From positions 1 to 64,000 of IMG/VR virus record IMGVR_UViG_3300043466_003163: a stretch of 64,000 bases of DNA. The stretch is one strand, 5' to 3'. A program made the translations under genes and the position numbers. Shown piece by piece: positions 1 to 64,000 of this stretch (position 1 is its first letter; the number at the start of each line of letters is the position of its first letter). A model generated the notes under the pieces. It saw nothing but the letters and a program-made list of their open reading frames with translations. It was not told where the DNA came from and did not search any database. This DNA comes from a virus.

Positions 1-995
1 GCATACCACAACCATCTTGGTTGACCCATATTTAAAACTAAAGTTATATTCCCTTGAGCACTTGACAATACTTTAGATGCAGTACCATTACCAATCATAT
101 TTTGTATATCTGAAACTGATGGGTTTTGTATATCAGTAACGCCATAATAGTAAGGATATATTCCTGTTATTACTTTTTGAGTAGTTAATGTATTTGATGC
201 ATCTTGTGGTTGATTTGATCTTACTGCATATCCTCGATCATCGGGAGTACCCTTATTATCAAGTAATTTATTACCTTGATCATAAACTGAAGTACCTATA
301 TAAGTATATACTTTAGATGTTTCCCCAGGTGCTGGTACATCAATAATAAAACTATCACTTGCAGTTACGGTAAAACCTTTATTTGGATTATTTGTGTTAA
401 GATATCCGAATTGCGGCCCTAAATCTGACTGTGTATCAGTTGAAATAGGACTCGTTTGCAAAGTATTACCATTTTTTGAAATGGCTAGGGCAGTGAAATC
501 TCCAGCATCATTTTTTACACCTTTTAATGATAAAGTTTGATTTATTGCTTCACCAATCTCTTTAATTCCTTGTTGACCTGTAAGAGATAATGTTGGTATA
601 GTATATGAAGGATATTGTTTTGGAAATAAAATGGTATCCAATACCTCAACCATGTCTAACTGTTTCCATTCTGATGCTGGTTTAGCTGGTGTAGTACCTA
701 TTATTTGTGACGATACATTATCTTCAATTTGTGTATTATATTTTGTTGAAACGGTATTTGAACTTATTACAATTATATCTTTACTATCTGCAGAAAGTGG
801 TGAAGATGATCCTGATAGTGATATATTTGTGGACAAAGTACCACCAGTTGGATTTATCAATGTTAAAGTATCCCCTGAAAAATTAATTCCTATTACTCCA
901 ATAGATTGTAGATAATATAAGTTATCATCCATTTCTTTTATAGTAAGTATTGAACCTTTACCATTTGGGCCGTAAAATCTAGTAATTAAAGGCAT
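1..995 (-). CDS. Virion structural protein, truncated by the window edge; absent from the ORF track
   Basis: Open frame from ATG at 995 (MPLITRFYGPNGKGSILTIKEMDDNLYYLQ...) running off position 1 (...QPRWLWYA); Ser/Thr/Gly-rich; ATATTTAT motif 14 nt upstream. Confidence 0.8.
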   Translation of the reverse strand, partial: MPLITRFYGPNGKGSILTIKEMDDNLYYLQSIGVIGINFSGDTLTLINPTGGTLSTNISLSGSSSPLSADSKDIIVISSNTVSTKYNTQIEDNVSSQIIGTTPAKPASEWKQLDMVEVLDTILFPKQYPSYTIPTLSLTGQQGIKEIGEAINQTLSLKGVKNDAGDFTALAISKNGNTLQTSPISTDTQSDLGPQFGYLNTNNPNKGFTVTASDSFIIDVPAPGETSKVYTYIGTSVYDQGNKLLDNKGTPDDRGYAVRSNQPQDASNTLTTQKVITGIYPYYYGVTDIQNPSVSDIQNMIGNGTASKVLSSAQGNITLVLNMGQPRWLWY

Positions 996-1031
996 ATATA
1001 TTTTATTTAATAAATATTATCAAAATCATTT

Positions 1032-2735
1032 TTATTCAAAATAGTTAGAAACATATTCACATTCTACATAATTATTTTTACAATTAGGAAAAAAAGTACC
1101 TATTATATTATTTATTTCTTCTCTTATTGTTGTTATATCTAATGCACAACCATATAATCTAAATTTAGAAATATTCCCTTCAAACGTACCCGCAAAATTA
1201 TTTTGTATAACTAAATTATTATCTTTTTCATCTTTACCATTAATTGTATTAGTTTCAATTAACCCTTGTGATCCACCACCTAAACTATAATTATACGGAA
1301 CACCTTGTTGTTTTTCTCTATATTCATCTAATTCTCTAAATATAAACTCATCAAAATTATCTAAAGTCCATTTAAGATAACCATTTACATAAACTGTTAA
1401 AACACCTTTCCTTTTAGGTACATCTAATAGTTCACATTTACTATATTGTTCATAAGGTTTAAATCTTATTGCGACGTGAGACCATACATCATCAATTATA
1501 ATACCAGTATCACTATAACATTCATAGATACTCGTACCTGTTAAATACTGAATAGTGGTACTTGTGTAGGTAGTAGTTCCAGTACAACCACACCCACATT
1601 GTTCATGACAATCCACAACTATTGTTTCGGTAACTGCGGAACAAACTCCAGTCATTACGACAGTTCTAAAACCAATACTACCATCATCCTTTATTCTAAA
1701 CCCTAATGCGTTATCAATAATATCTGCATTTCTATCTTTTTCGTATGTAATTTCAGAGGTAATCCCACTAAAACAACAACAATCTCCTGGTTGATAAACT
1801 AAAAATGGGTTATCATTTAAAACTTTTTTTGTTTCTTTGGGTGGTGGTAAAGGATATCCTGATGAGGTAGTGTAACCTGTTTCTCCACTAAATAAATTCC
1901 AAAATTTATTTTCTGATCTAGTACCCATATAAAAGAAAAATCCTTTATTATTTGGGTAAATATTATTAAGTGTGTTACCACTACAATTACTTGAATTTTT
2001 ATTTAACCAAAATGTTGCGGTCCACCCATCTAAACAAGGTGTATAACTACTTCCTAATCGTTTAGGTAGTATTTCATAATTATATGGTACTGGTTTTAAA
2101 TCTAAATAACATTGGTATGATTTATTTGGGTCAGTATAACATAAATTATTAATACTATCACCACTACAAAATGGAGGACAATTAAACCATTCTATTGGCC
2201 AAGTAAACTTATTATCCGATATTTCCTCAAAATATGTTATGTCAGATAATTTAAAAAATCCTTGATAAAATCCACCACATAATTTTGTATATCTACCTTC
2301 ATTTTCTCCTAATGTAATTTCTAATGGATATTCATATGTACAACCAGTAACCCTAGTCATAGAAAATCTAGTATCTGCGGATGTTAGTGTTAATGTTGAA
2401 CCAGTAAATGCGGATAAGAAAGTTGATCCTGTAGTCCCACCCGTACAATCATATAAAATAAATCCATTATCTATACCCGTTAAACCAATATCGTTTAATG
2501 TAATACCACTACCATTTATTTTTGAATCTTTCCAAGTTGTTAGACTATATAGGGTATCCCCAGAAAATGAATTATCATTATTTACATCAATATATACTAA
2601 AATACATTCTTCTAATATATGATTATTATCTTGTTCATCTGTACAATCATAACAAAGAAATAAGTCCCAGTAATCACTGTTACTTAATTTCATTTTTAAA
2701 CAGTTATCGAAATTATGTTGGTAAATGTTACTCAT
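1032..2735 (-). CDS. Cys/Thr-rich virion protein with LamG/concanavalin-like elements
   Basis: WTATFW, WSHVAIRF, LTVYVNG and FEGNISKFRLYGCALD motifs typical of LamG folds; sits in the structural block. Confidence 0.6.
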   Translation of the reverse strand: MSNIYQHNFDNCLKMKLSNSDYWDLFLCYDCTDEQDNNHILEECILVYIDVNNDNSFSGDTLYSLTTWKDSKINGSGITLNDIGLTGIDNGFILYDCTGGTTGSTFLSAFTGSTLTLTSADTRFSMTRVTGCTYEYPLEITLGENEGRYTKLCGGFYQGFFKLSDITYFEEISDNKFTWPIEWFNCPPFCSGDSINNLCYTDPNKSYQCYLDLKPVPYNYEILPKRLGSSYTPCLDGWTATFWLNKNSSNCSGNTLNNIYPNNKGFFFYMGTRSENKFWNLFSGETGYTTSSGYPLPPPKETKKVLNDNPFLVYQPGDCCCFSGITSEITYEKDRNADIIDNALGFRIKDDGSIGFRTVVMTGVCSAVTETIVVDCHEQCGCGCTGTTTYTSTTIQYLTGTSIYECYSDTGIIIDDVWSHVAIRFKPYEQYSKCELLDVPKRKGVLTVYVNGYLKWTLDNFDEFIFRELDEYREKQQGVPYNYSLGGGSQGLIETNTINGKDEKDNNLVIQNNFAGTFEGNISKFRLYGCALDITTIREEINNIIGTFFPNCKNNYVECEYVSNYFE

Positions 2736-2747
2736 CTTTACATTTTA

Positions 2748-3467
2748 TTAAATTTGATACCTACCTCTATCTGCATTAAAATTCTTTAAAATTTCATCAG
2801 AAGTTAATTCTTTATGATAGACCCTAACAATCCCAATTTTACCTGCAAAACATTCACTAAGACAAAATGTACCTATTGAAAGTACACACCCTACAGCTAA
2901 TGTAGTATCGGGAGAAAATGGTTGAACATTTGATGCAACTAATACCCCATTAACATATGCTTTTAATCCTGATTGACTGAACACTGCTACCGCATGAACC
3001 CATTCATTTAAATTTATTATAGGGCTTGACGATATAGTATTTATTGTGGTCGTATTTTGTGAATATAACCATATTCTACCGTCACTAGTAAATCTATACC
3101 TATACCCATAATTAGAACCTTTAGCGATTATATTTGGATCTGTCAATAAGCTACTAGGTTTGACAAATGCCTCTAATGTGACCTCATCATCAAAATTATA
3201 TGAATCTACTGCAAAAGTATTTCCCGGAGGTCTTATAAATGTATGTACCAATAACCTATCATCTATACCATCAAATAAAATACAACCACCTCCATCAGTA
3301 CTATCATAATTATTATTTATATCAAAAGAACTAAATGTACCTGTTGCTACGTTAGTTGATAAATCATTCCATGTGGTACTACTCAATGAATAAGATTTCC
3401 TATTAACTGGATCCAAATATAAAACTAATCCATCTGTTACTATTTCTTTTCTACCTGTTCTTATCAT
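2748..3467 (-). CDS. LamG (concanavalin A-like lectin/glucanase) domain protein
   Basis: IVTDGLVLYLD, FDGIDD, WVHAVAV, YVNG, GKIGIVRVYHKELT; start moved to ATG 3467 (MIRTG) to avoid overlap with the upstream gene. Confidence 0.85.
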   Translation of the reverse strand: MIRTGRKEIVTDGLVLYLDPVNRKSYSLSSTTWNDLSTNVATGTFSSFDINNNYDSTDGGGCILFDGIDDRLLVHTFIRPPGNTFAVDSYNFDDEVTLEAFVKPSSLLTDPNIIAKGSNYGYRYRFTSDGRIWLYSQNTTTINTISSSPIINLNEWVHAVAVFSQSGLKAYVNGVLVASNVQPFSPDTTLAVGCVLSIGTFCLSECFAGKIGIVRVYHKELTSDEILKNFNADRGRYQI

Positions 3468-3477
3468 AATAATTATA

Positions 3478-3765
3478 TTATTGGGGGGTATCGTTATTAT
3501 TACCAACTAAATCTGTATAAACATCATTCCATACATTAGTTGACACTATTTGAATCATTTCTTCGTGTGTGTAAGGACCATATTTAGTCGTCAAAGAATT
3601 AAGTGAATTAGGTATGTTTAAACCATTCCATTTAACAATTGTTAATGTCCCATCTATAGATAGTCTAAGTTCCTCTTTATCACTTTGTATTATTTCATCA
3701 AAATTAACAGAATCAATATCAGAGTAATTTATTACCATATATCTTCTATTTTTATAAATTTCCAT
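3478..3765 (-). CDS. Hypothetical protein in the LamG/tail-fibre block
   Basis: 95-aa ORF, co-oriented and tightly packed. Confidence 0.7.
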   Translation of the reverse strand: MEIYKNRRYMVINYSDIDSVNFDEIIQSDKEELRLSIDGTLTIVKWNGLNIPNSLNSLTTKYGPYTHEEMIQIVSTNVWNDVYTDLVGNNNDTPQ

Positions 3766-3777
3766 TTTTAAAAAAAT

Positions 3778-6258
3778 TTAAATACTTCTTATTATTGTTT
3801 TAACTACAAATCCTGTAGTATTTGCTGATGATTGAAAAATGCAACTATTATTATCAGCAGAAAAACTAAATGATATTCCTGAAGTAGTACCAATACTACT
3901 GGTAGAAGTTTCAATGTAATTAACAGTATTACCACTAAAAACTGCCATTATTTGTCCTGTTCTAAGACCAGGAGTTATATTATTTATAACTGTATATTCA
4001 TACCACGCACCAGTATAAGCACTCATTGGTAAAAAATGTATATTAGTTAATCCTGTGTAGGCGTATGATTTAACCGATGAATATAATCCAGGTGCTGAAA
4101 AATTACCCATTAAAACAGTATCATTATCAAAAACTTCTAATACAGGAATTGATGATATATTATTTACCGAAAATAGAGAACCAACCAAACTGTCTTTAAT
4201 TGTAAATAATTGACCACTACTACCTGAAATACCAACTATTGGTTCGGTTGTACTACTTCCTGAACCAATTATATTTAAAACATTAGTAGTATTACCTGAT
4301 AATAATGTCTCACCTTTTACATCTAATGTTTTTGTTGGGTTTGATCCATTAACCCCAATCCTATTATTTGTTATATCTATTGTTATTCCGCTTGTTGAAC
4401 CGAAATAAACATTCCCTTCATCTAAAGGATTTATATTAAGTGGAGAACAAGAATGAATGTTTGAAACATATATATTATCAATACAATCTCCTGAACTACC
4501 TATGGTAGTTGCTGATATTGTAGTTGCGGATAATCCATTTGTAAAATTAGTTGTACCAGTAACAGTACCACCCGTAAATGCCCCACCACCTGAAGATACT
4601 TGCCAACTGGCATTACCACTAGCATCAGATGTAAGAACATAACCAGGTGTTGCACCTGATGTCATTTGAAAATTAATAGTTTTTGTTTTACCACTAACAT
4701 CTAATTTTTCTGATGGTGTTTCAGTTCCTATACCAACATTACCAACATTTGTAATTATCATTTTGGTGTCTGTAGTGGTTACAAAAGAAGTACCATCATT
4801 TCTAGTACCAAAATGTATATTAGGGGTAGTATTTGAATTAACTCCGACTACTAAATTATTGTTTGTATCAGGTGTTATACCAAAAACGGCAGTACTAACT
4901 CCACCATCTTGTGATAATAAAAGTTGAACATTGTGTGTTTCGTCTAAATTATCCGTATCGGCTTCTAATTTAACTCTTACCGCACCTGTGCTTTTTAAAT
5001 GTAACAATTCAGTTGGGGACGAGTTATTAATACCAACAAAACCTCTTGTGGGACCAGAACCTTGTATATGTATATCGGGAATATTGATGACATCGGCATT
5101 TTGACCAGCATAAAATCTTATATAGTCTTCAGTTCCTGTACCACTGGCGCTTATTACATTTAATCCATTATTACTAATTGATGAATATAAAAATGCGTCA
5201 TTAATTTTTCCATATTCGTCATTTCCAACGTTTGTTGTACCCCTAATCCCCATTCTCGCAACTGATGTTCCACTAATTCTGGCTTCAACAAAAGTTAAAC
5301 TTGTGTTACCACCACTAACCATTATATTTGTATTAATCGGATCATAAGAAAATCTAGAAGTACCATTAACCACATCCAATATGGTTGCTGGTGATGATGT
5401 TCCTATACCTAACCTATTATTAGAAACGTCAACAGTAACACCACTTGTTGACCCAAAATACACATTACCTTCATCTAAGGGATTAATGTTTAACGGAGAG
5501 CAAGAATGTATGTTAGAGATATAAAGGTCACTAATACAATTTCCTGACCCACCACTAAAAGAAGGTGATTCTTGCCAACTACCATTACCAAATTCATCTG
5601 AAGTTAATACATAATTAGTTGTTGCAGAACTAGCACCATTAGTAATTGTTATTTTATTAGTGATAAGTCTTCCATCTACAGTAATATTTTCTTTTGATGA
5701 AATATAATCTAATGGACCTTTATAATCTAATGTACCTGCAGAAAAATTTTGTTGTGATGCGATTGTGAAACCAGAAAATAAAGTTGATCCTGTATTAAGT
5801 GATGATAAATTAACAAAAGAATAACTGATACTATATCCAGTATATTGTGTACCTATTACATATTCTCCAGTATACCCAGTTTGAGTTAAAGTCCAAAAAG
5901 GACCTACAGTTTGGGTATCCGCACTTAATGGTGTTATGGGTAATGTTAATCCAGAAACATAAATACCGAATAGAGGGTTTGTCCATGTATTTGCAGAAAA
6001 ACTATCAAATATAGGGTTATAATTAGGTGATGATGGATTTGAAACATCGAATACTGTTGTACCAGTATCACCACTAAAAACTGCAGTCTGATTAGAAACT
6101 ACTCCTAATGAAACTGTAGTTGCGGTATCAACACCTGTAGGGTATCCACTAAAAGGAATACCTGCCTGTATTTTACCATCAAATGTCGCAGTTTCACCTG
6201 TAATAATTTTGGATTGTCTCGAAAGATCTAATAAAGTAGTAAATTTATTTATTGGCAT
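3778..6258 (-). CDS. Tail fibre-like protein
   Basis: GNVGIGTETPSEKLDV and RLGIGTSSP fibre repeats, YVLTSDxxGNxSWQ twice, internal duplicated module, Ser/Thr/Gly-rich. Confidence 0.8.
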   Translation of the reverse strand: MPINKFTTLLDLSRQSKIITGETATFDGKIQAGIPFSGYPTGVDTATTVSLGVVSNQTAVFSGDTGTTVFDVSNPSSPNYNPIFDSFSANTWTNPLFGIYVSGLTLPITPLSADTQTVGPFWTLTQTGYTGEYVIGTQYTGYSISYSFVNLSSLNTGSTLFSGFTIASQQNFSAGTLDYKGPLDYISSKENITVDGRLITNKITITNGASSATTNYVLTSDEFGNGSWQESPSFSGGSGNCISDLYISNIHSCSPLNINPLDEGNVYFGSTSGVTVDVSNNRLGIGTSSPATILDVVNGTSRFSYDPINTNIMVSGGNTSLTFVEARISGTSVARMGIRGTTNVGNDEYGKINDAFLYSSISNNGLNVISASGTGTEDYIRFYAGQNADVINIPDIHIQGSGPTRGFVGINNSSPTELLHLKSTGAVRVKLEADTDNLDETHNVQLLLSQDGGVSTAVFGITPDTNNNLVVGVNSNTTPNIHFGTRNDGTSFVTTTDTKMIITNVGNVGIGTETPSEKLDVSGKTKTINFQMTSGATPGYVLTSDASGNASWQVSSGGGAFTGGTVTGTTNFTNGLSATTISATTIGSSGDCIDNIYVSNIHSCSPLNINPLDEGNVYFGSTSGITIDITNNRIGVNGSNPTKTLDVKGETLLSGNTTNVLNIIGSGSSTTEPIVGISGSSGQLFTIKDSLVGSLFSVNNISSIPVLEVFDNDTVLMGNFSAPGLYSSVKSYAYTGLTNIHFLPMSAYTGAWYEYTVINNITPGLRTGQIMAVFSGNTVNYIETSTSSIGTTSGISFSFSADNNSCIFQSSANTTGFVVKTIIRSI

Positions 6259-6318
6259 AACATCATTTTAAAATAAATATTTAGATTTCTGATATATTTA
6301 TATAAAAAAAACTTTAAT

Positions 6319-6915
6319 ATGAATAAAACATTTAAAAAGTCCGATATTAATAAATATTTAGATGAGGAAAGAATTGATGAATTAATTAGTGCTAATGGTG
6401 CATTAATTAATCCATCAAATAATTATAAACAAAATAGAAATCATATTAAATCTAAAAAAACTACTGATGATTTTGTTAGAAACTCTACACAAGGACCAGA
6501 AGCTTATTTTATTTATGGCGGACCTTATTATGGTATAAATTATACTAGGGTGGTTAATGAAGAAGAAGATATTTCTGAAAGTGATGAATCTATGAAATCT
6601 TTGGTTGATGAAATAATTAGAAACAAAAAAGATAAAAATAGAGATGTAGTTAAAAGAATGAAAGAAGAAGATATAATGTCTGAACCTATTTCTATACCTG
6701 ACATTTCTGAATTAAAAGATGTTCATGAAAAACCAATAGTGATTAGAAAAATTAACAGTCTTTTAGATTTAATTCATAAAGAAAATTTAAAAGGTGATGA
6801 ATTAGCAATTCTTTTAAATCATTTAATAAATAATTTAGATTTATCAACATTATCTGAAGAACATAAAGAATTAATTGGGGATAAAATTAAGTATGGCGAA
6901 CAGGAAGAAAAATAA
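6319..6915 (+). CDS. Hypothetical protein, probably late or head-associated
   Basis: 198-aa acidic ORF; ATATTTAT motif at 6294-6301. Confidence 0.7.
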   Translation: MNKTFKKSDINKYLDEERIDELISANGALINPSNNYKQNRNHIKSKKTTDDFVRNSTQGPEAYFIYGGPYYGINYTRVVNEEEDISESDESMKSLVDEIIRNKKDKNRDVVKRMKEEDIMSEPISIPDISELKDVHEKPIVIRKINSLLDLIHKENLKGDELAILLNHLINNLDLSTLSEEHKELIGDKIKYGEQEEK

Positions 6916-7441
6916 AGGTGGTAACAGTAAATTACATGGTAAGTACTATAATTGTCCTGATTATGTACTTAACGCAATTGGTAATGCAGTAAAGACATAC
7001 GAAACACTAAAGAAAGAAGAAATTGCTAATGATAAACCTGTTGAGGGTTATAAAAGAGCGAAAGGTATTTTAGAAAATAAAAAAATAGAATATAAACAAT
7101 TAAAAAGAATTAAAAACTGGTTTGATAATTTTGATGGGGATCATAAAGATATTGAATATAGATTAAATGGTGGTAAAACGATGCATAATTGGGTTGAGTC
7201 AACTTTAAATAGGGAAACTCAATCAATTAAAAACCCTAAAAAAATAAAAAGTGAAACTGGTTTAACAAATCAATTTATAAAACAACATAGTAAAGATAAT
7301 AATAAAGTAAATAAACATAGTTTAAAAATAAAAATACCCAGACCCAATAAAGATATAAGTGGTCAACTTATGAGAGGTAAACCTGTTTATGAAGAAATAA
7401 AAAGAATACAAAATTTAATAATATACGAATCTAAAATTTAA
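6893..7441 (+). CDS. Basic hypothetical protein
   Basis: GYKRAK..QLKRIKNWF..LNGGKTMHNWV; C-terminal EEIKRIQNLIIYE; start taken at ATG 6893. Confidence 0.7.
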   Translation: MANRKKNKGGNSKLHGKYYNCPDYVLNAIGNAVKTYETLKKEEIANDKPVEGYKRAKGILENKKIEYKQLKRIKNWFDNFDGDHKDIEYRLNGGKTMHNWVESTLNRETQSIKNPKKIKSETGLTNQFIKQHSKDNNKVNKHSLKIKIPRPNKDISGQLMRGKPVYEEIKRIQNLIIYESKI

Positions 7442-7445
7442 TATT

Positions 7446-7763
7446 ATGAGTAAGACTAAATTAATGGAATTAGGAGACCAATTTAGAGTTGATAACGTAA
7501 TTAAAAACGCGTACTTAGATAGTGATGGTAAAAGATATGGTGCAACGCACCCAAACGCATTATCTAATGGAGATGAAAAAGGTAAAGGTACTGCAGGAAA
7601 TGCAGATGCTTTAAATAGTTCTTCTGGTGGTGGTTCTGTCGATATTTCGGCTAGACAAGATTTAATTGCTAGAAATGAATCTAAATATGGAAGTACTACT
7701 GGGCCTAATGGGTATGGACCAAATAAACCATACTTCCCTAACTATATTTTAACTAATAAGTAA
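7446..7763 (+). CDS. Hypothetical protein
   Basis: 105-aa Gly-rich ORF in operon. Confidence 0.7.
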   Translation: MSKTKLMELGDQFRVDNVIKNAYLDSDGKRYGATHPNALSNGDEKGKGTAGNADALNSSSGGGSVDISARQDLIARNESKYGSTTGPNGYGPNKPYFPNYILTNK

Positions 7764-7774
7764 TATTTTTTATA

Positions 7775-8143
7775 ATGAATCTTTACAATTTAGCTGAAGG
7801 ACTTATTCTTGAAATAGCCAATAAGGAAAGTATCAAAACTATAATGGATCGAAAAAGATTGGCTTCGGTTTATTATGATGATGGTGAAGATCCTGGTGGT
7901 AAAAATAAAAGATGGATAGAAATTTATTGTTTTGGGACTTCACTTGCGGGTAATGATGTAGTTAGAGTATACCAAATAGGAGGTGATACTAAAACAATAC
8001 AACCAGGATGGAAATTATTTAGGGTTGATAGAATGAATAATTTACAAATGTTAGGTGGTAATTTTAATTCACCTAGACCTTTGTTTAATCCTAATGGTGA
8101 TAAAAGTATGACACAAGTTTATAAAATATTAAAATTTGACTAA
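7775..8143 (+). CDS. Stand-alone WYL-domain-like protein
   Basis: SVYY..KRWIEIYCFG..VVRVYQ..GWKLFRVDRM matches the WYL R.v.P...r.FR.DR pattern. Confidence 0.7.
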   Translation: MNLYNLAEGLILEIANKESIKTIMDRKRLASVYYDDGEDPGGKNKRWIEIYCFGTSLAGNDVVRVYQIGGDTKTIQPGWKLFRVDRMNNLQMLGGNFNSPRPLFNPNGDKSMTQVYKILKFD

Positions 8144-8145
8144 AA

Positions 8146-8718
8146 ATGAGTGATGTAAATAGATTAAAAGAAATTTTAAATAAGTCTAAAGCTATTATGC
8201 AAGTGACTGAAGAAAATTATGGGAGTTCAAAAAATATAACTCAAAGTATTACTAATGAAAGTGAAGAAAAAGAAATACCTAATTTAACTGAAAATTTTAT
8301 TAGAAATAATCAAAGGAGTGCAACTAAATCGGTTGCAACCACAAATGGTAAGTATAGAAATTTAGAAAAATCTAAAATGCCTGATGTAATTAAAAAGGCT
8401 ATGTTAGAAAATCCAATAGAAATTCCTGAAACTCCTTTTCATACTTTTGAATTAGATGATGTTTCAGATTTTATTCATACTAACTATAATCAAGAAAATA
8501 TACAAAAAAGTAAAAAAAGTAGTTTAACTGAGAACACTTCATTGAATCTTAATGATACTGTTATTAGAAAAATAGTAAAAGAAGAAATGATGGATGTTGT
8601 TAGAACAGTTATAGAAGAATATTTTGAAAAATCTTTAGTTACTGAAGATATACAAATTAGAGTCGGTGGTACAACATTTTCAGGTAAACTTAAACCTTTA
8701 CCAAATAAAAAGAAATAA
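8146..8718 (+). CDS. Hypothetical protein
   Basis: 190-aa ORF with several I/L-x-E motifs (ITNES, LTEN); followed by a terminator. Confidence 0.7.
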   Translation: MSDVNRLKEILNKSKAIMQVTEENYGSSKNITQSITNESEEKEIPNLTENFIRNNQRSATKSVATTNGKYRNLEKSKMPDVIKKAMLENPIEIPETPFHTFELDDVSDFIHTNYNQENIQKSKKSSLTENTSLNLNDTVIRKIVKEEMMDVVRTVIEEYFEKSLVTEDIQIRVGGTTFSGKLKPLPNKKK

Positions 8719-8742
8719 AAAAACCCTCATAAGAGGGTTTTT
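8719..8742. terminator. Bidirectional intrinsic terminator
   Basis: aaaaaccctc-ataa-gagggttttt hairpin between convergent genes, with T/A tracts on both sides. Confidence 0.85.
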
Positions 8743-8748
8743 ATTTTT

Positions 8749-9318
8749 TTAGTTAATTTGTGATTGTAAATCATCTAATCCCTCAACAATCTGTGATTTA
8801 GGAATCCAAAAAGTTAAATCACCTATTTCATCAATTTTAAGTTTAAGTAATTTTTTAAAAACTAAAACATCTTCTTGATTTTTTACATATGGAATACCCA
8901 ATTTTTTAGCACATATAGGTCCAACTCCAGTTGCTTGTGATTTCCAATCAGTCAAATCTAAACCACAACATCTACAAGAGGTAACATCGGAAGTATTCAT
9001 TCTACCAACAACTTGATAAGCTTTGTTAGTTGTTTTAAGAACTTTACTAATTGTCACTAAAAAAGGTCTAAATTCTAATTTATTATCATCCGCAATACGT
9101 TTTGCAATAAATTTAGTAACCTTTAGATTAACATTAATATTTTTACTATCAGAAATTTGATTGGTTGGTACCTCAAGTTTAGAGAAAAAATTATCAGCTG
9201 CGGATAATTGTTTAGGTGTTAAAGAACCATATTTATTTAATCCTGATTTGAGTGAAAGAATAAAATTGTTATTTCCTTCATACTCTTTAACTTTTGTTAA
9301 AATTAGTGAATTTTCCAT
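8749..9318 (-). CDS. DUF6011-like zinc-ribbon protein
   Basis: CRCCGLDLTDWKSQATGVGPICAKK matches the CxxCGxxLTDxxSxxxGxGPxC signature. Confidence 0.75.
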   Translation of the reverse strand: MENSLILTKVKEYEGNNNFILSLKSGLNKYGSLTPKQLSAADNFFSKLEVPTNQISDSKNINVNLKVTKFIAKRIADDNKLEFRPFLVTISKVLKTTNKAYQVVGRMNTSDVTSCRCCGLDLTDWKSQATGVGPICAKKLGIPYVKNQEDVLVFKKLLKLKIDEIGDLTFWIPKSQIVEGLDDLQSQIN

Positions 9319-9361
9319 AGTTGTTTTATTTTGATAATGTAAAGATATAAAAAAATAATTT

Positions 9362-9571
9362 TCAAATATTAGATTCTACGGTTACTTTAGTAGACTTAAA
9401 AAGATTTTTTTCTTTTTTTGATATTTTACGGATTGCTTTCTTATAAGAACTTCTAACCATCCTATCGTACTTTTTTTGTGTTACGAATTCACCGTTTGTA
9501 AGTTTCACTGTTTTTTGAGTTGCACAAGAAGTAACTAATAGTACAAACAATAATTTAATTAAATTTTTCAT
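9362..9571 (-). CDS. Small basic lipoprotein
   Basis: MKNLIKLLFVLLVTS|C lipobox; preceded by a host-type promoter. Confidence 0.7.
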   Translation of the reverse strand: MKNLIKLLFVLLVTSCATQKTVKLTNGEFVTQKKYDRMVRSSYKKAIRKISKKEKNLFKSTKVTVESNI

Positions 9572-9591
9572 AGTTGTTTTTTTTATTAAAA

Positions 9592-9622
9592 CAAATATAT
9601 ATATAAATTTTTAATCTACAAA
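9592..9622 (-). promoter_or_regulatory. Bacteroidota primary-sigma promoter (-33/-7)
   Basis: TTTG-N19-TATATTTG on the minus strand. Confidence 0.75.
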
Positions 9623-9670
9623 ATTTTTAATCAAATTATCATATTTATATAATAAAAAATATTTTAATAT

Positions 9671-11452
9671 ATGAAAAAACCATTAATAGAACAATTATCC
9701 AGAATGAAACATTTAATGCTTTTTGAAACTGGACAATATAAACCATTAGTTGAGGATGAAAATCCACCTGAAAATTCAACAGATAAAGTATATATAGATA
9801 AAAAAGTTGAGTTTGGTCCTGGTTATTATGATTTAAAAGGTAAACACACTGGTCGTAATAATAAAACTTGGGATTGGGATGTACCGTCTAATTTAAATCC
9901 TGAATTAGAAAAAATAAAAGAATTTTTACAAAAAAATCCATCAGGTTATATTGTAAATGTTAAATTATATGCAGGCGAATCTCAAATACCTAATGTTGAT
10001 AGAACAAAAGGTGGTGTAAAAGGTACTAAAGTCCAACCAGGATACTTATCAAAGGCTAGACTTAACGTAATAGAAAATTATATTACAAATGTTTTAGGGG
10101 AATGGAAAAAACAGGGTATCATCAGTTCAGACGTTAAGGTTGAAAAAAATGAACCTGTTATTGGATCAACTCCTTGGGTAGGGCAGGATTTTTGTCCTAA
10201 AAATAGGGCTGATGTGTCGACAGATCCTGAAGGCTATAATTGTTCAGATGAATTTAATAAATCATCAAGTTTTAAAGATTTAATAAAAAAATATACTGAT
10301 GAACAATATTTAAGAGTTGTGATGTCTGTAGATAAGGTAGAAGAAGTACCTAATGAAACACCACAAGAAGAAAAAAAGGACCCTATAGAATGTGCAGCAA
10401 GTTTAAAAATTAGAATATGGGTTAAGAGTCATAATTGTCAAAATGCAGAATTTTTTGTTTTTGCTAATTCAAGAGCATTAAAAAATGTTGCGGGTGGTAT
10501 GACAGCAAATTTGAATAATGCTAGTGATGATAGAGGTGTACCTAGAGTTGATTCTGAACCTATATTTCAGTCACAGTTTTTAAATCCTGGATACGGATAC
10601 TTACCAAATGGTGATGGTACGTTTAATTATAAACTGGGTAATATAAATGAAGATGGTGACATAGGTAAAGGTAGATCAGATACATTTATTGTAAGCGAAC
10701 AAGATGTTAAAGATATTATTAACGAAAATACAAAAGATAAATCTAAAATAAGTATATGGATGGTATCTACTACAACAAACGCGCATAAAGATATACCGAT
10801 AGTTACAATTTATTTAGGTGATGAAAAAATTTATGATGGTAAACCTAAAGTTGTTAAGGGTAAATTATTAACTATCGATATATGTACTAAAAAAGTTGTG
10901 GAAAGTAATGACGATTCTCAACCTGATATACCATCATTAATTAATAAAATTGTTAAAGAAAAAAGTGAACTACAAAATAAAAGTGTTTCAACAGGTAAAG
11001 TAAGTAGAAAACAAAAGAAAAAATTAGATCAAAAAGCAGTATTATTAGAAAAATCTGAAATTTTATTAGATAAAATGACATCTTTATTAACATTTCTTAG
11101 TAAAAATCTTAAAAAAGGACAAGAAATGTCTGATGAAGTTTATAAAAGGATTGAAGATGATTATGATTACTTTAAAAAGGAATTAGAACCAGTTAATGAG
11201 GATCAACCATCATTTAAGGCTGAGCTTTCTGATGGGGAAATAATCTTTAAAGATAAAACTATTAGAGATAATGAACTTTATGGTGATATAAGAATTGATT
11301 TAAATAAATTCTATAAAGGTTATATTGCAGTATACTGGAATCCTAAAACACAAGAAATTTCTGGAAGGAGAAATGGTAATGAAAAACAAATAATTACTGC
11401 AATGAATAAACCAGACATACAACAAGAATTTGGTTACCAAAAAATTGCTTAA
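9671..11452 (+). CDS. Large protein with a divergent OmpA-C-like domain
   Basis: LEKIKEFLQKNP..VKLYAGES..YLSKARLNVIENYI..EQYLRV; N-terminal leader LIEQLSRMKHLMLFE; ATATTTAT at 9641. Confidence 0.55.
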   Translation: MKKPLIEQLSRMKHLMLFETGQYKPLVEDENPPENSTDKVYIDKKVEFGPGYYDLKGKHTGRNNKTWDWDVPSNLNPELEKIKEFLQKNPSGYIVNVKLYAGESQIPNVDRTKGGVKGTKVQPGYLSKARLNVIENYITNVLGEWKKQGIISSDVKVEKNEPVIGSTPWVGQDFCPKNRADVSTDPEGYNCSDEFNKSSSFKDLIKKYTDEQYLRVVMSVDKVEEVPNETPQEEKKDPIECAASLKIRIWVKSHNCQNAEFFVFANSRALKNVAGGMTANLNNASDDRGVPRVDSEPIFQSQFLNPGYGYLPNGDGTFNYKLGNINEDGDIGKGRSDTFIVSEQDVKDIINENTKDKSKISIWMVSTTTNAHKDIPIVTIYLGDEKIYDGKPKVVKGKLLTIDICTKKVVESNDDSQPDIPSLINKIVKEKSELQNKSVSTGKVSRKQKKKLDQKAVLLEKSEILLDKMTSLLTFLSKNLKKGQEMSDEVYKRIEDDYDYFKKELEPVNEDQPSFKAELSDGEIIFKDKTIRDNELYGDIRIDLNKFYKGYIAVYWNPKTQEISGRRNGNEKQIITAMNKPDIQQEFGYQKIA

Positions 11453-11503
11453 TAGTATTTAAAAATATAAATTTTATTTGTAAACTTAAATAAAATTTTT
11501 ATT

Positions 11504-12760
11504 ATGAGTAAGATTAAAGTATTAGTTGTTCCAAGTGATAGAACAGGTGTATCATATTATAGATCAACAATTCCACACATTAAATTAGAAGAGTATTTCC
11601 CTAATGAATTTCATGTGGACATCGATTATGAACCACAATTAAACAGTGATGAATACCTAAAAAAATATGATTTAATACATTATCATAGAACATTAGGTGA
11701 TTATGATGATTTACCTAATCTATTGGAAAGATGTGATAAATTAGGTGTCTCAACTATTATGGATATTGACGATCATTGGTCACCAGGACCTGATCATCCA
11801 GCTTGGCAAATTATTAAACAACATAATTTAGATAAAAAAATATTTAATAATTTAAAAGTTTCTAAAAATATCACTACGACAACATCTGTATTTGCAAATG
11901 AAATTAGTAAAATTAATAAAAACGTGTTTGTAATACCAAATGCTATTGATACCGAAGAAAAGCAATACCAGAGTAATCCTGAAAAAAGTGATAGAATTAG
12001 AATAGGATGGTTAGGTGGTTCTTCACATATGAAAGATTTAGAAATTCTAAGGGGATTAATGAATAAATTAAAAACTGATGGGTTAATCGATAGAGTACAA
12101 TTTGTTCTTTGTGGATTTGATTTAAGAGGTACTATAACATTAATCGATCAAAAAACTGGTGAACAAAAACAAAGACCAATTAAACCTAAAGAATCTATAT
12201 GGTATCAGTATGAAAAAATATTTACTGATGATTATAAATTAGTGAGTGAAGAATATAAGGATTTTTTATTATCTTTTGAGAATAAAGAATATGAAAACTT
12301 TAAAAATGAACCATATAGAAGAGTTTGGACTAAACCTATAACTTCATACGCAACAAATTACAATTTATTTGATATATCATTAGCTCCATTAAAAGAAAGT
12401 ACATTTAATAAGGTTAAATCCCAATTAAAAGTGATAGAAGCTGGATTTCATAAAAAGGTTATAATTGCACAAGATTTTGGACCATACCAAATAGATATTG
12501 TAGAATCATATGAAAAAGGTGGAACAATAAATGAAAATGGTAATGGATTTTTAGTTTCAAGTGCAAAAAATCATAAATTGTGGTATTCACATATTAAAAG
12601 ATTAATAGAGAATCCTGAATTAATTACAAAATTAGGTGAAAATTTATATAATTCTGTAAATGGTAAATACGATATGAAAACAGTATGTGCACAAAGAAGA
12701 GACTTATATAAAAAATTAGTATCTGAAAAAAAAAGTGTGGAATTTGACTTAGTAAAATAA
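11504..12760 (+). CDS. Glycosyltransferase, GT-B/GT4-like
   Basis: MDIDDHW, VIPNAID, RIGWLGGSSH, DISLAPL..FNKVKSQLKVIEAG. Confidence 0.85.
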   Translation: MSKIKVLVVPSDRTGVSYYRSTIPHIKLEEYFPNEFHVDIDYEPQLNSDEYLKKYDLIHYHRTLGDYDDLPNLLERCDKLGVSTIMDIDDHWSPGPDHPAWQIIKQHNLDKKIFNNLKVSKNITTTTSVFANEISKINKNVFVIPNAIDTEEKQYQSNPEKSDRIRIGWLGGSSHMKDLEILRGLMNKLKTDGLIDRVQFVLCGFDLRGTITLIDQKTGEQKQRPIKPKESIWYQYEKIFTDDYKLVSEEYKDFLLSFENKEYENFKNEPYRRVWTKPITSYATNYNLFDISLAPLKESTFNKVKSQLKVIEAGFHKKVIIAQDFGPYQIDIVESYEKGGTINENGNGFLVSSAKNHKLWYSHIKRLIENPELITKLGENLYNSVNGKYDMKTVCAQRRDLYKKLVSEKKSVEFDLVK

Positions 12761-12788
12761 ATTCCTTATTTTTAATAAAAATATAAAT

Positions 12789-13352
12789 ATGGAATTGAAA
12801 GATAAAATTTTAAAGAACAGAGAAAAGTTCGAAAAAACTAATAAAATTCATAACATACTTAATGATGGATTATTAAAATTTTTAGGTGAAGATTTATTTA
12901 CTGCACCCGCATCTAATATGGAAAGTATGTATAATGCGTATCCTGGTGGGTTAATAGATCACATTTTAAAAGTTACTAAGTACACTTTATTTTTAAATGA
13001 TAGTTTACCTGAAAATATTAGATTAAAAAAAGAATCAATTATTAAAGTTTGTTTCTTACACCAAATAGGTAAAACCAAATTATTTAAATTTTGTGAATCT
13101 GAATGGCATAGAAAAAATACTGGTAAAGTATACGATTTTAATGAAGAGTTAATTTCTATGAGGGTTGGTGAACGTTCAGCATATTACGCATTGAGTTATG
13201 GAGTTGAATTAACTGAAGAAGAATACCAATCAATAATAAATTTCGATAAACCTGATGATGATAAACAATCAAAATGGTATGGTAGTATTTTGTCTACTAT
13301 ATTGAGACAAGGAAATGAATTATCAATAATAGAATGTAAAAATAATAAATAA
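12789..13352 (+). CDS. HD-domain-like protein with HD replaced by HQ
   Basis: APAS..AYPGGLIDH..FLHQIGK resembles YhaM-type HD proteins (H...HDIGK). Confidence 0.7.
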   Translation: MELKDKILKNREKFEKTNKIHNILNDGLLKFLGEDLFTAPASNMESMYNAYPGGLIDHILKVTKYTLFLNDSLPENIRLKKESIIKVCFLHQIGKTKLFKFCESEWHRKNTGKVYDFNEELISMRVGERSAYYALSYGVELTEEEYQSIINFDKPDDDKQSKWYGSILSTILRQGNELSIIECKNNK

Positions 13353-13945
13353 TGAATATAAACGATAATGAAAACAACTCATTTGATGGTGAACTTATGA
13401 ATAGTTTAGAGGAACTTAAAACATTAATGTCACAAGTTGAGATGTTAAATTCACCAGAAAATAATTTTGTTACTTTTGAAAATGATTTATTTGATTTTAA
13501 GATTAAAACTAAATTTATAAATAATTCTAATAATCCTGATCCTGAATACGCTAAGGTTGGGGATAGTGGATTTGATTTAAGAGCATATATAGAAGAACCT
13601 ATAACTCTAAAATCATTAGAGAGAAGACTTATACCAACAGGTTTAAAATTTGAATTATCTCCTAATACAGAATTACAAGTGAGACCTAGAAGTGGTATGG
13701 CATTAAAACATGGTATTTCTGTATTAAACACACCAGGAACAGTAGATGAAGGTTATAGGGGAGATGTTGGAATAATCGTAATTAATTTAAGTAACGAAGA
13801 ATACACTATACAACCAGGAGATAGAATCGCACAAGGTGTAATTATGAATGTAGTTGGGCAAGGTATTAGTCAACTACTTAAAGTAAATAATTTAAATGAT
13901 AGTGAAAGAGGTGATGGAGGATTTGGGTCAACAGGTAAACAATAA
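13352..13945 (+). CDS. dut: Trimeric dUTPase with an N-terminal extension
   Basis: SGFDL, RPRSG, GTVDEGYRG, GDRIAQ, RGDGGFGSTG motifs I-V. Confidence 0.95.
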   Translation: MNINDNENNSFDGELMNSLEELKTLMSQVEMLNSPENNFVTFENDLFDFKIKTKFINNSNNPDPEYAKVGDSGFDLRAYIEEPITLKSLERRLIPTGLKFELSPNTELQVRPRSGMALKHGISVLNTPGTVDEGYRGDVGIIVINLSNEEYTIQPGDRIAQGVIMNVVGQGISQLLKVNNLNDSERGDGGFGSTGKQ

Positions 13946-13956
13946 AAATTAAGAAT

Positions 13957-14160
13957 ATGACTAAAGAAAGAACACTAAATGAATTAAGACAAGAAAAAGA
14001 ATATGGGTACAAGGTACCTGTAACTAAAGTTAATTATTATTATCAAAATAATATTAATTTGGATTCTCAGTATATTATTGAATTAATAGAACTTTACCCT
14101 AATGATCAAGATTTAGGTAAACAAATAAGAAAATATTTTTTAGAGTTAAAAAATGATTAG
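13957..14160 (+). CDS. Small hypothetical protein
   Basis: 67-aa ORF overlapping the next start; YPNDQDLG motif. Confidence 0.65.
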   Translation: MTKERTLNELRQEKEYGYKVPVTKVNYYYQNNINLDSQYIIELIELYPNDQDLGKQIRKYFLELKND

Positions 14161-15556
14161 TGTAGTTTTTTCTACAAGAGTAGATAATCCGAACCATAAA
14201 GAACATATAGAAAAAACCTCTGGTATCCATAAAGGGCTGGAGGTTATTCAGTTTATAAATAATGGAGAATTTTCTTTAACGGAACTATATAATAAAGCCT
14301 TAAAAGAAACTACAAACGATATTGTAGTTTTTTGTCATGATGACGTTATTATTGAAACTAATAATTGGGGTAACAAAATTATAAACCATTTTAAAAGGAA
14401 TAGTGAATATGGTATTTTAGGAAAAGCGGGTACTAAATATATGCCTAAATCTGGTATGTGGTGGGATGTCGGCATGACTGAAGTTGTAGGACAAGTATAC
14501 CATCAACACGGAGATCAAAAATGGTTATCACAATATAGTGAATCGTTTGGTAATAAAATAGATGATACAATAATAGTAGATGGTTTATTTTTTGCAATCA
14601 ATAAAAAAAATATTAAAACTGAATTTGATGAAAGTATAAAAGGTTTTCATTTTTATGAAGTTGATTTTTGTTTTAATAATTTTTTAAAAGGTGTTAAAGT
14701 AGGTATAATTAGTGATATTTCTATTACACATTTATCTATTGGAGTAACTAATCAACAGTGGGATGAAAATAGAAAACAATTTGTAGAGAAATATAAAGAA
14801 AATTTACCTCAAATTATTCCGTATAGATATAATATTAATAAAATTAAAAAGGATGAACCACTAGTATCTATTTTGATGCCGATTTATAACTATGGTAATA
14901 GAATTAATCAAACATTGAAATCCATATTTAATCAAGATTATACTAATTATGAGATTATATTGGTTGACGATGGTTCTACAGATGAATATGTAAAACTAAA
15001 ACTTAAACAATTAGAGTCTGTAGAAAGAATTAAAGTTATATATAAAGATAACGGTGGACCTTCTTCCGCAAGAAATGAGGCATTTAAACACTCAAAAGGG
15101 GAATATATTTTACCATTAGATTCTGATGATATGATTAAACCAGAATATTTAAAAACTTGTGTTAATATATTAAGAAACAATGAAAATATAAGTCCAGTAT
15201 ATTGTGATACACAACATATAGGTCAAATGAATGGGGTAGAAAAAAGACCTGAATGGACAAAAGAAAGATTAGTGCAGGGACCATTTATTGTAAATTGTTC
15301 TATGTTTCATAGAAAATCATTTGAGGTAGTTAATGGTTATGATGAATCATTATTTGGTTGGGAAGACTATGATATGTGGATAAGAATGATGAAATCGGGA
15401 TACGTTGGTAAAAGGATACCTAAACCTTTATTTATTTATTTCCATCATGAAAAAGATGGAACTGTATCTACAGAAGCAAATAAAAATCATATGGAATTAT
15501 ATCAAAAGATAATACATAAAAATTTTGATGTAGTAGATAATAAAATAGTTGTATGA
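14153..15556 (+). CDS. Two-domain GT2-family glycosyltransferase
   Basis: N-terminal FCHDDV / GFHFYEVD domain; C-terminal VSILMPIYN, VDDGSTD, GPSSARN, LDSDD, WEDYDMW. Confidence 0.9.
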   Translation: MISVVFSTRVDNPNHKEHIEKTSGIHKGLEVIQFINNGEFSLTELYNKALKETTNDIVVFCHDDVIIETNNWGNKIINHFKRNSEYGILGKAGTKYMPKSGMWWDVGMTEVVGQVYHQHGDQKWLSQYSESFGNKIDDTIIVDGLFFAINKKNIKTEFDESIKGFHFYEVDFCFNNFLKGVKVGIISDISITHLSIGVTNQQWDENRKQFVEKYKENLPQIIPYRYNINKIKKDEPLVSILMPIYNYGNRINQTLKSIFNQDYTNYEIILVDDGSTDEYVKLKLKQLESVERIKVIYKDNGGPSSARNEAFKHSKGEYILPLDSDDMIKPEYLKTCVNILRNNENISPVYCDTQHIGQMNGVEKRPEWTKERLVQGPFIVNCSMFHRKSFEVVNGYDESLFGWEDYDMWIRMMKSGYVGKRIPKPLFIYFHHEKDGTVSTEANKNHMELYQKIIHKNFDVVDNKIVV

Positions 15557-16173
15557 AATTAAAAAAATATTTTGATAAAATTTATTGTATTAATTTAGAT
15601 CGGAGAAAAGATAGGTGGGAAGAATCCGACAAAGAATTTCAAAAATGGGGGATATCTGAGGAGATTGAGAGGTATTCTGCGATCGATGGTTCACAGTTAG
15701 AAAATAATTATAGTATTAATAATGGTGAATTAGGTATTTTAATGACTCATTTTAATTTAATAACAGAGGCGAAAAAAAATAATTTAAAAAATATTTTAAT
15801 CATTGAGGACGATATAGAATTTACTGACGAAATAAAAAATATCGACAAATATATGTCTTTATTACCTATTAACTGGGATATGGTATATTTTGGGGGTAAT
15901 CATAATAAACATATGGGTAAAAAAATAAATTTAATTAATGAAAATGTAATAAAATTAGAGGAGACTTATGGTATTCATTGTGTTGCAATTAATGAATCTA
16001 TTTATGATTTAATTTTAAATTTATTAAAATATAAACAAAAACCTGTTGATGTTTATTATTCAGATATACAAAAAACTTATGATTGTTATGGATTTAATCC
16101 TAGTATTGCATTGCAAAGGATAAGTTATAGTGACATTCAAAATAAAGTAATGGATTATAAATGGTTATTTTAA
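15553..16173 (+). CDS. GT25-family glycosyltransferase
   Basis: IYCINLDRRKDRW, SAIDG, GELG..TH, LIIEDD. Confidence 0.85.
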   Translation: MKLKKYFDKIYCINLDRRKDRWEESDKEFQKWGISEEIERYSAIDGSQLENNYSINNGELGILMTHFNLITEAKKNNLKNILIIEDDIEFTDEIKNIDKYMSLLPINWDMVYFGGNHNKHMGKKINLINENVIKLEETYGIHCVAINESIYDLILNLLKYKQKPVDVYYSDIQKTYDCYGFNPSIALQRISYSDIQNKVMDYKWLF

Positions 16174-16177
16174 AAAT

Positions 16178-16993
16178 ATGTTTATCACTTCACATCTAAT
16201 GGGGGGATTAGGAAACCAAATGTTCCAAATTGCCAAAGCCAAAACAGAAGGATTAATACATAATCTCCCTGTTTATTTCCGTTTAAATTCTTTTATACCA
16301 ATGGAAGGTAGGCAACCCATTAATTATAGAGATAATATTTTTAGAAATATTATATTTAAATCTGATTTAAACCCATTAAAAAGAATTAATGAAATTCAAT
16401 GGAATTATAATGCACATGATTACGTCATAAATGAACCAACAGAATTTTATGGATATTATCAGAGTAGTAAAAATTTTAAAAATTATAAAGAAACTATAAG
16501 AGATTTATTTTTACCTTCTACCGAATTTATTGAAAAAATAAAAAATAAATACCCTAAAATATTTGAAAGTGATTCAGTATCAATTCATGTAAGAAGAGGG
16601 GATTATTTAGGTGTATCAAGTATTTTACCTGTTATAAACAAATCTTATATAGACGAATCTTTAAGTACTATTGGTAAATATAGTCATATTTTTATCTTTT
16701 CTAATGATAAAAAATGGTGTGAAGAAAATTTAAAATATGAAAATTCTACAATAGTCTATGATTTAGAGGACTATGAGGAATTATGGGTAATTAGTTTATG
16801 TAATCACAATATAATGTCTAATTCTTCATTTTCTTGGTGGGGATCTTACCTTAATAAAAATATAAATAAAAAAATTTTAGCCCCCTCAGTATGGTTTGGA
16901 CCTAATGGAGAAAAAGAATACGAATCAATATATGAGAATGAATGGGAAATAATTAATACCAAATATAAAAATGGTGAAATAGTTTACATTTGA
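16178..16993 (+). CDS. Alpha-1,2-fucosyltransferase-like, GT11
   Basis: GGLGNQMFQ, GYYQS, SIHVRRGDY, NSSFSWWG. Confidence 0.9.
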   Translation: MFITSHLMGGLGNQMFQIAKAKTEGLIHNLPVYFRLNSFIPMEGRQPINYRDNIFRNIIFKSDLNPLKRINEIQWNYNAHDYVINEPTEFYGYYQSSKNFKNYKETIRDLFLPSTEFIEKIKNKYPKIFESDSVSIHVRRGDYLGVSSILPVINKSYIDESLSTIGKYSHIFIFSNDKKWCEENLKYENSTIVYDLEDYEELWVISLCNHNIMSNSSFSWWGSYLNKNINKKILAPSVWFGPNGEKEYESIYENEWEIINTKYKNGEIVYI

Positions 16994-17034
16994 AGATATG
17001 TGAATTATAATAATTTAATAAAAAAATAAAAAAT

Positions 17035-17652
17035 ATGTTATTGAATTTAGATAATTTAAAAGAAAAATATAACTTAGATATTAAAGGAGTATTACACATT
17101 GGTGCCCATGTAGGACAAGAATTTAAAACTTATCAGAGATTAGAAATAAAAAATGTAATGTTTTTTGAACCTATACCAACGACATTTCAAAAGTTAAAAG
17201 AAAACGTAGGAGATAATGCAATTTTAATTAATACGGCATTAGGTAATATGGTTGGTGAAGTTGAGATGTTTACAGAAACAATAAATCAAGGACAATCAAG
17301 CTCAGTATTAGAACCTGAACACCACCTAATCCAACACCCGAATATTCAATTCAACGGTAGACAAAAAGTTACGATTACTAAACTAGATAATTTCATAGAG
17401 AATAAAGATAAATTTAATTTCATTAATATTGATGTGCAAGGATATGAATTAGAAGTTTTTAAAGGTGGATCAGAATTTCTTAAAACAATTGACTATGTTA
17501 TGACAGAAGTTAATAGGGCTGAATTGTATAAAGGATGTGCCAAAATTGAGGACTTAGATAAGTTTTTAGGTGATTATGGATTCGAAAGAGTTGAAACTAC
17601 ATGGGATGGTGGAACATGGGGTGATGCATTTTATATAAAAAATAAAAATTAA
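17035..17652 (+). CDS. FkbM-family methyltransferase
   Basis: HIGAHVG, FEP, NIDVQGYELEVFKG, TEV. Confidence 0.9.
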   Translation: MLLNLDNLKEKYNLDIKGVLHIGAHVGQEFKTYQRLEIKNVMFFEPIPTTFQKLKENVGDNAILINTALGNMVGEVEMFTETINQGQSSSVLEPEHHLIQHPNIQFNGRQKVTITKLDNFIENKDKFNFINIDVQGYELEVFKGGSEFLKTIDYVMTEVNRAELYKGCAKIEDLDKFLGDYGFERVETTWDGGTWGDAFYIKNKN

Positions 17653-17665
17653 AAAATAAAGAATT

Positions 17666-18199
17666 ATGCCCTCATTAAATGAACAACAATTAAAAAATAT
17701 TTTAAAAAAAAATAATTTAGAGTTAAAAGACTTTAATGTTTTTTTTGAAACTGGTAGTCATATAGGTGAAACTATAAACAATATGTTAGATCATTTTGAA
17801 AAATTAATCACTATAGAAGTTTCTGAAAAATATTATAACATAGTAAAAAATAAATTTAAAGATATCCAAAAGGTAAAATGCGTCTATGGTGATAGCGCAT
17901 TAATTATGGAAGATGTTATACCAACTGAAAGAGAAGGAGTGATATTTTGGTTAGACGGCCATTATTCTAGCGACGATACTGGTAAAGGTATTAATGATTG
18001 CCCACTAATTGAGGAATTAAATGTCATTAATTCTAAATTCAAAAATTCTGTAATTATAATTGACGATTATAGAATGTTTGGAACAAAGGGCAACGAGGAT
18101 TGGACTAATATAACACAAGATAATGTCATTAAATGTTTTGACAATAAAAAAATTAAAGATGTTTTTTCAATAGATGATAGACTAATAATTTTTATTTAA
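17666..18199 (+). CDS. SAM-dependent methyltransferase-like protein
   Basis: FFETGSHIGET, TIE, GDS, FWLDGH, IIIDD. Confidence 0.75.
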   Translation: MPSLNEQQLKNILKKNNLELKDFNVFFETGSHIGETINNMLDHFEKLITIEVSEKYYNIVKNKFKDIQKVKCVYGDSALIMEDVIPTEREGVIFWLDGHYSSDDTGKGINDCPLIEELNVINSKFKNSVIIIDDYRMFGTKGNEDWTNITQDNVIKCFDNKKIKDVFSIDDRLIIFI

Positions 18200-18203
18200 A
18201 AAA

Positions 18204-19004
18204 ATGATAAAAGAAAAATTATATATACATGATACAATATTTAATCACGCAAAATCTAGCAGTTGGTACAACGATCCAGAACTATTTGATTGGGTTAGAA
18301 AATATGATGAAGATCATTTAGTATTTACAGATAAAACACTAAGTCAAGTTGATAATTTTCATAATAAAAAAAAATATGCATGGTTGCTTGAATCTCCTGA
18401 AATAACACCATTTGCATATAATTTTATTAAAGAAAATTATAATAAATTTGATTTAATTTTTACTTTTAGTAAAGAATTACTGGAATTATCTGATAAATTT
18501 ATTTTAATACCATATGGTGGATGCTGGATAGAAGAAAAAGATAGAATAATTCATGAAAAATCTAAAGAAGTTTCTATAATATTATCAGCAAAACGATCAA
18601 CTATTGGTCACATGATTAGGCATGAAATTCACCAAAAATATAATTATATTGATTCTTTTGGATATCATAATCCGATAGAAAATAAAATAACCGCATTAAA
18701 AGATTATAGATTTTCATTAATAATTGAAAATTGTCAAAAAGATTATTATTTTAGTGAAAAATTAATAGATTGTTTTATAACAGGTACCATTCCTATTTAT
18801 TGGGGATGTCCCTCTATAGGAGAATTTTTTGACATAAATGGTATGTTAATATTCAACAAAATAAGTGATTTAGATCTGATAATGGGTAAATTAAATGAGG
18901 ATTTATATCTTTCTAAAATTAAATCAATTAAAAGTAATTTTGAGGTGTCAAAAAAATATTTAGTGGCAGATAATTTAATTTATGAAAAGTTAAAAAATTT
19001 ATGA
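18204..19004 (+). CDS. Alpha-1,3/4-fucosyltransferase-like, GT10
   Basis: YRFSLIIEN..DYYFSEKLIDCF..GTIPIYWG is the GT10 motif. Confidence 0.85.
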   Translation: MIKEKLYIHDTIFNHAKSSSWYNDPELFDWVRKYDEDHLVFTDKTLSQVDNFHNKKKYAWLLESPEITPFAYNFIKENYNKFDLIFTFSKELLELSDKFILIPYGGCWIEEKDRIIHEKSKEVSIILSAKRSTIGHMIRHEIHQKYNYIDSFGYHNPIENKITALKDYRFSLIIENCQKDYYFSEKLIDCFITGTIPIYWGCPSIGEFFDINGMLIFNKISDLDLIMGKLNEDLYLSKIKSIKSNFEVSKKYLVADNLIYEKLKNL

Positions 19005-19711
19005 AAAAATATTTAGTAAATTATTCAGATAAAACACATAAAAATTCGCAAATAGAAAACACCCGTTCCGCGTTAACAATTGGTGGTTTTGATGAAGTTT
19101 TTTCATTTAATTATGAAGATTTAGATGAAGAATTTATTTCCCAAAATAAAAAAATCCTATCAGAATCTAGAGGTGCTGGTTATTGGATGTGGAAACCATA
19201 TGTTATTAAAAAAGTATTAGATAAAATTGGTGAAAATGATATTTTAATGTATTCTGATTCTGGTATTTCATTCATAAGAAATGTTGATGAAATACTAGAT
19301 ATTATGGATAAAACGAATGAAAAATTATTACTATTCGAATTGGAGGATGTCCACCCTAACAAACGTTGGACTAAACGAGATTGTTTTGTCTTATTGGGAT
19401 TAGATTCTGAACCATATTTATCACAAAATCAGTTATTGGCTAGTTACATTTTAATGAGGAAAAATAATTTTGTTATAAATTTTATTAATGAATGGTTAGA
19501 ATATGCAAAAGACTATAGAATTATAACAGATTCACCAAATGAATGTGGTTTACCTAACTATCCTGAATTTGTTGACCATAGGCACGATCAAAGTATTTTA
19601 AGTTTATTAGGTAGGAAATACAATATAAAAAATATTCCCGATGTTAGTCAATTTGGTAATGGTAGAATGATTACATCTCAGGTATTTAATCACCATAGAA
19701 ATAGAAATTAA
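19001..19711 (+). CDS. Putative GT-A glycosyltransferase
   Basis: GYWMWKPY, YSDSG, HRHDQSILSLL; inside the glycan island. Confidence 0.6.
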   Translation: MKKYLVNYSDKTHKNSQIENTRSALTIGGFDEVFSFNYEDLDEEFISQNKKILSESRGAGYWMWKPYVIKKVLDKIGENDILMYSDSGISFIRNVDEILDIMDKTNEKLLLFELEDVHPNKRWTKRDCFVLLGLDSEPYLSQNQLLASYILMRKNNFVINFINEWLEYAKDYRIITDSPNECGLPNYPEFVDHRHDQSILSLLGRKYNIKNIPDVSQFGNGRMITSQVFNHHRNRN

Positions 19712-19712
19712 A

Positions 19713-20435
19713 ATGAAAATTAAATATGCTATTATGGGTTCTAACATGAACCCACTTTATTATGATTTTTGGCCAATAATATCTAAAACATGGAAAGAGG
19801 TTTTTGATATTACCCCTATTTTAGGTTTAATATGTGACGAAGATTCTGATTTTATAAAAGATAAGTATGGGTTAGTTAAAAAATTCAAATCTGTTGATGG
19901 TATTGATGATGGATTGCAATCCCAGATTGTTAGATTTTATTTACCTACTATATTAGATGATATCTCAGTAACCTCAGATATTGATATGGTTCCGTTATCA
20001 AAAAGATACTTTATTGATTTTATTAATTCTTTTGATGAAAATAAGTTTTATGTTATGACATCTGATAACCCAGAATGTCTTAAAAATCATGAGTATCAAA
20101 TGTGTTACAACATTGCAAAACCACAACTATTTAAAGATGTTTTAAAAATTGATGATTCATGGATAGATTTTGTTACTAAGTTAAAAAATTTAGGACTCGG
20201 GTGGACAACTGATCAGCGTTATTTATATGATATGGTAAATACATATACTAATAAAGAAAATATTGTTTTATTAAACAGAGGATTTAGTGGTTTTGCACAT
20301 AATAGAATTGATAGGGCGATATGGCAATATGATGTTAATGGGGTTAAAAATGGAAATTATATCGATTCACATTTACTCAGACCTTATCAACAGTATAAGA
20401 CAGAAATCGATAATTTAATTAATTTGTTATATTAA
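19713..20435 (+). CDS. Putative GT-A glycosyltransferase
   Basis: TSDIDM (DxD), WTTDQ, DSH; inside the glycan island. Confidence 0.55.
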   Translation: MKIKYAIMGSNMNPLYYDFWPIISKTWKEVFDITPILGLICDEDSDFIKDKYGLVKKFKSVDGIDDGLQSQIVRFYLPTILDDISVTSDIDMVPLSKRYFIDFINSFDENKFYVMTSDNPECLKNHEYQMCYNIAKPQLFKDVLKIDDSWIDFVTKLKNLGLGWTTDQRYLYDMVNTYTNKENIVLLNRGFSGFAHNRIDRAIWQYDVNGVKNGNYIDSHLLRPYQQYKTEIDNLINLLY

Positions 20436-21199
20436 TGGAATTAATAACTGGGAATAAATTTAAAAGAATTTGTCATCATTCGTATGATGAATTTGGCTTT
20501 ACGTTACAATCGAACCCAATCGATGACGAACCATTAAAAGTGTTTGTTAAAATTGACTACGTTCATAACTTTTTTATTACCCCACCGTCAAGACCTTTTA
20601 TTTTAATAACTCACAATGGAGATTTACCAGTGGATAGTAATTATTTACAGTACATGGACAACCCAAATTTGTTAAAATGGTATGGTCAAAATATAATGAC
20701 AGTTCACCCAAAATTACAATCAATTCCAATAGGTATTGCAAATGAAAAATGGGATCACGGTAACGAATCAGTTTTTTTTGAGGTAATGAATCAAAATATT
20801 GAAAAGGAACGTTTGTTATACATTAATTTTGACGTTAATACAAATAGAAGTGAAAGAAATTATTGTTTGTCTGAATTAAACAAAAAAGGTTTAGAAATGA
20901 ATGTTAAACTACCGTTCAAACAATATTTAGAAGAAGTATCAAAAAGTTATTTTGTCGTCTCACCAAACGGTAACGGTGTTGATTGCCATAAAACGTGGGA
21001 GTCTTTGTATTTAAAAACGATACCAATAGTCACAAAATCTATTAATATTGACTATTATAAAAAATTACCTATAATTGTAATAGATAATTGGTTAAACTTT
21101 GATTTTAACATGTTTAATATTGATTTATATGAAAAAACATGGAAAAATTTTAATATAAATAATTTATGTTTTAAAAAACATGAAAAGTTAATAAAATAG
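20435..21199 (+). CDS. Exostosin/GT47-like glycosyltransferase
   Basis: SYFVVSPNGNGVDCHKTWESLYLKTIPIV. Confidence 0.7.
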   Translation: MELITGNKFKRICHHSYDEFGFTLQSNPIDDEPLKVFVKIDYVHNFFITPPSRPFILITHNGDLPVDSNYLQYMDNPNLLKWYGQNIMTVHPKLQSIPIGIANEKWDHGNESVFFEVMNQNIEKERLLYINFDVNTNRSERNYCLSELNKKGLEMNVKLPFKQYLEEVSKSYFVVSPNGNGVDCHKTWESLYLKTIPIVTKSINIDYYKKLPIIVIDNWLNFDFNMFNIDLYEKTWKNFNINNLCFKKHEKLIK

Positions 21200-21205
21200 T
21201 TTATA

Positions 21206-21850
21206 ATGATTAATTTGTATTATAATTATTATCGTTCAGATAACGAAAAAAGAATGAAAGAATTAGATTTTTGTTTGCTAAAAACAATAGAAAATAAATT
21301 TATAGACAATGTTTTTGTAATCATTTCTAAATCTGATTTACTTAACTTTAAATTAGATAATAAAAAAATAACTATTGTTGAAATAGAAAACAGACCAACG
21401 TATAACTTTGTAATCGAATTAATCAATAAAACAACAAATAATGAAGATATAAATGTTATCATAAATTCAGATTGCTTTATTGATGAATCAACAACAAATC
21501 TAATACAAAAAATAAACATTGATGAAATGTGGTGTATGAACAAATATGACATTATTGACGATTACTTTAATTTAAAATTTCATGGAGATTCATCCTCACA
21601 AGACTGTTGGATTTTTAAAGGATTTTCAAAAAAAATAGAAAACATAAACTTTAATTTTGGTACACCTGGTTGTGATAATAGGTTTGCACATGAATCTAAA
21701 TCTGCTGGTTATACTTTAAAAAACCCATCAATAGATATAAAAATATTACATTATCATTTAAGTCAAATAAGAACTTGTCCACATATTGATTGGGATAAGC
21801 ACAGAATAAATGGTGATTATGAATTTGTGACACCAGAAAAAATACTTTGA
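21206..21850 (+). CDS. Putative glycosyltransferase-like protein
   Basis: INSDCF, SQDCWIF, FGTPGCDNR, HYH; island context. Confidence 0.5.
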   Translation: MINLYYNYYRSDNEKRMKELDFCLLKTIENKFIDNVFVIISKSDLLNFKLDNKKITIVEIENRPTYNFVIELINKTTNNEDINVIINSDCFIDESTTNLIQKINIDEMWCMNKYDIIDDYFNLKFHGDSSSQDCWIFKGFSKKIENINFNFGTPGCDNRFAHESKSAGYTLKNPSIDIKILHYHLSQIRTCPHIDWDKHRINGDYEFVTPEKIL

Positions 21851-21857
21851 AAATAAC

Positions 21858-22502
21858 ATGAAAATTATTACATTTTATTCGGATTCTCATTATGAGATGT
21901 ATAATGATTATTTTTTATCTTCATACAATAAACATTTATCAGAACATAAATTAATAGCAAAAAAAATAGAACAGGTATCTCCAACTGGAGAATATGAATC
22001 TACTGGTTTTGACTATGCTATGCTTGAAAAAATAAATTTAATAATTGAAAATATTGATGTAAATGATGGAACCCCATTTGTTTATTCAGATTGCGACATA
22101 CAATTTTTTGGTAATATTGATGTTGATATGGGTGATAACGACATTTTATTTCAAAATGATTTTAATAGTTACTGTGCAGGTTTTTTTATTGCTAAACAAA
22201 GTAAAAAAGTTTTAGATTTTTTTATTGATGTTAAAGAAAGGTTTATCAAATCTATGAACGGTAAAATACATGATCAAGTTGTTATTAATCTTATGTTTTC
22301 AGAGGGATATAATAAGATAAAAAAAGACTTATTACCTAATAATAAATTTTGGACGGTTGCTTTTTTAACGAATGGTCATCATTGGAACGGACAAGATGTA
22401 AACGTTCCGAAAGAAATAGTGATGCATCATGCCAATTTTACTATTGGTGTTAAAAATAAACTTAACCTATTGAAATTAGTGAAAGAAAAAAATGGAAAAT
22501 AA
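21858..22502 (+). CDS. Nucleotide-diphospho-sugar transferase, GT77-like
   Basis: YSDCDIQFF, CAGFF, HDQVVIN, HHAN. Confidence 0.75.
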   Translation: MKIITFYSDSHYEMYNDYFLSSYNKHLSEHKLIAKKIEQVSPTGEYESTGFDYAMLEKINLIIENIDVNDGTPFVYSDCDIQFFGNIDVDMGDNDILFQNDFNSYCAGFFIAKQSKKVLDFFIDVKERFIKSMNGKIHDQVVINLMFSEGYNKIKKDLLPNNKFWTVAFLTNGHHWNGQDVNVPKEIVMHHANFTIGVKNKLNLLKLVKEKNGK

Positions 22503-23019
22503 AATATCTTTAGACACTGAAAGAATGAAAGGTTTTGGAAATTACATTGTTGATAATTTTGAAGTAAACTACTTATTTGGTTTGAATGACTTATGTGAAA
22601 AATATGTTAAAAAAAATTTTAAGATATTAGAACTTGGTTCAAACGAAGGTGTCAGCGCTAGACTATTTTCTTACTTTGCCGAAAAAGTTGTTTGTGTAGA
22701 TTTAAATAAAACTAAATCGATGGATGAAGCAGTATCGAAACATAATAATATCATTTTTTACCATACATCATTTAAAAATTTTTTAGAAAATGATAAAAAT
22801 AATGAATACGATTTAATTTACATTGATGGTGGTCATGATTTCAAAAATGTGAATGAAGACATAGAATTTTTTAAAAGTAAAGTAAAAAAGGGTGGATACA
22901 TATCTGGACACGATTGTAACTCAGAAACACCAGGCGTTAGATTAGCAATTGAAACCCATTTTCCAAATGAGGAAATAATCTTGTTTTCAGATAGCTCTTG
23001 GTTAATTAAAATAACATAA
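22492..23019 (+). CDS. Methyltransferase, Methyltransf_24-like
   Basis: ILELGSNEGVS, DLIYIDGGH, KGGYISGHD. Confidence 0.85.
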   Translation: MENKISLDTERMKGFGNYIVDNFEVNYLFGLNDLCEKYVKKNFKILELGSNEGVSARLFSYFAEKVVCVDLNKTKSMDEAVSKHNNIIFYHTSFKNFLENDKNNEYDLIYIDGGHDFKNVNEDIEFFKSKVKKGGYISGHDCNSETPGVRLAIETHFPNEEIILFSDSSWLIKIT

Positions 23020-23036
23020 TAATAAAAATAATAAAA

Positions 23037-23606
23037 ATGTACGGAACAGAAAACAAAAAACATTTAGGTGGTTATATAATAAACTTAACAGATCATGGAG
23101 ATCCTAATTCATATTCTACGGAAGTATGGGATTGGATGATTAATAACGGTATAAAATCGATAATAGATGTTGGTTGTGGGGAAGGGCATTCAACAAAATA
23201 TTTTTTAGATAGAGGTGTCGACGCTATAGGGGTAGAAGGGGGTGAAAACGCATATAACAACAGTCCTGTCAAAAATAATTTGGTGTTACATGATTACGTT
23301 GATGCTCCTTTTATACCAAAAAAAAAATATGATGCAGTTTGGTCTTGTGAATTTGTAGAACATGTTGAAGAAGTTTTTTCTGAAAACTTTTTAAAAACTT
23401 TCGATTTTGCCGATAAAATTTTTATGACACATGCGGTTGTTGGACAAGAAGGGTATCATCATGTAAATTGTCAGAACACAGAATATTGGATTGAAAAAAT
23501 AGAAAAAAGAGGTTATAAGTATAACAATGATTTATCTATATATTTAAGAACCTTGACTGATAAAATACATGTGAAAAACACATTATTAGTGTTTGAAAAA
23601 ATATGA
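23037..23606 (+). CDS. Class I SAM-dependent methyltransferase
   Basis: IIDVGCGEG, CEFVEHV, GQEGYHHVNCQ. Confidence 0.85.
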   Translation: MYGTENKKHLGGYIINLTDHGDPNSYSTEVWDWMINNGIKSIIDVGCGEGHSTKYFLDRGVDAIGVEGGENAYNNSPVKNNLVLHDYVDAPFIPKKKYDAVWSCEFVEHVEEVFSENFLKTFDFADKIFMTHAVVGQEGYHHVNCQNTEYWIEKIEKRGYKYNNDLSIYLRTLTDKIHVKNTLLVFEKI

Positions 23607-23607
23607 T

Positions 23608-24252
23608 ATGAAATTAGATGATTTTATTAACATAGTAAAACCATTCACTATGACATCAGTTGAAAGAATCACTGGATTATATTATTCGTTGGAACATATA
23701 AGAATAAATAAAATTGAAGGTGATTTTGTAGAATGTGGTGTTTGGAAAGGGGGAAATGTTTTGGGTATATTAGAATATTTAACCAAACACAATATGACAA
23801 AAAATAATGTTTGGTTATACGACACCTTTGAAGGTATGACAGATCCTGAAGATATTGATGTAGACTCAAGTGGTAAAAAGGGTGATATTAAATTAGAAGA
23901 AGTGTTATGTTATTCTTCATTAAAAGAAGTTAAAAATATTTTATCTGTTTCTAGTTATCCAAAAGATAAAATTAAATTTATAGAAGGAGATGTTTGTGAA
24001 ACATTAAAAACAAACGTAAACGTTCCGAAAAATATAAGTTTATTAAGATTAGACACTGATTGGTATAAATCAACAAAAAAAGAGTTAGAAGTATTATATC
24101 CACTATTGTCCTCAAAAGGAGTTCTAATTGTAGATGACTATGGACATTGGAAAGGTTCAAAAATGGCTGTTGACGAATATTTTAATAATCTTAATTTGGA
24201 TGTTGAAATACATAAACTTGACTATACTGGTATTAAAATAATTAAAGATTAA
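23608..24252 (+). CDS. TylF/MycF/NovP-type sugar O-methyltransferase
   Basis: GDFVECGVWKGG, YDTFEG, LRLDTDWY, LIVDDYGHW; start taken at ATG 23608. Confidence 0.9.
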   Translation: MKLDDFINIVKPFTMTSVERITGLYYSLEHIRINKIEGDFVECGVWKGGNVLGILEYLTKHNMTKNNVWLYDTFEGMTDPEDIDVDSSGKKGDIKLEEVLCYSSLKEVKNILSVSSYPKDKIKFIEGDVCETLKTNVNVPKNISLLRLDTDWYKSTKKELEVLYPLLSSKGVLIVDDYGHWKGSKMAVDEYFNNLNLDVEIHKLDYTGIKIIKD

Positions 24253-24259
24253 TAAAATT

Positions 24260-25024
24260 ATGGGTGTAAGTATTGATAATTGGTTTGGTAGATTAGGTAA
24301 TAATATTATACAACTAACCTCCGCTTTAAGCTTTTGTGAAAAGAATAAAACTAATTTAACAATACCAAAACATGATGTAATAACAAAAACAGAAATAGAT
24401 TTAAACGGTGAAAACAATTTAACGTACTCAAATTTATTTTGGGGTGATTATGTTTCAGATGATGAAAGACGAAAACTAGCTAAAAAATATATATTACCAA
24501 TACTTAAACACAAAAACATTAATTTAACAGACAAAGATTTAATAATACATCTTAGGGGTGGTGATATCTTTAGCCATAACCCACCTAAAAATTATGTGCA
24601 AGCCCCCATATCGTATGTTGAAAAAATAATACAAACAGAAAACCCAAAAAATATAATAATAGTTTATGAAGATTTTTCAAACCCAAGTGTTAATTATCTA
24701 ATAAATAATTATAAAAATATTGTTTTGGTTAATAATTTAATAGAAGGGATAAGTTATATTTTATCTGCAAAAAAAATAGTTATAACTGGAGTCGGAACAT
24801 TTGCTAGAAGTTTGGTAATGTGTTCTAACAATATTGAAAAAGTTTTCGTACCATCTTTTTTAAAAAAAGATAATAATAATGATAACACTCTTTATGATTA
24901 TGATTGTTGTGTTGATTATTCAGATTTAGAAATAATAAAAATTAATATACCAAACTACTTAACAACCAATAGCTGGGAATGGAATAATGAAATAAAAAAT
25001 TTATATGTAACACATAAATTATAA
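24260..25024 (+). CDS. GT11-like fucosyltransferase homolog
   Basis: GRLGNNIIQ, IIHLRGGD, GTF. Confidence 0.65.
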   Translation: MGVSIDNWFGRLGNNIIQLTSALSFCEKNKTNLTIPKHDVITKTEIDLNGENNLTYSNLFWGDYVSDDERRKLAKKYILPILKHKNINLTDKDLIIHLRGGDIFSHNPPKNYVQAPISYVEKIIQTENPKNIIIVYEDFSNPSVNYLINNYKNIVLVNNLIEGISYILSAKKIVITGVGTFARSLVMCSNNIEKVFVPSFLKKDNNNDNTLYDYDCCVDYSDLEIIKINIPNYLTTNSWEWNNEIKNLYVTHKL

Positions 25025-25055
25025 TAATTGATAACATTAAATTAAAAAATATATA

Positions 25056-26033
25056 ATGAAAAAAGCACTTATTACAGGAATTAATGGTCAAGATGGTTCC
25101 TACTTAGCCGAATTACTTTTAGATAAGGGATATGAGGTTTGGGGTACAGTAAAAAGAAATTCAGTATCAGAAACACAATCCAATAGAATAGATCATTTAA
25201 GGGACTTTAATAAAGTAAATTTAGAATACGCCGATTTGACTGATATGGCATCTTTAATTAGAGTACTATCTTTAGTTCAACCAGACGAAGTGTATAATTT
25301 AGCAGCACAATCACACGTAAGAATATCTTTTGATCAACCAATTTATACCGCAAATGCAACAGGATTAGGTACGTTAAATTTATTAGAAGCAGTTAGGATG
25401 GTTTCACCACATTCCAAAATTTATCAAGCATCTTCATCAGAGATGTTTGGTAACAATATTGATATTGACAGTTACCAAAGAGAAACTACCCCGATGAACC
25501 CTGTTTCTCCTTATGGTTGTGCCAAAGTATTTTCTTACAACATTTGTAAGAATTATAGAAATTCATACGGAATGAAAATTTGGAATGGTATTCTATTCAA
25601 TCACGAATCACCAAGAAGAGGGACAAATTTTGTAACTAACAAAGTTGTTAAAGCCGCTGTCAGAATCAAGTTAGGGTTACAAGATAAACTACATTTAGGA
25701 AATCTTGACGCAACAAGAGATTGGGGGCACGCAAAAGATTATGTTAAGGCAATGTGGATGATGCTACAAACAGATACACCTGATGATTACGTTTGTGCAA
25801 CAGGAATATCACATTCGGTTAAAGATTTATGTGAATACACATTTACAAAATTAAATTTAGATTTTAAAGAATTTGTTGTTGTAGATGAAAAACATTTCAG
25901 ACCTGAAGAACTGCATGATTTAAAAGGCGACTCATCAAAGTTAAGAAATGAATTAGGATGGAAACCTAATTATACTTTTGAGTCTATGTTAGATGAAATG
26001 ATAGAATATTGGTTGGATTATTATGGGAAATAA
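25056..26033 (+). CDS. gmd: GDP-mannose 4,6-dehydratase
   Basis: ALITGINGQDGSYLA, NLAAQSHV, SPYGCAK, ILFNHESPRRG, RDWGHAKDY. Confidence 0.97.
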   Translation: MKKALITGINGQDGSYLAELLLDKGYEVWGTVKRNSVSETQSNRIDHLRDFNKVNLEYADLTDMASLIRVLSLVQPDEVYNLAAQSHVRISFDQPIYTANATGLGTLNLLEAVRMVSPHSKIYQASSSEMFGNNIDIDSYQRETTPMNPVSPYGCAKVFSYNICKNYRNSYGMKIWNGILFNHESPRRGTNFVTNKVVKAAVRIKLGLQDKLHLGNLDATRDWGHAKDYVKAMWMMLQTDTPDDYVCATGISHSVKDLCEYTFTKLNLDFKEFVVVDEKHFRPEELHDLKGDSSKLRNELGWKPNYTFESMLDEMIEYWLDYYGK

Positions 26034-26934
26034 AATTTTAGTAACAGGTGGAAATGGTTTAGTTGGATCAGAATTTATAGGAGACAAATATTATAAACCC
26101 ACATCAAAAGAGTATAATCTAATCGATAAAGAAGAAACACACCATTTAATGTCTAAAAAGTTTTACGGTGTTATTCATTGTGCCGCTAAAGTAGGTGGAG
26201 TTGGTGCGAATTTGAATTATAAAGGAGATTTCTTTTATGATAATATAATGATGAATACAAATGTTATCAATGGAGCTAGATTATCTGGAGTTAAAAATTT
26301 AGTATGTTTTCTTTCTACATGTATATTTCCTGATAATATTGATTATCCATTAACTGAAAAAAAAATACATCTTGGTCCACCACATTTTTCTAATGATGCC
26401 TACGCCTACGCTAAAAGAATGGCGGATGTTCAAATAAAAGCATATTGGGAACAATATGGTTTGAATTATAAATCGGTAATACCTACAAATATTTATGGAC
26501 CAAATGATAACTATAGTTTAGATAATGGACATGTGATACCTTCATTAATACATAAATGTTATTTAGCTAGAGAAAATAAAACTGACTTTATCGTTTGGGG
26601 TAGTGGTAAACCTTTAAGAGAATTTATTTTTAGTAGGGATGTTGCCAAATTAACCGAATGGGTTTTAGAGAATTATAATGAAAATGAACCTATAATATTA
26701 TCAACCTCAGATGAAATATCTATAAAAGAAATAGTATCTATAATAGTAGAATTAATGAATTTTAAAGGTGATATTATTTTTGATGAATCAAAACCTGATG
26801 GGCAATATAGAAAACCTAGTGATAATTCTAAAATAAAGTCGTATTTACCTAATTTTAGTTTTACACCGTTATATGATGGATTAAAGGAAACTATTGAATA
26901 TTTTGAAAATAATTACGAAATTATTAGAAGATGA
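26023..26934 (+). CDS. fcl: GDP-L-fucose synthase
   Basis: GGNGLVG, AAKVGG, STCIFP, YAYAKR, PTNIYGPND, HVIPSLI, WGSGKPLREF, KPDG. Confidence 0.95.
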   Translation: MGNKILVTGGNGLVGSEFIGDKYYKPTSKEYNLIDKEETHHLMSKKFYGVIHCAAKVGGVGANLNYKGDFFYDNIMMNTNVINGARLSGVKNLVCFLSTCIFPDNIDYPLTEKKIHLGPPHFSNDAYAYAKRMADVQIKAYWEQYGLNYKSVIPTNIYGPNDNYSLDNGHVIPSLIHKCYLARENKTDFIVWGSGKPLREFIFSRDVAKLTEWVLENYNENEPIILSTSDEISIKEIVSIIVELMNFKGDIIFDESKPDGQYRKPSDNSKIKSYLPNFSFTPLYDGLKETIEYFENNYEIIRR

Positions 26935-26971
26935 TCTTTAATTTTTCATTATTAATTAATAAATTTAATGT

Positions 26972-27724
26972 ATGAGTAGAAGTAGAAGAAAAAATAAACA
27001 ACTTTCTGAAGAAGAAATTTTAGAAATGGAAGCGTTCCTTAATAGGAATAACATAGAAGAAGAGAAAGTTTTTAAAACAATCTCAATAAATGTAAAATCT
27101 AAAACAGAAAATCAAAAAAAATTAATAGATTCTATACGTAATAATGAGATAACTATTTGTAGTGGTTTACCAGGATCTGGAAAAACATTTTTATCTTGTG
27201 CAGAGGCATTAAGACTTGTTACTACACAAGAAAAATATAAAAGAATCGTTTTAGTTAAATCTATTACACCCTTAAAAAATGAAGAGATTGGGCATCTACC
27301 TGGTGATTTAAAAGAAAAAATGGCACCAATAATGGAATCTTTTACTGACAATATAAGAAAAATAATTGGTAAAAGTAGAATGGAGAAATTAATTGAATTG
27401 GGTGTTATTGAAATTGTCCCTATCGCTTTTGCTAGAGGTAGAAGTATAGACAGTTCAATAATCCTAATTGATGAAGCTCAAAATATTACATTGGATAACA
27501 TTAGAACGCTTATGACTAGAATAGGCGACAATTCCAAAATGGTTATTATGGGGGATGTTAAACAAAAAGATTTACGTAATAAAAAAGAAAGTTCTTTAGA
27601 GATTGTTTTAGAAAAATTTAAGGACGTTGAGGGATTTGGATGTGTTGAATTAAGGAATCCTGAAGATGTTGTTAGAAACCCTATAATAAAAATAATTGAG
27701 GAGATTTTTGAGGGATTAGAATAA
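26972..27724 (+). CDS. phoH: PhoH-family ATPase
   Basis: GLPGSGKT, IGHLPGDLKEK, RGRS, DEAQN, TRIG, GD..Q, RNP. Confidence 0.93.
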   Translation: MSRSRRKNKQLSEEEILEMEAFLNRNNIEEEKVFKTISINVKSKTENQKKLIDSIRNNEITICSGLPGSGKTFLSCAEALRLVTTQEKYKRIVLVKSITPLKNEEIGHLPGDLKEKMAPIMESFTDNIRKIIGKSRMEKLIELGVIEIVPIAFARGRSIDSSIILIDEAQNITLDNIRTLMTRIGDNSKMVIMGDVKQKDLRNKKESSLEIVLEKFKDVEGFGCVELRNPEDVVRNPIIKIIEEIFEGLE

Positions 27725-27741
27725 TAAAAATACATTAAACT

Positions 27742-27909
27742 ATGGAAAAGTTTATTTTAAAGACAAAGAATGGAGAAAAGATAAATATTACAGAACAGGA
27801 AGATTTAGATTTATCCATAGAATTTTTTGCTAAAATGAAAAAAATTAGTAAAAAAGAATTATTAAAAATTTATATCGTAGAAAAATATGAAAATAGGAAT
27901 ATCGATTGA
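27742..27909 (+). CDS. Small hypothetical protein, 55 aa; absent from the ORF track
   Basis: MEKFILKTKNGEKINITEQEDLDLSIEFFAKMKKISKKELLKIYIVEKYENRNID fills the phoH-HAD gap. Confidence 0.65.
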   Translation: MEKFILKTKNGEKINITEQEDLDLSIEFFAKMKKISKKELLKIYIVEKYENRNID

Positions 27910-28504
27910 TGGTGTTATTAGAGATTTTATAACAAAATTTGAATCTGTTTATGATAAATATCATCCGTTAGAAACTGAAGGGGGTGAAGAACCCCAAAAA
28001 AGAGAAATAAATAATTTAAATCTTTTAGAACATTTTGTTTTTACTGGTGGTACTGACGAATTAAATAAATTTCTTTATGTTGATGCGTCTTTAGAAATAT
28101 TTGGACATGCTGGAGAAACAAAATTAAATTCTGTAGAACATTTAAATCAATTACATAACATTATTGAGGATATGGGTCATACCCCAATAGTTATAAGTAA
28201 AGAATTAAATAATAGTAAACCTGCGACTTTATTCTTTTTATCTAAATTATCGTCCAAAGTTAATAATATAATATTTGTGAGAGATAATGAAAAGAAATGG
28301 GAACATGTCGATGTATTAATAACTGCAAATCCTGAATCTTTAGATAAAAAACCTGATGGTAAAATTTCTATTAAAGTTATTAATCATTATAATAAAGATT
28401 GTTCATCCGATTATACCATAATTGATTTAAAAGAGTTATTGGATGATAAAAAACTATTGGAAAAAATATTAAATACGGAAACTATAGAATTTGAGGATAT
28501 ATAA
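27887..28504 (+). CDS. 5'(3')-deoxyribonucleotidase (NT5C/HAD)-like protein with a degenerate motif I
   Basis: MKIGISIDGVIRDF, where the family has GxDxDGV. Confidence 0.6.
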   Translation: MKIGISIDGVIRDFITKFESVYDKYHPLETEGGEEPQKREINNLNLLEHFVFTGGTDELNKFLYVDASLEIFGHAGETKLNSVEHLNQLHNIIEDMGHTPIVISKELNNSKPATLFFLSKLSSKVNNIIFVRDNEKKWEHVDVLITANPESLDKKPDGKISIKVINHYNKDCSSDYTIIDLKELLDDKKLLEKILNTETIEFEDI

Positions 28505-28549
28505 TCTTTACTTATTCTTAAAATTAAATAAAATAATAAATAAAAGCTT

Positions 28550-28870
28550 ATGGATAATTTACTTTTAGAAATTGGTGGTAAAGAATTATATTTTGATATT
28601 GATAGACTTTCAGATGTAGTTAAGATAGAATCTAAAATTACCCCTAACCAACCCTTAACTGATTCAGAAGGTGAGGAAATTATGGACGAATCTTTATTAC
28701 AGATAGATATAACTAAATACGAAATGTATAGAGAAATGATATCAACTATTTTAAATTATAATGAAGAAATAGATGATAAATTAGGTTTTGTTGGTTTAAA
28801 TAAGACTAACGTACCTTTTAAAATAGCTTATAATACTTTACTTATGAAAGGTATTATTAAGGAATTATAA
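28550..28870 (+). CDS. Hypothetical protein
   Basis: 106-aa acidic ORF. Confidence 0.7.
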   Translation: MDNLLLEIGGKELYFDIDRLSDVVKIESKITPNQPLTDSEGEEIMDESLLQIDITKYEMYREMISTILNYNEEIDDKLGFVGLNKTNVPFKIAYNTLLMKGIIKEL

Positions 28871-28891
28871 TAATAAAATAAAAAAACTATT

Positions 28892-30007
28892 ATGAGTGAA
28901 CAATTAGAAAGAATTAAAGAGTCTATTGAAAAAATTAAAAACAAAGATTTTGGAATTTATTTTTTTACTATTGATACTAAAGGTAACCCAACCGCAGGTG
29001 TCGCAACAATTTATGAACATGTTAAAAAATTAAGAGAGTTAGGGTATAACGCTCAAATTTTACATGATAAAGACGATTACAAACTACGTGAAGATGAAAA
29101 TGGTATGGGTATTGCGGAATGGTTAGGTGAGGAATACGCAAATTTACCACACGTATCTATAGAATCGCAAAAACTACAAGTAAGTGCCTCTGATTTTGTA
29201 GTAATACCTGAAGCGTTTGCTAGTATTATGAAACAAACTGTTAATTTCCCTTGTAAAAGAATTGTATTTTTACAATCTTACGAATACATTTTTGAAATGT
29301 TAGAAATTGGTGAGGGTTGGGAGCAGTTTGGTATTAGAGATGTTATCACCACAAATGAAAATCTTAGTAAGTATGTAAACTCATTGTTTAGAGGTTTATC
29401 TACTGATGTTATACCTGTAGGGATTCCTTCCTATTTTGAGTATGATGGAAAACCAAAAATACCTACGGTATCTTTATCTGCTAGAGATAAAAGAGAATTG
29501 CTTAAAATAGTGAAAATATTTTACCAAAAATACCCACACTATAGATTTATCACTTTTAGAGATATGTCAGGATTACCTAGAAAACTATTTGCTAAAGATT
29601 TGAGTAAGTCTTTTTTAAGTGTTTGGATAGATGAATTATCTAGTTTTGGTACATTTCCATTAGAATCGATTAAAGTTAATACACCAGTTATTGGTAAAAT
29701 ACCTAGAATGGTTCCTGAATGGATGGGTACGGTTGATGAAACTGGTAACCTTATTTTAAATGATAATGGTGTTTGGACTGCCAATTTAAATGCAATTCCT
29801 GATATTATTGCAACTATGGTAGGTTTGTATTTAGAAGATGCATTACCTAAAAATATTTTAGATGGAATGGTAGAGTGGAAAGATAAATATTCTACTGAAG
29901 AATCAGATAAAATTTTGTCAGAAGTTTATGATAATATCTTTAAACGAAGAATTGTTGAATTAGAAGTTAGTTACCAACAATTATCTACTAAACAAGAAAT
30001 CGTATAA
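28892..30007 (+). CDS. GT-B (GT4-like) glycosyltransferase
   Basis: AGVATIYEH, VVIPE, SSFGTFPLES..TPVIG. Confidence 0.75.
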   Translation: MSEQLERIKESIEKIKNKDFGIYFFTIDTKGNPTAGVATIYEHVKKLRELGYNAQILHDKDDYKLREDENGMGIAEWLGEEYANLPHVSIESQKLQVSASDFVVIPEAFASIMKQTVNFPCKRIVFLQSYEYIFEMLEIGEGWEQFGIRDVITTNENLSKYVNSLFRGLSTDVIPVGIPSYFEYDGKPKIPTVSLSARDKRELLKIVKIFYQKYPHYRFITFRDMSGLPRKLFAKDLSKSFLSVWIDELSSFGTFPLESIKVNTPVIGKIPRMVPEWMGTVDETGNLILNDNGVWTANLNAIPDIIATMVGLYLEDALPKNILDGMVEWKDKYSTEESDKILSEVYDNIFKRRIVELEVSYQQLSTKQEIV

Positions 30008-30029
30008 TAATTTTTAAATTTAAATTAAG

Positions 30030-30167
30030 ATGTCTAAGATTCAAAGTGCCACATATTACGTAGGTAACGCTAGAAAAAAAAGAAAAGGTGTTCATGCAAA
30101 GACTAAAACTAGTAAAACTAAATCGAGTAAACTCTATAAGAAAAAATATAGAGGACAAGGTAAATAA
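30030..30167 (+). CDS. Small, highly basic peptide, 45 aa; absent from the ORF track
   Basis: MSKIQSATYYVGNARKKRKGVHAKTKTSKTKSSKLYKKKYRGQGK, co-oriented and filling the intergenic gap. Confidence 0.75.
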   Translation: MSKIQSATYYVGNARKKRKGVHAKTKTSKTKSSKLYKKKYRGQGK

Positions 30168-30194
30168 TAACATAAAAAATAATTAAAATTAAAT

Positions 30195-30971
30195 ATGAAT
30201 AGTATTTCATTAATAGTACCAGTACATAAATTAGAAAAAGAATTTTTAGATAGTTGTATATTGAGTATTAAAAATCAAAAAGAAAAGCCTGATGAGGTTT
30301 TATTTGTAACAACAAAAGATGAAGAAATTACATCTTTTTTAACTGATTATGATTTTGGTGATTTAAAAGACGTTGTTAAAGTTATTACAAATGACGGAGA
30401 TGATTACGGGTTTCAATCACAAATTAATTATGGTGTTAAATCATCAACGTCAACATACTTTACATTTTTAGAATATGATGATCAATTATCACCAATATGG
30501 ATTAAAAATGCTAAAGAGTATATTCATCATTATCCAGAAGTTGGGGTATTTTTACCTATTATTTATGAAACTGATGAAAATGGTAATTTTATTTCATTCA
30601 CAAATGAAAGTGTTTGGGCAAAAGATTTTACTGAAGAATCAGGTTATTTAGATAATAATGCGCTACAAAGAGTTCAAAACTTTAATTTTGATGGTATGGT
30701 TGTAAAAAAATCTGATTTTGAGGAATATGGTAAACTTAAAAGTAATATAAAATTGACTTTCACATATGAATTTTTATTAAGAATGACTTATTTTTCTGTA
30801 CCTGTTATGGTAATCCCTAGATTAGGGTATAAGCATTTAAACAATAGAGAGGGATCTTTATTTGTAGAGTATAAAAATACTATTGATGTATTAGAAAGTA
30901 AATTTTGGGTAAATAAAGCCAAAAAAGAATATTTCTTCAAAGAAGATAGAGAAATAACATATGAAGTATAA
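30195..30971 (+). CDS. GT2-family glycosyltransferase
   Basis: ISLIVPVH, SIKNQ, INYGV, FLEYDD, EFLLR. Confidence 0.8.
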   Translation: MNSISLIVPVHKLEKEFLDSCILSIKNQKEKPDEVLFVTTKDEEITSFLTDYDFGDLKDVVKVITNDGDDYGFQSQINYGVKSSTSTYFTFLEYDDQLSPIWIKNAKEYIHHYPEVGVFLPIIYETDENGNFISFTNESVWAKDFTEESGYLDNNALQRVQNFNFDGMVVKKSDFEEYGKLKSNIKLTFTYEFLLRMTYFSVPVMVIPRLGYKHLNNREGSLFVEYKNTIDVLESKFWVNKAKKEYFFKEDREITYEV

Positions 30972-30979
30972 ATTTGTTT

Positions 30980-31714
30980 ATGTCAGAAGAACCTAAAAAA
31001 AGGGGTCGGAAGAGAACAAAGAATTTATATTTTGGTCCAGAACAGGAAGAAGCAGTAGTTAATTTTTTAACAAGTGAATCGTATAGTGAAAGAAATAAAA
31101 TTTACAATGAGCATCTAAAAGGCCCAATTGATAAGATGGTTGAGTCCATCATAAGGCGTTATAAATTATATAGAAAAGAATATGAGTATGAGGACGTACA
31201 TTCTGATACTCTTTCTTTTTTGATAACTAAAATGCATAATTTTAAACCCGATAAGAATAAAAAAGCTTATTCTTATTTCGGTACAATATGTAAACATTAT
31301 CTTTTAGGACAATTAATAAAAGATGATAAAAAATTAAAATCTGATGTGTCATACGAAGATGTTTACAACACAGTAGAAACTATGGAGGATTTAACCTATA
31401 CCATAGATGATGATAAGTTGCAGTTAGATATTTTTATTGAGGAAATTTCTGCAAGTATTAAGGCAGAAATGAAATATAATAAATTATCGGATACTGAATC
31501 TAAAGTTGGGTCCGCATTAACAACTATTTTAGATAATTGGGAGACTATATTTGAACAAATAGAAAGTGGTAATAAATACAATAAAAATTTAATACTTTCT
31601 TATATCAGAGAAATATCTGATTTATCAACCAAAGACATCAGAATAGGTATGAGAAGATTTAAAAAGATATATGTTTTTATGAAGAATGATAAATTAGAAG
31701 ATGATTCTATATAA
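30980..31714 (+). CDS. T4 gp55-like late-transcription sigma factor
   Basis: YEDVHSDTLSFLITKMHNFKPDKNKKAYSYFGTICKHYL resembles the gp55/sigma region 2 (NFDP.K...F.YF..I) segment; lies directly before the late structural genes. Confidence 0.7.
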   Translation: MSEEPKKRGRKRTKNLYFGPEQEEAVVNFLTSESYSERNKIYNEHLKGPIDKMVESIIRRYKLYRKEYEYEDVHSDTLSFLITKMHNFKPDKNKKAYSYFGTICKHYLLGQLIKDDKKLKSDVSYEDVYNTVETMEDLTYTIDDDKLQLDIFIEEISASIKAEMKYNKLSDTESKVGSALTTILDNWETIFEQIESGNKYNKNLILSYIREISDLSTKDIRIGMRRFKKIYVFMKNDKLEDDSI

Positions 31715-31750
31715 AAAACTAATATCAGATATTTATAGAAAAAGATTAAT

Positions 31751-32134
31751 ATGAGTAGACCGAAAAAAACTAAGATCAATTTAGATAAAAATAGTTTACA
31801 AGAATTAATGCAAGAAATCTATAATGATTGCACTAATATAATGAGTAGTGCTAGAAGAGAATTAACTGAAAGAAAACATAGGGTAGATATTGAAGATATC
31901 AATGATGAATATCAAATAGGTAAAGTAAACAATGAGACACTAAAAATTATTGAGACTACTATTGATAAAAAAATTGCCTTAGCAAAATTACAATCACAAA
32001 TTTTAGGTAACAATTCAAACGATAACGAACAAACTTCATCTAATGGGGGTATTACTGAAGATGATAAAAATATTCTTAGGGAGTTATTTAAAGAGAAGGC
32101 TATAACTAAAAATACTGAATACGATGTAGATTGA
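31751..32134 (+). CDS. Hypothetical helical protein, late
   Basis: 127-aa ORF; ATATTTAT at 31729. Confidence 0.7.
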   Translation: MSRPKKTKINLDKNSLQELMQEIYNDCTNIMSSARRELTERKHRVDIEDINDEYQIGKVNNETLKIIETTIDKKIALAKLQSQILGNNSNDNEQTSSNGGITEDDKNILRELFKEKAITKNTEYDVD

Positions 32135-32135
32135 T

Positions 32136-33842
32136 ATGAATGAAAAATTTAGAAATGTTGTTTGTGAACCTAAAGATGTTATTGGTGATATTAAAAGACA
32201 GATACTTGAATTAATATCACTAAATCAAACTATTTGTAATAATCTACCTGATTTATCAATCCCCAATATAATACCTGAAGTACCTGATCTTAATATAAGT
32301 CAAAGAATTATTGATTTATTAAATGATATATTGGCAACAGTTTCAGGAATCAATGTTGATGAGATGAGGATGCAATTAATTAATTGGTTAGTTGAGCAAC
32401 TAAGACCCCTTTCTGAAGATTTATCGTTAACTCTAATAGATAAAATTAAATGTTGTTATGCATGTAAAATAAGTCCTAAAATACCTAATTGGTTATTTGT
32501 TACTGATCCGTCAACAATAGTATTTGATTCTAATGGCGTTCCTGTACCTAACTCTGGTAGTCCAGGTATTGGAATAAATATAGAAATTAACAAGATTGAT
32601 TTAAGTTGTTTATTTGCGGTTGAACCTAATAGTAGTGTAGGTAAATTATTTTATGACGGTAACTCAAATGAAGATATAAACGCATTTTTATGGGATGTAA
32701 TACAAGAAAATGGTAATCCATTGATATGGAAAGACCCAATTTCAGGTAAAGAAATTGCTGAAATAAGATATTTAGAAAATAGTTCTACCGCTTTCGTTAA
32801 GAGTGATGGTACAGTAAATTATCAAAACATAGAATCGAGACCTAGAGTTTTTAATGTAAGGATAGTTAATCAAACTTACCAAAATAAAACTCTAATTAAT
32901 TTTTTAATTGATTACTTTAATAGTCAAAATCCATTATTTAATCCTGAAAAAGTGGTACCAAATGTTATAGATTTAATTTATGGTTCTTTAACTAATAAGG
33001 TTAAATTACCAGATGAGTGTTTGAATAAAGTTGTTGAACTAGAAAAATCTATTGAGGATTATGTAGATAAAGGTGTAGACAATCCTGAAGTTACTTTAGA
33101 TGATAGTTTTTATACTTTTACTTCTGCCCAATTAGCTAATATAAAACAAACAGTCAATGAAAAAAAATTAGGAGTAAAACAATTCCAAAAATGTTGTAGT
33201 AAACAAACTAGTAGTATTTCATTTGAGACTTTAGATACTATAGATAAAGAAATAAAAAATTCATCTAATTTAGAACAAAAAATACAGACTTATACTAAAG
33301 CGTTAGATACTTTAATTTCTGAATCAGTTGCGGGTGTAAAAAATTTAGAAAAAAATAATGCAACATCTGAATTTTTAGCAAACTTTATCAGTTCATTACA
33401 AATTGCATTAACTAAAATAGTTTTAACACCTAAAAATCTTTTAATGTTAAATATTTTTTATTATTTAGTTAATTCTAAACCAGTCGAAAAAGTTAGGATT
33501 AAAGAAATATTGAGGGAATATGAATGTATTATAAGTGCAATTATTGCCGATTTGATAAGGAAAATTGTTTACGAATTTTTATTACCTATGATTTTAAAAG
33601 CATTAAAAGAAATTATTTTATGTGCAGTTAGAAAAAAAATTAAAGAAATTAATATAAATTATTTAAAAACTAAAAGAAGTCTATTACCTCCATTTGTTAC
33701 TGATACTGCAAATGCGATAGAAGGACTTTTAGGTAAGGCGGAAAATACTGTAGATAAGGCTAGAGGATTTACAGATAAAATAAATTTAGATTCATTGAAT
33801 AATGTTAATCTATTTAATAATAAAGGAAGATTTTGTGATTAA
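32136..33842 (+). CDS. Putative baseplate/structural protein
   Basis: 568 aa, Cys-rich, upstream of the spike-like gene. Confidence 0.45.
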   Translation: MNEKFRNVVCEPKDVIGDIKRQILELISLNQTICNNLPDLSIPNIIPEVPDLNISQRIIDLLNDILATVSGINVDEMRMQLINWLVEQLRPLSEDLSLTLIDKIKCCYACKISPKIPNWLFVTDPSTIVFDSNGVPVPNSGSPGIGINIEINKIDLSCLFAVEPNSSVGKLFYDGNSNEDINAFLWDVIQENGNPLIWKDPISGKEIAEIRYLENSSTAFVKSDGTVNYQNIESRPRVFNVRIVNQTYQNKTLINFLIDYFNSQNPLFNPEKVVPNVIDLIYGSLTNKVKLPDECLNKVVELEKSIEDYVDKGVDNPEVTLDDSFYTFTSAQLANIKQTVNEKKLGVKQFQKCCSKQTSSISFETLDTIDKEIKNSSNLEQKIQTYTKALDTLISESVAGVKNLEKNNATSEFLANFISSLQIALTKIVLTPKNLLMLNIFYYLVNSKPVEKVRIKEILREYECIISAIIADLIRKIVYEFLLPMILKALKEIILCAVRKKIKEININYLKTKRSLLPPFVTDTANAIEGLLGKAENTVDKARGFTDKINLDSLNNVNLFNNKGRFCD

Positions 33843-33844
33843 TT

Positions 33845-34291
33845 ATGGCTAGTGGATGTGAATCAAATGATAGAAACGATATCTATAAAAATATAGGTAT
33901 TGCTGGTGCACTCGTAACAATTGCTTTGTTACTTAAAAATGCGTTTAAAACACCTAAGAAAAAACCATTCGTCTCTAAGGAAGAAATTTTAATTGGTACT
34001 AAAACTAGAGAAGGTCTTAGTGCAATTAGAATGGCATCTAAAATTATTGAAAGGAAAAAGGAATTAGGTATCCCAACAACACCGTTAGAAAGTGGTGGAG
34101 TTAATTTAGATTTACAGATGGAGGTAGTTAGGTGTGAAACTATTATTGATGAATTTTTAACTCACGCTAGAGTAGAATCTGCATTCCCTCCTGGTGTTCC
34201 TATAACTGCAACTGGTGGTAATGCTGGTGGACCAATAGTTGTTCAAGGTGCAACAACAAATTCAGTTAAGGTTGATGGTATTGTAACATAA
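33845..34291 (+). CDS. Putative baseplate-associated protein
   Basis: C-terminal ATGGNAGGPIVVQG; position in the late operon. Confidence 0.45.
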   Translation: MASGCESNDRNDIYKNIGIAGALVTIALLLKNAFKTPKKKPFVSKEEILIGTKTREGLSAIRMASKIIERKKELGIPTTPLESGGVNLDLQMEVVRCETIIDEFLTHARVESAFPPGVPITATGGNAGGPIVVQGATTNSVKVDGIVT

Positions 34292-34301
34292 TGTTAGTTT
34301 T

Positions 34302-34493
34302 ATGAGTGATAATAAAATAAATTGGGATAATTTGAGTAATGCTTCTATAAAAATGAATTTAGAATCATTAATGCATGAACAAATATCTTTAAGAGAAAAA
34401 ATAATCAAATTATCAGAAAAATTAGAATCTATAGAGAAAGAATATTTTTATGGTAATAAAGTTTTAATTAAAAGATATAAAGGTGAAGAATGA
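34302..34493 (+). CDS. Small coiled-coil protein
   Basis: 63-aa ORF overlapping the next start. Confidence 0.6.
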   Translation: MSDNKINWDNLSNASIKMNLESLMHEQISLREKIIKLSEKLESIEKEYFYGNKVLIKRYKGEE

Positions 34494-35797
34494 TGAATAA
34501 TTTTTATAATGATAGTACAAATACTAATGTAATCCCAATTATAAGGGTAGGTGAAGTAATATCTATTGCGGATACAACTAAATCAGGTAGAATTAAAGTT
34601 AGAATAACAGGCGTTGATGATACAGAAAGTGATAAAAGTTTAATTGATTGTGTACCATTAATACCAAAATATTTAATTACGTTACCTAAAGTAGGTGAAT
34701 GTGTTTTTGTTTTTCAATACGAACATAATGATTCATCACCGACAGCATCTTTCAAAAACAAAAGATTTTGGATTGGTCCGTTAATATCTCAACCAATTAA
34801 ATTAGATGGTGAAACATACAATTCATCACTTTCAATTTTACCTGATGGGTATAGTAAATTAAAAGATCCTAATTTAGAAATTGGTGCCTATGGTGATGAT
34901 GAAGATGTAATTTTACAGGGTAGATATAATACTGATATTATACAAAAAGATAGACAAATTTGGTTAAGGGCTGGTAAAAATATAGAAGGTTCTGTAAATA
35001 AATTTAATGATAAAACTTTAGGTTATGTCCAAATAAAATTTGGGGGAGAAAAACTAAAACGTACTTTAGTTGATAAAGAAATTGTCACATTTGTAGAATT
35101 ACAACCTGATATAATAATCACAGCAACTTTGAATACAGTAACTAATTCAGGTAATATTCTTTCTGGTAATTTACCTGAAGAGTCTTATAGGGGTACAGAT
35201 ATTAATAGAACTGAAGTATTTATAACTATAACTGACGCAAAAACAGGTACAGTTAAAAATTCTTTTGAAAACATAAATAGCTTCTTAGGTTCAGGATCTA
35301 GAGAAAGTGCATTAGGAGCTGCAAAAACTTTTATAGATACAAATAAGGGTGCGAGATGGAAAATTAAATCTACTTCAGTAGACTTAATAAAAATATATAA
35401 GGGTGATAATGGTATTGCAACATTTACTAGTGAACCTGTAGAAGTTAGAAAAAAAATAAAAGAACTTAAATTAGAAAAAAATAAAAGTGATAGTACCAGT
35501 GTAGTTAATATAGTGGCAAATAAAATTAATTTGATTAGTCATGATGGTGAACACACATTTAATTTAACTGACCCCAAAAATTTAATTACTGATGACGAAC
35601 AAACAAAAATAAACAATGAAGCTCACCCAATCGTATATGGTGATATTTTGGTGGAATTTTTAGATTTAGTTAAAAAATATGTACAACTTCATGTACACCC
35701 ATATCATGGTTTACCTGCGGATCCGAGTTCTATAGTAACAAATGTCACAAGTTTTGATTTAAATAAGATTCTCAATAAGAATATTAATAGCAATTAA
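34490..35797 (+). CDS. Baseplate hub/central spike protein (gp5/gpV/VgrG-like OB fold)
   Basis: GEVISIAD..GRIKVRI..PKVGECVFV..RFWIGP OB-fold; C-terminal HVHPYH resembling the metal-binding spike tip. Confidence 0.8.
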   Translation: MMNNFYNDSTNTNVIPIIRVGEVISIADTTKSGRIKVRITGVDDTESDKSLIDCVPLIPKYLITLPKVGECVFVFQYEHNDSSPTASFKNKRFWIGPLISQPIKLDGETYNSSLSILPDGYSKLKDPNLEIGAYGDDEDVILQGRYNTDIIQKDRQIWLRAGKNIEGSVNKFNDKTLGYVQIKFGGEKLKRTLVDKEIVTFVELQPDIIITATLNTVTNSGNILSGNLPEESYRGTDINRTEVFITITDAKTGTVKNSFENINSFLGSGSRESALGAAKTFIDTNKGARWKIKSTSVDLIKIYKGDNGIATFTSEPVEVRKKIKELKLEKNKSDSTSVVNIVANKINLISHDGEHTFNLTDPKNLITDDEQTKINNEAHPIVYGDILVEFLDLVKKYVQLHVHPYHGLPADPSSIVTNVTSFDLNKILNKNINSN

Positions 35798-35818
35798 GAT
35801 ATTTATTAATAAAAAGAA

Positions 35819-37228
35819 ATGGTATACAGAACTTATATAGATAAAAATAATACTATTATTTATGGTACATTAATTAATACGGGTAGAAATCCTATTGCTG
35901 AATTATATTATGGTGGTAAAGAAACTCAACCTAACTATACAAGACATTTACTTTACTTTGATGTAACCAATTTACAGGATAAATATAATAATGGTGAGTT
36001 AGGTGATTTATCGGATGTCAAACATGTATTAAGAATGACTAATAGTTCTTTTTTCGATAGGGATTTACAAGCACAAAAATTATTAGATGGTAAACAAAGG
36101 ACATCTTCTTTTGATTTAATTTTATTTAGAGTTAATCAATTTTGGGATGAGGGTTGTGGGTATGATTACCAACAAATTAGGTATCTTGATTATGGAGGGG
36201 ATATTACTTTTGTAGAATCCGCAAGTAATTGGTTAAATTCCACTACATCCACATCTTGGTCCGAACCAGGAGTGTATTCAGGTTCACCTTTAAGTAGTAT
36301 TACTGTTACAACACAACATTTTGATAAAGGTAATGAAAATATTGAAATGGATATTACTAACGAAGTTAATGATTTAATAACTGGTGGTACAACAAATTAT
36401 GGTTATGGGGTATCATTTGACTATGATTTAGAAACAAAAGAAATAGTTCCAGCACAATATGTAGGATTTTTTACTAGACATACACAAACTTATTATGAAC
36501 CTTTTGTTGAAACCACATTTAATAATACTATAAAAGATGATAGAAAAAATTTTTATAGGGGTAAATTAAATAGATTATATTTCTATACAAATTTAGGGGG
36601 CGAGCCAACTAATTTAGATAATAAACCTAGTGTCACTATTAAAGATACTAATGAATCAATTATTTCTGCATTTACTAGCAATGATGTAAAACAATCAGAT
36701 AAAGGAATATATTATATAGAATTATTTATACCAATAAATAATAAGGAATGTGGTTTATTTACAGATACTTGGTCAGATATAACCATAAATGGTGTTAGTT
36801 TATCTGATATTACTTTAGAATTTGAAGTAAAAGATGATACCGAATATTACAATTTTGGTAATAATGAGTCTTTACCTATTGAATATTTAGTAAATCTTAG
36901 TGGTATTATGAGAGATGAAAAAATTAAAAGAGGTGATAAAAGAAAAGTTTTTGTAAACGCTAGAATACCATATACTATTAATGAAACTAGTGTTATAGAT
37001 GGGTTACAATATCGTTTATGGATTAGAGAGGGTACAACTGAGGTTAATGTAATAGATTGGACTGATGTTAATAGGGCATATTTAAAAAATTATTTTATTT
37101 TAGATACTTCTTGGATGATACCTAATGAATATTATGTGGATATTAAGTTAACATCTAATCAATTAGTTAAAACTTATACAAATACACTTAAATTTAGTAT
37201 AGTTAATCAAATTGAGAATCTACATTAA
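35819..37228 (+). CDS. Putative virion structural protein
   Basis: TRHLLYFD, WDEGCG, DIT..V, beta-rich C-terminal part; ATATTTAT at 35799. Confidence 0.55.
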   Translation: MVYRTYIDKNNTIIYGTLINTGRNPIAELYYGGKETQPNYTRHLLYFDVTNLQDKYNNGELGDLSDVKHVLRMTNSSFFDRDLQAQKLLDGKQRTSSFDLILFRVNQFWDEGCGYDYQQIRYLDYGGDITFVESASNWLNSTTSTSWSEPGVYSGSPLSSITVTTQHFDKGNENIEMDITNEVNDLITGGTTNYGYGVSFDYDLETKEIVPAQYVGFFTRHTQTYYEPFVETTFNNTIKDDRKNFYRGKLNRLYFYTNLGGEPTNLDNKPSVTIKDTNESIISAFTSNDVKQSDKGIYYIELFIPINNKECGLFTDTWSDITINGVSLSDITLEFEVKDDTEYYNFGNNESLPIEYLVNLSGIMRDEKIKRGDKRKVFVNARIPYTINETSVIDGLQYRLWIREGTTEVNVIDWTDVNRAYLKNYFILDTSWMIPNEYYVDIKLTSNQLVKTYTNTLKFSIVNQIENLH

Positions 37229-38027
37229 TTGGATTTATAGTTTCAGGTAAATTAAATTTAGTATTAGATATTTTTTCTAATACATCATTCATAATTAATG
37301 TAAAAAGATTATTAATTACTTCTTTATTTAATTTTTGTGGGTATGGGACATCAAAAGACATAAAATTTTTCCATCCTTCCCCATCCGTATTACTTTTATA
37401 TTTAACAGTGATATTAAAATTATTCATATCAATAGTCTCATCATCTATATTAAAATATCTACCATCTAAAATAGTACCATCAACTTTTTTGGCGTTACAG
37501 TCTATTTCAAAACTCATACTTCTGGCACCATACTCAAAACTATTTAAATATCGTACTCTATCATTTTTTGAAATAGAAAAAGAAGGGAATGGTACATAAA
37601 AATATAAACCTCTGTAAGAGGTATTAACATTAACATCACGATTTTCATACTCACCTAAATCCTCATTTTTGAAAGATATTTTTGTAGATAAATTAGAAAA
37701 ATCATTTTTTCTAATAAATTCTTCTAATAATTTATATAAATTCTCAAAAAATAAACTTGGCATTGGGTAATTTTTTCTATAACTATCAAATTCAGAAAAT
37801 AATTCCCTTTTATTCCAACTATATGTTCTAGTTAAAGTATATGCGTCTACATAATCTAGTTCAAAATCCTCTATTAATTCTGCCGCCACTTCAAACATAT
37901 TAAAATCTTTATCTAAACCATATTTTTTATATAACATATATAATATCTTTTTTTCAAAAGGAGAAAATTCTGTACTAACATCTATTATTTTAGACTCTAA
38001 TAATATGTATTTCTTTTTTACTGCCAT
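37203..38027 (-). CDS. Hypothetical protein
   Basis: About 274 aa, convergent with and overlapping the 3' end of the neighbour; N-terminal ILLES. Confidence 0.7.
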   Translation of the reverse strand: MAVKKKYILLESKIIDVSTEFSPFEKKILYMLYKKYGLDKDFNMFEVAAELIEDFELDYVDAYTLTRTYSWNKRELFSEFDSYRKNYPMPSLFFENLYKLLEEFIRKNDFSNLSTKISFKNEDLGEYENRDVNVNTSYRGLYFYVPFPSFSISKNDRVRYLNSFEYGARSMSFEIDCNAKKVDGTILDGRYFNIDDETIDMNNFNITVKYKSNTDGEGWKNFMSFDVPYPQKLNKEVINNLFTLIMNDVLEKISNTKFNLPETINPINVDSQFD

Positions 38028-38061
38028 AATCACAAATATAATAATAAATATTTTAAAAAAT

Positions 38062-38092
38062 AAAAAAGGGTAGAAAAAATCTACCCTTTTTT
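38062..38092 (-). terminator. Intrinsic terminator after the major capsid gene
   Basis: aaaaaagggtaga-aaaaa-tctacccttttt hairpin. Confidence 0.85.
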
Positions 38093-38111
38093 TTAACCTA
38101 TTGATTTACGA

Positions 38112-39863
38112 TTATCTCAATTCGTTGATATCAAACGTTACTACACCGTCAACAGTTACAGTTCCGTAGAATCTGTTGTTAACCATTTTCTTAGCGTATC
38201 TCGTCATAATACCCTTCGTTGGAGCGAAGTTGAATGGATTTTGTAATGTAGGAGTCAATTGTAGAGGTACATACGGAGCGTAAATGTAACCTGTATCTAA
38301 CAATGACTTACCTTTATGTCCAACAATAATTGAGTTAGCTGGTGCGTAAGGGTCTCTATACACAGTATATCTACCACCTAATGAACCAATTTTCTCAATA
38401 CCCATATTGTACTGATCTTGCTCAGGAGAAGCGTTTGATACGTGGAAGTATTCTAAATCATCGAAAATTGCTGAAACTTCAGAAGATACAACGATAAAGT
38501 TAGCACCAGCTCTCAAAGTAGATTTGTGGATTTGAGCTGAAATTTGGTTGATTTTAGTAATCAACGTTTGATTCCACTCTTTTTGAGTGTAAGCATTGAA
38601 TCCACCACCGTTGTTAGCTCTTTTCCAACCGTTGTAATCCCATCTCAATTGCCAAGCCGCACCTTTTCTTAAATCTCTTAAGATCTCTCTATCGATCTCA
38701 GCAGCAACCTGCTCAGACAATAAAGCTGTAAGTTCAGCCTCAGCATCGATGTTATGGAATGCACTAACGTCTTGTGCTAATTCTGGTGACCAAGTAGCTC
38801 TTAGTTTTCTTTCTGTAACTGATACTACTACTTCATCTAATTCAAAAGATACTTCACCCATTTCTGTAGCGAATTCTAATGAATCATATCTTCTCCAAGA
38901 TATTGTTAAACCTGTGAATGTTGTAGCTGAAGATGCTCCAATGTAACCATCAAAAGTTTTAGAAGCACAATCAACACAAGTTGGGTGTGTTAAATCTAAT
39001 TCGATTAACAATTTACCATCTGCAGTACAGATATCACTATAATCTACAATTCCTCTACCATATTTTTGTGTAACCAATCTGAAAGGAACTTCAGAACCAG
39101 ATGCGATGATAGAATTTCCTGATGGGTCAACGATTGCTGGAGTAGAAACTACTTTCAAAGAAGATAAGAAAGTTTCAGTATCCATTTCATTACCATCTGG
39201 ACCAGTTAATCTACCAGCATTTGTAGTAGAGAAACCTGTTACTGCTAAAGTAACGTGTCTAAATGAACCGTCAGCTGCTTTTGCTTGTGCAGTAAGAGCT
39301 GTAGGAACTTGTACACCACTAGAGTTTAATACAACACCTTGGTAACCTGCAGTTGCGAAAACTATTTGTTTACCTTTTGAAGCGTCATATAAACCATCAT
39401 TATAAAACAAATCATACAATGATTTAGTTTGGAACTCAGTAAGAGTTGTTGATCCACAAGCTGAGATTGTACACTCAGGTAATGCACCGTGACCATCTAA
39501 ATCTTTACCGTTCAAAGGAACTTGTGTTGTAGATGTTTTTGGTACAAAGTAGAATAATTTACCGATTGGCATGTTCATCGCTTGTACCGATACGATATCG
39601 TTAGCCAATAATTTAGAGAATACTCTTCTTACAATTGGGAAAACAACTGTTTCGAATGATCCAGAAGAATCAGCAGAAGTTGACTCACTCAATAGAGCAG
39701 ACGCTTGGTTTTCGTATAATTGTGCGATGTTCTCTTTGATGTGACCTTTTAAACCATCTAAGAAACCTAAAGAGTTCCACTTAGAGATAGTTTTAGATCT
39801 AATTTGCTTTAGGTGCTCAAGTCCGATATTACCGACTTCACCAGAATTTAACAAATGTCCCAT
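38112..39863 (-). CDS. gp23: Major capsid protein, T4 gp23-like
   Basis: PIVRRVF..IVSVQAMNMPIGKLF, RKLRATWSPELAQD, DAEAELTALLSEQVAAEIDREI, YAPYVPL, GIMTRY; C-ending codon bias of a highly expressed gene. Confidence 0.96.
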   Translation of the reverse strand: MGHLLNSGEVGNIGLEHLKQIRSKTISKWNSLGFLDGLKGHIKENIAQLYENQASALLSESTSADSSGSFETVVFPIVRRVFSKLLANDIVSVQAMNMPIGKLFYFVPKTSTTQVPLNGKDLDGHGALPECTISACGSTTLTEFQTKSLYDLFYNDGLYDASKGKQIVFATAGYQGVVLNSSGVQVPTALTAQAKAADGSFRHVTLAVTGFSTTNAGRLTGPDGNEMDTETFLSSLKVVSTPAIVDPSGNSIIASGSEVPFRLVTQKYGRGIVDYSDICTADGKLLIELDLTHPTCVDCASKTFDGYIGASSATTFTGLTISWRRYDSLEFATEMGEVSFELDEVVVSVTERKLRATWSPELAQDVSAFHNIDAEAELTALLSEQVAAEIDREILRDLRKGAAWQLRWDYNGWKRANNGGGFNAYTQKEWNQTLITKINQISAQIHKSTLRAGANFIVVSSEVSAIFDDLEYFHVSNASPEQDQYNMGIEKIGSLGGRYTVYRDPYAPANSIIVGHKGKSLLDTGYIYAPYVPLQLTPTLQNPFNFAPTKGIMTRYAKKMVNNRFYGTVTVDGVVTFDINELR

Positions 39864-39901
39864 TTTTATTTTTTTTTGTTTTGTTATTTTTTTATTATTA
39901 T

Positions 39902-41167
39902 TTATGAGATTCTTCTCATTAAATCTTTAATAGCTGTAATTTGAGGATCAACATATGCAGTAGATTCATTCAAATTAGTAGTCTTATAAGATTTTACTGT
40001 TTTATTAACTTTATTTTCTACAGACTCATTAATTGGTTTTGTATTCTCTAATTCAGTTTTAATTGTCTTATAGATATTTTTAGATTCTTTAATTGTTTCC
40101 GCATTGTCGAATCTTTTTAAGATATCCATTTTTTCTTTCTTAGTAGTAGAATGTTCAGTAAACAATCTATTAACGTAAGCTAAATTAGTATTGAATAAAG
40201 CAACTTCATTAAGTTTGTCTTTGAATACGTTAAGTGCTTTTTTATACTCTTCGTTTTTATTTTTCAGCTCTTCGTATTCCTTCATTATTTTTGATTCGGA
40301 AACTGTGTTTTTGTTAGGTTTTTTAGAAATTAACGGTTTACGAACACTTCTAGATTCTCTAGCAGCAAGTCTAGCGCCATGATATCTTTGTTTACCACCA
40401 GATCTTCTGTGTCTTTGTAACTTGTCTTCTTCTAGTCTAGGTTCTTCATCTTCGCCACCTTCACCATCTTCATCGACAATTGTTTCATACATAGATGAAA
40501 GTTCGTCTAATTGAATTTCGTAAATGGTTTCTTCGCTGTCTTCGTACATAGAACCTGAACCACATTCAGAGCAATACTCATCTTCTTCTAAACCGAATCT
40601 ATCCATAGATTCCTTAATGTAATACTCTACACCTGTTTCGCGATCTGTCAAATGAATTCCTTTTTCATCTTTAACAACTTCTACTTCGTCATTATCACCT
40701 AATTTGTTTTTAAATACGTGAATAACTTCTTCGTCAGAAGCATCTGTTAAGTCTAAAACTTCTTCCCCTCCTGGTTCCTCAAAACCAAAATCAAATTCTT
40801 CAGGTTCTTCTTCACCTTCTTCTGAATCTAAATCTAAATCAACATCTAAATCTAAATCAACAGGTTCTTCTTCACCTTCTTCAGAATCTAATTCAGATGG
40901 TTCTTCTTCACCTTCTGGAGATTCAGTCTCTTCTTCATCGTCAAGATCTAACTCAACATCTTCTTCATCATCATTGGATCCTTCTAAATCTATATCGTCT
41001 ATTTCTACTTCTTCATCTTCCTCTTTTAAAGATGACTCAACGATACTTTCAATTTCTTTCGACAAGTGTGCCGCAAGCATTTCTTTCGTGTTGGCTTTTA
41101 AGGCATCCTCTAAAGACTTAGCTTCTAGCAAAGCCTCTTCGATGATAGATTTCTTTTTTTCAGCCAT
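39902..41167 (-). CDS. Prohead core/scaffold protein, gp22-like
   Basis: Very acidic, coiled-coil, many I/L-x-E sites; lies between the protease and capsid genes. Confidence 0.8.
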   Translation of the reverse strand: MAEKKKSIIEEALLEAKSLEDALKANTKEMLAAHLSKEIESIVESSLKEEDEEVEIDDIDLEGSNDDEEDVELDLDDEEETESPEGEEEPSELDSEEGEEEPVDLDLDVDLDLDSEEGEEEPEEFDFGFEEPGGEEVLDLTDASDEEVIHVFKNKLGDNDEVEVVKDEKGIHLTDRETGVEYYIKESMDRFGLEEDEYCSECGSGSMYEDSEETIYEIQLDELSSMYETIVDEDGEGGEDEEPRLEEDKLQRHRRSGGKQRYHGARLAARESRSVRKPLISKKPNKNTVSESKIMKEYEELKNKNEEYKKALNVFKDKLNEVALFNTNLAYVNRLFTEHSTTKKEKMDILKRFDNAETIKESKNIYKTIKTELENTKPINESVENKVNKTVKSYKTTNLNESTAYVDPQITAIKDLMRRIS

Positions 41168-41265
41168 TTTGTTTCTTTTTTAGTTTTTATTATTTTATTA
41201 TTACATTTACGCTAAAATGCGTTTCCTAATAAATATGTAGTTTTTTTGAAAAAGATTAATTTTTT

Positions 41266-41955
41266 TTAATCTAATAAAAAATTGTTTAAATTATTTTTTA
41301 ATAAATCTAAATCTTTTTTAGTTTTTGATTCTGACATTTGTTGTTCTCTAGATGGTTCTTCACTATAAATCCAAGAACCAGGTGTAGATGGTGAAGTTAC
41401 AATATCCCAACAAATAAGTTCATAATCATCCTGAACTACATTTTTACCACCTTCTTTTTCTAATGAACCTACCCCTCTAGATGAAACACCAATTTTTAAA
41501 CCTTTTCTTAAATAATTTGCTACCCTATCTCCTTCACAAGAAATAATTCCTTGATTGACAAATCCTGGTGACATTATGATTTCTAATTTACCCATCAATA
41601 TATTACCTTCCCACCATAAGTCTACAACATTATGTGAAATTCTACTTACCGCAACTATTGACGATTCTGGGTGATCAGCTTCACCTAATGCTCTTTTTTC
41701 TTTTATAAGTTTAAGATAGTTTTCTGCTTCCCTTCTTAGAATTGCTTCGGGATATACTCTTTCATTTCTATTCTCTACACCGTATTTTTGCATAACGGCA
41801 TAAACAACTAAAGGTTCTTCTATTATAGGTGTACCTTCAGTTAATTTATTTACTTCATTTACAAAGTGTCTATTATCTTTAGGGGAAATATATCCTGCGT
41901 CATATTCGATTAGGATTCCCTTTTTTCTAAAGTCATTCTTTTTTAAGATTTCCAT
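41266..41955 (-). CDS. gp21: Prohead protease, T4 gp21-like
   Basis: NRNERVYP, ALGEADHP, ISH, GVSSRGVGS, WDIVTSPS. Confidence 0.93.
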   Translation of the reverse strand: MEILKKNDFRKKGILIEYDAGYISPKDNRHFVNEVNKLTEGTPIIEEPLVVYAVMQKYGVENRNERVYPEAILRREAENYLKLIKEKRALGEADHPESSIVAVSRISHNVVDLWWEGNILMGKLEIIMSPGFVNQGIISCEGDRVANYLRKGLKIGVSSRGVGSLEKEGGKNVVQDDYELICWDIVTSPSTPGSWIYSEEPSREQQMSESKTKKDLDLLKNNLNNFLLD

Positions 41956-41956
41956 A

Positions 41957-41991
41957 ATAATGATATAGTTTTATTATAAATATATCATTAT
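41957..41991 (-). promoter_or_regulatory. Hairpin over the protease translation-initiation region, overlapping a late promoter
   Basis: ataatgatata (41957-41967) and tatatcattat (41981-41991) form a perfect 11-bp inverted repeat; ATATTTAT at 41976-41983. Confidence 0.6.
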
Positions 41992-42001
41992 CCTAAAAAG
42001 A

Positions 42002-42439
42002 TTATTTTTTAGTTTTATAGAATTTAAAAATAGAATTATTTTCAAAACAGTTATTTACTACATCGTAAATAATTGTTTTTGTGTGGTCAATTATGTTTGG
42101 TTGATTTAATGATAAATTTTTCTTTTGATAAAGTGTTATCTCACAAGACATAAAACTTCTTTTATTAATATCAAAACCTGAAGTTCTCATATCTAAATCC
42201 ACTATGTATCTATCACTATAGAAATAATCTTTATTTAGAGTATTATTTAATTTTTGTTTTATTTTTTTTCTGATATTACTTAAAAAAATATCATAATTAT
42301 TTTCTTCCCCATCATTTATTATCTGTCCCCACGCAGTAAAGTTTATATACAAACTTTTTGATTCTTTATTGTTTACTGTACCAATTTTTGTTTTATAGTT
42401 GTCTAATAAATCTAATTTGATTTCTTTTCCTAATTTCAT
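42002..42439 (-). CDS. Hypothetical protein in the head cluster
   Basis: 145-aa ORF with its own promoter, downstream of a terminator. Confidence 0.75.
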   Translation of the reverse strand: MKLGKEIKLDLLDNYKTKIGTVNNKESKSLYINFTAWGQIINDGEENNYDIFLSNIRKKIKQKLNNTLNKDYFYSDRYIVDLDMRTSGFDINKRSFMSCEITLYQKKNLSLNQPNIIDHTKTIIYDVVNNCFENNSIFKFYKTKK

Positions 42440-42481
42440 TAAAATTTTCTTTCATATTATGTTATTTAAAGTTTACATATA

Positions 42482-42510
42482 ATAATACAAATTTATTCGT
42501 GAAATGTCAA
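42482..42510 (-). promoter_or_regulatory. Non-late promoter
   Basis: TTGACA-N17-TATTAT, also containing TAAATTTG (TAnnTTTG). Confidence 0.55.
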
Positions 42511-42521
42511 ATTATGGTAAT

Positions 42522-42545
42522 AAAAAACCCTCACTAAGAGGGTTT
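42522..42545 (-). terminator. Intrinsic terminator
   Basis: aaaccctc-actaa-gagggttt with a U-tract on the minus strand. Confidence 0.8.
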
Positions 42546-42548
42546 ATA

Positions 42549-43328
42549 TTAATCATTTGTGATTGTTTGTTTTAAATTATAAAACTTAATTATGTCATCA
42601 CTAAAATTATCTTTTTGATATTTAGTATTTAATAGTTTATCTTTAACTTTAAGTAACTTATCTTTTAAATCTAAATCAGATGACTCATTCAATTTAGAAT
42701 CTACTGTAATTACACAATCTCTTTTTAATTTATTGTATATATCTTCTTTTTCACTATCACTACCATTTAAAATTGAGTGTATGATTTTTTTATCTGATTC
42801 ATTAATATCACTATATTTGCTATTAAACTTATTTACAAATAATTTAGTTAAAACACTAGGTGGTACATTAATAGTTTCATGATTAATTTCTTCTGTAAAG
42901 ATTTCATTTTTTGTAGTCATAAATTCTATTAATTTATTAGTTGCCTCATTTATTTGATTTATATTTGAAGGTGTTTTTTTAGTACTACCTAAATAAGATA
43001 TATTTTTATAAAATTCATTATTTTCTTTAACAATTTTTTTACCCTTTAAAAGTTTTAATAAAGAATTGTTAGATTCATTAATTTTATTTTTATCAATAGA
43101 TTTAAGTAGCTCAATATTTTCATTTAAATATTCTTTCGCCTCAAATTTATCGTCAAATTTTTTAGTCTCTAAATTCTTATATATTAAGAATTGATCTCTA
43201 ATAGTTTTATTTTCTTTTAATGTTTTTAAATACTTTCCAAATAATTTTTTACCTGATGAATCTTTTTTAATTACTGATTCAATAATTATTTTTTTAAAAG
43301 TATCCTTTATATTACCAAAATTTTCCAT
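42549..43328 (-). CDS. Head-cluster hypothetical protein
   Basis: 259 aa, repeated INES/LNE sites, directly after the portal gene, ATATTTAT at 43343. Confidence 0.7.
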   Translation of the reverse strand: MENFGNIKDTFKKIIIESVIKKDSSGKKLFGKYLKTLKENKTIRDQFLIYKNLETKKFDDKFEAKEYLNENIELLKSIDKNKINESNNSLLKLLKGKKIVKENNEFYKNISYLGSTKKTPSNINQINEATNKLIEFMTTKNEIFTEEINHETINVPPSVLTKLFVNKFNSKYSDINESDKKIIHSILNGSDSEKEDIYNKLKRDCVITVDSKLNESSDLDLKDKLLKVKDKLLNTKYQKDNFSDDIIKFYNLKQTITND

Positions 43329-43367
43329 AGATGTTTTATTTAATAAATATTAATTAATTTAAAAAAA

Positions 43368-45278
43368 TTAATCTATCATATTATCTATTTGTTTTGTTAT
43401 CTCATTTATCTTAGAATTTAATTTTTCTGCACCATCCTCAAACATATCTAAACTATATACATTCTCATTTTTTTCTAAACTTTCAGTTAATTTTTTTAAA
43501 TAAATTCCTTGATATTTTTTTACCTTTTCTAAATATTTTTTATTTTGTTGTTCTAATAGTAAGTTATCCGTTTTTTTGGTTGATTCCATAGCAGGTTCAG
43601 CACCTCCCGCAAGTTCAGCACCTCCCGCAGGTTCAGCACCTCCCGCAGGTTCAGCACCTCCCGCAGGTTCAGCACCTCCCGCAGGTTCAGCACCTCCACC
43701 AGCACCTGGTTCTGCAGCACCAGCACCTGCCATCAGTGAATCAAAATCACCATATAATCTATCAACCCTATCAAATATACCTGTCTTTTTAATAACTTCT
43801 GCAGTTTGTTCCATTTCTGCTGCCGCAGCTTTTTCTAATCTTTGTTGTTCTAAATCATTCCTTATTTCTTCCTCAGACATACCTAAAATTTCTTTTTTGG
43901 CTCTAGTCATTGACATTGCACCAAATCCATTACCTGCGTCCGCAACTGCATCTTTATAAAGGGTTACTTTTAATTGAGTTTGTTCTACTTTAAGCATTTC
44001 TGCTTGAGTTGATGGGTTATTTAAAGTTAAAGTAAAATTTTCTAATTCATCTTCTAACCCTAAAATGTATAAATGTATGATTGCAATCTTATTTAATTCT
44101 TGCAACATAGCTTGTTGTATTCTATTTATAGTTCTAGCAAATCTTATATCTTGTAAAGCTAAATTCTTACCTTCACCATTTGCTTCCTCAAACCCTAAAA
44201 ATGGTTTAGGTACTCTAAGAGCCGTAAATAATTTTTTCTGTAAATACTGAATATCCGCAATTTCAGATAAGTTAGTTGCACCAGCGAGTGTATCTATTGG
44301 GCTAGGGGCATTTGCATCTCTAACTGGAATAAAATAATCCTGATCCTGAGCCATTTGATTATAACGTGTATCTATTTGTCCTGTGTTTTGATCGATAACA
44401 GGACTTCTCTTAAAGTTATTTGCGATTTTATTAACATATGCGGGTACGTCTTGTTCATCAATGTTACCAACATAAATTTTAAATATTCTTCTTTCTGGTG
44501 CCCTTGTAACTCTATAAATTAACATTGCATCTTCAGAAAGTAATAATTGTTTCCATATTCTTCTACCTTTTTCTAACATAGATGTTCCATAAGGTAATCT
44601 TCTATCATCACCTAATAATCTAAAGTGTGCAACTTGCCACGCATTAAATTCAACATCTCTTTGACCCCAAACAAATTTTACTGGATTATATTTATCAGTT
44701 TCAGCATTCATAGAATTCTCACCAAAACCTTCATTTTCTTTTCTAGTAATTTCTATATTAGGTAATTGTTTTACCCCTAATATTCCTTCTTCACTATCTA
44801 TGTTTAAAAATAAAAAATTATCTCCGTATTTACAGGTATTTCTTGTCCACATTGGAAGTGAGGTGTGGATATCTAATCTATTAAAAAATAAATCTTCTAA
44901 TATTCTTCTAACTCTTTTACTTTCAGAAAAAATATTTATCATTTTATTTTCTGAATTAAGTGTAGTAGATTCTTCCATCATAATGTCTAACGCTGCAGAA
45001 ATTTCAGGAAAGAATTCCATACCCTCAAAATCTGCGTATGATGCCAATCTAGTTGTTTCATAATAAACGGAATGTTGATAAATATTATTATCAACTTTTT
45101 GCCACATATTAGCCAAATAGGCATCTTGCTGTCTTTTTAATTTTTCAAATTCAAATTCTTCTTTTGATTTTGTTTTTAATAATTCTTTATCGTTTAAAGA
45201 ATATCTAGATTTATTTTGTTGTTTTACTTCTGGTCCAAATAAATCATTCAATTGTTGGAATACAGTTTTTCTTGCCAT
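43368..45278 (-). CDS. gp20: Portal protein, T4 gp20-like
   Basis: PEISAALD, EDAMLIYRVTRAPERRIFKIYVGN, DYFIP, IDTLAG, DIQYLQKKLFTALRVP, RFARTINRIQ. Confidence 0.95.
   Translation of the reverse strand: MARKTVFQQLNDLFGPEVKQQNKSRYSLNDKELLKTKSKEEFEFEKLKRQQDAYLANMWQKVDNNIYQHSVYYETTRLASYADFEGMEFFPEISAALDIMMEESTTLNSENKMINIFSESKRVRRILEDLFFNRLDIHTSLPMWTRNTCKYGDNFLFLNIDSEEGILGVKQLPNIEITRKENEGFGENSMNAETDKYNPVKFVWGQRDVEFNAWQVAHFRLLGDDRRLPYGTSMLEKGRRIWKQLLLSEDAMLIYRVTRAPERRIFKIYVGNIDEQDVPAYVNKIANNFKRSPVIDQNTGQIDTRYNQMAQDQDYFIPVRDANAPSPIDTLAGATNLSEIADIQYLQKKLFTALRVPKPFLGFEEANGEGKNLALQDIRFARTINRIQQAMLQELNKIAIIHLYILGLEDELENFTLTLNNPSTQAEMLKVEQTQLKVTLYKDAVADAGNGFGAMSMTRAKKEILGMSEEEIRNDLEQQRLEKAAAAEMEQTAEVIKKTGIFDRVDRLYGDFDSLMAGAGAAEPGAGGGAEPAGGAEPAGGAEPAGGAEPAGGAELAGGAEPAMESTKKTDNLLLEQQNKKYLEKVKKYQGIYLKKLTESLEKNENVYSLDMFEDGAEKLNSKINEITKQIDNMID
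43591..43698. repeat. 18-bp tandem repeat, 6 copies, in the portal C-terminus (GGAEPA)
   Basis: gcaggttcagcacctccc x6 with two single-base differences. Confidence 0.95.
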
Positions 45279-45329
45279 TATATTTTTTTCTTTATTACTA
45301 TTATAATAAATATTGTGGAAAATTAAATA

Positions 45330-47120
45330 TTATTTAATACCAAATAACCAATTATATTCTCCATTATTGTTATTGTCGTGAGGTTGTTTTGGGTGATAAG
45401 ATGGTGTATTAACATAAAATGGATTAACATATCCTTCTTTCATCATAGGTTTTGACGGTGTAGTAGACATATTCACCCAACTCTCTAACATAGCCTTAGT
45501 TTGTTTTTCAACTTGTTCTAATTTTTTAAAAGATGTTTGTATTATAAAAATACACATCGCATATGCCATAATTATATCATCATGATATCCTTCCATATGA
45601 TCTGGTCTACCATTTTTATATACAAATGTTCTTAACTCAGATATCATCCTTTGGGAACGTATTATAGTTTTATTTTCTCTAATATGTTCTTCTAATTCCG
45701 AAACCATTTGTAATCTGGTGTTACCCACATTAAACCCAGGAACTTTATCACCCTCTTTATATTTTGTTTTTGCATATTTCTCACTCAATTTTCTACTTTT
45801 TGGGTCATCATAATGTAAAAATTTATAATCCATTTCCATTAATTTTAGTACCGTTGATACTCCCATACCACCAGTAATATCTATAACTGTATAGGCATTA
45901 TACATATTACCGTACTTATATACTATTTCCGCCAATATATCAGGTGGTAGTTTATATTTAAATTCTGCAACTTGTTCTAAATTTTCAAAGTCTAATATTA
46001 CTATTGTAGAACTATCTTTTCCATCACCTCTACTAACGTCTACACCCATAATATATTTATGACCAACTTCAGGTTCTTTCCAAATCCACATAGACTTTTC
46101 AATCTCTGACGCAAAATTAGGGTCAGTAACATAATTTTCTTCATGATATGTAATATATTCATCATCTATTACGTTACCTCCTGAACCAATAAAAGATACA
46201 TCTAATTCTTGTGCAATCTTTTTAGCATCACCCATATCTGCTGCCATCTCTTCATACCAAGGGGATAGAGGTTTCCAACCATCTTTTATCATCACCTCAT
46301 AGTATTCTATCGTAGATTCGTCAGTTTCATAAATTTTATCGAGATATTCCCACCTTAATCTAGTTCTGTCTAATGTTTTACAAAGTAATTTTTCATCGTC
46401 ACCTCTTTTCCAATATAAATTTCTATTATATCTTACATCTTGATACCACTTCATCTCAACAATGTTGAAATTGTTTTCTTTTTTCTTTGCCCCATCATAC
46501 GTTTTATAATATAAAGGATCCATACCATTTGGTGTAGAAATTAAAGATATCTTACCACCCGTACCTAATGATGCTAAAGCCGCCCCAAAAACTTCTGAAC
46601 CATTATCGATAAACGCCGCCTCGTCCATTACTAAGAATGTTGGTGTAAAACCCCTCAATGCATCTTTTGAAGTTGCTAAGGCTCTTATTTCACATCCATT
46701 TGATTTTAATTTTAAATGACCTTTAGAATTTATTTCTAAATAATCTGTGCCTTCATCTAACCCCCAAACCCAATAAGGAATTTGATCTAAGAAATCTTTA
46801 ATTTTTTTAAGAAATTCTTGTGCTAATGTTTGTTTGTTGGCTAATATCAAAACTTTATGTGGATTATCAGGATCACCAAAAGCAGTTTTAACTGCAATAT
46901 ATGCGGCAGTTGTTGTAGATACACCCGCCTGTCGAGGTTTAGTAACTAAATTACGATTATACTTTTCATACGATTTAATAATTTCTTTTTGTTTATAAAA
47001 TAACTTAAATGGTACATTACCTCCTTGAGTTAAATCGAATGTTTTTAAAAAAGTTTCTATCGCATAAATTGGATCACCTAAACATCGAGCATATGTCTTT
47101 AATTGTTCTGCTCTTTCCAT
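45330..47120 (-). CDS. terL: Terminase large subunit, T4 gp17-like
   Basis: KPRQAGVST Walker A, LVMDEAAF Walker B, ISTPNG, GVDVSRG, HDDIIMA nuclease motifs. Confidence 0.95.
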   Translation of the reverse strand: MERAEQLKTYARCLGDPIYAIETFLKTFDLTQGGNVPFKLFYKQKEIIKSYEKYNRNLVTKPRQAGVSTTTAAYIAVKTAFGDPDNPHKVLILANKQTLAQEFLKKIKDFLDQIPYWVWGLDEGTDYLEINSKGHLKLKSNGCEIRALATSKDALRGFTPTFLVMDEAAFIDNGSEVFGAALASLGTGGKISLISTPNGMDPLYYKTYDGAKKKENNFNIVEMKWYQDVRYNRNLYWKRGDDEKLLCKTLDRTRLRWEYLDKIYETDESTIEYYEVMIKDGWKPLSPWYEEMAADMGDAKKIAQELDVSFIGSGGNVIDDEYITYHEENYVTDPNFASEIEKSMWIWKEPEVGHKYIMGVDVSRGDGKDSSTIVILDFENLEQVAEFKYKLPPDILAEIVYKYGNMYNAYTVIDITGGMGVSTVLKLMEMDYKFLHYDDPKSRKLSEKYAKTKYKEGDKVPGFNVGNTRLQMVSELEEHIRENKTIIRSQRMISELRTFVYKNGRPDHMEGYHDDIIMAYAMCIFIIQTSFKKLEQVEKQTKAMLESWVNMSTTPSKPMMKEGYVNPFYVNTPSYHPKQPHDNNNNGEYNWLFGIK

Positions 47121-47150
47121 AATATTTTATTATATAAATATGGATATACT

Positions 47151-48005
47151 TTAAAAAGCAATTAAATTACCATTTTCCCACTCATCATAATTTGGTCCAA
47201 ATGTATATGTGACATTGTTACCTGACCCTATTTTTTGTATGATACCCGATTTATTTAAGGCACTCCAAAATGTAGCATGTTGTCCACCACCTAACGATGA
47301 ACCTATATATTTTAAAAATCCTGTTTTAGTTTTAATCTTTTCTGATGGATCTTTTAAATAATTAATTACATCTCTAACCATAGAATTTTCTTTTCTATTA
47401 AAAGTGAATCCTTTATCTTTTGGAATTAATAGTAAACCATTATCTTCCGCGTATTTTTTAACTACCTTAAAAGTCCTCTTTTTTAGAAAACTTAATTTAT
47501 CTGTGACAATTGATAGTTTTCTTACCGCATCTTTAGCTGGGTATTTATTAAACATTATGGGTATCACTCTATCTATTGAGGATTCTATTAAGTCAATTAA
47601 AAAATTATTGCGATAGGAATAAGGTAATTTTAATTTAAAGTCAACAAGTTTATAAAAATTATTTATAACATCTTCCTTATTTCTGACTAAATACATTGAG
47701 TAATCTTCAATTATATAGTCAAACATAGGGTATAAAAATTCATAATCCTTTAAATATGTGTTATAGAAATAGCCTGATTTAAATTTTTCTAAAAAAATAT
47801 TATAAAGTTCTCTATCATTTTGTACGACATTTAAAATAGTATTAATATCCTTTTCATCATTAAGATAAAAAATTCTATGAAAAACGTCTAAAAACGCAGA
47901 GGGGTTAACCCAATTATTTGAGACTTTTTTAAAATGTTCTATTTCATCTCTATAATCTTCAGATAATAGTTTTTTATATTGACTTTCAGTAATGATTATT
48001 TTCAT
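47151..48005 (-). CDS. Hypothetical protein with a head-protein-like leader
   Basis: N-terminus MKIIITESQYKKLLSE. Confidence 0.7.
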   Translation of the reverse strand: MKIIITESQYKKLLSEDYRDEIEHFKKVSNNWVNPSAFLDVFHRIFYLNDEKDINTILNVVQNDRELYNIFLEKFKSGYFYNTYLKDYEFLYPMFDYIIEDYSMYLVRNKEDVINNFYKLVDFKLKLPYSYRNNFLIDLIESSIDRVIPIMFNKYPAKDAVRKLSIVTDKLSFLKKRTFKVVKKYAEDNGLLLIPKDKGFTFNRKENSMVRDVINYLKDPSEKIKTKTGFLKYIGSSLGGGQHATFWSALNKSGIIQKIGSGNNVTYTFGPNYDEWENGNLIAF

Positions 48006-48008
48006 ACC

Positions 48009-49031
48009 TTATAAATTGCCTATTATGTAGTCATTTAAATGTTCTGACACTTTAGAACTATCAGGGTAAAAATAACTCATATCTCTAGTTTGTAATTTGT
48101 CATCTATACAATCTAAATATTCTGAAATCACATTTAAAAAATAACTTTCATATTCTTCTGGTAATTGACCTTTACATTCGACATATCTTTCAATGTAGTA
48201 CATAAAAATTTTATCTACATTAAACTTTAATACTTGTTTTTTATTTTCAGTTTCTCCCCATTCACCTTCAGAACCTATTGTATCTACTATTTGTTCTTTT
48301 AATTCAGAAAATAATTCATCTTCTGCTGCAGATTCATATGACCATCTATAATGATTTTCTAATTCATTTCTTAAATCGTAAAAAATATCATCCTCATCAA
48401 TTAGATTTAAAATAGTTTCGGTATCGTCAACCATCTCTTCTGTTAAAACATCGGTATCGTAACCTTCTGGTTCATATTCTAACTCTTTCCCAATAAAATC
48501 ATTTTCCTTTATATAATTTTTTATATGTTCTATAGATTTTTCATCTAAATTATCTACAACATCATTTTCAAAATCCACATCAAACCAACCATAGATTTCT
48601 GCCCAATCAGGTTCTAATATTCTTCTTACAAAATCTCTATCGTCAGACTCAAAAAATTCTGAAAAATCATGCCATTCATCACATATTAAATATGGTGTTT
48701 CGCCCATCCATTCTATGTCATTAAAATGTTTTTCGTTCGCATATCTATCTTTATTAAGAAATTTTTCGACCCAACCCGACTCACTCAATATTTGATGTAT
48801 ATCTTCCGCATAAAACCATTTACCTAATTCACTGGTATCTATATAATCTAAAGGGTTCTCATCGTTATCTATAATATATTTAAATACCCCCTCAAATATA
48901 TCTTTTTCACTAAAACTATTATCAGTAATATCTTTTATATTATTTATATGTTCTATATAATCATCACCAATTTCGTCAAAGTACGTTACAATTAATTTAT
49001 TTATTAATTTTTGTAATCTACTATCTTCCAT
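48009..49031 (-). CDS. Highly acidic, aromatic-rich hypothetical protein
   Basis: D/E/W/Y-rich; start reassigned to ATG 49031, 16 nt after ATATTTAT. Confidence 0.7.
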   Translation of the reverse strand: MEDSRLQKLINKLIVTYFDEIGDDYIEHINNIKDITDNSFSEKDIFEGVFKYIIDNDENPLDYIDTSELGKWFYAEDIHQILSESGWVEKFLNKDRYANEKHFNDIEWMGETPYLICDEWHDFSEFFESDDRDFVRRILEPDWAEIYGWFDVDFENDVVDNLDEKSIEHIKNYIKENDFIGKELEYEPEGYDTDVLTEEMVDDTETILNLIDEDDIFYDLRNELENHYRWSYESAAEDELFSELKEQIVDTIGSEGEWGETENKKQVLKFNVDKIFMYYIERYVECKGQLPEEYESYFLNVISEYLDCIDDKLQTRDMSYFYPDSSKVSEHLNDYIIGNL

Positions 49032-49067
49032 AATAAAATGTTTTTTAATAAATATATTACATAATAT

Positions 49068-49092
49068 AAAAAATCCCACATTGAGTGGGATT
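49068..49092 (-). terminator. Intrinsic terminator
   Basis: aatcccac-attga-gtgggatt with a U-tract on the minus strand. Confidence 0.75.
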
Positions 49093-49115
49093 AAATAATT
49101 TATTATAGGATGTTA

Positions 49116-50540
49116 TTACATAAATTTGTGTAATTTTTCTACTAATTCAAAATCACCTTTATCTAAAGCGTCATCTATTAATTTTTCTATTTCACGTTTA
49201 CTCATTTTAGAATAATCAACCTCTTCGTCTTCTTTTTCTTCAGTTTCAGGTTCATCACCTAAATGATTTAATATATCATCCATATCATCATATCCTGTAT
49301 CGTCAAACATATCAGATAAACTATCATTTTTATCTTGATTATGTAAATCTTTTAAGGTTTGAATTACTTCTTTACATTTTTGACTTCCCGATAAAATTTC
49401 TTTCATAAAATCATGAAATTGTTGTGCGGGTAGTTTAGTTAATTCTCTAAACAACCATTGTTTAATATCGTAATTTTCATTACCTACACAATCTAAGAAT
49501 TTTTCCCACATACCTGGTCCTAATCTCATACCCCAAATCTCCCCTTCATCTGTATCAGCCTTAGAGATTACTTCCTTTTGTTCATCAAAGTCCAAATGTC
49601 CGTCAGCCCAATTAATTGCGGATAATTCTAAAGTACCTTTAATTAATTCATGAACTAAAAGAGGGAAAATCCAAGCTTTAGCTACTACAACTGGCATATC
49701 ATCACCTTCTTCTAAGTTAATGTCTTCCATATCTTCTTCTTCATCTTTATTTTCTGGTTTTTCAGCCTTTCTCCATTCTATCTTTTCAACACCACCAACT
49801 TGTCCAGTCATTATAGAATCAGGAATTATCCAGTATTGGAAATCTGCTAATGACATTAATTTACCATATAGAACCATTAATCTGGGATCCAATGCGTCTA
49901 ATTCATCTGCCACCATATGAAATATATAATGTCCTTTTTTAGCTGCTCCTTGCATTAATGCATTTATAACTCTCCTTTTGTCAACCTCTAATTCTAATTC
50001 TTCCATTCTTTTAGCACTTTTAGGTTGTTTAGGTGTTTCAAAGTCAGAACCATAATCTTGATCGTCTTCCTCTTCTTCATCAGATTCATGACTTAATTCT
50101 GAACCAGGAGGTGTTAAAGTAGCCTCTAACATTTGTTCAGGGATATCGAACTCTTCTGATACTATATCTACCGCCAATCTTTCTAATGCTTCTTTATGTC
50201 TAGTTTCTATTTGACTTATTTCACCCATTATTTGAAACATTAATTGCATCATATTAGGAGTTATGGTATTTATACCGTGATATCTTTTAACTTTGTTAAC
50301 AATTTCTTTAAATCTTTGTCCTGCTAATTTTTCAGAATAATTTTGTGTTCCAGAACCTGCGGGTATAGATTTACTACCACCAAAAATATGTTCTCCACTT
50401 CTTAATTTACCTTCTAAACCTGGATGCATTCTTTCTGGATGTTCAGGATCATATTCTACGGCTTCACTTATTCTTTTAATTCTAACTTTTTCTGAAAGAA
50501 CTCTCTTAGTTACTTCACTAATTATATTTTTTCTTTTCAT
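49116..50540 (-). CDS. Hypothetical protein with a C-terminal IDEAL-like helical hairpin
   Basis: KRRVINALMQG, VHELIKG, GMRLGP; C-terminal EKLIDDALDKGDFELVEKL. Confidence 0.65.
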   Translation of the reverse strand: MKRKNIISEVTKRVLSEKVRIKRISEAVEYDPEHPERMHPGLEGKLRSGEHIFGGSKSIPAGSGTQNYSEKLAGQRFKEIVNKVKRYHGINTITPNMMQLMFQIMGEISQIETRHKEALERLAVDIVSEEFDIPEQMLEATLTPPGSELSHESDEEEEDDQDYGSDFETPKQPKSAKRMEELELEVDKRRVINALMQGAAKKGHYIFHMVADELDALDPRLMVLYGKLMSLADFQYWIIPDSIMTGQVGGVEKIEWRKAEKPENKDEEEDMEDINLEEGDDMPVVVAKAWIFPLLVHELIKGTLELSAINWADGHLDFDEQKEVISKADTDEGEIWGMRLGPGMWEKFLDCVGNENYDIKQWLFRELTKLPAQQFHDFMKEILSGSQKCKEVIQTLKDLHNQDKNDSLSDMFDDTGYDDMDDILNHLGDEPETEEKEDEEVDYSKMSKREIEKLIDDALDKGDFELVEKLHKFM

Positions 50541-50555
50541 AATTTATATATTTAA

Positions 50556-51233
50556 TTAATTTCTTTGATTTAATAAACTAACCCACATTTTAAAACATTC
50601 TTGACTTATTTTTTCAAAAACTCTTTGGACTATAGTTAACTCTAATTCCCCATTTGAATTTTCTATTCTTGTTATTGCAGCCCTTATTAAAATATCTCTA
50701 ACTTTATTTTTATTCTCTAACAAATAGTTAATATTTTCTTTTTGTGATTCTAACGATTCAATTTCAGAATCATTCTCACCTTCTTCATTATCATATTCTA
50801 AATCTTCTATTTCAGATTCTATAGACTCAATATCTTTACTCATACCATATAACCATCTATGTAAATCTTCTTTAGTCCAGTTAAGAATTACATGACTACC
50901 AAACATATTAATAACCCCACTATCCCTTAAATTTTTAAAGTATTTGAATATTTCTCTTTTTTCTGGTGAAGGTATCTCACTTACATAAAAAACATCTTCT
51001 GTATTTTCTTTTATAGAAAGTTTTTTATTGATGTATTCGACTAAATCTTTTTTCTTCATTTTAGGGTTAACACTTTCTTCTTTTTTCTTTTTAGAGTGTT
51101 TAACGTCTTTACACATTTCAGTCGCCTTACTTTTAGATATTTCTCTTTCAGATTTAGGTGCATTCATTTGCCAACAAGCCCATCTTCTTTGTTTTTCAGT
51201 ATATACTTCGTCTAAAATATCTATTTTTTTCAT
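50556..51233 (-). CDS. Hypothetical protein
   Basis: EKQRRWAC and LRDSGVINMFG (DUF5049-like) motifs. Confidence 0.65.
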   Translation of the reverse strand: MKKIDILDEVYTEKQRRWACWQMNAPKSEREISKSKATEMCKDVKHSKKKKEESVNPKMKKKDLVEYINKKLSIKENTEDVFYVSEIPSPEKREIFKYFKNLRDSGVINMFGSHVILNWTKEDLHRWLYGMSKDIESIESEIEDLEYDNEEGENDSEIESLESQKENINYLLENKNKVRDILIRAAITRIENSNGELELTIVQRVFEKISQECFKMWVSLLNQRN

Positions 51234-51496
51234 TTTAAACTTTTTTTAAATTGTTTCTTTTTTAAATTTTTAGATACAATTTTTTCTTCTTTATCTTCTT
51301 CATTAACAGTAACCGATTTAACTGTTCCTGTTTTTTCATCTTTTACACCATAAGTACCCTTTTCTAAAGTATCAAAAGCACTATTAAATTCGTTTTGATC
51401 GTAAACTGTCATTTGTTCTGCCTCGTCAATGTATCTTTCCATAAGTTTTCTTCTGATAGCCCTTTTTATTTCCGACTCATAAATTCTAATTTTCAT
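51230..51496 (-). CDS. Small protein with a head-protein-like leader
   Basis: MKIRIYESEIKRAIRRKLME. Confidence 0.7.
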   Translation of the reverse strand: MKIRIYESEIKRAIRRKLMERYIDEAEQMTVYDQNEFNSAFDTLEKGTYGVKDEKTGTVKSVTVNEEDKEEKIVSKNLKKKQFKKSLK

Positions 51497-51499
51497 AGT

Positions 51500-51898
51500 T
51501 TACGTATTTATTGTTTCTTTATCATATTTTATAATCATATCTTTTTCATATAGTTTATCTTCTACTGAAGAAATTGTTTCCCCAAAAGTAAAAAATAATC
51601 TTTTTTCTGGATATTCATCATACCCTTCCATATTTTCCCAACCCAATGCTATAATACCATCGACTGCATCCCACATTGCAAATGAATCAGATTCTTGTAC
51701 TAAATCTAATTTAAGTGTTGTGTTTAAAGTACCTGATTTTTTTATGAATTTAGTTTCAGGTGGTTCTGGATTTCCAGAAGAAGGATATGAATCCCAACCA
51801 TCACCGTCTATATCTTCTAAAATATCAGAAAAGAGGAACTCATAAATGTAGCTCCCCTCCCAGTTTTGTCCTATTTTATTAATATAAACTAAATACAT
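51500..51898 (-). CDS. Acidic hypothetical protein
   Basis: 132-aa ORF, translationally coupled. Confidence 0.7.
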   Translation of the reverse strand: MYLVYINKIGQNWEGSYIYEFLFSDILEDIDGDGWDSYPSSGNPEPPETKFIKKSGTLNTTLKLDLVQESDSFAMWDAVDGIIALGWENMEGYDEYPEKRLFFTFGETISSVEDKLYEKDMIIKYDKETINT

Positions 51899-53679
51899 TA
51901 TCTAAACATTCCTCTTCTTCTGTATGATGGACGAATTCTTTCTTCGTCACCTAATGCCTTAGGTTTTGGTTGAACTTTAGGTCTTTTTATTCTATCCCAA
52001 TCTGTTCCTGTACCTGGTTTAGTTCCTGGTCTTGTAGTAGTTCTTTCTCTTTCTTTAGTACCAGGTTCACTATTTCTTAAAAAATCAATATCTAAATCAA
52101 TAAAATCATCACCTTTATTATCAGAAAAATCTAATACACCATCAGAATTATTATCTAAATCTAATCTATTTGGGATTCTATCAAAGTCTCTATCTAAATC
52201 TCCTGTTGGTAAATAACCTTGACCTAATTCCATTGCGTCTATAGTAGACATTTCATCTTCATCTATATATCTTCTTCTATCTCTTTTTCGACCTTCTTTT
52301 CTTAAAGCTGCAAAATCTGCTGAAGTTATTTTACCGTAAGGTTTAGCTCTATCTATTTTTTTTCTACCATCTTTAAACCCAGTATGTTTTTCTCTTAACA
52401 TAGTATTCTCATTCAAACCACATTCCATACATAACCCTTCTCTCATTATTCCACCACATTCAGAACACATACCTCTACTACTTTCATTGATACATGATTT
52501 ACAACCAGCACCCATACATCTTTCACAAATATTTCTACCTTCTCTTAAAACTTTTTTAAGTGATTTTTTTGTAGTGTTTCTTAAAAAAGATTCTAATAGT
52601 TGTTTTTTAGAAAAAATTTTACTTTCATTAGTTTCTTCTTTAGTTTCTTTTGTTTTATATACTAATTTATGTCCAGAGCATTCACACTCACCTTTTTTCA
52701 GTAACATTGCAATCATATCAGGTGTTATCTCTAAAGATTTTTTTGTTTTATCTTCTACTTCAGATAATTCTACACCTTCTGGTTCTGCAGGTTCTTCTGT
52801 TTCTTCACCTTCTGGTTCTGCAGGTTCTTCTGTTTCTTCACCTTCTGGTTCTGCAGGTTCTTCTGTTTCTTCACCTTCTGTTTCTTCACCCTCGATTTTT
52901 GCGATAATATCTTCTTTATCACTTTCATCCATATCATCTAAATGTAGAGCAGATATAATAGAATTAATTACATATTTTTCTAATTCTGGATCAACTTCTT
53001 CTTTATCTCTTAACATTTGACCAATTTTACCAGTAAGTTTTTGTATTTTTTTAGTAGTTTCATCACTACCTTCTTCACCTTCTGTATCCGTATCTTCTTC
53101 ATCACCAAAATCTACATCTGCAATATCACCACCCATATCAACATCAGGTTCTTCAGATTCAACGTCATCCTCAACAGGTTCTTCTGTTTTAGGTGCGTCT
53201 ACTTTTATAACTTTCTTTTCATCTGATATGATTTGTTCTTTATCTTCTTTCTTCTCATCTTCATCTTCTAAAACAAAACCAAAACCCGCACCTCCAGCAA
53301 TTGCTCTACCATCAGATTCAAAAATATTAATATTACCTTTGATGCCATATGATTCATTTAACATATCAAATTTTATATTTAAATGTTTTAGTGCCTCCGC
53401 ATAAGAACGATATCTTTCATCATATTTATTTTTTAAACCACCAATGTAGTTAAAATCTTCAGCTAAAAATTTACCTGATGGTTTATTAGAAGTTTTTATA
53501 AAATAATCATGATTTTCTCTAACAATACCATATACAATACCATTAGGTCCCCTTTTTATTAATTCTAATTCTGAAAATGATTTACTTTCATTTAAAGTAT
53601 TCATTTTACCCATAAGATCTAACATTCTATTTAATTTGTCTTGACCTTTTAATGTTTTTGGATTTACGTGTTTTCCCAT
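51898..53679 (-). CDS. Mosaic low-complexity protein, putative internal head protein
   Basis: Acidic tracts, EPAEPEGEETE repeats, CxxC clusters, DxDxD motifs, many L/I-x-E sites. Confidence 0.65.
   Translation of the reverse strand: MGKHVNPKTLKGQDKLNRMLDLMGKMNTLNESKSFSELELIKRGPNGIVYGIVRENHDYFIKTSNKPSGKFLAEDFNYIGGLKNKYDERYRSYAEALKHLNIKFDMLNESYGIKGNINIFESDGRAIAGGAGFGFVLEDEDEKKEDKEQIISDEKKVIKVDAPKTEEPVEDDVESEEPDVDMGGDIADVDFGDEEDTDTEGEEGSDETTKKIQKLTGKIGQMLRDKEEVDPELEKYVINSIISALHLDDMDESDKEDIIAKIEGEETEGEETEEPAEPEGEETEEPAEPEGEETEEPAEPEGVELSEVEDKTKKSLEITPDMIAMLLKKGECECSGHKLVYKTKETKEETNESKIFSKKQLLESFLRNTTKKSLKKVLREGRNICERCMGAGCKSCINESSRGMCSECGGIMREGLCMECGLNENTMLREKHTGFKDGRKKIDRAKPYGKITSADFAALRKEGRKRDRRRYIDEDEMSTIDAMELGQGYLPTGDLDRDFDRIPNRLDLDNNSDGVLDFSDNKGDDFIDLDIDFLRNSEPGTKERERTTTRPGTKPGTGTDWDRIKRPKVQPKPKALGDEERIRPSYRRRGMFR
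52773..52871. repeat. 33-bp perfect tandem repeat, 3 copies plus a partial
   Basis: caccttctggttctgcaggttcttctgtttctt x3. Confidence 0.95.
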
Positions 53680-53700
53680 TTTATTTGTTTTTTATTTATT

Positions 53701-54024
53701 TTATCCGTTAGTTGGTAATCCTGTTTTAATATTTACAAATTGATATTCTTCAGTTCCACCAGTTGAAGTTATTAATCCTGTTTGGAATACACCTAATGGT
53801 TTAGGATTCCCTAAAAGTAAAAATCCTGAATTTAATGTAGTGGTTGGAGGTGCTTGTATTATATTATCTAATGTTTTTCCTGCCACACCAGTTACGGTAG
53901 CACCATTAATAGTATAAGATCCATTAGAATTAAAATATACTGCACTGTAAACATAGTTATCAAAATCAGCAGTTACATTAGTATGTATTACTGAATATGT
54001 TCCAGTTAAATAAGTTGTTCCCAT
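53701..54024 (-). CDS. Small Thr/Gly-rich protein, probably virion
   Basis: 107 aa; ATATTTAT at 54039. Confidence 0.65.
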   Translation of the reverse strand: MGTTYLTGTYSVIHTNVTADFDNYVYSAVYFNSNGSYTINGATVTGVAGKTLDNIIQAPPTTTLNSGFLLLGNPKPLGVFQTGLITSTGGTEEYQFVNIKTGLPTNG

Positions 54025-54064
54025 ATATTATTTTATAAATAAATATTACGTTTTGATTAAAAAA

Positions 54065-54859
54065 TCACAATTTATAATTATTATATATTTTAGATTCTTT
54101 TAAAGTAAGTGATTTATCATACGCTTTGGTTTCTATATCACTTAACTTATCTAAATACATAGTTCTTCTTAATACTTTAAAAGATATATTTTCAAAAGAA
54201 TACTCACCTTCTCTATCTAATCCAGTTTGTCTCATTTTCTTTATTTTATCTTTTAAATTTTTAACCATTCTTATGGTTTTATCGTATTCACCAGATTTAT
54301 ACATAAAATATATTTCTTCTATCGTATCTACTATACTGTTAACTTTTTGTTCTACTTTTTTACTATCTATTTCCTTTTTAGTGGAGTCAGGTTTTACTAC
54401 CCATCCATCCCATAAAATAGAATAAACCCCACTAGAAACATGAGGTTCTTCAGTATCTTGCATATATAACTCTACATCATATCCTTTAATAGTAATATCA
54501 TGTTTTTCATTCCATAAGTTTTTCTTTGAATTAAAGTATTCTTTAACTAATTCTTCATTTTCATCAACATCATCAAAGTTAACTAAAATATGTAAATCTA
54601 CATCGGAGAATTTTGACCAGTTAAAATTAGCCAAACTACCAGTTAAAATAATGTCTTGAATGTCTACCCAATCTATATTTAAAGTTTCAAAAAAATCATC
54701 TGCAATCATAAGAAGTCTTCTTCTTATTTCCGAATAAATATGTTGATCTTTATCGAATATTTTAGGGTTTAATGTTGATCTTACCTCAAAAGAAGATAAG
54801 TCAATATTTTCTTTTTTGATTATATCGTTTACTTCTTGTTCTGTAATTTTCTTAACCAT
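54065..54859 (-). CDS. Pol-beta-superfamily nucleotidyltransferase
   Basis: LTGSLANFNWSKFSDVDLHI (GS..DxD) and a third acidic residue in DVELY. Confidence 0.85.
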   Translation of the reverse strand: MVKKITEQEVNDIIKKENIDLSSFEVRSTLNPKIFDKDQHIYSEIRRRLLMIADDFFETLNIDWVDIQDIILTGSLANFNWSKFSDVDLHILVNFDDVDENEELVKEYFNSKKNLWNEKHDITIKGYDVELYMQDTEEPHVSSGVYSILWDGWVVKPDSTKKEIDSKKVEQKVNSIVDTIEEIYFMYKSGEYDKTIRMVKNLKDKIKKMRQTGLDREGEYSFENISFKVLRRTMYLDKLSDIETKAYDKSLTLKESKIYNNYKL

Positions 54860-54903
54860 AAAATTTTTATTATATAAATATAAGGATAAATATATAAAAA
54901 ATA

Positions 54904-55329
54904 AGAAACGGGCATTTTCTTATTAGTCGTTAAGGACTTGTTTTTTTGAAATTGTTTTTTTATTATCTAAATGTTCGAAGTACATATCGATTAATTTATC
55001 TATTCGAGAATCAATATAACTTCTTGTTTGTCTTATTTCATGATGAATATCTTTTACATCATTTTCTAAATGTCTAAAAATATTATCATGATATTCATCT
55101 ACTTTTCTATAACAACCATCTATTCGATAGTTTATTGATTGTTCTGTTTGATTTAATTGAGTAATTAAATCGTTTTTTTCTTTCTTTAACTTTTTTACCT
55201 GAAGCGTAAGCCATATCACAAGTACACCTAATAGCACACCTAAAACAGAACCTACACCTAAAGCGAATGAAATTGTTTCCATAATTTTTATTTTTTATTT
55301 TATTTATTATTAATAAAACGCCCGTTTCT
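54904..55329. repeat. 15-bp inverted repeat pair flanking one gene
   Basis: agaaacgggcatttt (54904-54918) and aaaacgcccgtttct (55315-55329), 14/15 complementary. Confidence 0.85.
54923..55282 (-). CDS. Single-pass membrane protein with a coiled coil
   Basis: N-terminal hydrophobic helix (FALGVGSVLGVLLGVLVIWLTL) followed by KKLKKEK and a heptad pattern. Confidence 0.8.
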   Translation of the reverse strand: METISFALGVGSVLGVLLGVLVIWLTLQVKKLKKEKNDLITQLNQTEQSINYRIDGCYRKVDEYHDNIFRHLENDVKDIHHEIRQTRSYIDSRIDKLIDMYFEHLDNKKTISKKQVLND

Positions 55330-55330
55330 A

Positions 55331-55519
55331 TTAATTTGTGATGGTTATGATTTCATATCTCCATCCACTATCTGTATTAGTATTTAATAATTTACATAAT
55401 TTTGATACCTCATCAAAATTAACGGTTTCAAAAACTTCATTATCTGAATTTAATAAAATAACATGTAATTTTTTACCGTTTAAATTCATAATTTTTTTAA
55501 TCTGATAACTTTTATTCAT
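55331..55519 (-). CDS. Hypothetical protein
   Basis: 62 aa, coupled to the upstream ORF. Confidence 0.65.
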   Translation of the reverse strand: MNKSYQIKKIMNLNGKKLHVILLNSDNEVFETVNFDEVSKLCKLLNTNTDSGWRYEIITITN

Positions 55520-55713
55520 AACTTTTCATTTTTATATTCTTTCCAATTAACCCAAAAACCAATAGCGACTAATATATTCATACCAAAATAAGTAACTATT
55601 TCATATATATCTTCATATATATTTAAACTAAGATGAATATGACCAACTACCCAAAATGGAATAGCTAAATTTTGACTCACCCATAATAAAAAATATTTAA
55701 AAAAGTTTTTCAT
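55516..55713 (-). CDS. Small two-helix membrane protein
   Basis: Two hydrophobic segments in 65 aa. Confidence 0.65.
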   Translation of the reverse strand: MKNFFKYFLLWVSQNLAIPFWVVGHIHLSLNIYEDIYEIVTYFGMNILVAIGFWVNWKEYKNEKL

Positions 55714-56185
55714 ATTTTAATCCCCATTTTTCACTTATTTCAGTGAATTTATTGTTTATTATTTCTTTTTTAATTCCATTTAAAGATGATAAATCATTCT
55801 CAAATTGTAAACCGTGTTCATTGTTTGCGTCCGTAATTTTTTGACTAAGAATGGAAAGTTCGTTTGAGGTGAAGAATTCCGTACCGTAGTCAACAATTCT
55901 AAGTTCCACAAGAATCTTATCATCAAAGGTTTTTATTTGGTGTGTCATAATTAATTTATTTTGTTTTGAGAGTTTAGCGTAACTAAACGGATTAAAAATT
56001 TCCTTATCATAACCAGTGATAACCATTTCAAACTCTACTTCATCACCATCTTTATATTTTGTTTCATCAACAACTTCTGTTTGATGTAGTGGTGTCCACA
56101 TCCAATGCGTTCCGTGTGCGAATGAATGTAGGTCTGACCATCTAATAAACCAACCTTCTTCTTTTTTTTCTAAAATTCCTTTCAT
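55697..56185 (-). CDS. Hypothetical protein
   Basis: 162-aa ORF in the thyA operon. Confidence 0.65.
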   Translation of the reverse strand: MKGILEKKEEGWFIRWSDLHSFAHGTHWMWTPLHQTEVVDETKYKDGDEVEFEMVITGYDKEIFNPFSYAKLSKQNKLIMTHQIKTFDDKILVELRIVDYGTEFFTSNELSILSQKITDANNEHGLQFENDLSSLNGIKKEIINNKFTEISEKWGLKYEKLF

Positions 56186-56187
56186 AA

Positions 56188-57414
56188 TTAATTTGATAAC
56201 GGTGCTTTAATTGTTGGATGTGATTGATAATTTTCAACAACAAAATCCGTATTTTCTAAATGAGTAAATAAAGATATATCTTTAGATAGTGATTTATAAA
56301 ATTCATCTGTTTTCATATGTACCAATTTTGGTAGTTGGTAAGGTTCTCTTATAATTTGTTGTCCTGCTTGTGTTAAATGGTTTTCATACAAATGTGTATC
56401 ACCCAAGTTACCAATCAATTCATCAGGAACCATATTCACTGTCTTAGCAATGATTTCTAATAACAATCCATAAGATGCAATGTTGAATGGTAAACCTAAG
56501 AATGTATCTACTGAGCGTTGATTCCACATTAAAGAGATTGCTCTGGTTGGAATGTTATACTTATTCAAAACCTCTAATGTTTTACTTTCAGGAATTATTA
56601 ATCCTGATTTATATTTCATAAATTCATAAGGGTCTAAACCTCTTTTAGCATATTCTAAAATTCTGTCATTTAAACTTAACTCTCTTGTATAAACTTGAAA
56701 TCCATAATGACAAGGTGGAAGTACCATTAAATCCAATTCTCCAACATTCCAAGCATTAACCATTAATCGTCTTGAATCTGGGTTTGTTTTAAGGTCGTTA
56801 ATCAGGTTTGTGATTTGATCGTTATTAGGTACGTCATTATAATCGGTTACAGATCCATGGTTCCAGCCAGAAGGAACTCTTTTATAACCACCCCAATTTC
56901 TCCATTGCTTACCATAAATAGGTCCTAAATCACCCCATTTTTCAGCAAACACATTATCTGTTTTGATTTTGTTGATGAACTCTTCTTGCGTGAAAGGTCT
57001 AAAATACCCATTAGAGATGGAACCACTCACAGTTCCATAAACATCAATAGATTCCATATCAAAACCTGTTATTGTAATAACACCATTTCCTTTTACTTCA
57101 AAATCATCGAATGTTAAATCCTTTGTTTTATTATAATAATTCTTATAAGCATCACCATCCCATATATGACACCCATTATCAACCAAGAACTTAATGTTTG
57201 TATCACCACGTAGGAACCATATTAATTCCGTTACAATAAGACGGAATGGCATCTTCTTTGTTGTTAGGAGAGGAAACCCCTCACTCATTTTATGACGGAT
57301 TTGTCTACCAAAAACAGAACGAGTTCCTGTACCAGTTCTATCTTGTTTTTTAATACCATTTTCTATGATGTCAAATAATAATGATTGATATTGTCTATCT
57401 AAAAGATTATTCAT
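56188..57414 (-). CDS. thyA: Thymidylate synthase with insertions
   Basis: DRTGTGT, FPLLTTK, GPIYGKQWR, SRRLMVNAWN, LPPCH, QRSVD, PFN, HLYENH. Confidence 0.97.
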   Translation of the reverse strand: MNNLLDRQYQSLLFDIIENGIKKQDRTGTGTRSVFGRQIRHKMSEGFPLLTTKKMPFRLIVTELIWFLRGDTNIKFLVDNGCHIWDGDAYKNYYNKTKDLTFDDFEVKGNGVITITGFDMESIDVYGTVSGSISNGYFRPFTQEEFINKIKTDNVFAEKWGDLGPIYGKQWRNWGGYKRVPSGWNHGSVTDYNDVPNNDQITNLINDLKTNPDSRRLMVNAWNVGELDLMVLPPCHYGFQVYTRELSLNDRILEYAKRGLDPYEFMKYKSGLIIPESKTLEVLNKYNIPTRAISLMWNQRSVDTFLGLPFNIASYGLLLEIIAKTVNMVPDELIGNLGDTHLYENHLTQAGQQIIREPYQLPKLVHMKTDEFYKSLSKDISLFTHLENTDFVVENYQSHPTIKAPLSN

Positions 57415-57703
57415 TTTTTTTTAATTTATTAATTTGTTCCATTATTGGCGATATATCCACTATATCTTTAGATTTATCAAAAGAGTATTTTTTAATTACT
57501 GTATTAAGTAATTTTCCTTGACTTTCACCACTCTCAAATAAATTATAATCTGTAAAAGTCACGTCCTTATAGACATATTGTAATCCAGATTTAAATATAA
57601 TTGCCAATTTACGTTCATTTTTTAAATATTTTGAACCTATTACGTTTGATGAGTCGTATATACATTCTACCGAATTATTTTCTTCATGTTTTAAAAGTAC
57701 CAT
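57407..57703 (-). CDS. KTSC-domain protein
   Basis: DSSNV..Y....L.IIFKSG..YVYKDV....F..GESQGK. Confidence 0.85.
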   Translation of the reverse strand: MVLLKHEENNSVECIYDSSNVIGSKYLKNERKLAIIFKSGLQYVYKDVTFTDYNLFESGESQGKLLNTVIKKYSFDKSKDIVDISPIMEQINKLKKNE

Positions 57704-57706
57704 ATT

Positions 57707-57931
57707 TTAATTTTTAAATAATTTATATGAGTGAATATCTTTCATCTCAAAAATTTTCCCACTAACTGAAGCGGGAATATTTACATCGGATGAATTTTCT
57801 TCTGTTATGATAACATAATTTCCTGTTATTACTATTGCAGAATCTAAAAATTCTTCTTTGTCAGTTGGTTTACCTTCTTTATCTTTTAGAAGTAATACTA
57901 TTTTACCGAATTTTGGTGCGGATGGTATCAT
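57707..57931 (-). CDS. Hypothetical protein
   Basis: 74-aa first gene of the KTSC-thyA operon. Confidence 0.65.
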   Translation of the reverse strand: MIPSAPKFGKIVLLLKDKEGKPTDKEEFLDSAIVITGNYVIITEENSSDVNIPASVSGKIFEMKDIHSYKLFKN

Positions 57932-57935
57932 TTTA

Positions 57936-57967
57936 CAAATATATATATAATATTATTATTTAACAAA
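57936..57967 (-). promoter_or_regulatory. Bacteroidota primary-sigma promoter
   Basis: TTTG-N20-TATATTTG, ending 4 nt before the ATG. Confidence 0.7.
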
Positions 57968-57975
57968 TTAAATAT

Positions 57976-58008
57976 AAAAAAAAATCCATAACTGTAAAGC
58001 TATGGATT
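57976..58008 (-). terminator. Intrinsic terminator after hsp20
   Basis: aatccata...tatggatt stem with a 9-nt U-tract on the minus strand. Confidence 0.75.
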
Positions 58009-58027
58009 AAAAAAAATAGGATATTTT

Positions 58028-58477
58028 TTAATCTATTTTAACTTTTCTTTTATATGATTTTGTTTTAGTAGGTTTCTCTTTAGGTAAAAAAATTGTTGTT
58101 ATACCATTTTCTGTTTTTGCAAAAATTTCTTCACTTACAACATTGGAAGGTACTTCAAATACCCTATAAAATTTAGACCAATGATATTCTTTAGAGATAT
58201 ATTCACCTTTTTCTGTTTTATCTTGTTTACGTTCCCCACTAAAAATTAATTTATCCCCACTAATTTCAATATTTAAATCTTGTTTTGTTAGTCCTGGTGT
58301 AATAATTTCGTATTTGTAAACCCACTCATCCTCAAAAATATTGGTAGACACTAAATTATCCCCGACTCTAAAAATTTTAGTACTCCCTAAGTTATTTTTA
58401 AAATCATAATTAGAAAACGAATCTTTCCCAAATAAATTTTCAAACTCGTTAATTAAATCAATAAAATTTCTGTTCAT
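58028..58477 (-). CDS. Hsp20/alpha-crystallin small heat-shock protein
   Basis: PGLTKQDLNIEI..L.FSGE..E....FYRVFEVP..I.A..ENG...I.LPK. Confidence 0.9.
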   Translation of the reverse strand: MNRNFIDLINEFENLFGKDSFSNYDFKNNLGSTKIFRVGDNLVSTNIFEDEWVYKYEIITPGLTKQDLNIEISGDKLIFSGERKQDKTEKGEYISKEYHWSKFYRVFEVPSNVVSEEIFAKTENGITTIFLPKEKPTKTKSYKRKVKID

Positions 58478-58519
58478 TTTAATTATATTTTTTAATTTTT
58501 GTTATTATAAATATTTTTA

Positions 58520-58560
58520 GTCAAATGGTATACCATTACAAAAAATCTGTCAAAATGTCA
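58520..58560 (-). promoter_or_regulatory. Sigma54-like (-24/-12) element with an upstream TGACA direct repeat
   Basis: TGACA-ttt-TGACA, then TGGTAT-N5-TTGA, upstream of hsp20. Confidence 0.45.
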
Positions 58561-59481
58561 GGGATTATTTATATGTTTACCTTTTATTTTATAATAATTG
58601 ACATCTATATCTTTTTCTTCTAGTAAATTTTTGGGGATATAAGTTTCACCTGTTTCTAAAAAATGATTCATTCGTTTGTTACCAAAATCTATATTAAACT
58701 CCACCAAATCAATACCTATAAACTTTCTATTATTTTTTAGTGATGCAACACCAGTTGTGGACGATCCAGCAAATGGGTCTAAAATGATATCATTCTCATC
58801 ACTACCAATCCTCACAAACCAATCTGCTAATTCAACAGAGAATGGTGCTGGGTGTAAAACACTTGGGTTTGATTCTGCAGCAGCAATAATGACATTATGT
58901 GGTAGAGAACCATTTTCGTTTAATTCCCTCATCTGAGAATCATAAATACCATCTCTAGAATTAATAGTAGTTACTGGTTTTTTAAATCTTCTTTTAGTGA
59001 CTTCAGAATGTTCAGTTCTACAATTATCCGCCCTAAATTTAGGTTTATTTGAGTTAGAGAAATGGAATACGTATTCATATCTATCTATTGCCCTATATTT
59101 ACAATTTGTTGGTACTGCATTCTTTTTAAACCATATATATGGTTTTGCTACTAAATACCAACCCTGTTTCCTCATTTTATATTTTAATTCATCTAAAACT
59201 GGATGAACTACACCATTTTCTATCTTATCATTTATGTTTAGAAAAAAACTACCATTTGGTTTTAATACTTTTAAGAATAATTCAGTAAATTCTAGAAACC
59301 AATCAACATAATCGTCTACATGTATAGAACCTATTTCTCCATCACCTTCTCCACTGTAATTTTTTCTCATAGAATAATAGGGTGGTGATGTAAATATCAT
59401 ATCTACTTTTTCACCTTTTTCTACCATATTTTTTAATATAATTTTTGTGTCCCCTAAATGTAATTTGTATTGACTTTCCAT
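58558..59481 (-). CDS. Orphan DNA methyltransferase, N4-C/N6-A, beta class
   Basis: FTSPPY catalytic motif preceding HPAPF and ILDPFAGSSTTG. Confidence 0.9.
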   Translation of the reverse strand: MESQYKLHLGDTKIILKNMVEKGEKVDMIFTSPPYYSMRKNYSGEGDGEIGSIHVDDYVDWFLEFTELFLKVLKPNGSFFLNINDKIENGVVHPVLDELKYKMRKQGWYLVAKPYIWFKKNAVPTNCKYRAIDRYEYVFHFSNSNKPKFRADNCRTEHSEVTKRRFKKPVTTINSRDGIYDSQMRELNENGSLPHNVIIAAAESNPSVLHPAPFSVELADWFVRIGSDENDIILDPFAGSSTTGVASLKNNRKFIGIDLVEFNIDFGNKRMNHFLETGETYIPKNLLEEKDIDVNYYKIKGKHINNP

Positions 59482-59503
59482 TTTATTATGTTTAAATTTG
59501 AAA

Positions 59504-59535
59504 CAAATATAATGATATTTATAATATAAAACAAA
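59504..59535 (-). promoter_or_regulatory. Bacteroidota primary-sigma promoter for the methyltransferase, overlapping a divergent late motif
   Basis: TTTG-N20-TATATTTG on minus; ATATTTAT on plus at 59515-59522. Confidence 0.7.
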
Positions 59536-59540
59536 TTAAA

Positions 59541-62021
59541 ATGAAAAAAGTCTTACCTAAAGTTAAAAAAGTGATTAATATGTCACTAAAACAGGCAAAA
59601 ATGTATGGAGATACGGAAGTTCGTATTGAACATATAATAATATCATTAATAAATGACTATAATAATAACGCAATACGAGTTTTAAATGATTTAGGTGTAG
59701 ATGTCGATAATTTACATAAAAAAATAGAGATTTCTCTTTTAAAAGAAAAAAAAGAAGAGTTAGTTATTGCTCAGAGCGGTGATTTACCTTTAGAATATGT
59801 ATCAGAAAAAATTTTAAAAGGTGCGGAAAAGGAATGTGATGAATTAAATGATGATTTTTTGGATACTCACCACATATTATTATCCACATTAAAAATAAAA
59901 AATAATGTTAATAGTATTTTAAAAACTATGAAAATAAATTATAATATAGTAAAAAAACATATGGAAAAAAATATAATACAAAATAGTATTGATCCTATAG
60001 ATAGTGAAGATGATAACTTCTTTAAAGATAATAAAAAAAGTAATAAAAAAAGTAATAAATCTAATGAAACCCCTATTTTAGATAACTTCTCAATTGACGT
60101 TACTAAAAGAGCATCTGAAGGTAAAATTGATCCTGTTATAGGTAGAGATGAATCAATACAAAGAGTAGCTCAGATATTAGCGAGAAAAAAGAAAAATAAT
60201 CCTGTTTTGATTGGTGATCCTGGTGTTGGTAAAACGACAATTGTTGAAGGTTTGGCATTAAAAATATTTCAGGGGGACGCACCTAGAACTCTTTTAGATA
60301 AAAGAATTTTATCATTAGATATAACTTCATTAGTTGCTGGTACAAAATATAGAGGTCAATTTGAAGAAAGAATTAAAGGTATTGTTGACGAACTTATGAA
60401 TGTGGATAATGTAATTTTATTTATAGATGAATTACATACAATTGTTGGTGCAGGAAACGCATCAGGTTCTATAGATGCTGCCAATGTATTAAAACCAGCC
60501 TTAGCGAGAGGTGATATACAAGTTATTGGGGCAACAACTTTAGATGAATTTAGAGAAAATATAGAAAAAGATGGTGCATTAGCTAGAAGATTTCAACAAG
60601 TTTTGATTAATCCCCCTTCAGTTGAGGACACAATTAAAATTTTAAATAAGATAAAAATATCGTATGAAAATTATCATAAAGTTTTTTATCCACAAGAAAC
60701 TATAGAACAATGTGTAAAAATGGCTGATAGGTATATTACCGATAGGGAATTTCCTGATAAGGCAATAGATATTTTAGATGAGGTAGGTTCTAGAACTCAG
60801 GTTAATGCTAAACCACCAAAAGGTATAAGTACCTTAGAAGAAAAAATTAATGAGATTAAAGAAAGAAAAAGTAATGTCGTTAAAAAACAAAAATATGAAG
60901 AAGCTGCTAAACTAAGAGATGAAGAAAGAAACATCAACGAAAAACTGGAAGTAGAAAAAGAAAAATGGTTAGAAACTATTAATAAAGAAAGAAAAAAGAT
61001 AACTCCTGAGGATGTTAATGAAGTTGTTTCTATTATGACAGGTATACCATTAAAAAGACTTAGTGGGGATCAAGGTAAACGAATGTTGGAGATGGAAAAT
61101 GAATTAATGAAACATATTATTGGACAGGAAAATGCGTTAGAAAAAATAGCTAAATCTCTTAGAAGAAATAGGGTAGGTATTAGAAATCCAAAAAAACCAA
61201 TAGGTTCTTTTATGTTTTTGGGTCCTACAGGTGTTGGTAAAACTCATATTGCTAAAAAATTGGCAGAATATATGTTTGGAGAAGAAGACTCTTTGATTAG
61301 ATTGGATATGTCAGAATTTCAAGAAAAACATTCTATTTCTAGATTAATTGGTTCTCCTCCTGGTTATGTCGGTCATGAAGATGGGGGTCAATTAACAGAA
61401 AAAGTTAGAAGAAAACCTTATTCTATCGTATTATTCGATGAAATTGAGAAAGCAAATAAAGAAATATATAATACATTATTACAATTATTAGATGATGGAC
61501 AATTAACTGACAGTTCAGGTAGAAAAGTAAACTTCAAAAATTGTATGGTAATTATGACATCAAATGTAGGAGTTAAAAAATTACAAGATTTTGGTACAGG
61601 AGTTGGTTTCGGAACTAAATCAAAAATAGAAAGAGAAGAGTCAGTAAAAGAAGGTATGTTACTCGATGAACTTAAAAAACAATTCCCACCAGAATTTTTA
61701 AATAGATTAGATGACGTAATTATATTTAAATCTTTAACCAAAGATCAGATAGGTAAAATTGTAGATTTAGAAATATCTAAATTAGAAGATAGAGTTTTAG
61801 AAATTGGGTATACATTACAAATAAATAAAACCGCAAAAGATTATTTAGTTGATCAGGGGTATGATGAAGAATATGGGGCAAGACCTTTAAATAGATCAAT
61901 TCAAAAATATATTGAGGATCCCGTTTCAGAAGAAATTTTGAGCGGTAGAGTTAAAGAAGGTCAAACTATTAAGGTAAGTTACTCCAAACCTAAAGAAGAA
62001 ATAATTGTTAAAATTTGTTAA
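59541..62021 (+). CDS. clpC: ATP-dependent Clp ATPase, ClpC-type
   Basis: Clp N-domain, two AAA modules ([16 protein letters not shown]), UVR-type middle domain (YEEAAKLRD), VGF ClpP-docking loop, GARPL. Confidence 0.92.
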
Positions 62022-62077
62022 AAAATTTTGATATTATAAAAACTTTTTACAATATTTGTATTATAAAAATAAAAATT

Positions 62078-62578
62078 ATGAAAAAGTTTGTTGTTTCTAT
62101 TTCCCTTTTAGTAAGTGTTTCGTGTTTCGGACAGGATTATTTCACTGAATATTGTTACTCTAACAACAAAAAAATTGTTAGTGAATTAAATATCGATTCG
62201 TTAGAGAATGTTCTATTCGAAAAAATCAACGATTTTCGAAAACAGAATGGTTTAAATCTTTTGGTCATGGATGAATCATTAAATAATTATTCCGAAAAAT
62301 GGTCAAGAAATATGTTGAGTAAAGACAAAATCTATCACTCGAGTATTGGTGAAAATGGTATTGTGTCGGAAAATGTTTATTTGACTAAAAGTTTTGGTGT
62401 ATTCCCAATGGAAAAAAGTAATATTCTAACAATATCCGATAGAATTTTCAAAAGTTGGGTAAATTCTGAAAAACATAGAAATAACATGTTATTGGAAAAT
62501 GTTGAAAATATTGGTGTATCGATTGTTTTATTACCTAATGGTATGATTGATGAGTCAGCAACAATGGTGGTTAATTAA
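62078..62578 (+). CDS. Secreted CAP/SCP-domain protein
   Basis: Signal peptide MKKFVVSISLLVSVSCFG|Q; INDFRKQNGL, HS, SENV, WVNSEKHRNNML, IGV. Confidence 0.85.
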   Translation: MKKFVVSISLLVSVSCFGQDYFTEYCYSNNKKIVSELNIDSLENVLFEKINDFRKQNGLNLLVMDESLNNYSEKWSRNMLSKDKIYHSSIGENGIVSENVYLTKSFGVFPMEKSNILTISDRIFKSWVNSEKHRNNMLLENVENIGVSIVLLPNGMIDESATMVVN

Positions 62579-62589
62579 CCACCATTGTT
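62560..62589. terminator. Perfect 30-bp palindrome between convergent genes, likely a terminator
   Basis: aacaatggtggttaa|ttaaccaccattgtt. Confidence 0.7.
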
Positions 62590-62594
62590 TATTT

Positions 62595-63125
62595 TTAGAA
62601 ATCCGTATCATATAAACATTCTGAAATAGATTTAATATTTTCTATATCTTTTGTGAAATCATATTTTTTAACCCATTCCTCAATTGATTCACCGCTTTCT
62701 GGTACATATTCAGGTTTTATATGTTTTATTTTTAGTGACACATCACTATCACCAGATTCAAATGTTTTGACAACTTCTTCTAGATGCCTTCTACACATAT
62801 TAACAGTTTTCTCAACAGCCTTTTCTTTAATTCCTGAATTAGTTATTTTAGATAAAATGCCAGCATTTAATTTTTTATTTTTTAATCCCTCACAATTTGT
62901 TATAGAGAAAATTACACCATCTCTTAATTTAGTGTATAGATTATTTTTATCTCTAGATGTTTCAGTGGCAGTAAGACCTACTGTTGTACTATCTGACCTT
63001 AACCATGATGGGAATGTTTGAAAACAAGAACTGAAATCTACTTTAGATTCATTAATAAACTTTAAAATAGATTTGATTTCTCTTTCAGTTAGTGTTATAA
63101 TTTGATTATTTTTTTTTATTTTCAT
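62595..63125 (-). CDS. Hypothetical protein with a head-protein-like leader
   Basis: Start reassigned to ATG 63125: MKIKKNNQIITLTEREIKSILKFINES. Confidence 0.7.
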   Translation of the reverse strand: MKIKKNNQIITLTEREIKSILKFINESKVDFSSCFQTFPSWLRSDSTTVGLTATETSRDKNNLYTKLRDGVIFSITNCEGLKNKKLNAGILSKITNSGIKEKAVEKTVNMCRRHLEEVVKTFESGDSDVSLKIKHIKPEYVPESGESIEEWVKKYDFTKDIENIKSISECLYDTDF

Positions 63126-63153
63126 TTTTTTAATATTAATATTTAAATCGTTA

Positions 63154-64000
63154 TTAAAAACCTGGACAACAAGTTGGGCAAGTCCATTTTGGTACAAATG
63201 GACGAGTTCTAGGTTTAAACGATACTCTACCTAATTTTTTCCTAATTTTTCGTATACCTCTTTTTAAATCGTTCCATGTATCTGTTAAATTAAATTCACC
63301 ATTTGCATCAAATTGTAAACCTAAACCCGGAACTGCAATAACGTAGTAATCTTCACCAACTTCCTCTTTTGTTACGACTTCTGGTTTTTTAAGTGTTACA
63401 GTTAAACCACCTAAATTCATTCTATAAGGGCCATAAACTTTATTATATTCTCCACGAAGTTCTTTTTGTGAAATTTCTCTACCTGCATATTTGCTCGCCT
63501 GAATAGCCGATGATTCAGTTCTGTTACCGTAAAACATTTGTGGTGTAATTTTTTTACCTGCATCGTTAAATCTTTTATATGCAATTTGGAATAGTTCACC
63601 ATATTGGGATATAGGTACTTCAGATCCATCAGCATTTTTACCGTCAATCTTTTCCCATCCAGGTCCAATATTTGGACGAGTAACTTTAGATCCTAACACT
63701 ATATTGTATTTACCTAACCCTAATCTATCTAACATATTACGTATAGATGTTTCTATAGTATCACACCTATCTTCCGCCAATTGTATATTATTTTTTTCAC
63801 TAAATGTTTTATCTTTACTCTTATAAGTGGTTCTTACTTTACTAGTTGACCCATAAACATAAATATTTATAGATTCTACTACTAATGCAAAATCTTCACC
63901 TAAATTATGTTGGTTTCTTAATTTAATAACATCGTCTTCCTGTTGATTGATGAATTTTCTAAGTAATACAATTTGTTCTTTTAAACCTTCTCTGGCCGAA
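63154..64000 (-). CDS. OmpA-C-like protein, 5' end outside the window
   Basis: The frame stays open upstream of 63780 to the window edge: INIYVYGSTSKV..NIQLAEDRCDTI. Confidence 0.6.
   Translation of the reverse strand, partial: SAREGLKEQIVLLRKFINQQEDDVIKLRNQHNLGEDFALVVESINIYVYGSTSKVRTTYKSKDKTFSEKNNIQLAEDRCDTIETSIRNMLDRLGLGKYNIVLGSKVTRPNIGPGWEKIDGKNADGSEVPISQYGELFQIAYKRFNDAGKKITPQMFYGNRTESSAIQASKYAGREISQKELRGEYNKVYGPYRMNLGGLTVTLKKPEVVTKEEVGEDYYVIAVPGLGLQFDANGEFNLTDTWNDLKRGIRKIRKKLGRVSFKPRTRPFVPKWTCPTCCPGF

What the first reader, a model, noticed from the sequence alone, without database searches (positions are those of the whole stretch)
1032..6258. [S/T][G/A]xT motif saturates outer virion proteins: candidate sequon of a phage-encoded O-glycosylation system
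Seen: by hand count the tetrapeptide [S/T]-[G/A]-x-T occurs about 26 times in the 826-aa fibre (TGET, SGDT, SANT, SADT, TGYT, TGST, SATT, TGGT, SGNT, SAYT...) and about 14 times in the 567-aa protein. My rough expectation from composition is about 4-5 and about 1. It also occurs in the edge ORF (SGDT, TGGT), in 35819-37228 (TGGT, SAFT), in 53701-54024 and in the capsid insertion (SATTFTGLT). I found none in ClpC, portal or terminase. The hits are scattered over unrelated domains with a variable third residue, so they do not come from tandem duplication. Established: the Bacteroidota host O-glycosylation motif is D-(S/T)-(A/I/L/V/M/T), which is different. Inference: this is an acceptor sequon recognised by a glycosyltransferase of the neighbouring island, giving a glycan-coated virion.
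Basis: partly seen in the sequence, partly recalled or inferred. Interest (0 to 1): 0.9.

Follow-up and report, generated by a model that had tools for sequence, protein, structure and literature searches.

The report
Thr-ending motif on phage tail proteins
A four-residue word, Ser/Thr-Gly/Ala-x-Thr, is 6 to 14 times too frequent in the tail fibre and a lectin-like tail protein of this uncultured jumbo Bacteroidota phage and its relatives; it may be a sugar-attachment tag or a purely structural signature, and no chemistry decides between them.

Summary
The count is exact: 26 motifs against 4.4 expected in the 826-aa fibre, and 14 against 1.0 in the 567-aa protein. The excess is order-specific, Thr-specific and survives local shuffles.

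The excess marks a whole uncultured phage lineage:
- All 240 database homologues and 78 viral contigs show it.
- In two relatives read whole it also marks the variable middle region of the tail sheath and other structural-cluster proteins.
- All remaining ORFs sit at expectation.
- T4, K1F, S-SKS1 and ESCO13 lack it.

Motif Thr is conserved more than other Thr, yet sites turn over between orthologues while their number is kept. In AlphaFold models the motif lies in loops just before beta-strands.

The fucose/methyl part of the sugar island is absent from both relatives, which are equally enriched. So only a conserved core of glycosyltransferases can be linked to the motif.

Best reading, at about 0.4: an acceptor or recognition tag for soluble phage glycosyltransferases. 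A purely structural motif is almost as likely. This scan found the same motif earlier in other genomes.

The parts
3778..6258 (-). 826-aa tail fibre with 26 [ST][GA]xT motifs. The N-terminal domain (residues 1-230) holds 12. Residues 231-520 form a beta-helix with an excess of none. Residues 521-660 and the C-terminal tip are enriched again.
   Evidence: Counts and shuffles. All 120 listed homologues are enriched, z 4-13. Residues 281-423 match the Bdellovibrio Bd2133 fibre (Foldseek E 6e-6; VIA Z 7.5, rmsd 5.8, 121 aligned). The N-terminal domain has no clear fold match.
1032..2735 (-). 567-aa Cys-rich lectin-like tail protein (gene aa) with 14 motifs, all in residues 1-145 and 251-400.
   Evidence: AF2 model pLDDT 68, pTM 0.72. 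ConA-like jelly roll resembling CBM40 and the tetanus toxin Hc lectin domain and S-PM2 virion structural proteins. Relatives on 443 IMG/VR contigs, none in isolated phages.
2748..3506 (-). 252-aa Laminin_G_3 protein between the two enriched genes. It has no motif.
   Evidence: Pfam PF13385, E 1e-21. 0 motifs against 0.46 expected.
3..995 (-). Edge ORF (331 aa, runs off the window) with two motifs near its N-terminus, not above chance.
   Evidence: 2 vs 0.98, p 0.26. Sequence context.
11504..12760 (+). Conserved core glycosyltransferase (phrog_7162). It lies next to the fibre module throughout the lineage.
   Evidence: PHROG E 1e-39. Found within 10 kb of the 567-aa protein's homologue in 39 of 78 loci. 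82% identity in G001 and 65% in G007. A 34% identity homologue sits in megaphage LR756501.
14153..15556 (+). Conserved two-domain GT2 glycosyltransferase.
   Evidence: Pfam PF13712 plus PF00535 plus PF02709. Best solved relative is E. coli K4 chondroitin synthase 2z86/2z87, E 4e-34, two stretches. Present in 23 of 78 loci and in G001 and G007.
15553..26934 (+). Variable sugar cassette: GT25, GT11, FkbM methyltransferase, GT10, RXYLT1-like, nucleotide-diphospho-sugar transferase, three further methyltransferases, GDP-mannose 4,6-dehydratase and a GDP-L-fucose synthase-like gene. Specific to this phage.
   Evidence: Pfam and NCBIfam. No homologues in G001 or G007, except one weak methyltransferase match in G001. 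The same slot holds other sugar genes there. No transmembrane segment.
28892..30971 (+). Conserved 371-aa protein of unknown family and a conserved GT2 (30195-30971), part of the lineage core.
   Evidence: Pfam PF00535 E 4e-14 for 30195-30971. 89% and 81% identity in G001, 53% and 48% in G007.

Best explanation
Shown. [ST]-[GA]-x-T is a selection-maintained short motif in the tail fibre (3778-6258) and the lectin-like tail protein (1032-2735). It marks a whole lineage of uncultured, mostly jumbo phages. Bacteroidota hosts are likely, judged from the nearest DNA matches and from the description of a similar lineage in PMC12619734. In two relatives read whole, the motif also marks the variable middle region of the tail sheath and other proteins in the same structural gene clusters. 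Capsid, portal and non-structural proteins are not enriched.

Inferred. The motif is the recognition or acceptor element, probably with Thr as acceptor, for soluble phage-encoded glycosyltransferases that act in the cytoplasm on tail proteins before or during assembly. The conserved core enzymes (11504-12760, 14153-15556, 30195-30971) would start and extend the glycan. A strain-variable cassette would add the outer sugars: in this phage GDP-fucose synthesis, GT10/GT11/GT25-type transferases and O-methyltransferases. The result would be a sugar-decorated tail rather than a sugar-coated virion. Recognition would need the local loop-then-strand structure, not the bare tetrapeptide.
For: 1. Enrichment z 10-14, order- and Thr-specific, at protein level.
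2. Lineage-wide. All 240 listed homologues are enriched. In the 78 viral-contig loci, 195 of 513 ORFs of 300 aa or more have z of at least 4 and 270 have z under 2.
3. Whole relatives. In G001, 8 of 237 ORFs are enriched and the rest hold 46 vs 47.2. In G007, 16 of 375 are enriched and the rest hold 76 vs 70.8. The enriched set is the fibre module, the sheath cluster and one further cluster of large proteins of no known family.
4. In both sheaths all 10 motifs lie in residues 121-586, the variable middle region (47% identity). None lies in the conserved N- and C-terminal parts.
5. The enriched proteins of G001 share almost no BLAST similarity with each other.
6. Motif Thr is conserved 0.72-0.88 against 0.35-0.57 for other Thr. 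Position x is less conserved than average at deep divergence.
7. Turnover at constant density. Sheath orthologues have 10 and 10 motifs, 3 at the same column. The 567-aa protein's homologues have 15 and 15, 6 shared. Unshared sites exceed the shuffle expectation in most comparisons.
8. In the models, motif positions 1-3 are about 65% coil and a strand follows from Thr onward.
9. T4, K1F, S-SKS1 and ESCO13 show no enrichment. A 3487-aa S/T/G-rich ORF of LR756501 is also not enriched (114 vs 126), so composition alone does not produce the excess.
10. Core GT genes are syntenic with the fibre module across the lineage. Megaphage LR756501 has both a 34% identity homologue of 11504 and a fibre with 60 vs 10.4 motifs.
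11. The slot between the GT2 and phoH carries different sugar genes in each genome. Island ORFs between 9.7 and 32.1 kb have no transmembrane segment.
Against: - No modification is shown.
- No relative lacking the core GTs was found, so co-occurrence may simply be shared ancestry.
- The best-conserved GT2 resembles polysaccharide polymerases (chondroitin and heparosan synthases), not a known protein O-glycosyltransferase.
- Soluble GTs also act on lipid-linked or DNA acceptors.
- Other phage proteins do not avoid the motif (15 vs 15.1).
- The flanks are hydrophobic or Cys and conserved site by site. Position x is conserved within sites among close homologues.
- In relatives the motif sits in regular ~100-aa tandem repeats at spacings of 10, 14 and 17 residues, as in a fibrous beta-structure.
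- Several 'lost' sites keep [ST][GA] and only swap Thr for Val or Leu, a normal beta-strand substitution.
- S-SKS1 has a sugar island with a fucosyltransferase but no motif excess.
Confidence: 0.4

Rival explanations
1. Purely structural signature. The motif caps the start of beta-strands: a Ser/Thr-small turn followed by beta-branched Thr. It would belong to a lineage-specific pool of beta-rich modules that recombine among fibre, sheath-insert and other tail proteins. This resembles the GGA[ILV]/FxxN tetrapeptides of chlamydial Pmp beta-helices (recalled from general knowledge, not tested here). Nothing is attached to the motif. The GT genes would serve something else, such as host envelope glycans or DNA.
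For: - The motif lies at loop-to-strand junctions.
- Hydrophobic, Phe or Cys residues sit before the motif and hydrophobic residues after it.
- 61% of instances in the 567-aa protein's family sit at conserved columns.
- Relative L039 has a 3318-aa fibre with 161 motifs in regular repeats ending in a Peptidase_S74 chaperone domain.
- Thr but not Ser at the last position fits beta-strand propensity.
- Thr/Val/Leu swaps occur at otherwise kept [ST][GA] sites.
- The enriched ORFs of the 78 loci form one single-linkage cluster, suggesting shared modules.
- The fucose cassette is dispensable for the enrichment.
Against: - The motif is absent from the fibres and sheaths of T4, K1F, S-SKS1 and ESCO13.
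- It is absent from the fibre's own beta-helix part and from residues 401-567 of the 567-aa protein.
- It is enriched in proteins with no detectable similarity to each other.
- Sites turn over while density is kept, and unshared sites are above chance.
Confidence: 0.38
2. The motif is a tag or functional short motif of another kind. It could be the target of a different modification (phosphorylation, methylation, acylation), a recognition element for an assembly chaperone, or a weak repeated contact site for host surface polysaccharide.
For: The same lineage specificity, confinement to tail-associated proteins and turnover as above. None of these names the chemistry. Five methyltransferase genes lie in the island.
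Against: The methyltransferases sit in the cassette that G001 and G007 lack. In the window no kinase or acyltransferase was seen to be conserved with the fibre module. Core GTs are the only conserved modifying enzymes seen next to it.
Confidence: 0.1
3. Composition or alignment artefact: an S/T/G-rich composition produces the excess by chance.
For: The enriched proteins are richer in S, T and G than the genome average.
Against: - Shuffles that keep whole-protein or 20-residue local composition never reach the observed counts.
- Permuted orders of the motif are not enriched.
- An even richer 3487-aa ORF in LR756501 shows no excess.
Confidence: 0.01

Closest known systems
Bacterial autotransporter heptosyltransferases (Aah/TibC, TIGR04414 'strand-loop-strand O-heptosyltransferase') acting on AIDA-I, TibA and Ag43
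   Same: A soluble cytoplasmic enzyme decorates many Ser/Thr sites in a repetitive beta-rich adhesin. It recognises a short structural element rather than a strict sequon. Here the motif also sits in a loop next to a strand.
   Different: No TIGR04414 homologue was found in this contig or in five relatives, two of them complete genomes. No heptose pathway was seen in the window. The acceptor proteins are phage tail proteins, not autotransporters.
Mycobacteriophage virion glycosylation (Che8 type; Freeman et al. 2023, known here only through its citation in PMC12619734)
   Same: Phage-encoded glycosyltransferases modify the phage's own virion proteins.
   Different: As summarised in PMC12619734, those glycans sit at the C-termini of the capsid and tail-tube subunits. 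Here the candidate sites are scattered loops of fibre, sheath-insert and lectin-like proteins, and the capsid is not enriched.
Chlorovirus (PBCV-1) virus-encoded cytoplasmic glycosylation of the capsid protein (general knowledge, not tested here)
   Same: The virus carries soluble glycosyltransferases, methyltransferases and its own GDP-mannose dehydratase and GDP-fucose synthase route. No lipid-carrier or export genes are evident.
   Different: That system is N-linked, on the major capsid protein, in a eukaryotic virus. Here Thr would be O-linked on tail proteins. The fucose route is not conserved in the relatives.
Bacteroidota general protein O-glycosylation, sequon D-(S/T)-(A/I/L/V/M/T)
   Same: Same probable host phylum, and Ser/Thr as acceptor.
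   Different: That sequon is not enriched in either protein (3 vs 4.1; 2 vs 2.0). By general knowledge it acts on exported proteins, whereas phage tails assemble in the cytoplasm.
'Moraphages', jumbo aquatic phages with predicted Bacteroidota hosts (PMC12619734)
   Same: A large uncultured aquatic phage lineage with Flavobacteriia-type hosts predicted. Four core orthogroups are putative glycosyltransferases of unknown role. That matches the conserved GT core seen here.
   Different: Membership of this contig in that lineage was not tested. The paper does not mention the motif in the passages read.

Membership tests
Bacterial autotransporter heptosyltransferase system (BAHT; Aah/TibC) | A TIGR04414-type heptosyltransferase gene is present | tested here: not met
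   No match at E of 0.01 or better in the own contig (27% complete) or in G001, G002, G003, G006 and G007. The last two are complete DTR genomes.
Bacterial autotransporter heptosyltransferase system (BAHT; Aah/TibC) | Acceptor Ser/Thr lies in a strand-loop-strand element of a repetitive beta protein | tested here: inconclusive
   In the AF2 models motif positions 1-3 are mostly coil and a strand follows.
Bacteroidota general O-glycosylation | Enrichment or use of D-(S/T)-(A/I/L/V/M/T) | tested here: not met
   3 vs 4.1 in the fibre and 2 vs 2.0 in the 567-aa protein.
Phage virion glycosylation of the mycobacteriophage type | Phage-encoded GT genes linked to structural genes | tested here: met
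   The phrog_7162 GT and the two-domain GT2 lie within 10 kb of the fibre module in 39 and 23 of 78 loci, and in G001 and G007.
Phage virion glycosylation of the mycobacteriophage type | Glycan chemically detected on virion proteins | not testable with these tools
   Needs mass spectrometry or glycan staining of virions or of co-expressed proteins.
Virus-encoded cytoplasmic glycosylation of the chlorovirus type | Soluble virus-encoded GTs plus virus-encoded nucleotide-sugar synthesis, with no lipid-carrier or export genes | tested here: met
   GMD scores 414 bits against a cut-off of 415. An Fcl-like gene, about 10 Pfam/PHROG-supported GT genes and five methyltransferase genes are present. No 19-residue hydrophobic segment occurs in ORFs between 9.7 and 32.1 kb. 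The contig is only 27% of the genome, so export genes elsewhere are not excluded.
Virus-encoded cytoplasmic glycosylation of the chlorovirus type | The major capsid protein is the acceptor | tested here: not met
   The capsid has 3 vs 1.3 motifs, p 0.15. In G001 and G007 no ORF outside the enriched fibre, sheath and third clusters is above chance.
Trimeric beta-helix tail fibre (Bdellovibrio Bd2133/Bd3182-like fibre module; Peptidase_S74 fibres in relatives) | Fold match of the fibre body to a solved fibre beta-helix | tested here: met
   8ond: Foldseek E 6e-6; VIA Z 7.5, rmsd 5.8, 121 aligned over residues 281-423. Relatives end in PF13884.
Concanavalin A-like lectin / LamG jelly roll (the 567-aa protein) | Jelly-roll fold match | tested here: met
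   Foldseek E 7e-6 to 1e-4 against the tetanus toxin Hc fragment and CBM40 sialic-acid-binding modules. BFVD matches to LamG-like virion proteins of S-PM2.

The most novel reading that the evidence does not exclude
A lineage of uncultured jumbo Bacteroidota phages writes a Thr-ending tetrapeptide code, [ST]-[GA]-x-T, into the exposed loops of its tail proteins: fibres, sheath inserts and lectin-like proteins. A conserved set of soluble phage glycosyltransferases O-glycosylates these sites in the cytoplasm. A strain-variable sugar cassette (here fucose plus O-methylation) diversifies the outer glycan, much as O-antigen loci do. This would be a sequon-directed, phage-autonomous tail glycosylation system.
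Probability: 0.35. Interest if true: 0.85.

Novelty: new variant of a known kind. Interest (0 to 1): 0.62.

Why it matters
Protein glycosylation of phage particles is documented for very few phages, and none has a defined acceptor motif.

If this motif is an acceptor code, it would allow:
- prediction of glycosylated sites from sequence alone in several hundred uncultured genomes;
- an explanation for the conserved 'orphan' glycosyltransferases of jumbo Bacteroidota phages (PMC12619734);
- a view of the variable sugar cassette as a phage counterpart of serotype diversity, with consequences for adsorption, aggregation, grazing or protease resistance.

If it is purely structural, it is still a useful lineage marker and a clear case of a tetrapeptide signature of an undescribed beta-module class. 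Both readings can be tested by co-expressing the fibre N-terminal domain with three or four genes.

Tried and rejected
- **Chance or composition:** rejected by whole-protein and block shuffles and by permuted motifs.
- **DNA-level repeat or codon effect:** rejected. Both Ser codon families are used and codon use is ordinary.
- **Generic property of phage fibres or S74 fibres:** rejected. T4 gp34/36/37/12, K1F endosialidase, S-SKS1 and ESCO13 are not enriched. Flavobacterium phage immuto is only mildly enriched (10 vs 3.9).
- **Host Bacteroidota sequon or N-x-S/T:** not enriched.
- **Link to the fucose/methyl cassette:** rejected, because it is absent from the equally enriched G001 and G007.
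- **BAHT enzyme:** none found.
- **DNA hypermodification as the use of the GTs:** the 408-aa thymidylate-synthase homologue scores as true thymidylate synthase (TIGR03284, 303 bits vs a cut-off of 108). No hydroxymethylase was therefore seen in this contig. This does not exclude one in the missing 73% of the genome.
- **Relatives without any GT:** none found. GT2 is present in 4 of 5 whole records, and the fifth is a 42% fragment.
- **Isolated phages with a homologue of the 567-aa protein:** none among the isolated-phage records searched.
- **Literature search for SGxT/TGxT motifs:** nothing relevant. Freeman et al. 2023 is not held in the library.
- **Solvent exposure:** model coordinates are not provided, so it could not be computed. 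Only DSSP strings were used.
- **Single-linkage clustering of enriched ORFs:** uninformative, because the motif-rich segments themselves create the links.

Full report
**Observation**

I translated every ORF of the window and of the 88.6-kb contig it belongs to. I counted [ST][GA]xT against 1000 shuffles of each protein.
- The 826-aa ORF 3778-6258(-) has 26 motifs against 4.40 expected.
- The 567-aa ORF 1032-2735(-) has 14 against 0.98.
No shuffle reached either count.

The excess is robust:
- It survives shuffling within 20-residue blocks (z about 10 and 9).
- It is specific to this order of residue classes. The best permuted order gives 9 and 7.
- It is specific to Thr at the last position. 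After [ST][GA], Thr occupies the fourth motif position in 49% and 67% of cases against a 10-13% background, and neighbouring offsets sit at background.
- [ST][GA]xS is not enriched.
- Codon use inside the motifs is ordinary, so the signal is at protein level.

- The edge ORF has 2 vs 1.0, ORF 35819-37228 has 2 vs 0.6, ORF 53701-54024 has 1 vs 0.75, and the capsid has 3 vs 1.3.
- The remaining 102 ORFs of the contig hold 15 against 15.1 expected.

Inside the two proteins the excess is regional. The fibre's residues 1-230, 521-660 and 661-826 are enriched, and its beta-helix part 231-520 is not. The 567-aa protein's residues 1-145 and 251-400 are enriched, and its C-terminal part is not.

**What the proteins and the phage are**

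- The capsid is Gp23-like and the portal and terminase are T4-like.
- The only DNA matches are to Flavobacterium phage immuto.
- CheckV puts the contig at 27% of a genome.
- The fibre's residues 281-423 match the beta-helix of Bdellovibrio fibre Bd2133. Relatives end in the Peptidase_S74 chaperone domain.
- The fibre's motif-rich N-terminal domain is the part conserved across homologues. It has no clear fold match.
- The 567-aa protein folds as a concanavalin-A-like jelly roll resembling CBM40 modules and cyanophage virion proteins.
- Its family occurs on 443 IMG/VR contigs, up to 360 kb long, and in no isolated phage.
- A 2025 paper describes a comparable lineage of jumbo aquatic phages with predicted Bacteroidota hosts. 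Four of its core orthogroups are glycosyltransferases (GTs) of unknown role (PMC12619734).

**The sugar island**

Pfam, PHROG and NCBIfam searches confirm the following:
- a phrog_7162 GT (11504-12760);
- a two-domain GT2 (14153-15556);
- GT25, GT11, GT10, RXYLT1-like and nucleotide-diphospho-sugar transferase genes;
- five methyltransferase genes (FkbM, Methyltransf_24, Methyltransf_11, TylF types);
- GDP-mannose dehydratase and a GDP-fucose-synthase-like gene;
- a further GT2 (30195-30971).

No ORF between 9.7 and 32.1 kb has a hydrophobic 19-residue segment. The thymidylate-synthase homologue scores as true thymidylate synthase. Nothing in this contig therefore points to a hydroxymethyl-pyrimidine route for DNA glycosylation.

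**The motif is a lineage trait**

- All 120 listed homologues of the fibre and all 120 of the 567-aa protein are enriched.
- In the 78 viral-contig loci, the 567-aa protein's homologue and its large neighbours are enriched in nearly every locus. One 3318-aa fibre has 161 motifs against 40 expected.
- Among ORFs of 300 aa or more in those loci the distribution is two-peaked: 195 have z of at least 4 and 270 have z under 2.

I then read two relatives whole.
- G001 (254 kb; 77% identity in the 567-aa protein) has 8 enriched ORFs of 237. The rest hold 46 against 47.2.
- G007 (353 kb, complete; 33% identity) has 16 of 375. The rest hold 76 against 70.8.
- The enriched set is the fibre module, a cluster that includes the tail sheath, and one further cluster of large proteins of no known family.
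- In both sheaths all ten motifs lie in residues 121-586, the variable middle region. None lies in the conserved N- and C-terminal parts. By analogy with T4 gp18 (general knowledge), that middle region is the outward-facing part.
- The enriched proteins of G001 share almost no BLAST similarity with one another.

Controls show that composition and phage type do not explain the excess:
- T4 fibres, baseplate and sheath, K1F endosialidase, cyanophage S-SKS1 and coliphage ESCO13 show nothing. S-SKS1 has its own sugar island with a fucosyltransferase, and ESCO13 has a 21% identity homologue of the 11504 GT.
- Flavobacterium phage immuto is only mildly enriched.
- Megaphage LR756501 has a 34% identity homologue of the 11504 GT. 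One of its fibres has 60 motifs against 10.4, while an even more S/T/G-rich 3487-aa ORF has 114 against 126.

**Selection and turnover**

- Motif Thr is kept in 0.72-0.88 of homologues, against 0.35-0.57 for other Thr.
- The first position exchanges Ser and Thr freely, and the second exchanges Gly and Ala.
- Position x is less conserved than average at deep divergence.
- Sites nevertheless turn over. Sheath orthologues at 57% identity have ten motifs each but share three columns. The 567-aa protein's homologues in G001 and G007 have 15 each and share six.
- The unshared sites exceed the shuffle expectation in most comparisons.
- Keeping the number while moving the positions is how modification sites behave.
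- However, several 'lost' sites keep [ST][GA] and only swap Thr for Val or Leu. That is also an ordinary beta-strand substitution.

**Structure**

In two AlphaFold models (pLDDT 68) the first three motif positions are about 65% coil, and a strand tends to start at the Thr. The flanks favour Phe, Cys or aliphatic residues before the motif and aliphatic residues after it. In relative L039 the motif recurs every 10, 14 or 17 residues inside ~100-aa tandem repeats. This fits a strand-start cap in a fibrous beta-structure. It equally fits an exposed loop that an enzyme could reach.

**Link to the glycosyltransferases**

- The 11504 GT and the two-domain GT2 lie within 10 kb of the 567-aa protein's homologue in 39 and 23 of 78 loci. 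They are kept in G001 and G007, together with 28892-30007 and the GT2 at 30195-30971.
- The stretch 15553-26934 has no homologue in either relative, apart from one weak methyltransferase match in G001. That stretch holds the fucose route, GT10/GT11/GT25 and the methyltransferases.
- The same slot between the GT2 and phoH holds two small GT2 genes in G001. In G007 it holds a GT2, a GFO/IDH/MocA sugar oxidoreductase and a hexapeptide acyltransferase.
Only the conserved core can be tied to the motif.
- No relative without that core was found, so this remaining link is untested.
- The two-domain GT2 is most like chondroitin and heparosan synthases, not a known protein O-glycosyltransferase.
- No BAHT-type enzyme is present in this contig or in five relatives.

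**Verdict**

| Reading | Probability |
|---|---|
| Acceptor or recognition tag for the conserved soluble phage GTs, with a variable cassette supplying outer sugars | about 0.4 |
| Purely structural signature of a lineage-specific beta-module pool | about 0.38 |
| Another kind of tag | about 0.1 |
| Chance or composition | excluded |

Earlier notes of this scan describe the same motif in other genomes (e1-5633868, e1-6025513, e1-5403072, e1-5920607). They were leads only. I reproduced here the enrichment in the sheath. I did not find the BAHT relative reported in one of them.

Noticed in passing
window 15553-26934; G001 234056-237330 (L095:14056-17330); G007 12016-20461 (mostly in L099): The slot between the conserved GT2 and phoH is a variable sugar-gene cassette. 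This phage carries the fucose route plus GT10/GT11/GT25 and methyltransferases. G001 carries two small GT2 genes. G007 carries a GT2, a GFO/IDH/MocA oxidoreductase and a hexapeptide acyltransferase.
   Followed up: partly
window 1032-2735 (-): The lectin-like protein is Cys-rich. Four motif sites are directly preceded by a Cys that is conserved in the family (before TGGT, SGNT, SAVT and TGTT), and there is a CCC run before SGIT. This suggests a metal site or disulfide scaffold.
   Followed up: no
window 3778-6258 (-), residues about 205-290 and 530-640: The fibre holds an internal duplication of an ~85-aa module (YVLTSD...W, then IHSCSPLNINPLDEGNVYFGSTSG). It accounts for two pairs of motifs.
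   Followed up: no
window 56188-57414 (-): The thymidylate synthase is 408 aa. Its match to the family is split in two by an insert after about residue 250. It scores as a true thymidylate synthase.
   Followed up: partly
window 35819-37228 (+); G007 2532-3938: This 469-aa protein is not enriched here (2 vs 0.6), but its 52% identity orthologue in G007 is (5 vs 0.7). It shows gain of motifs in a protein of unknown role next to the capsid module.
   Followed up: partly
L039:2-9958 (+): A 3318-aa fibre of a relative is built of ~100-aa tandem repeats carrying five to six motifs each, plus a block of 14-residue SHAEG-type repeats. It ends in a Peptidase_S74 chaperone domain.
   Followed up: partly
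L117:5058-15521 (+) (LR756501): A 3487-aa, extremely S/T/G-rich ORF of the 735-kb megaphage has no motif excess (114 vs 126). It lies 4 kb from a fibre with 60 vs 10.4.
   Followed up: no
window 6319-6915 (+): A HAD-type (Hydrolase_3) phosphatase-like gene lies directly beside the fibre gene. It is conserved in 25 of 78 loci and could be a sugar-phosphate phosphatase.
   Followed up: no
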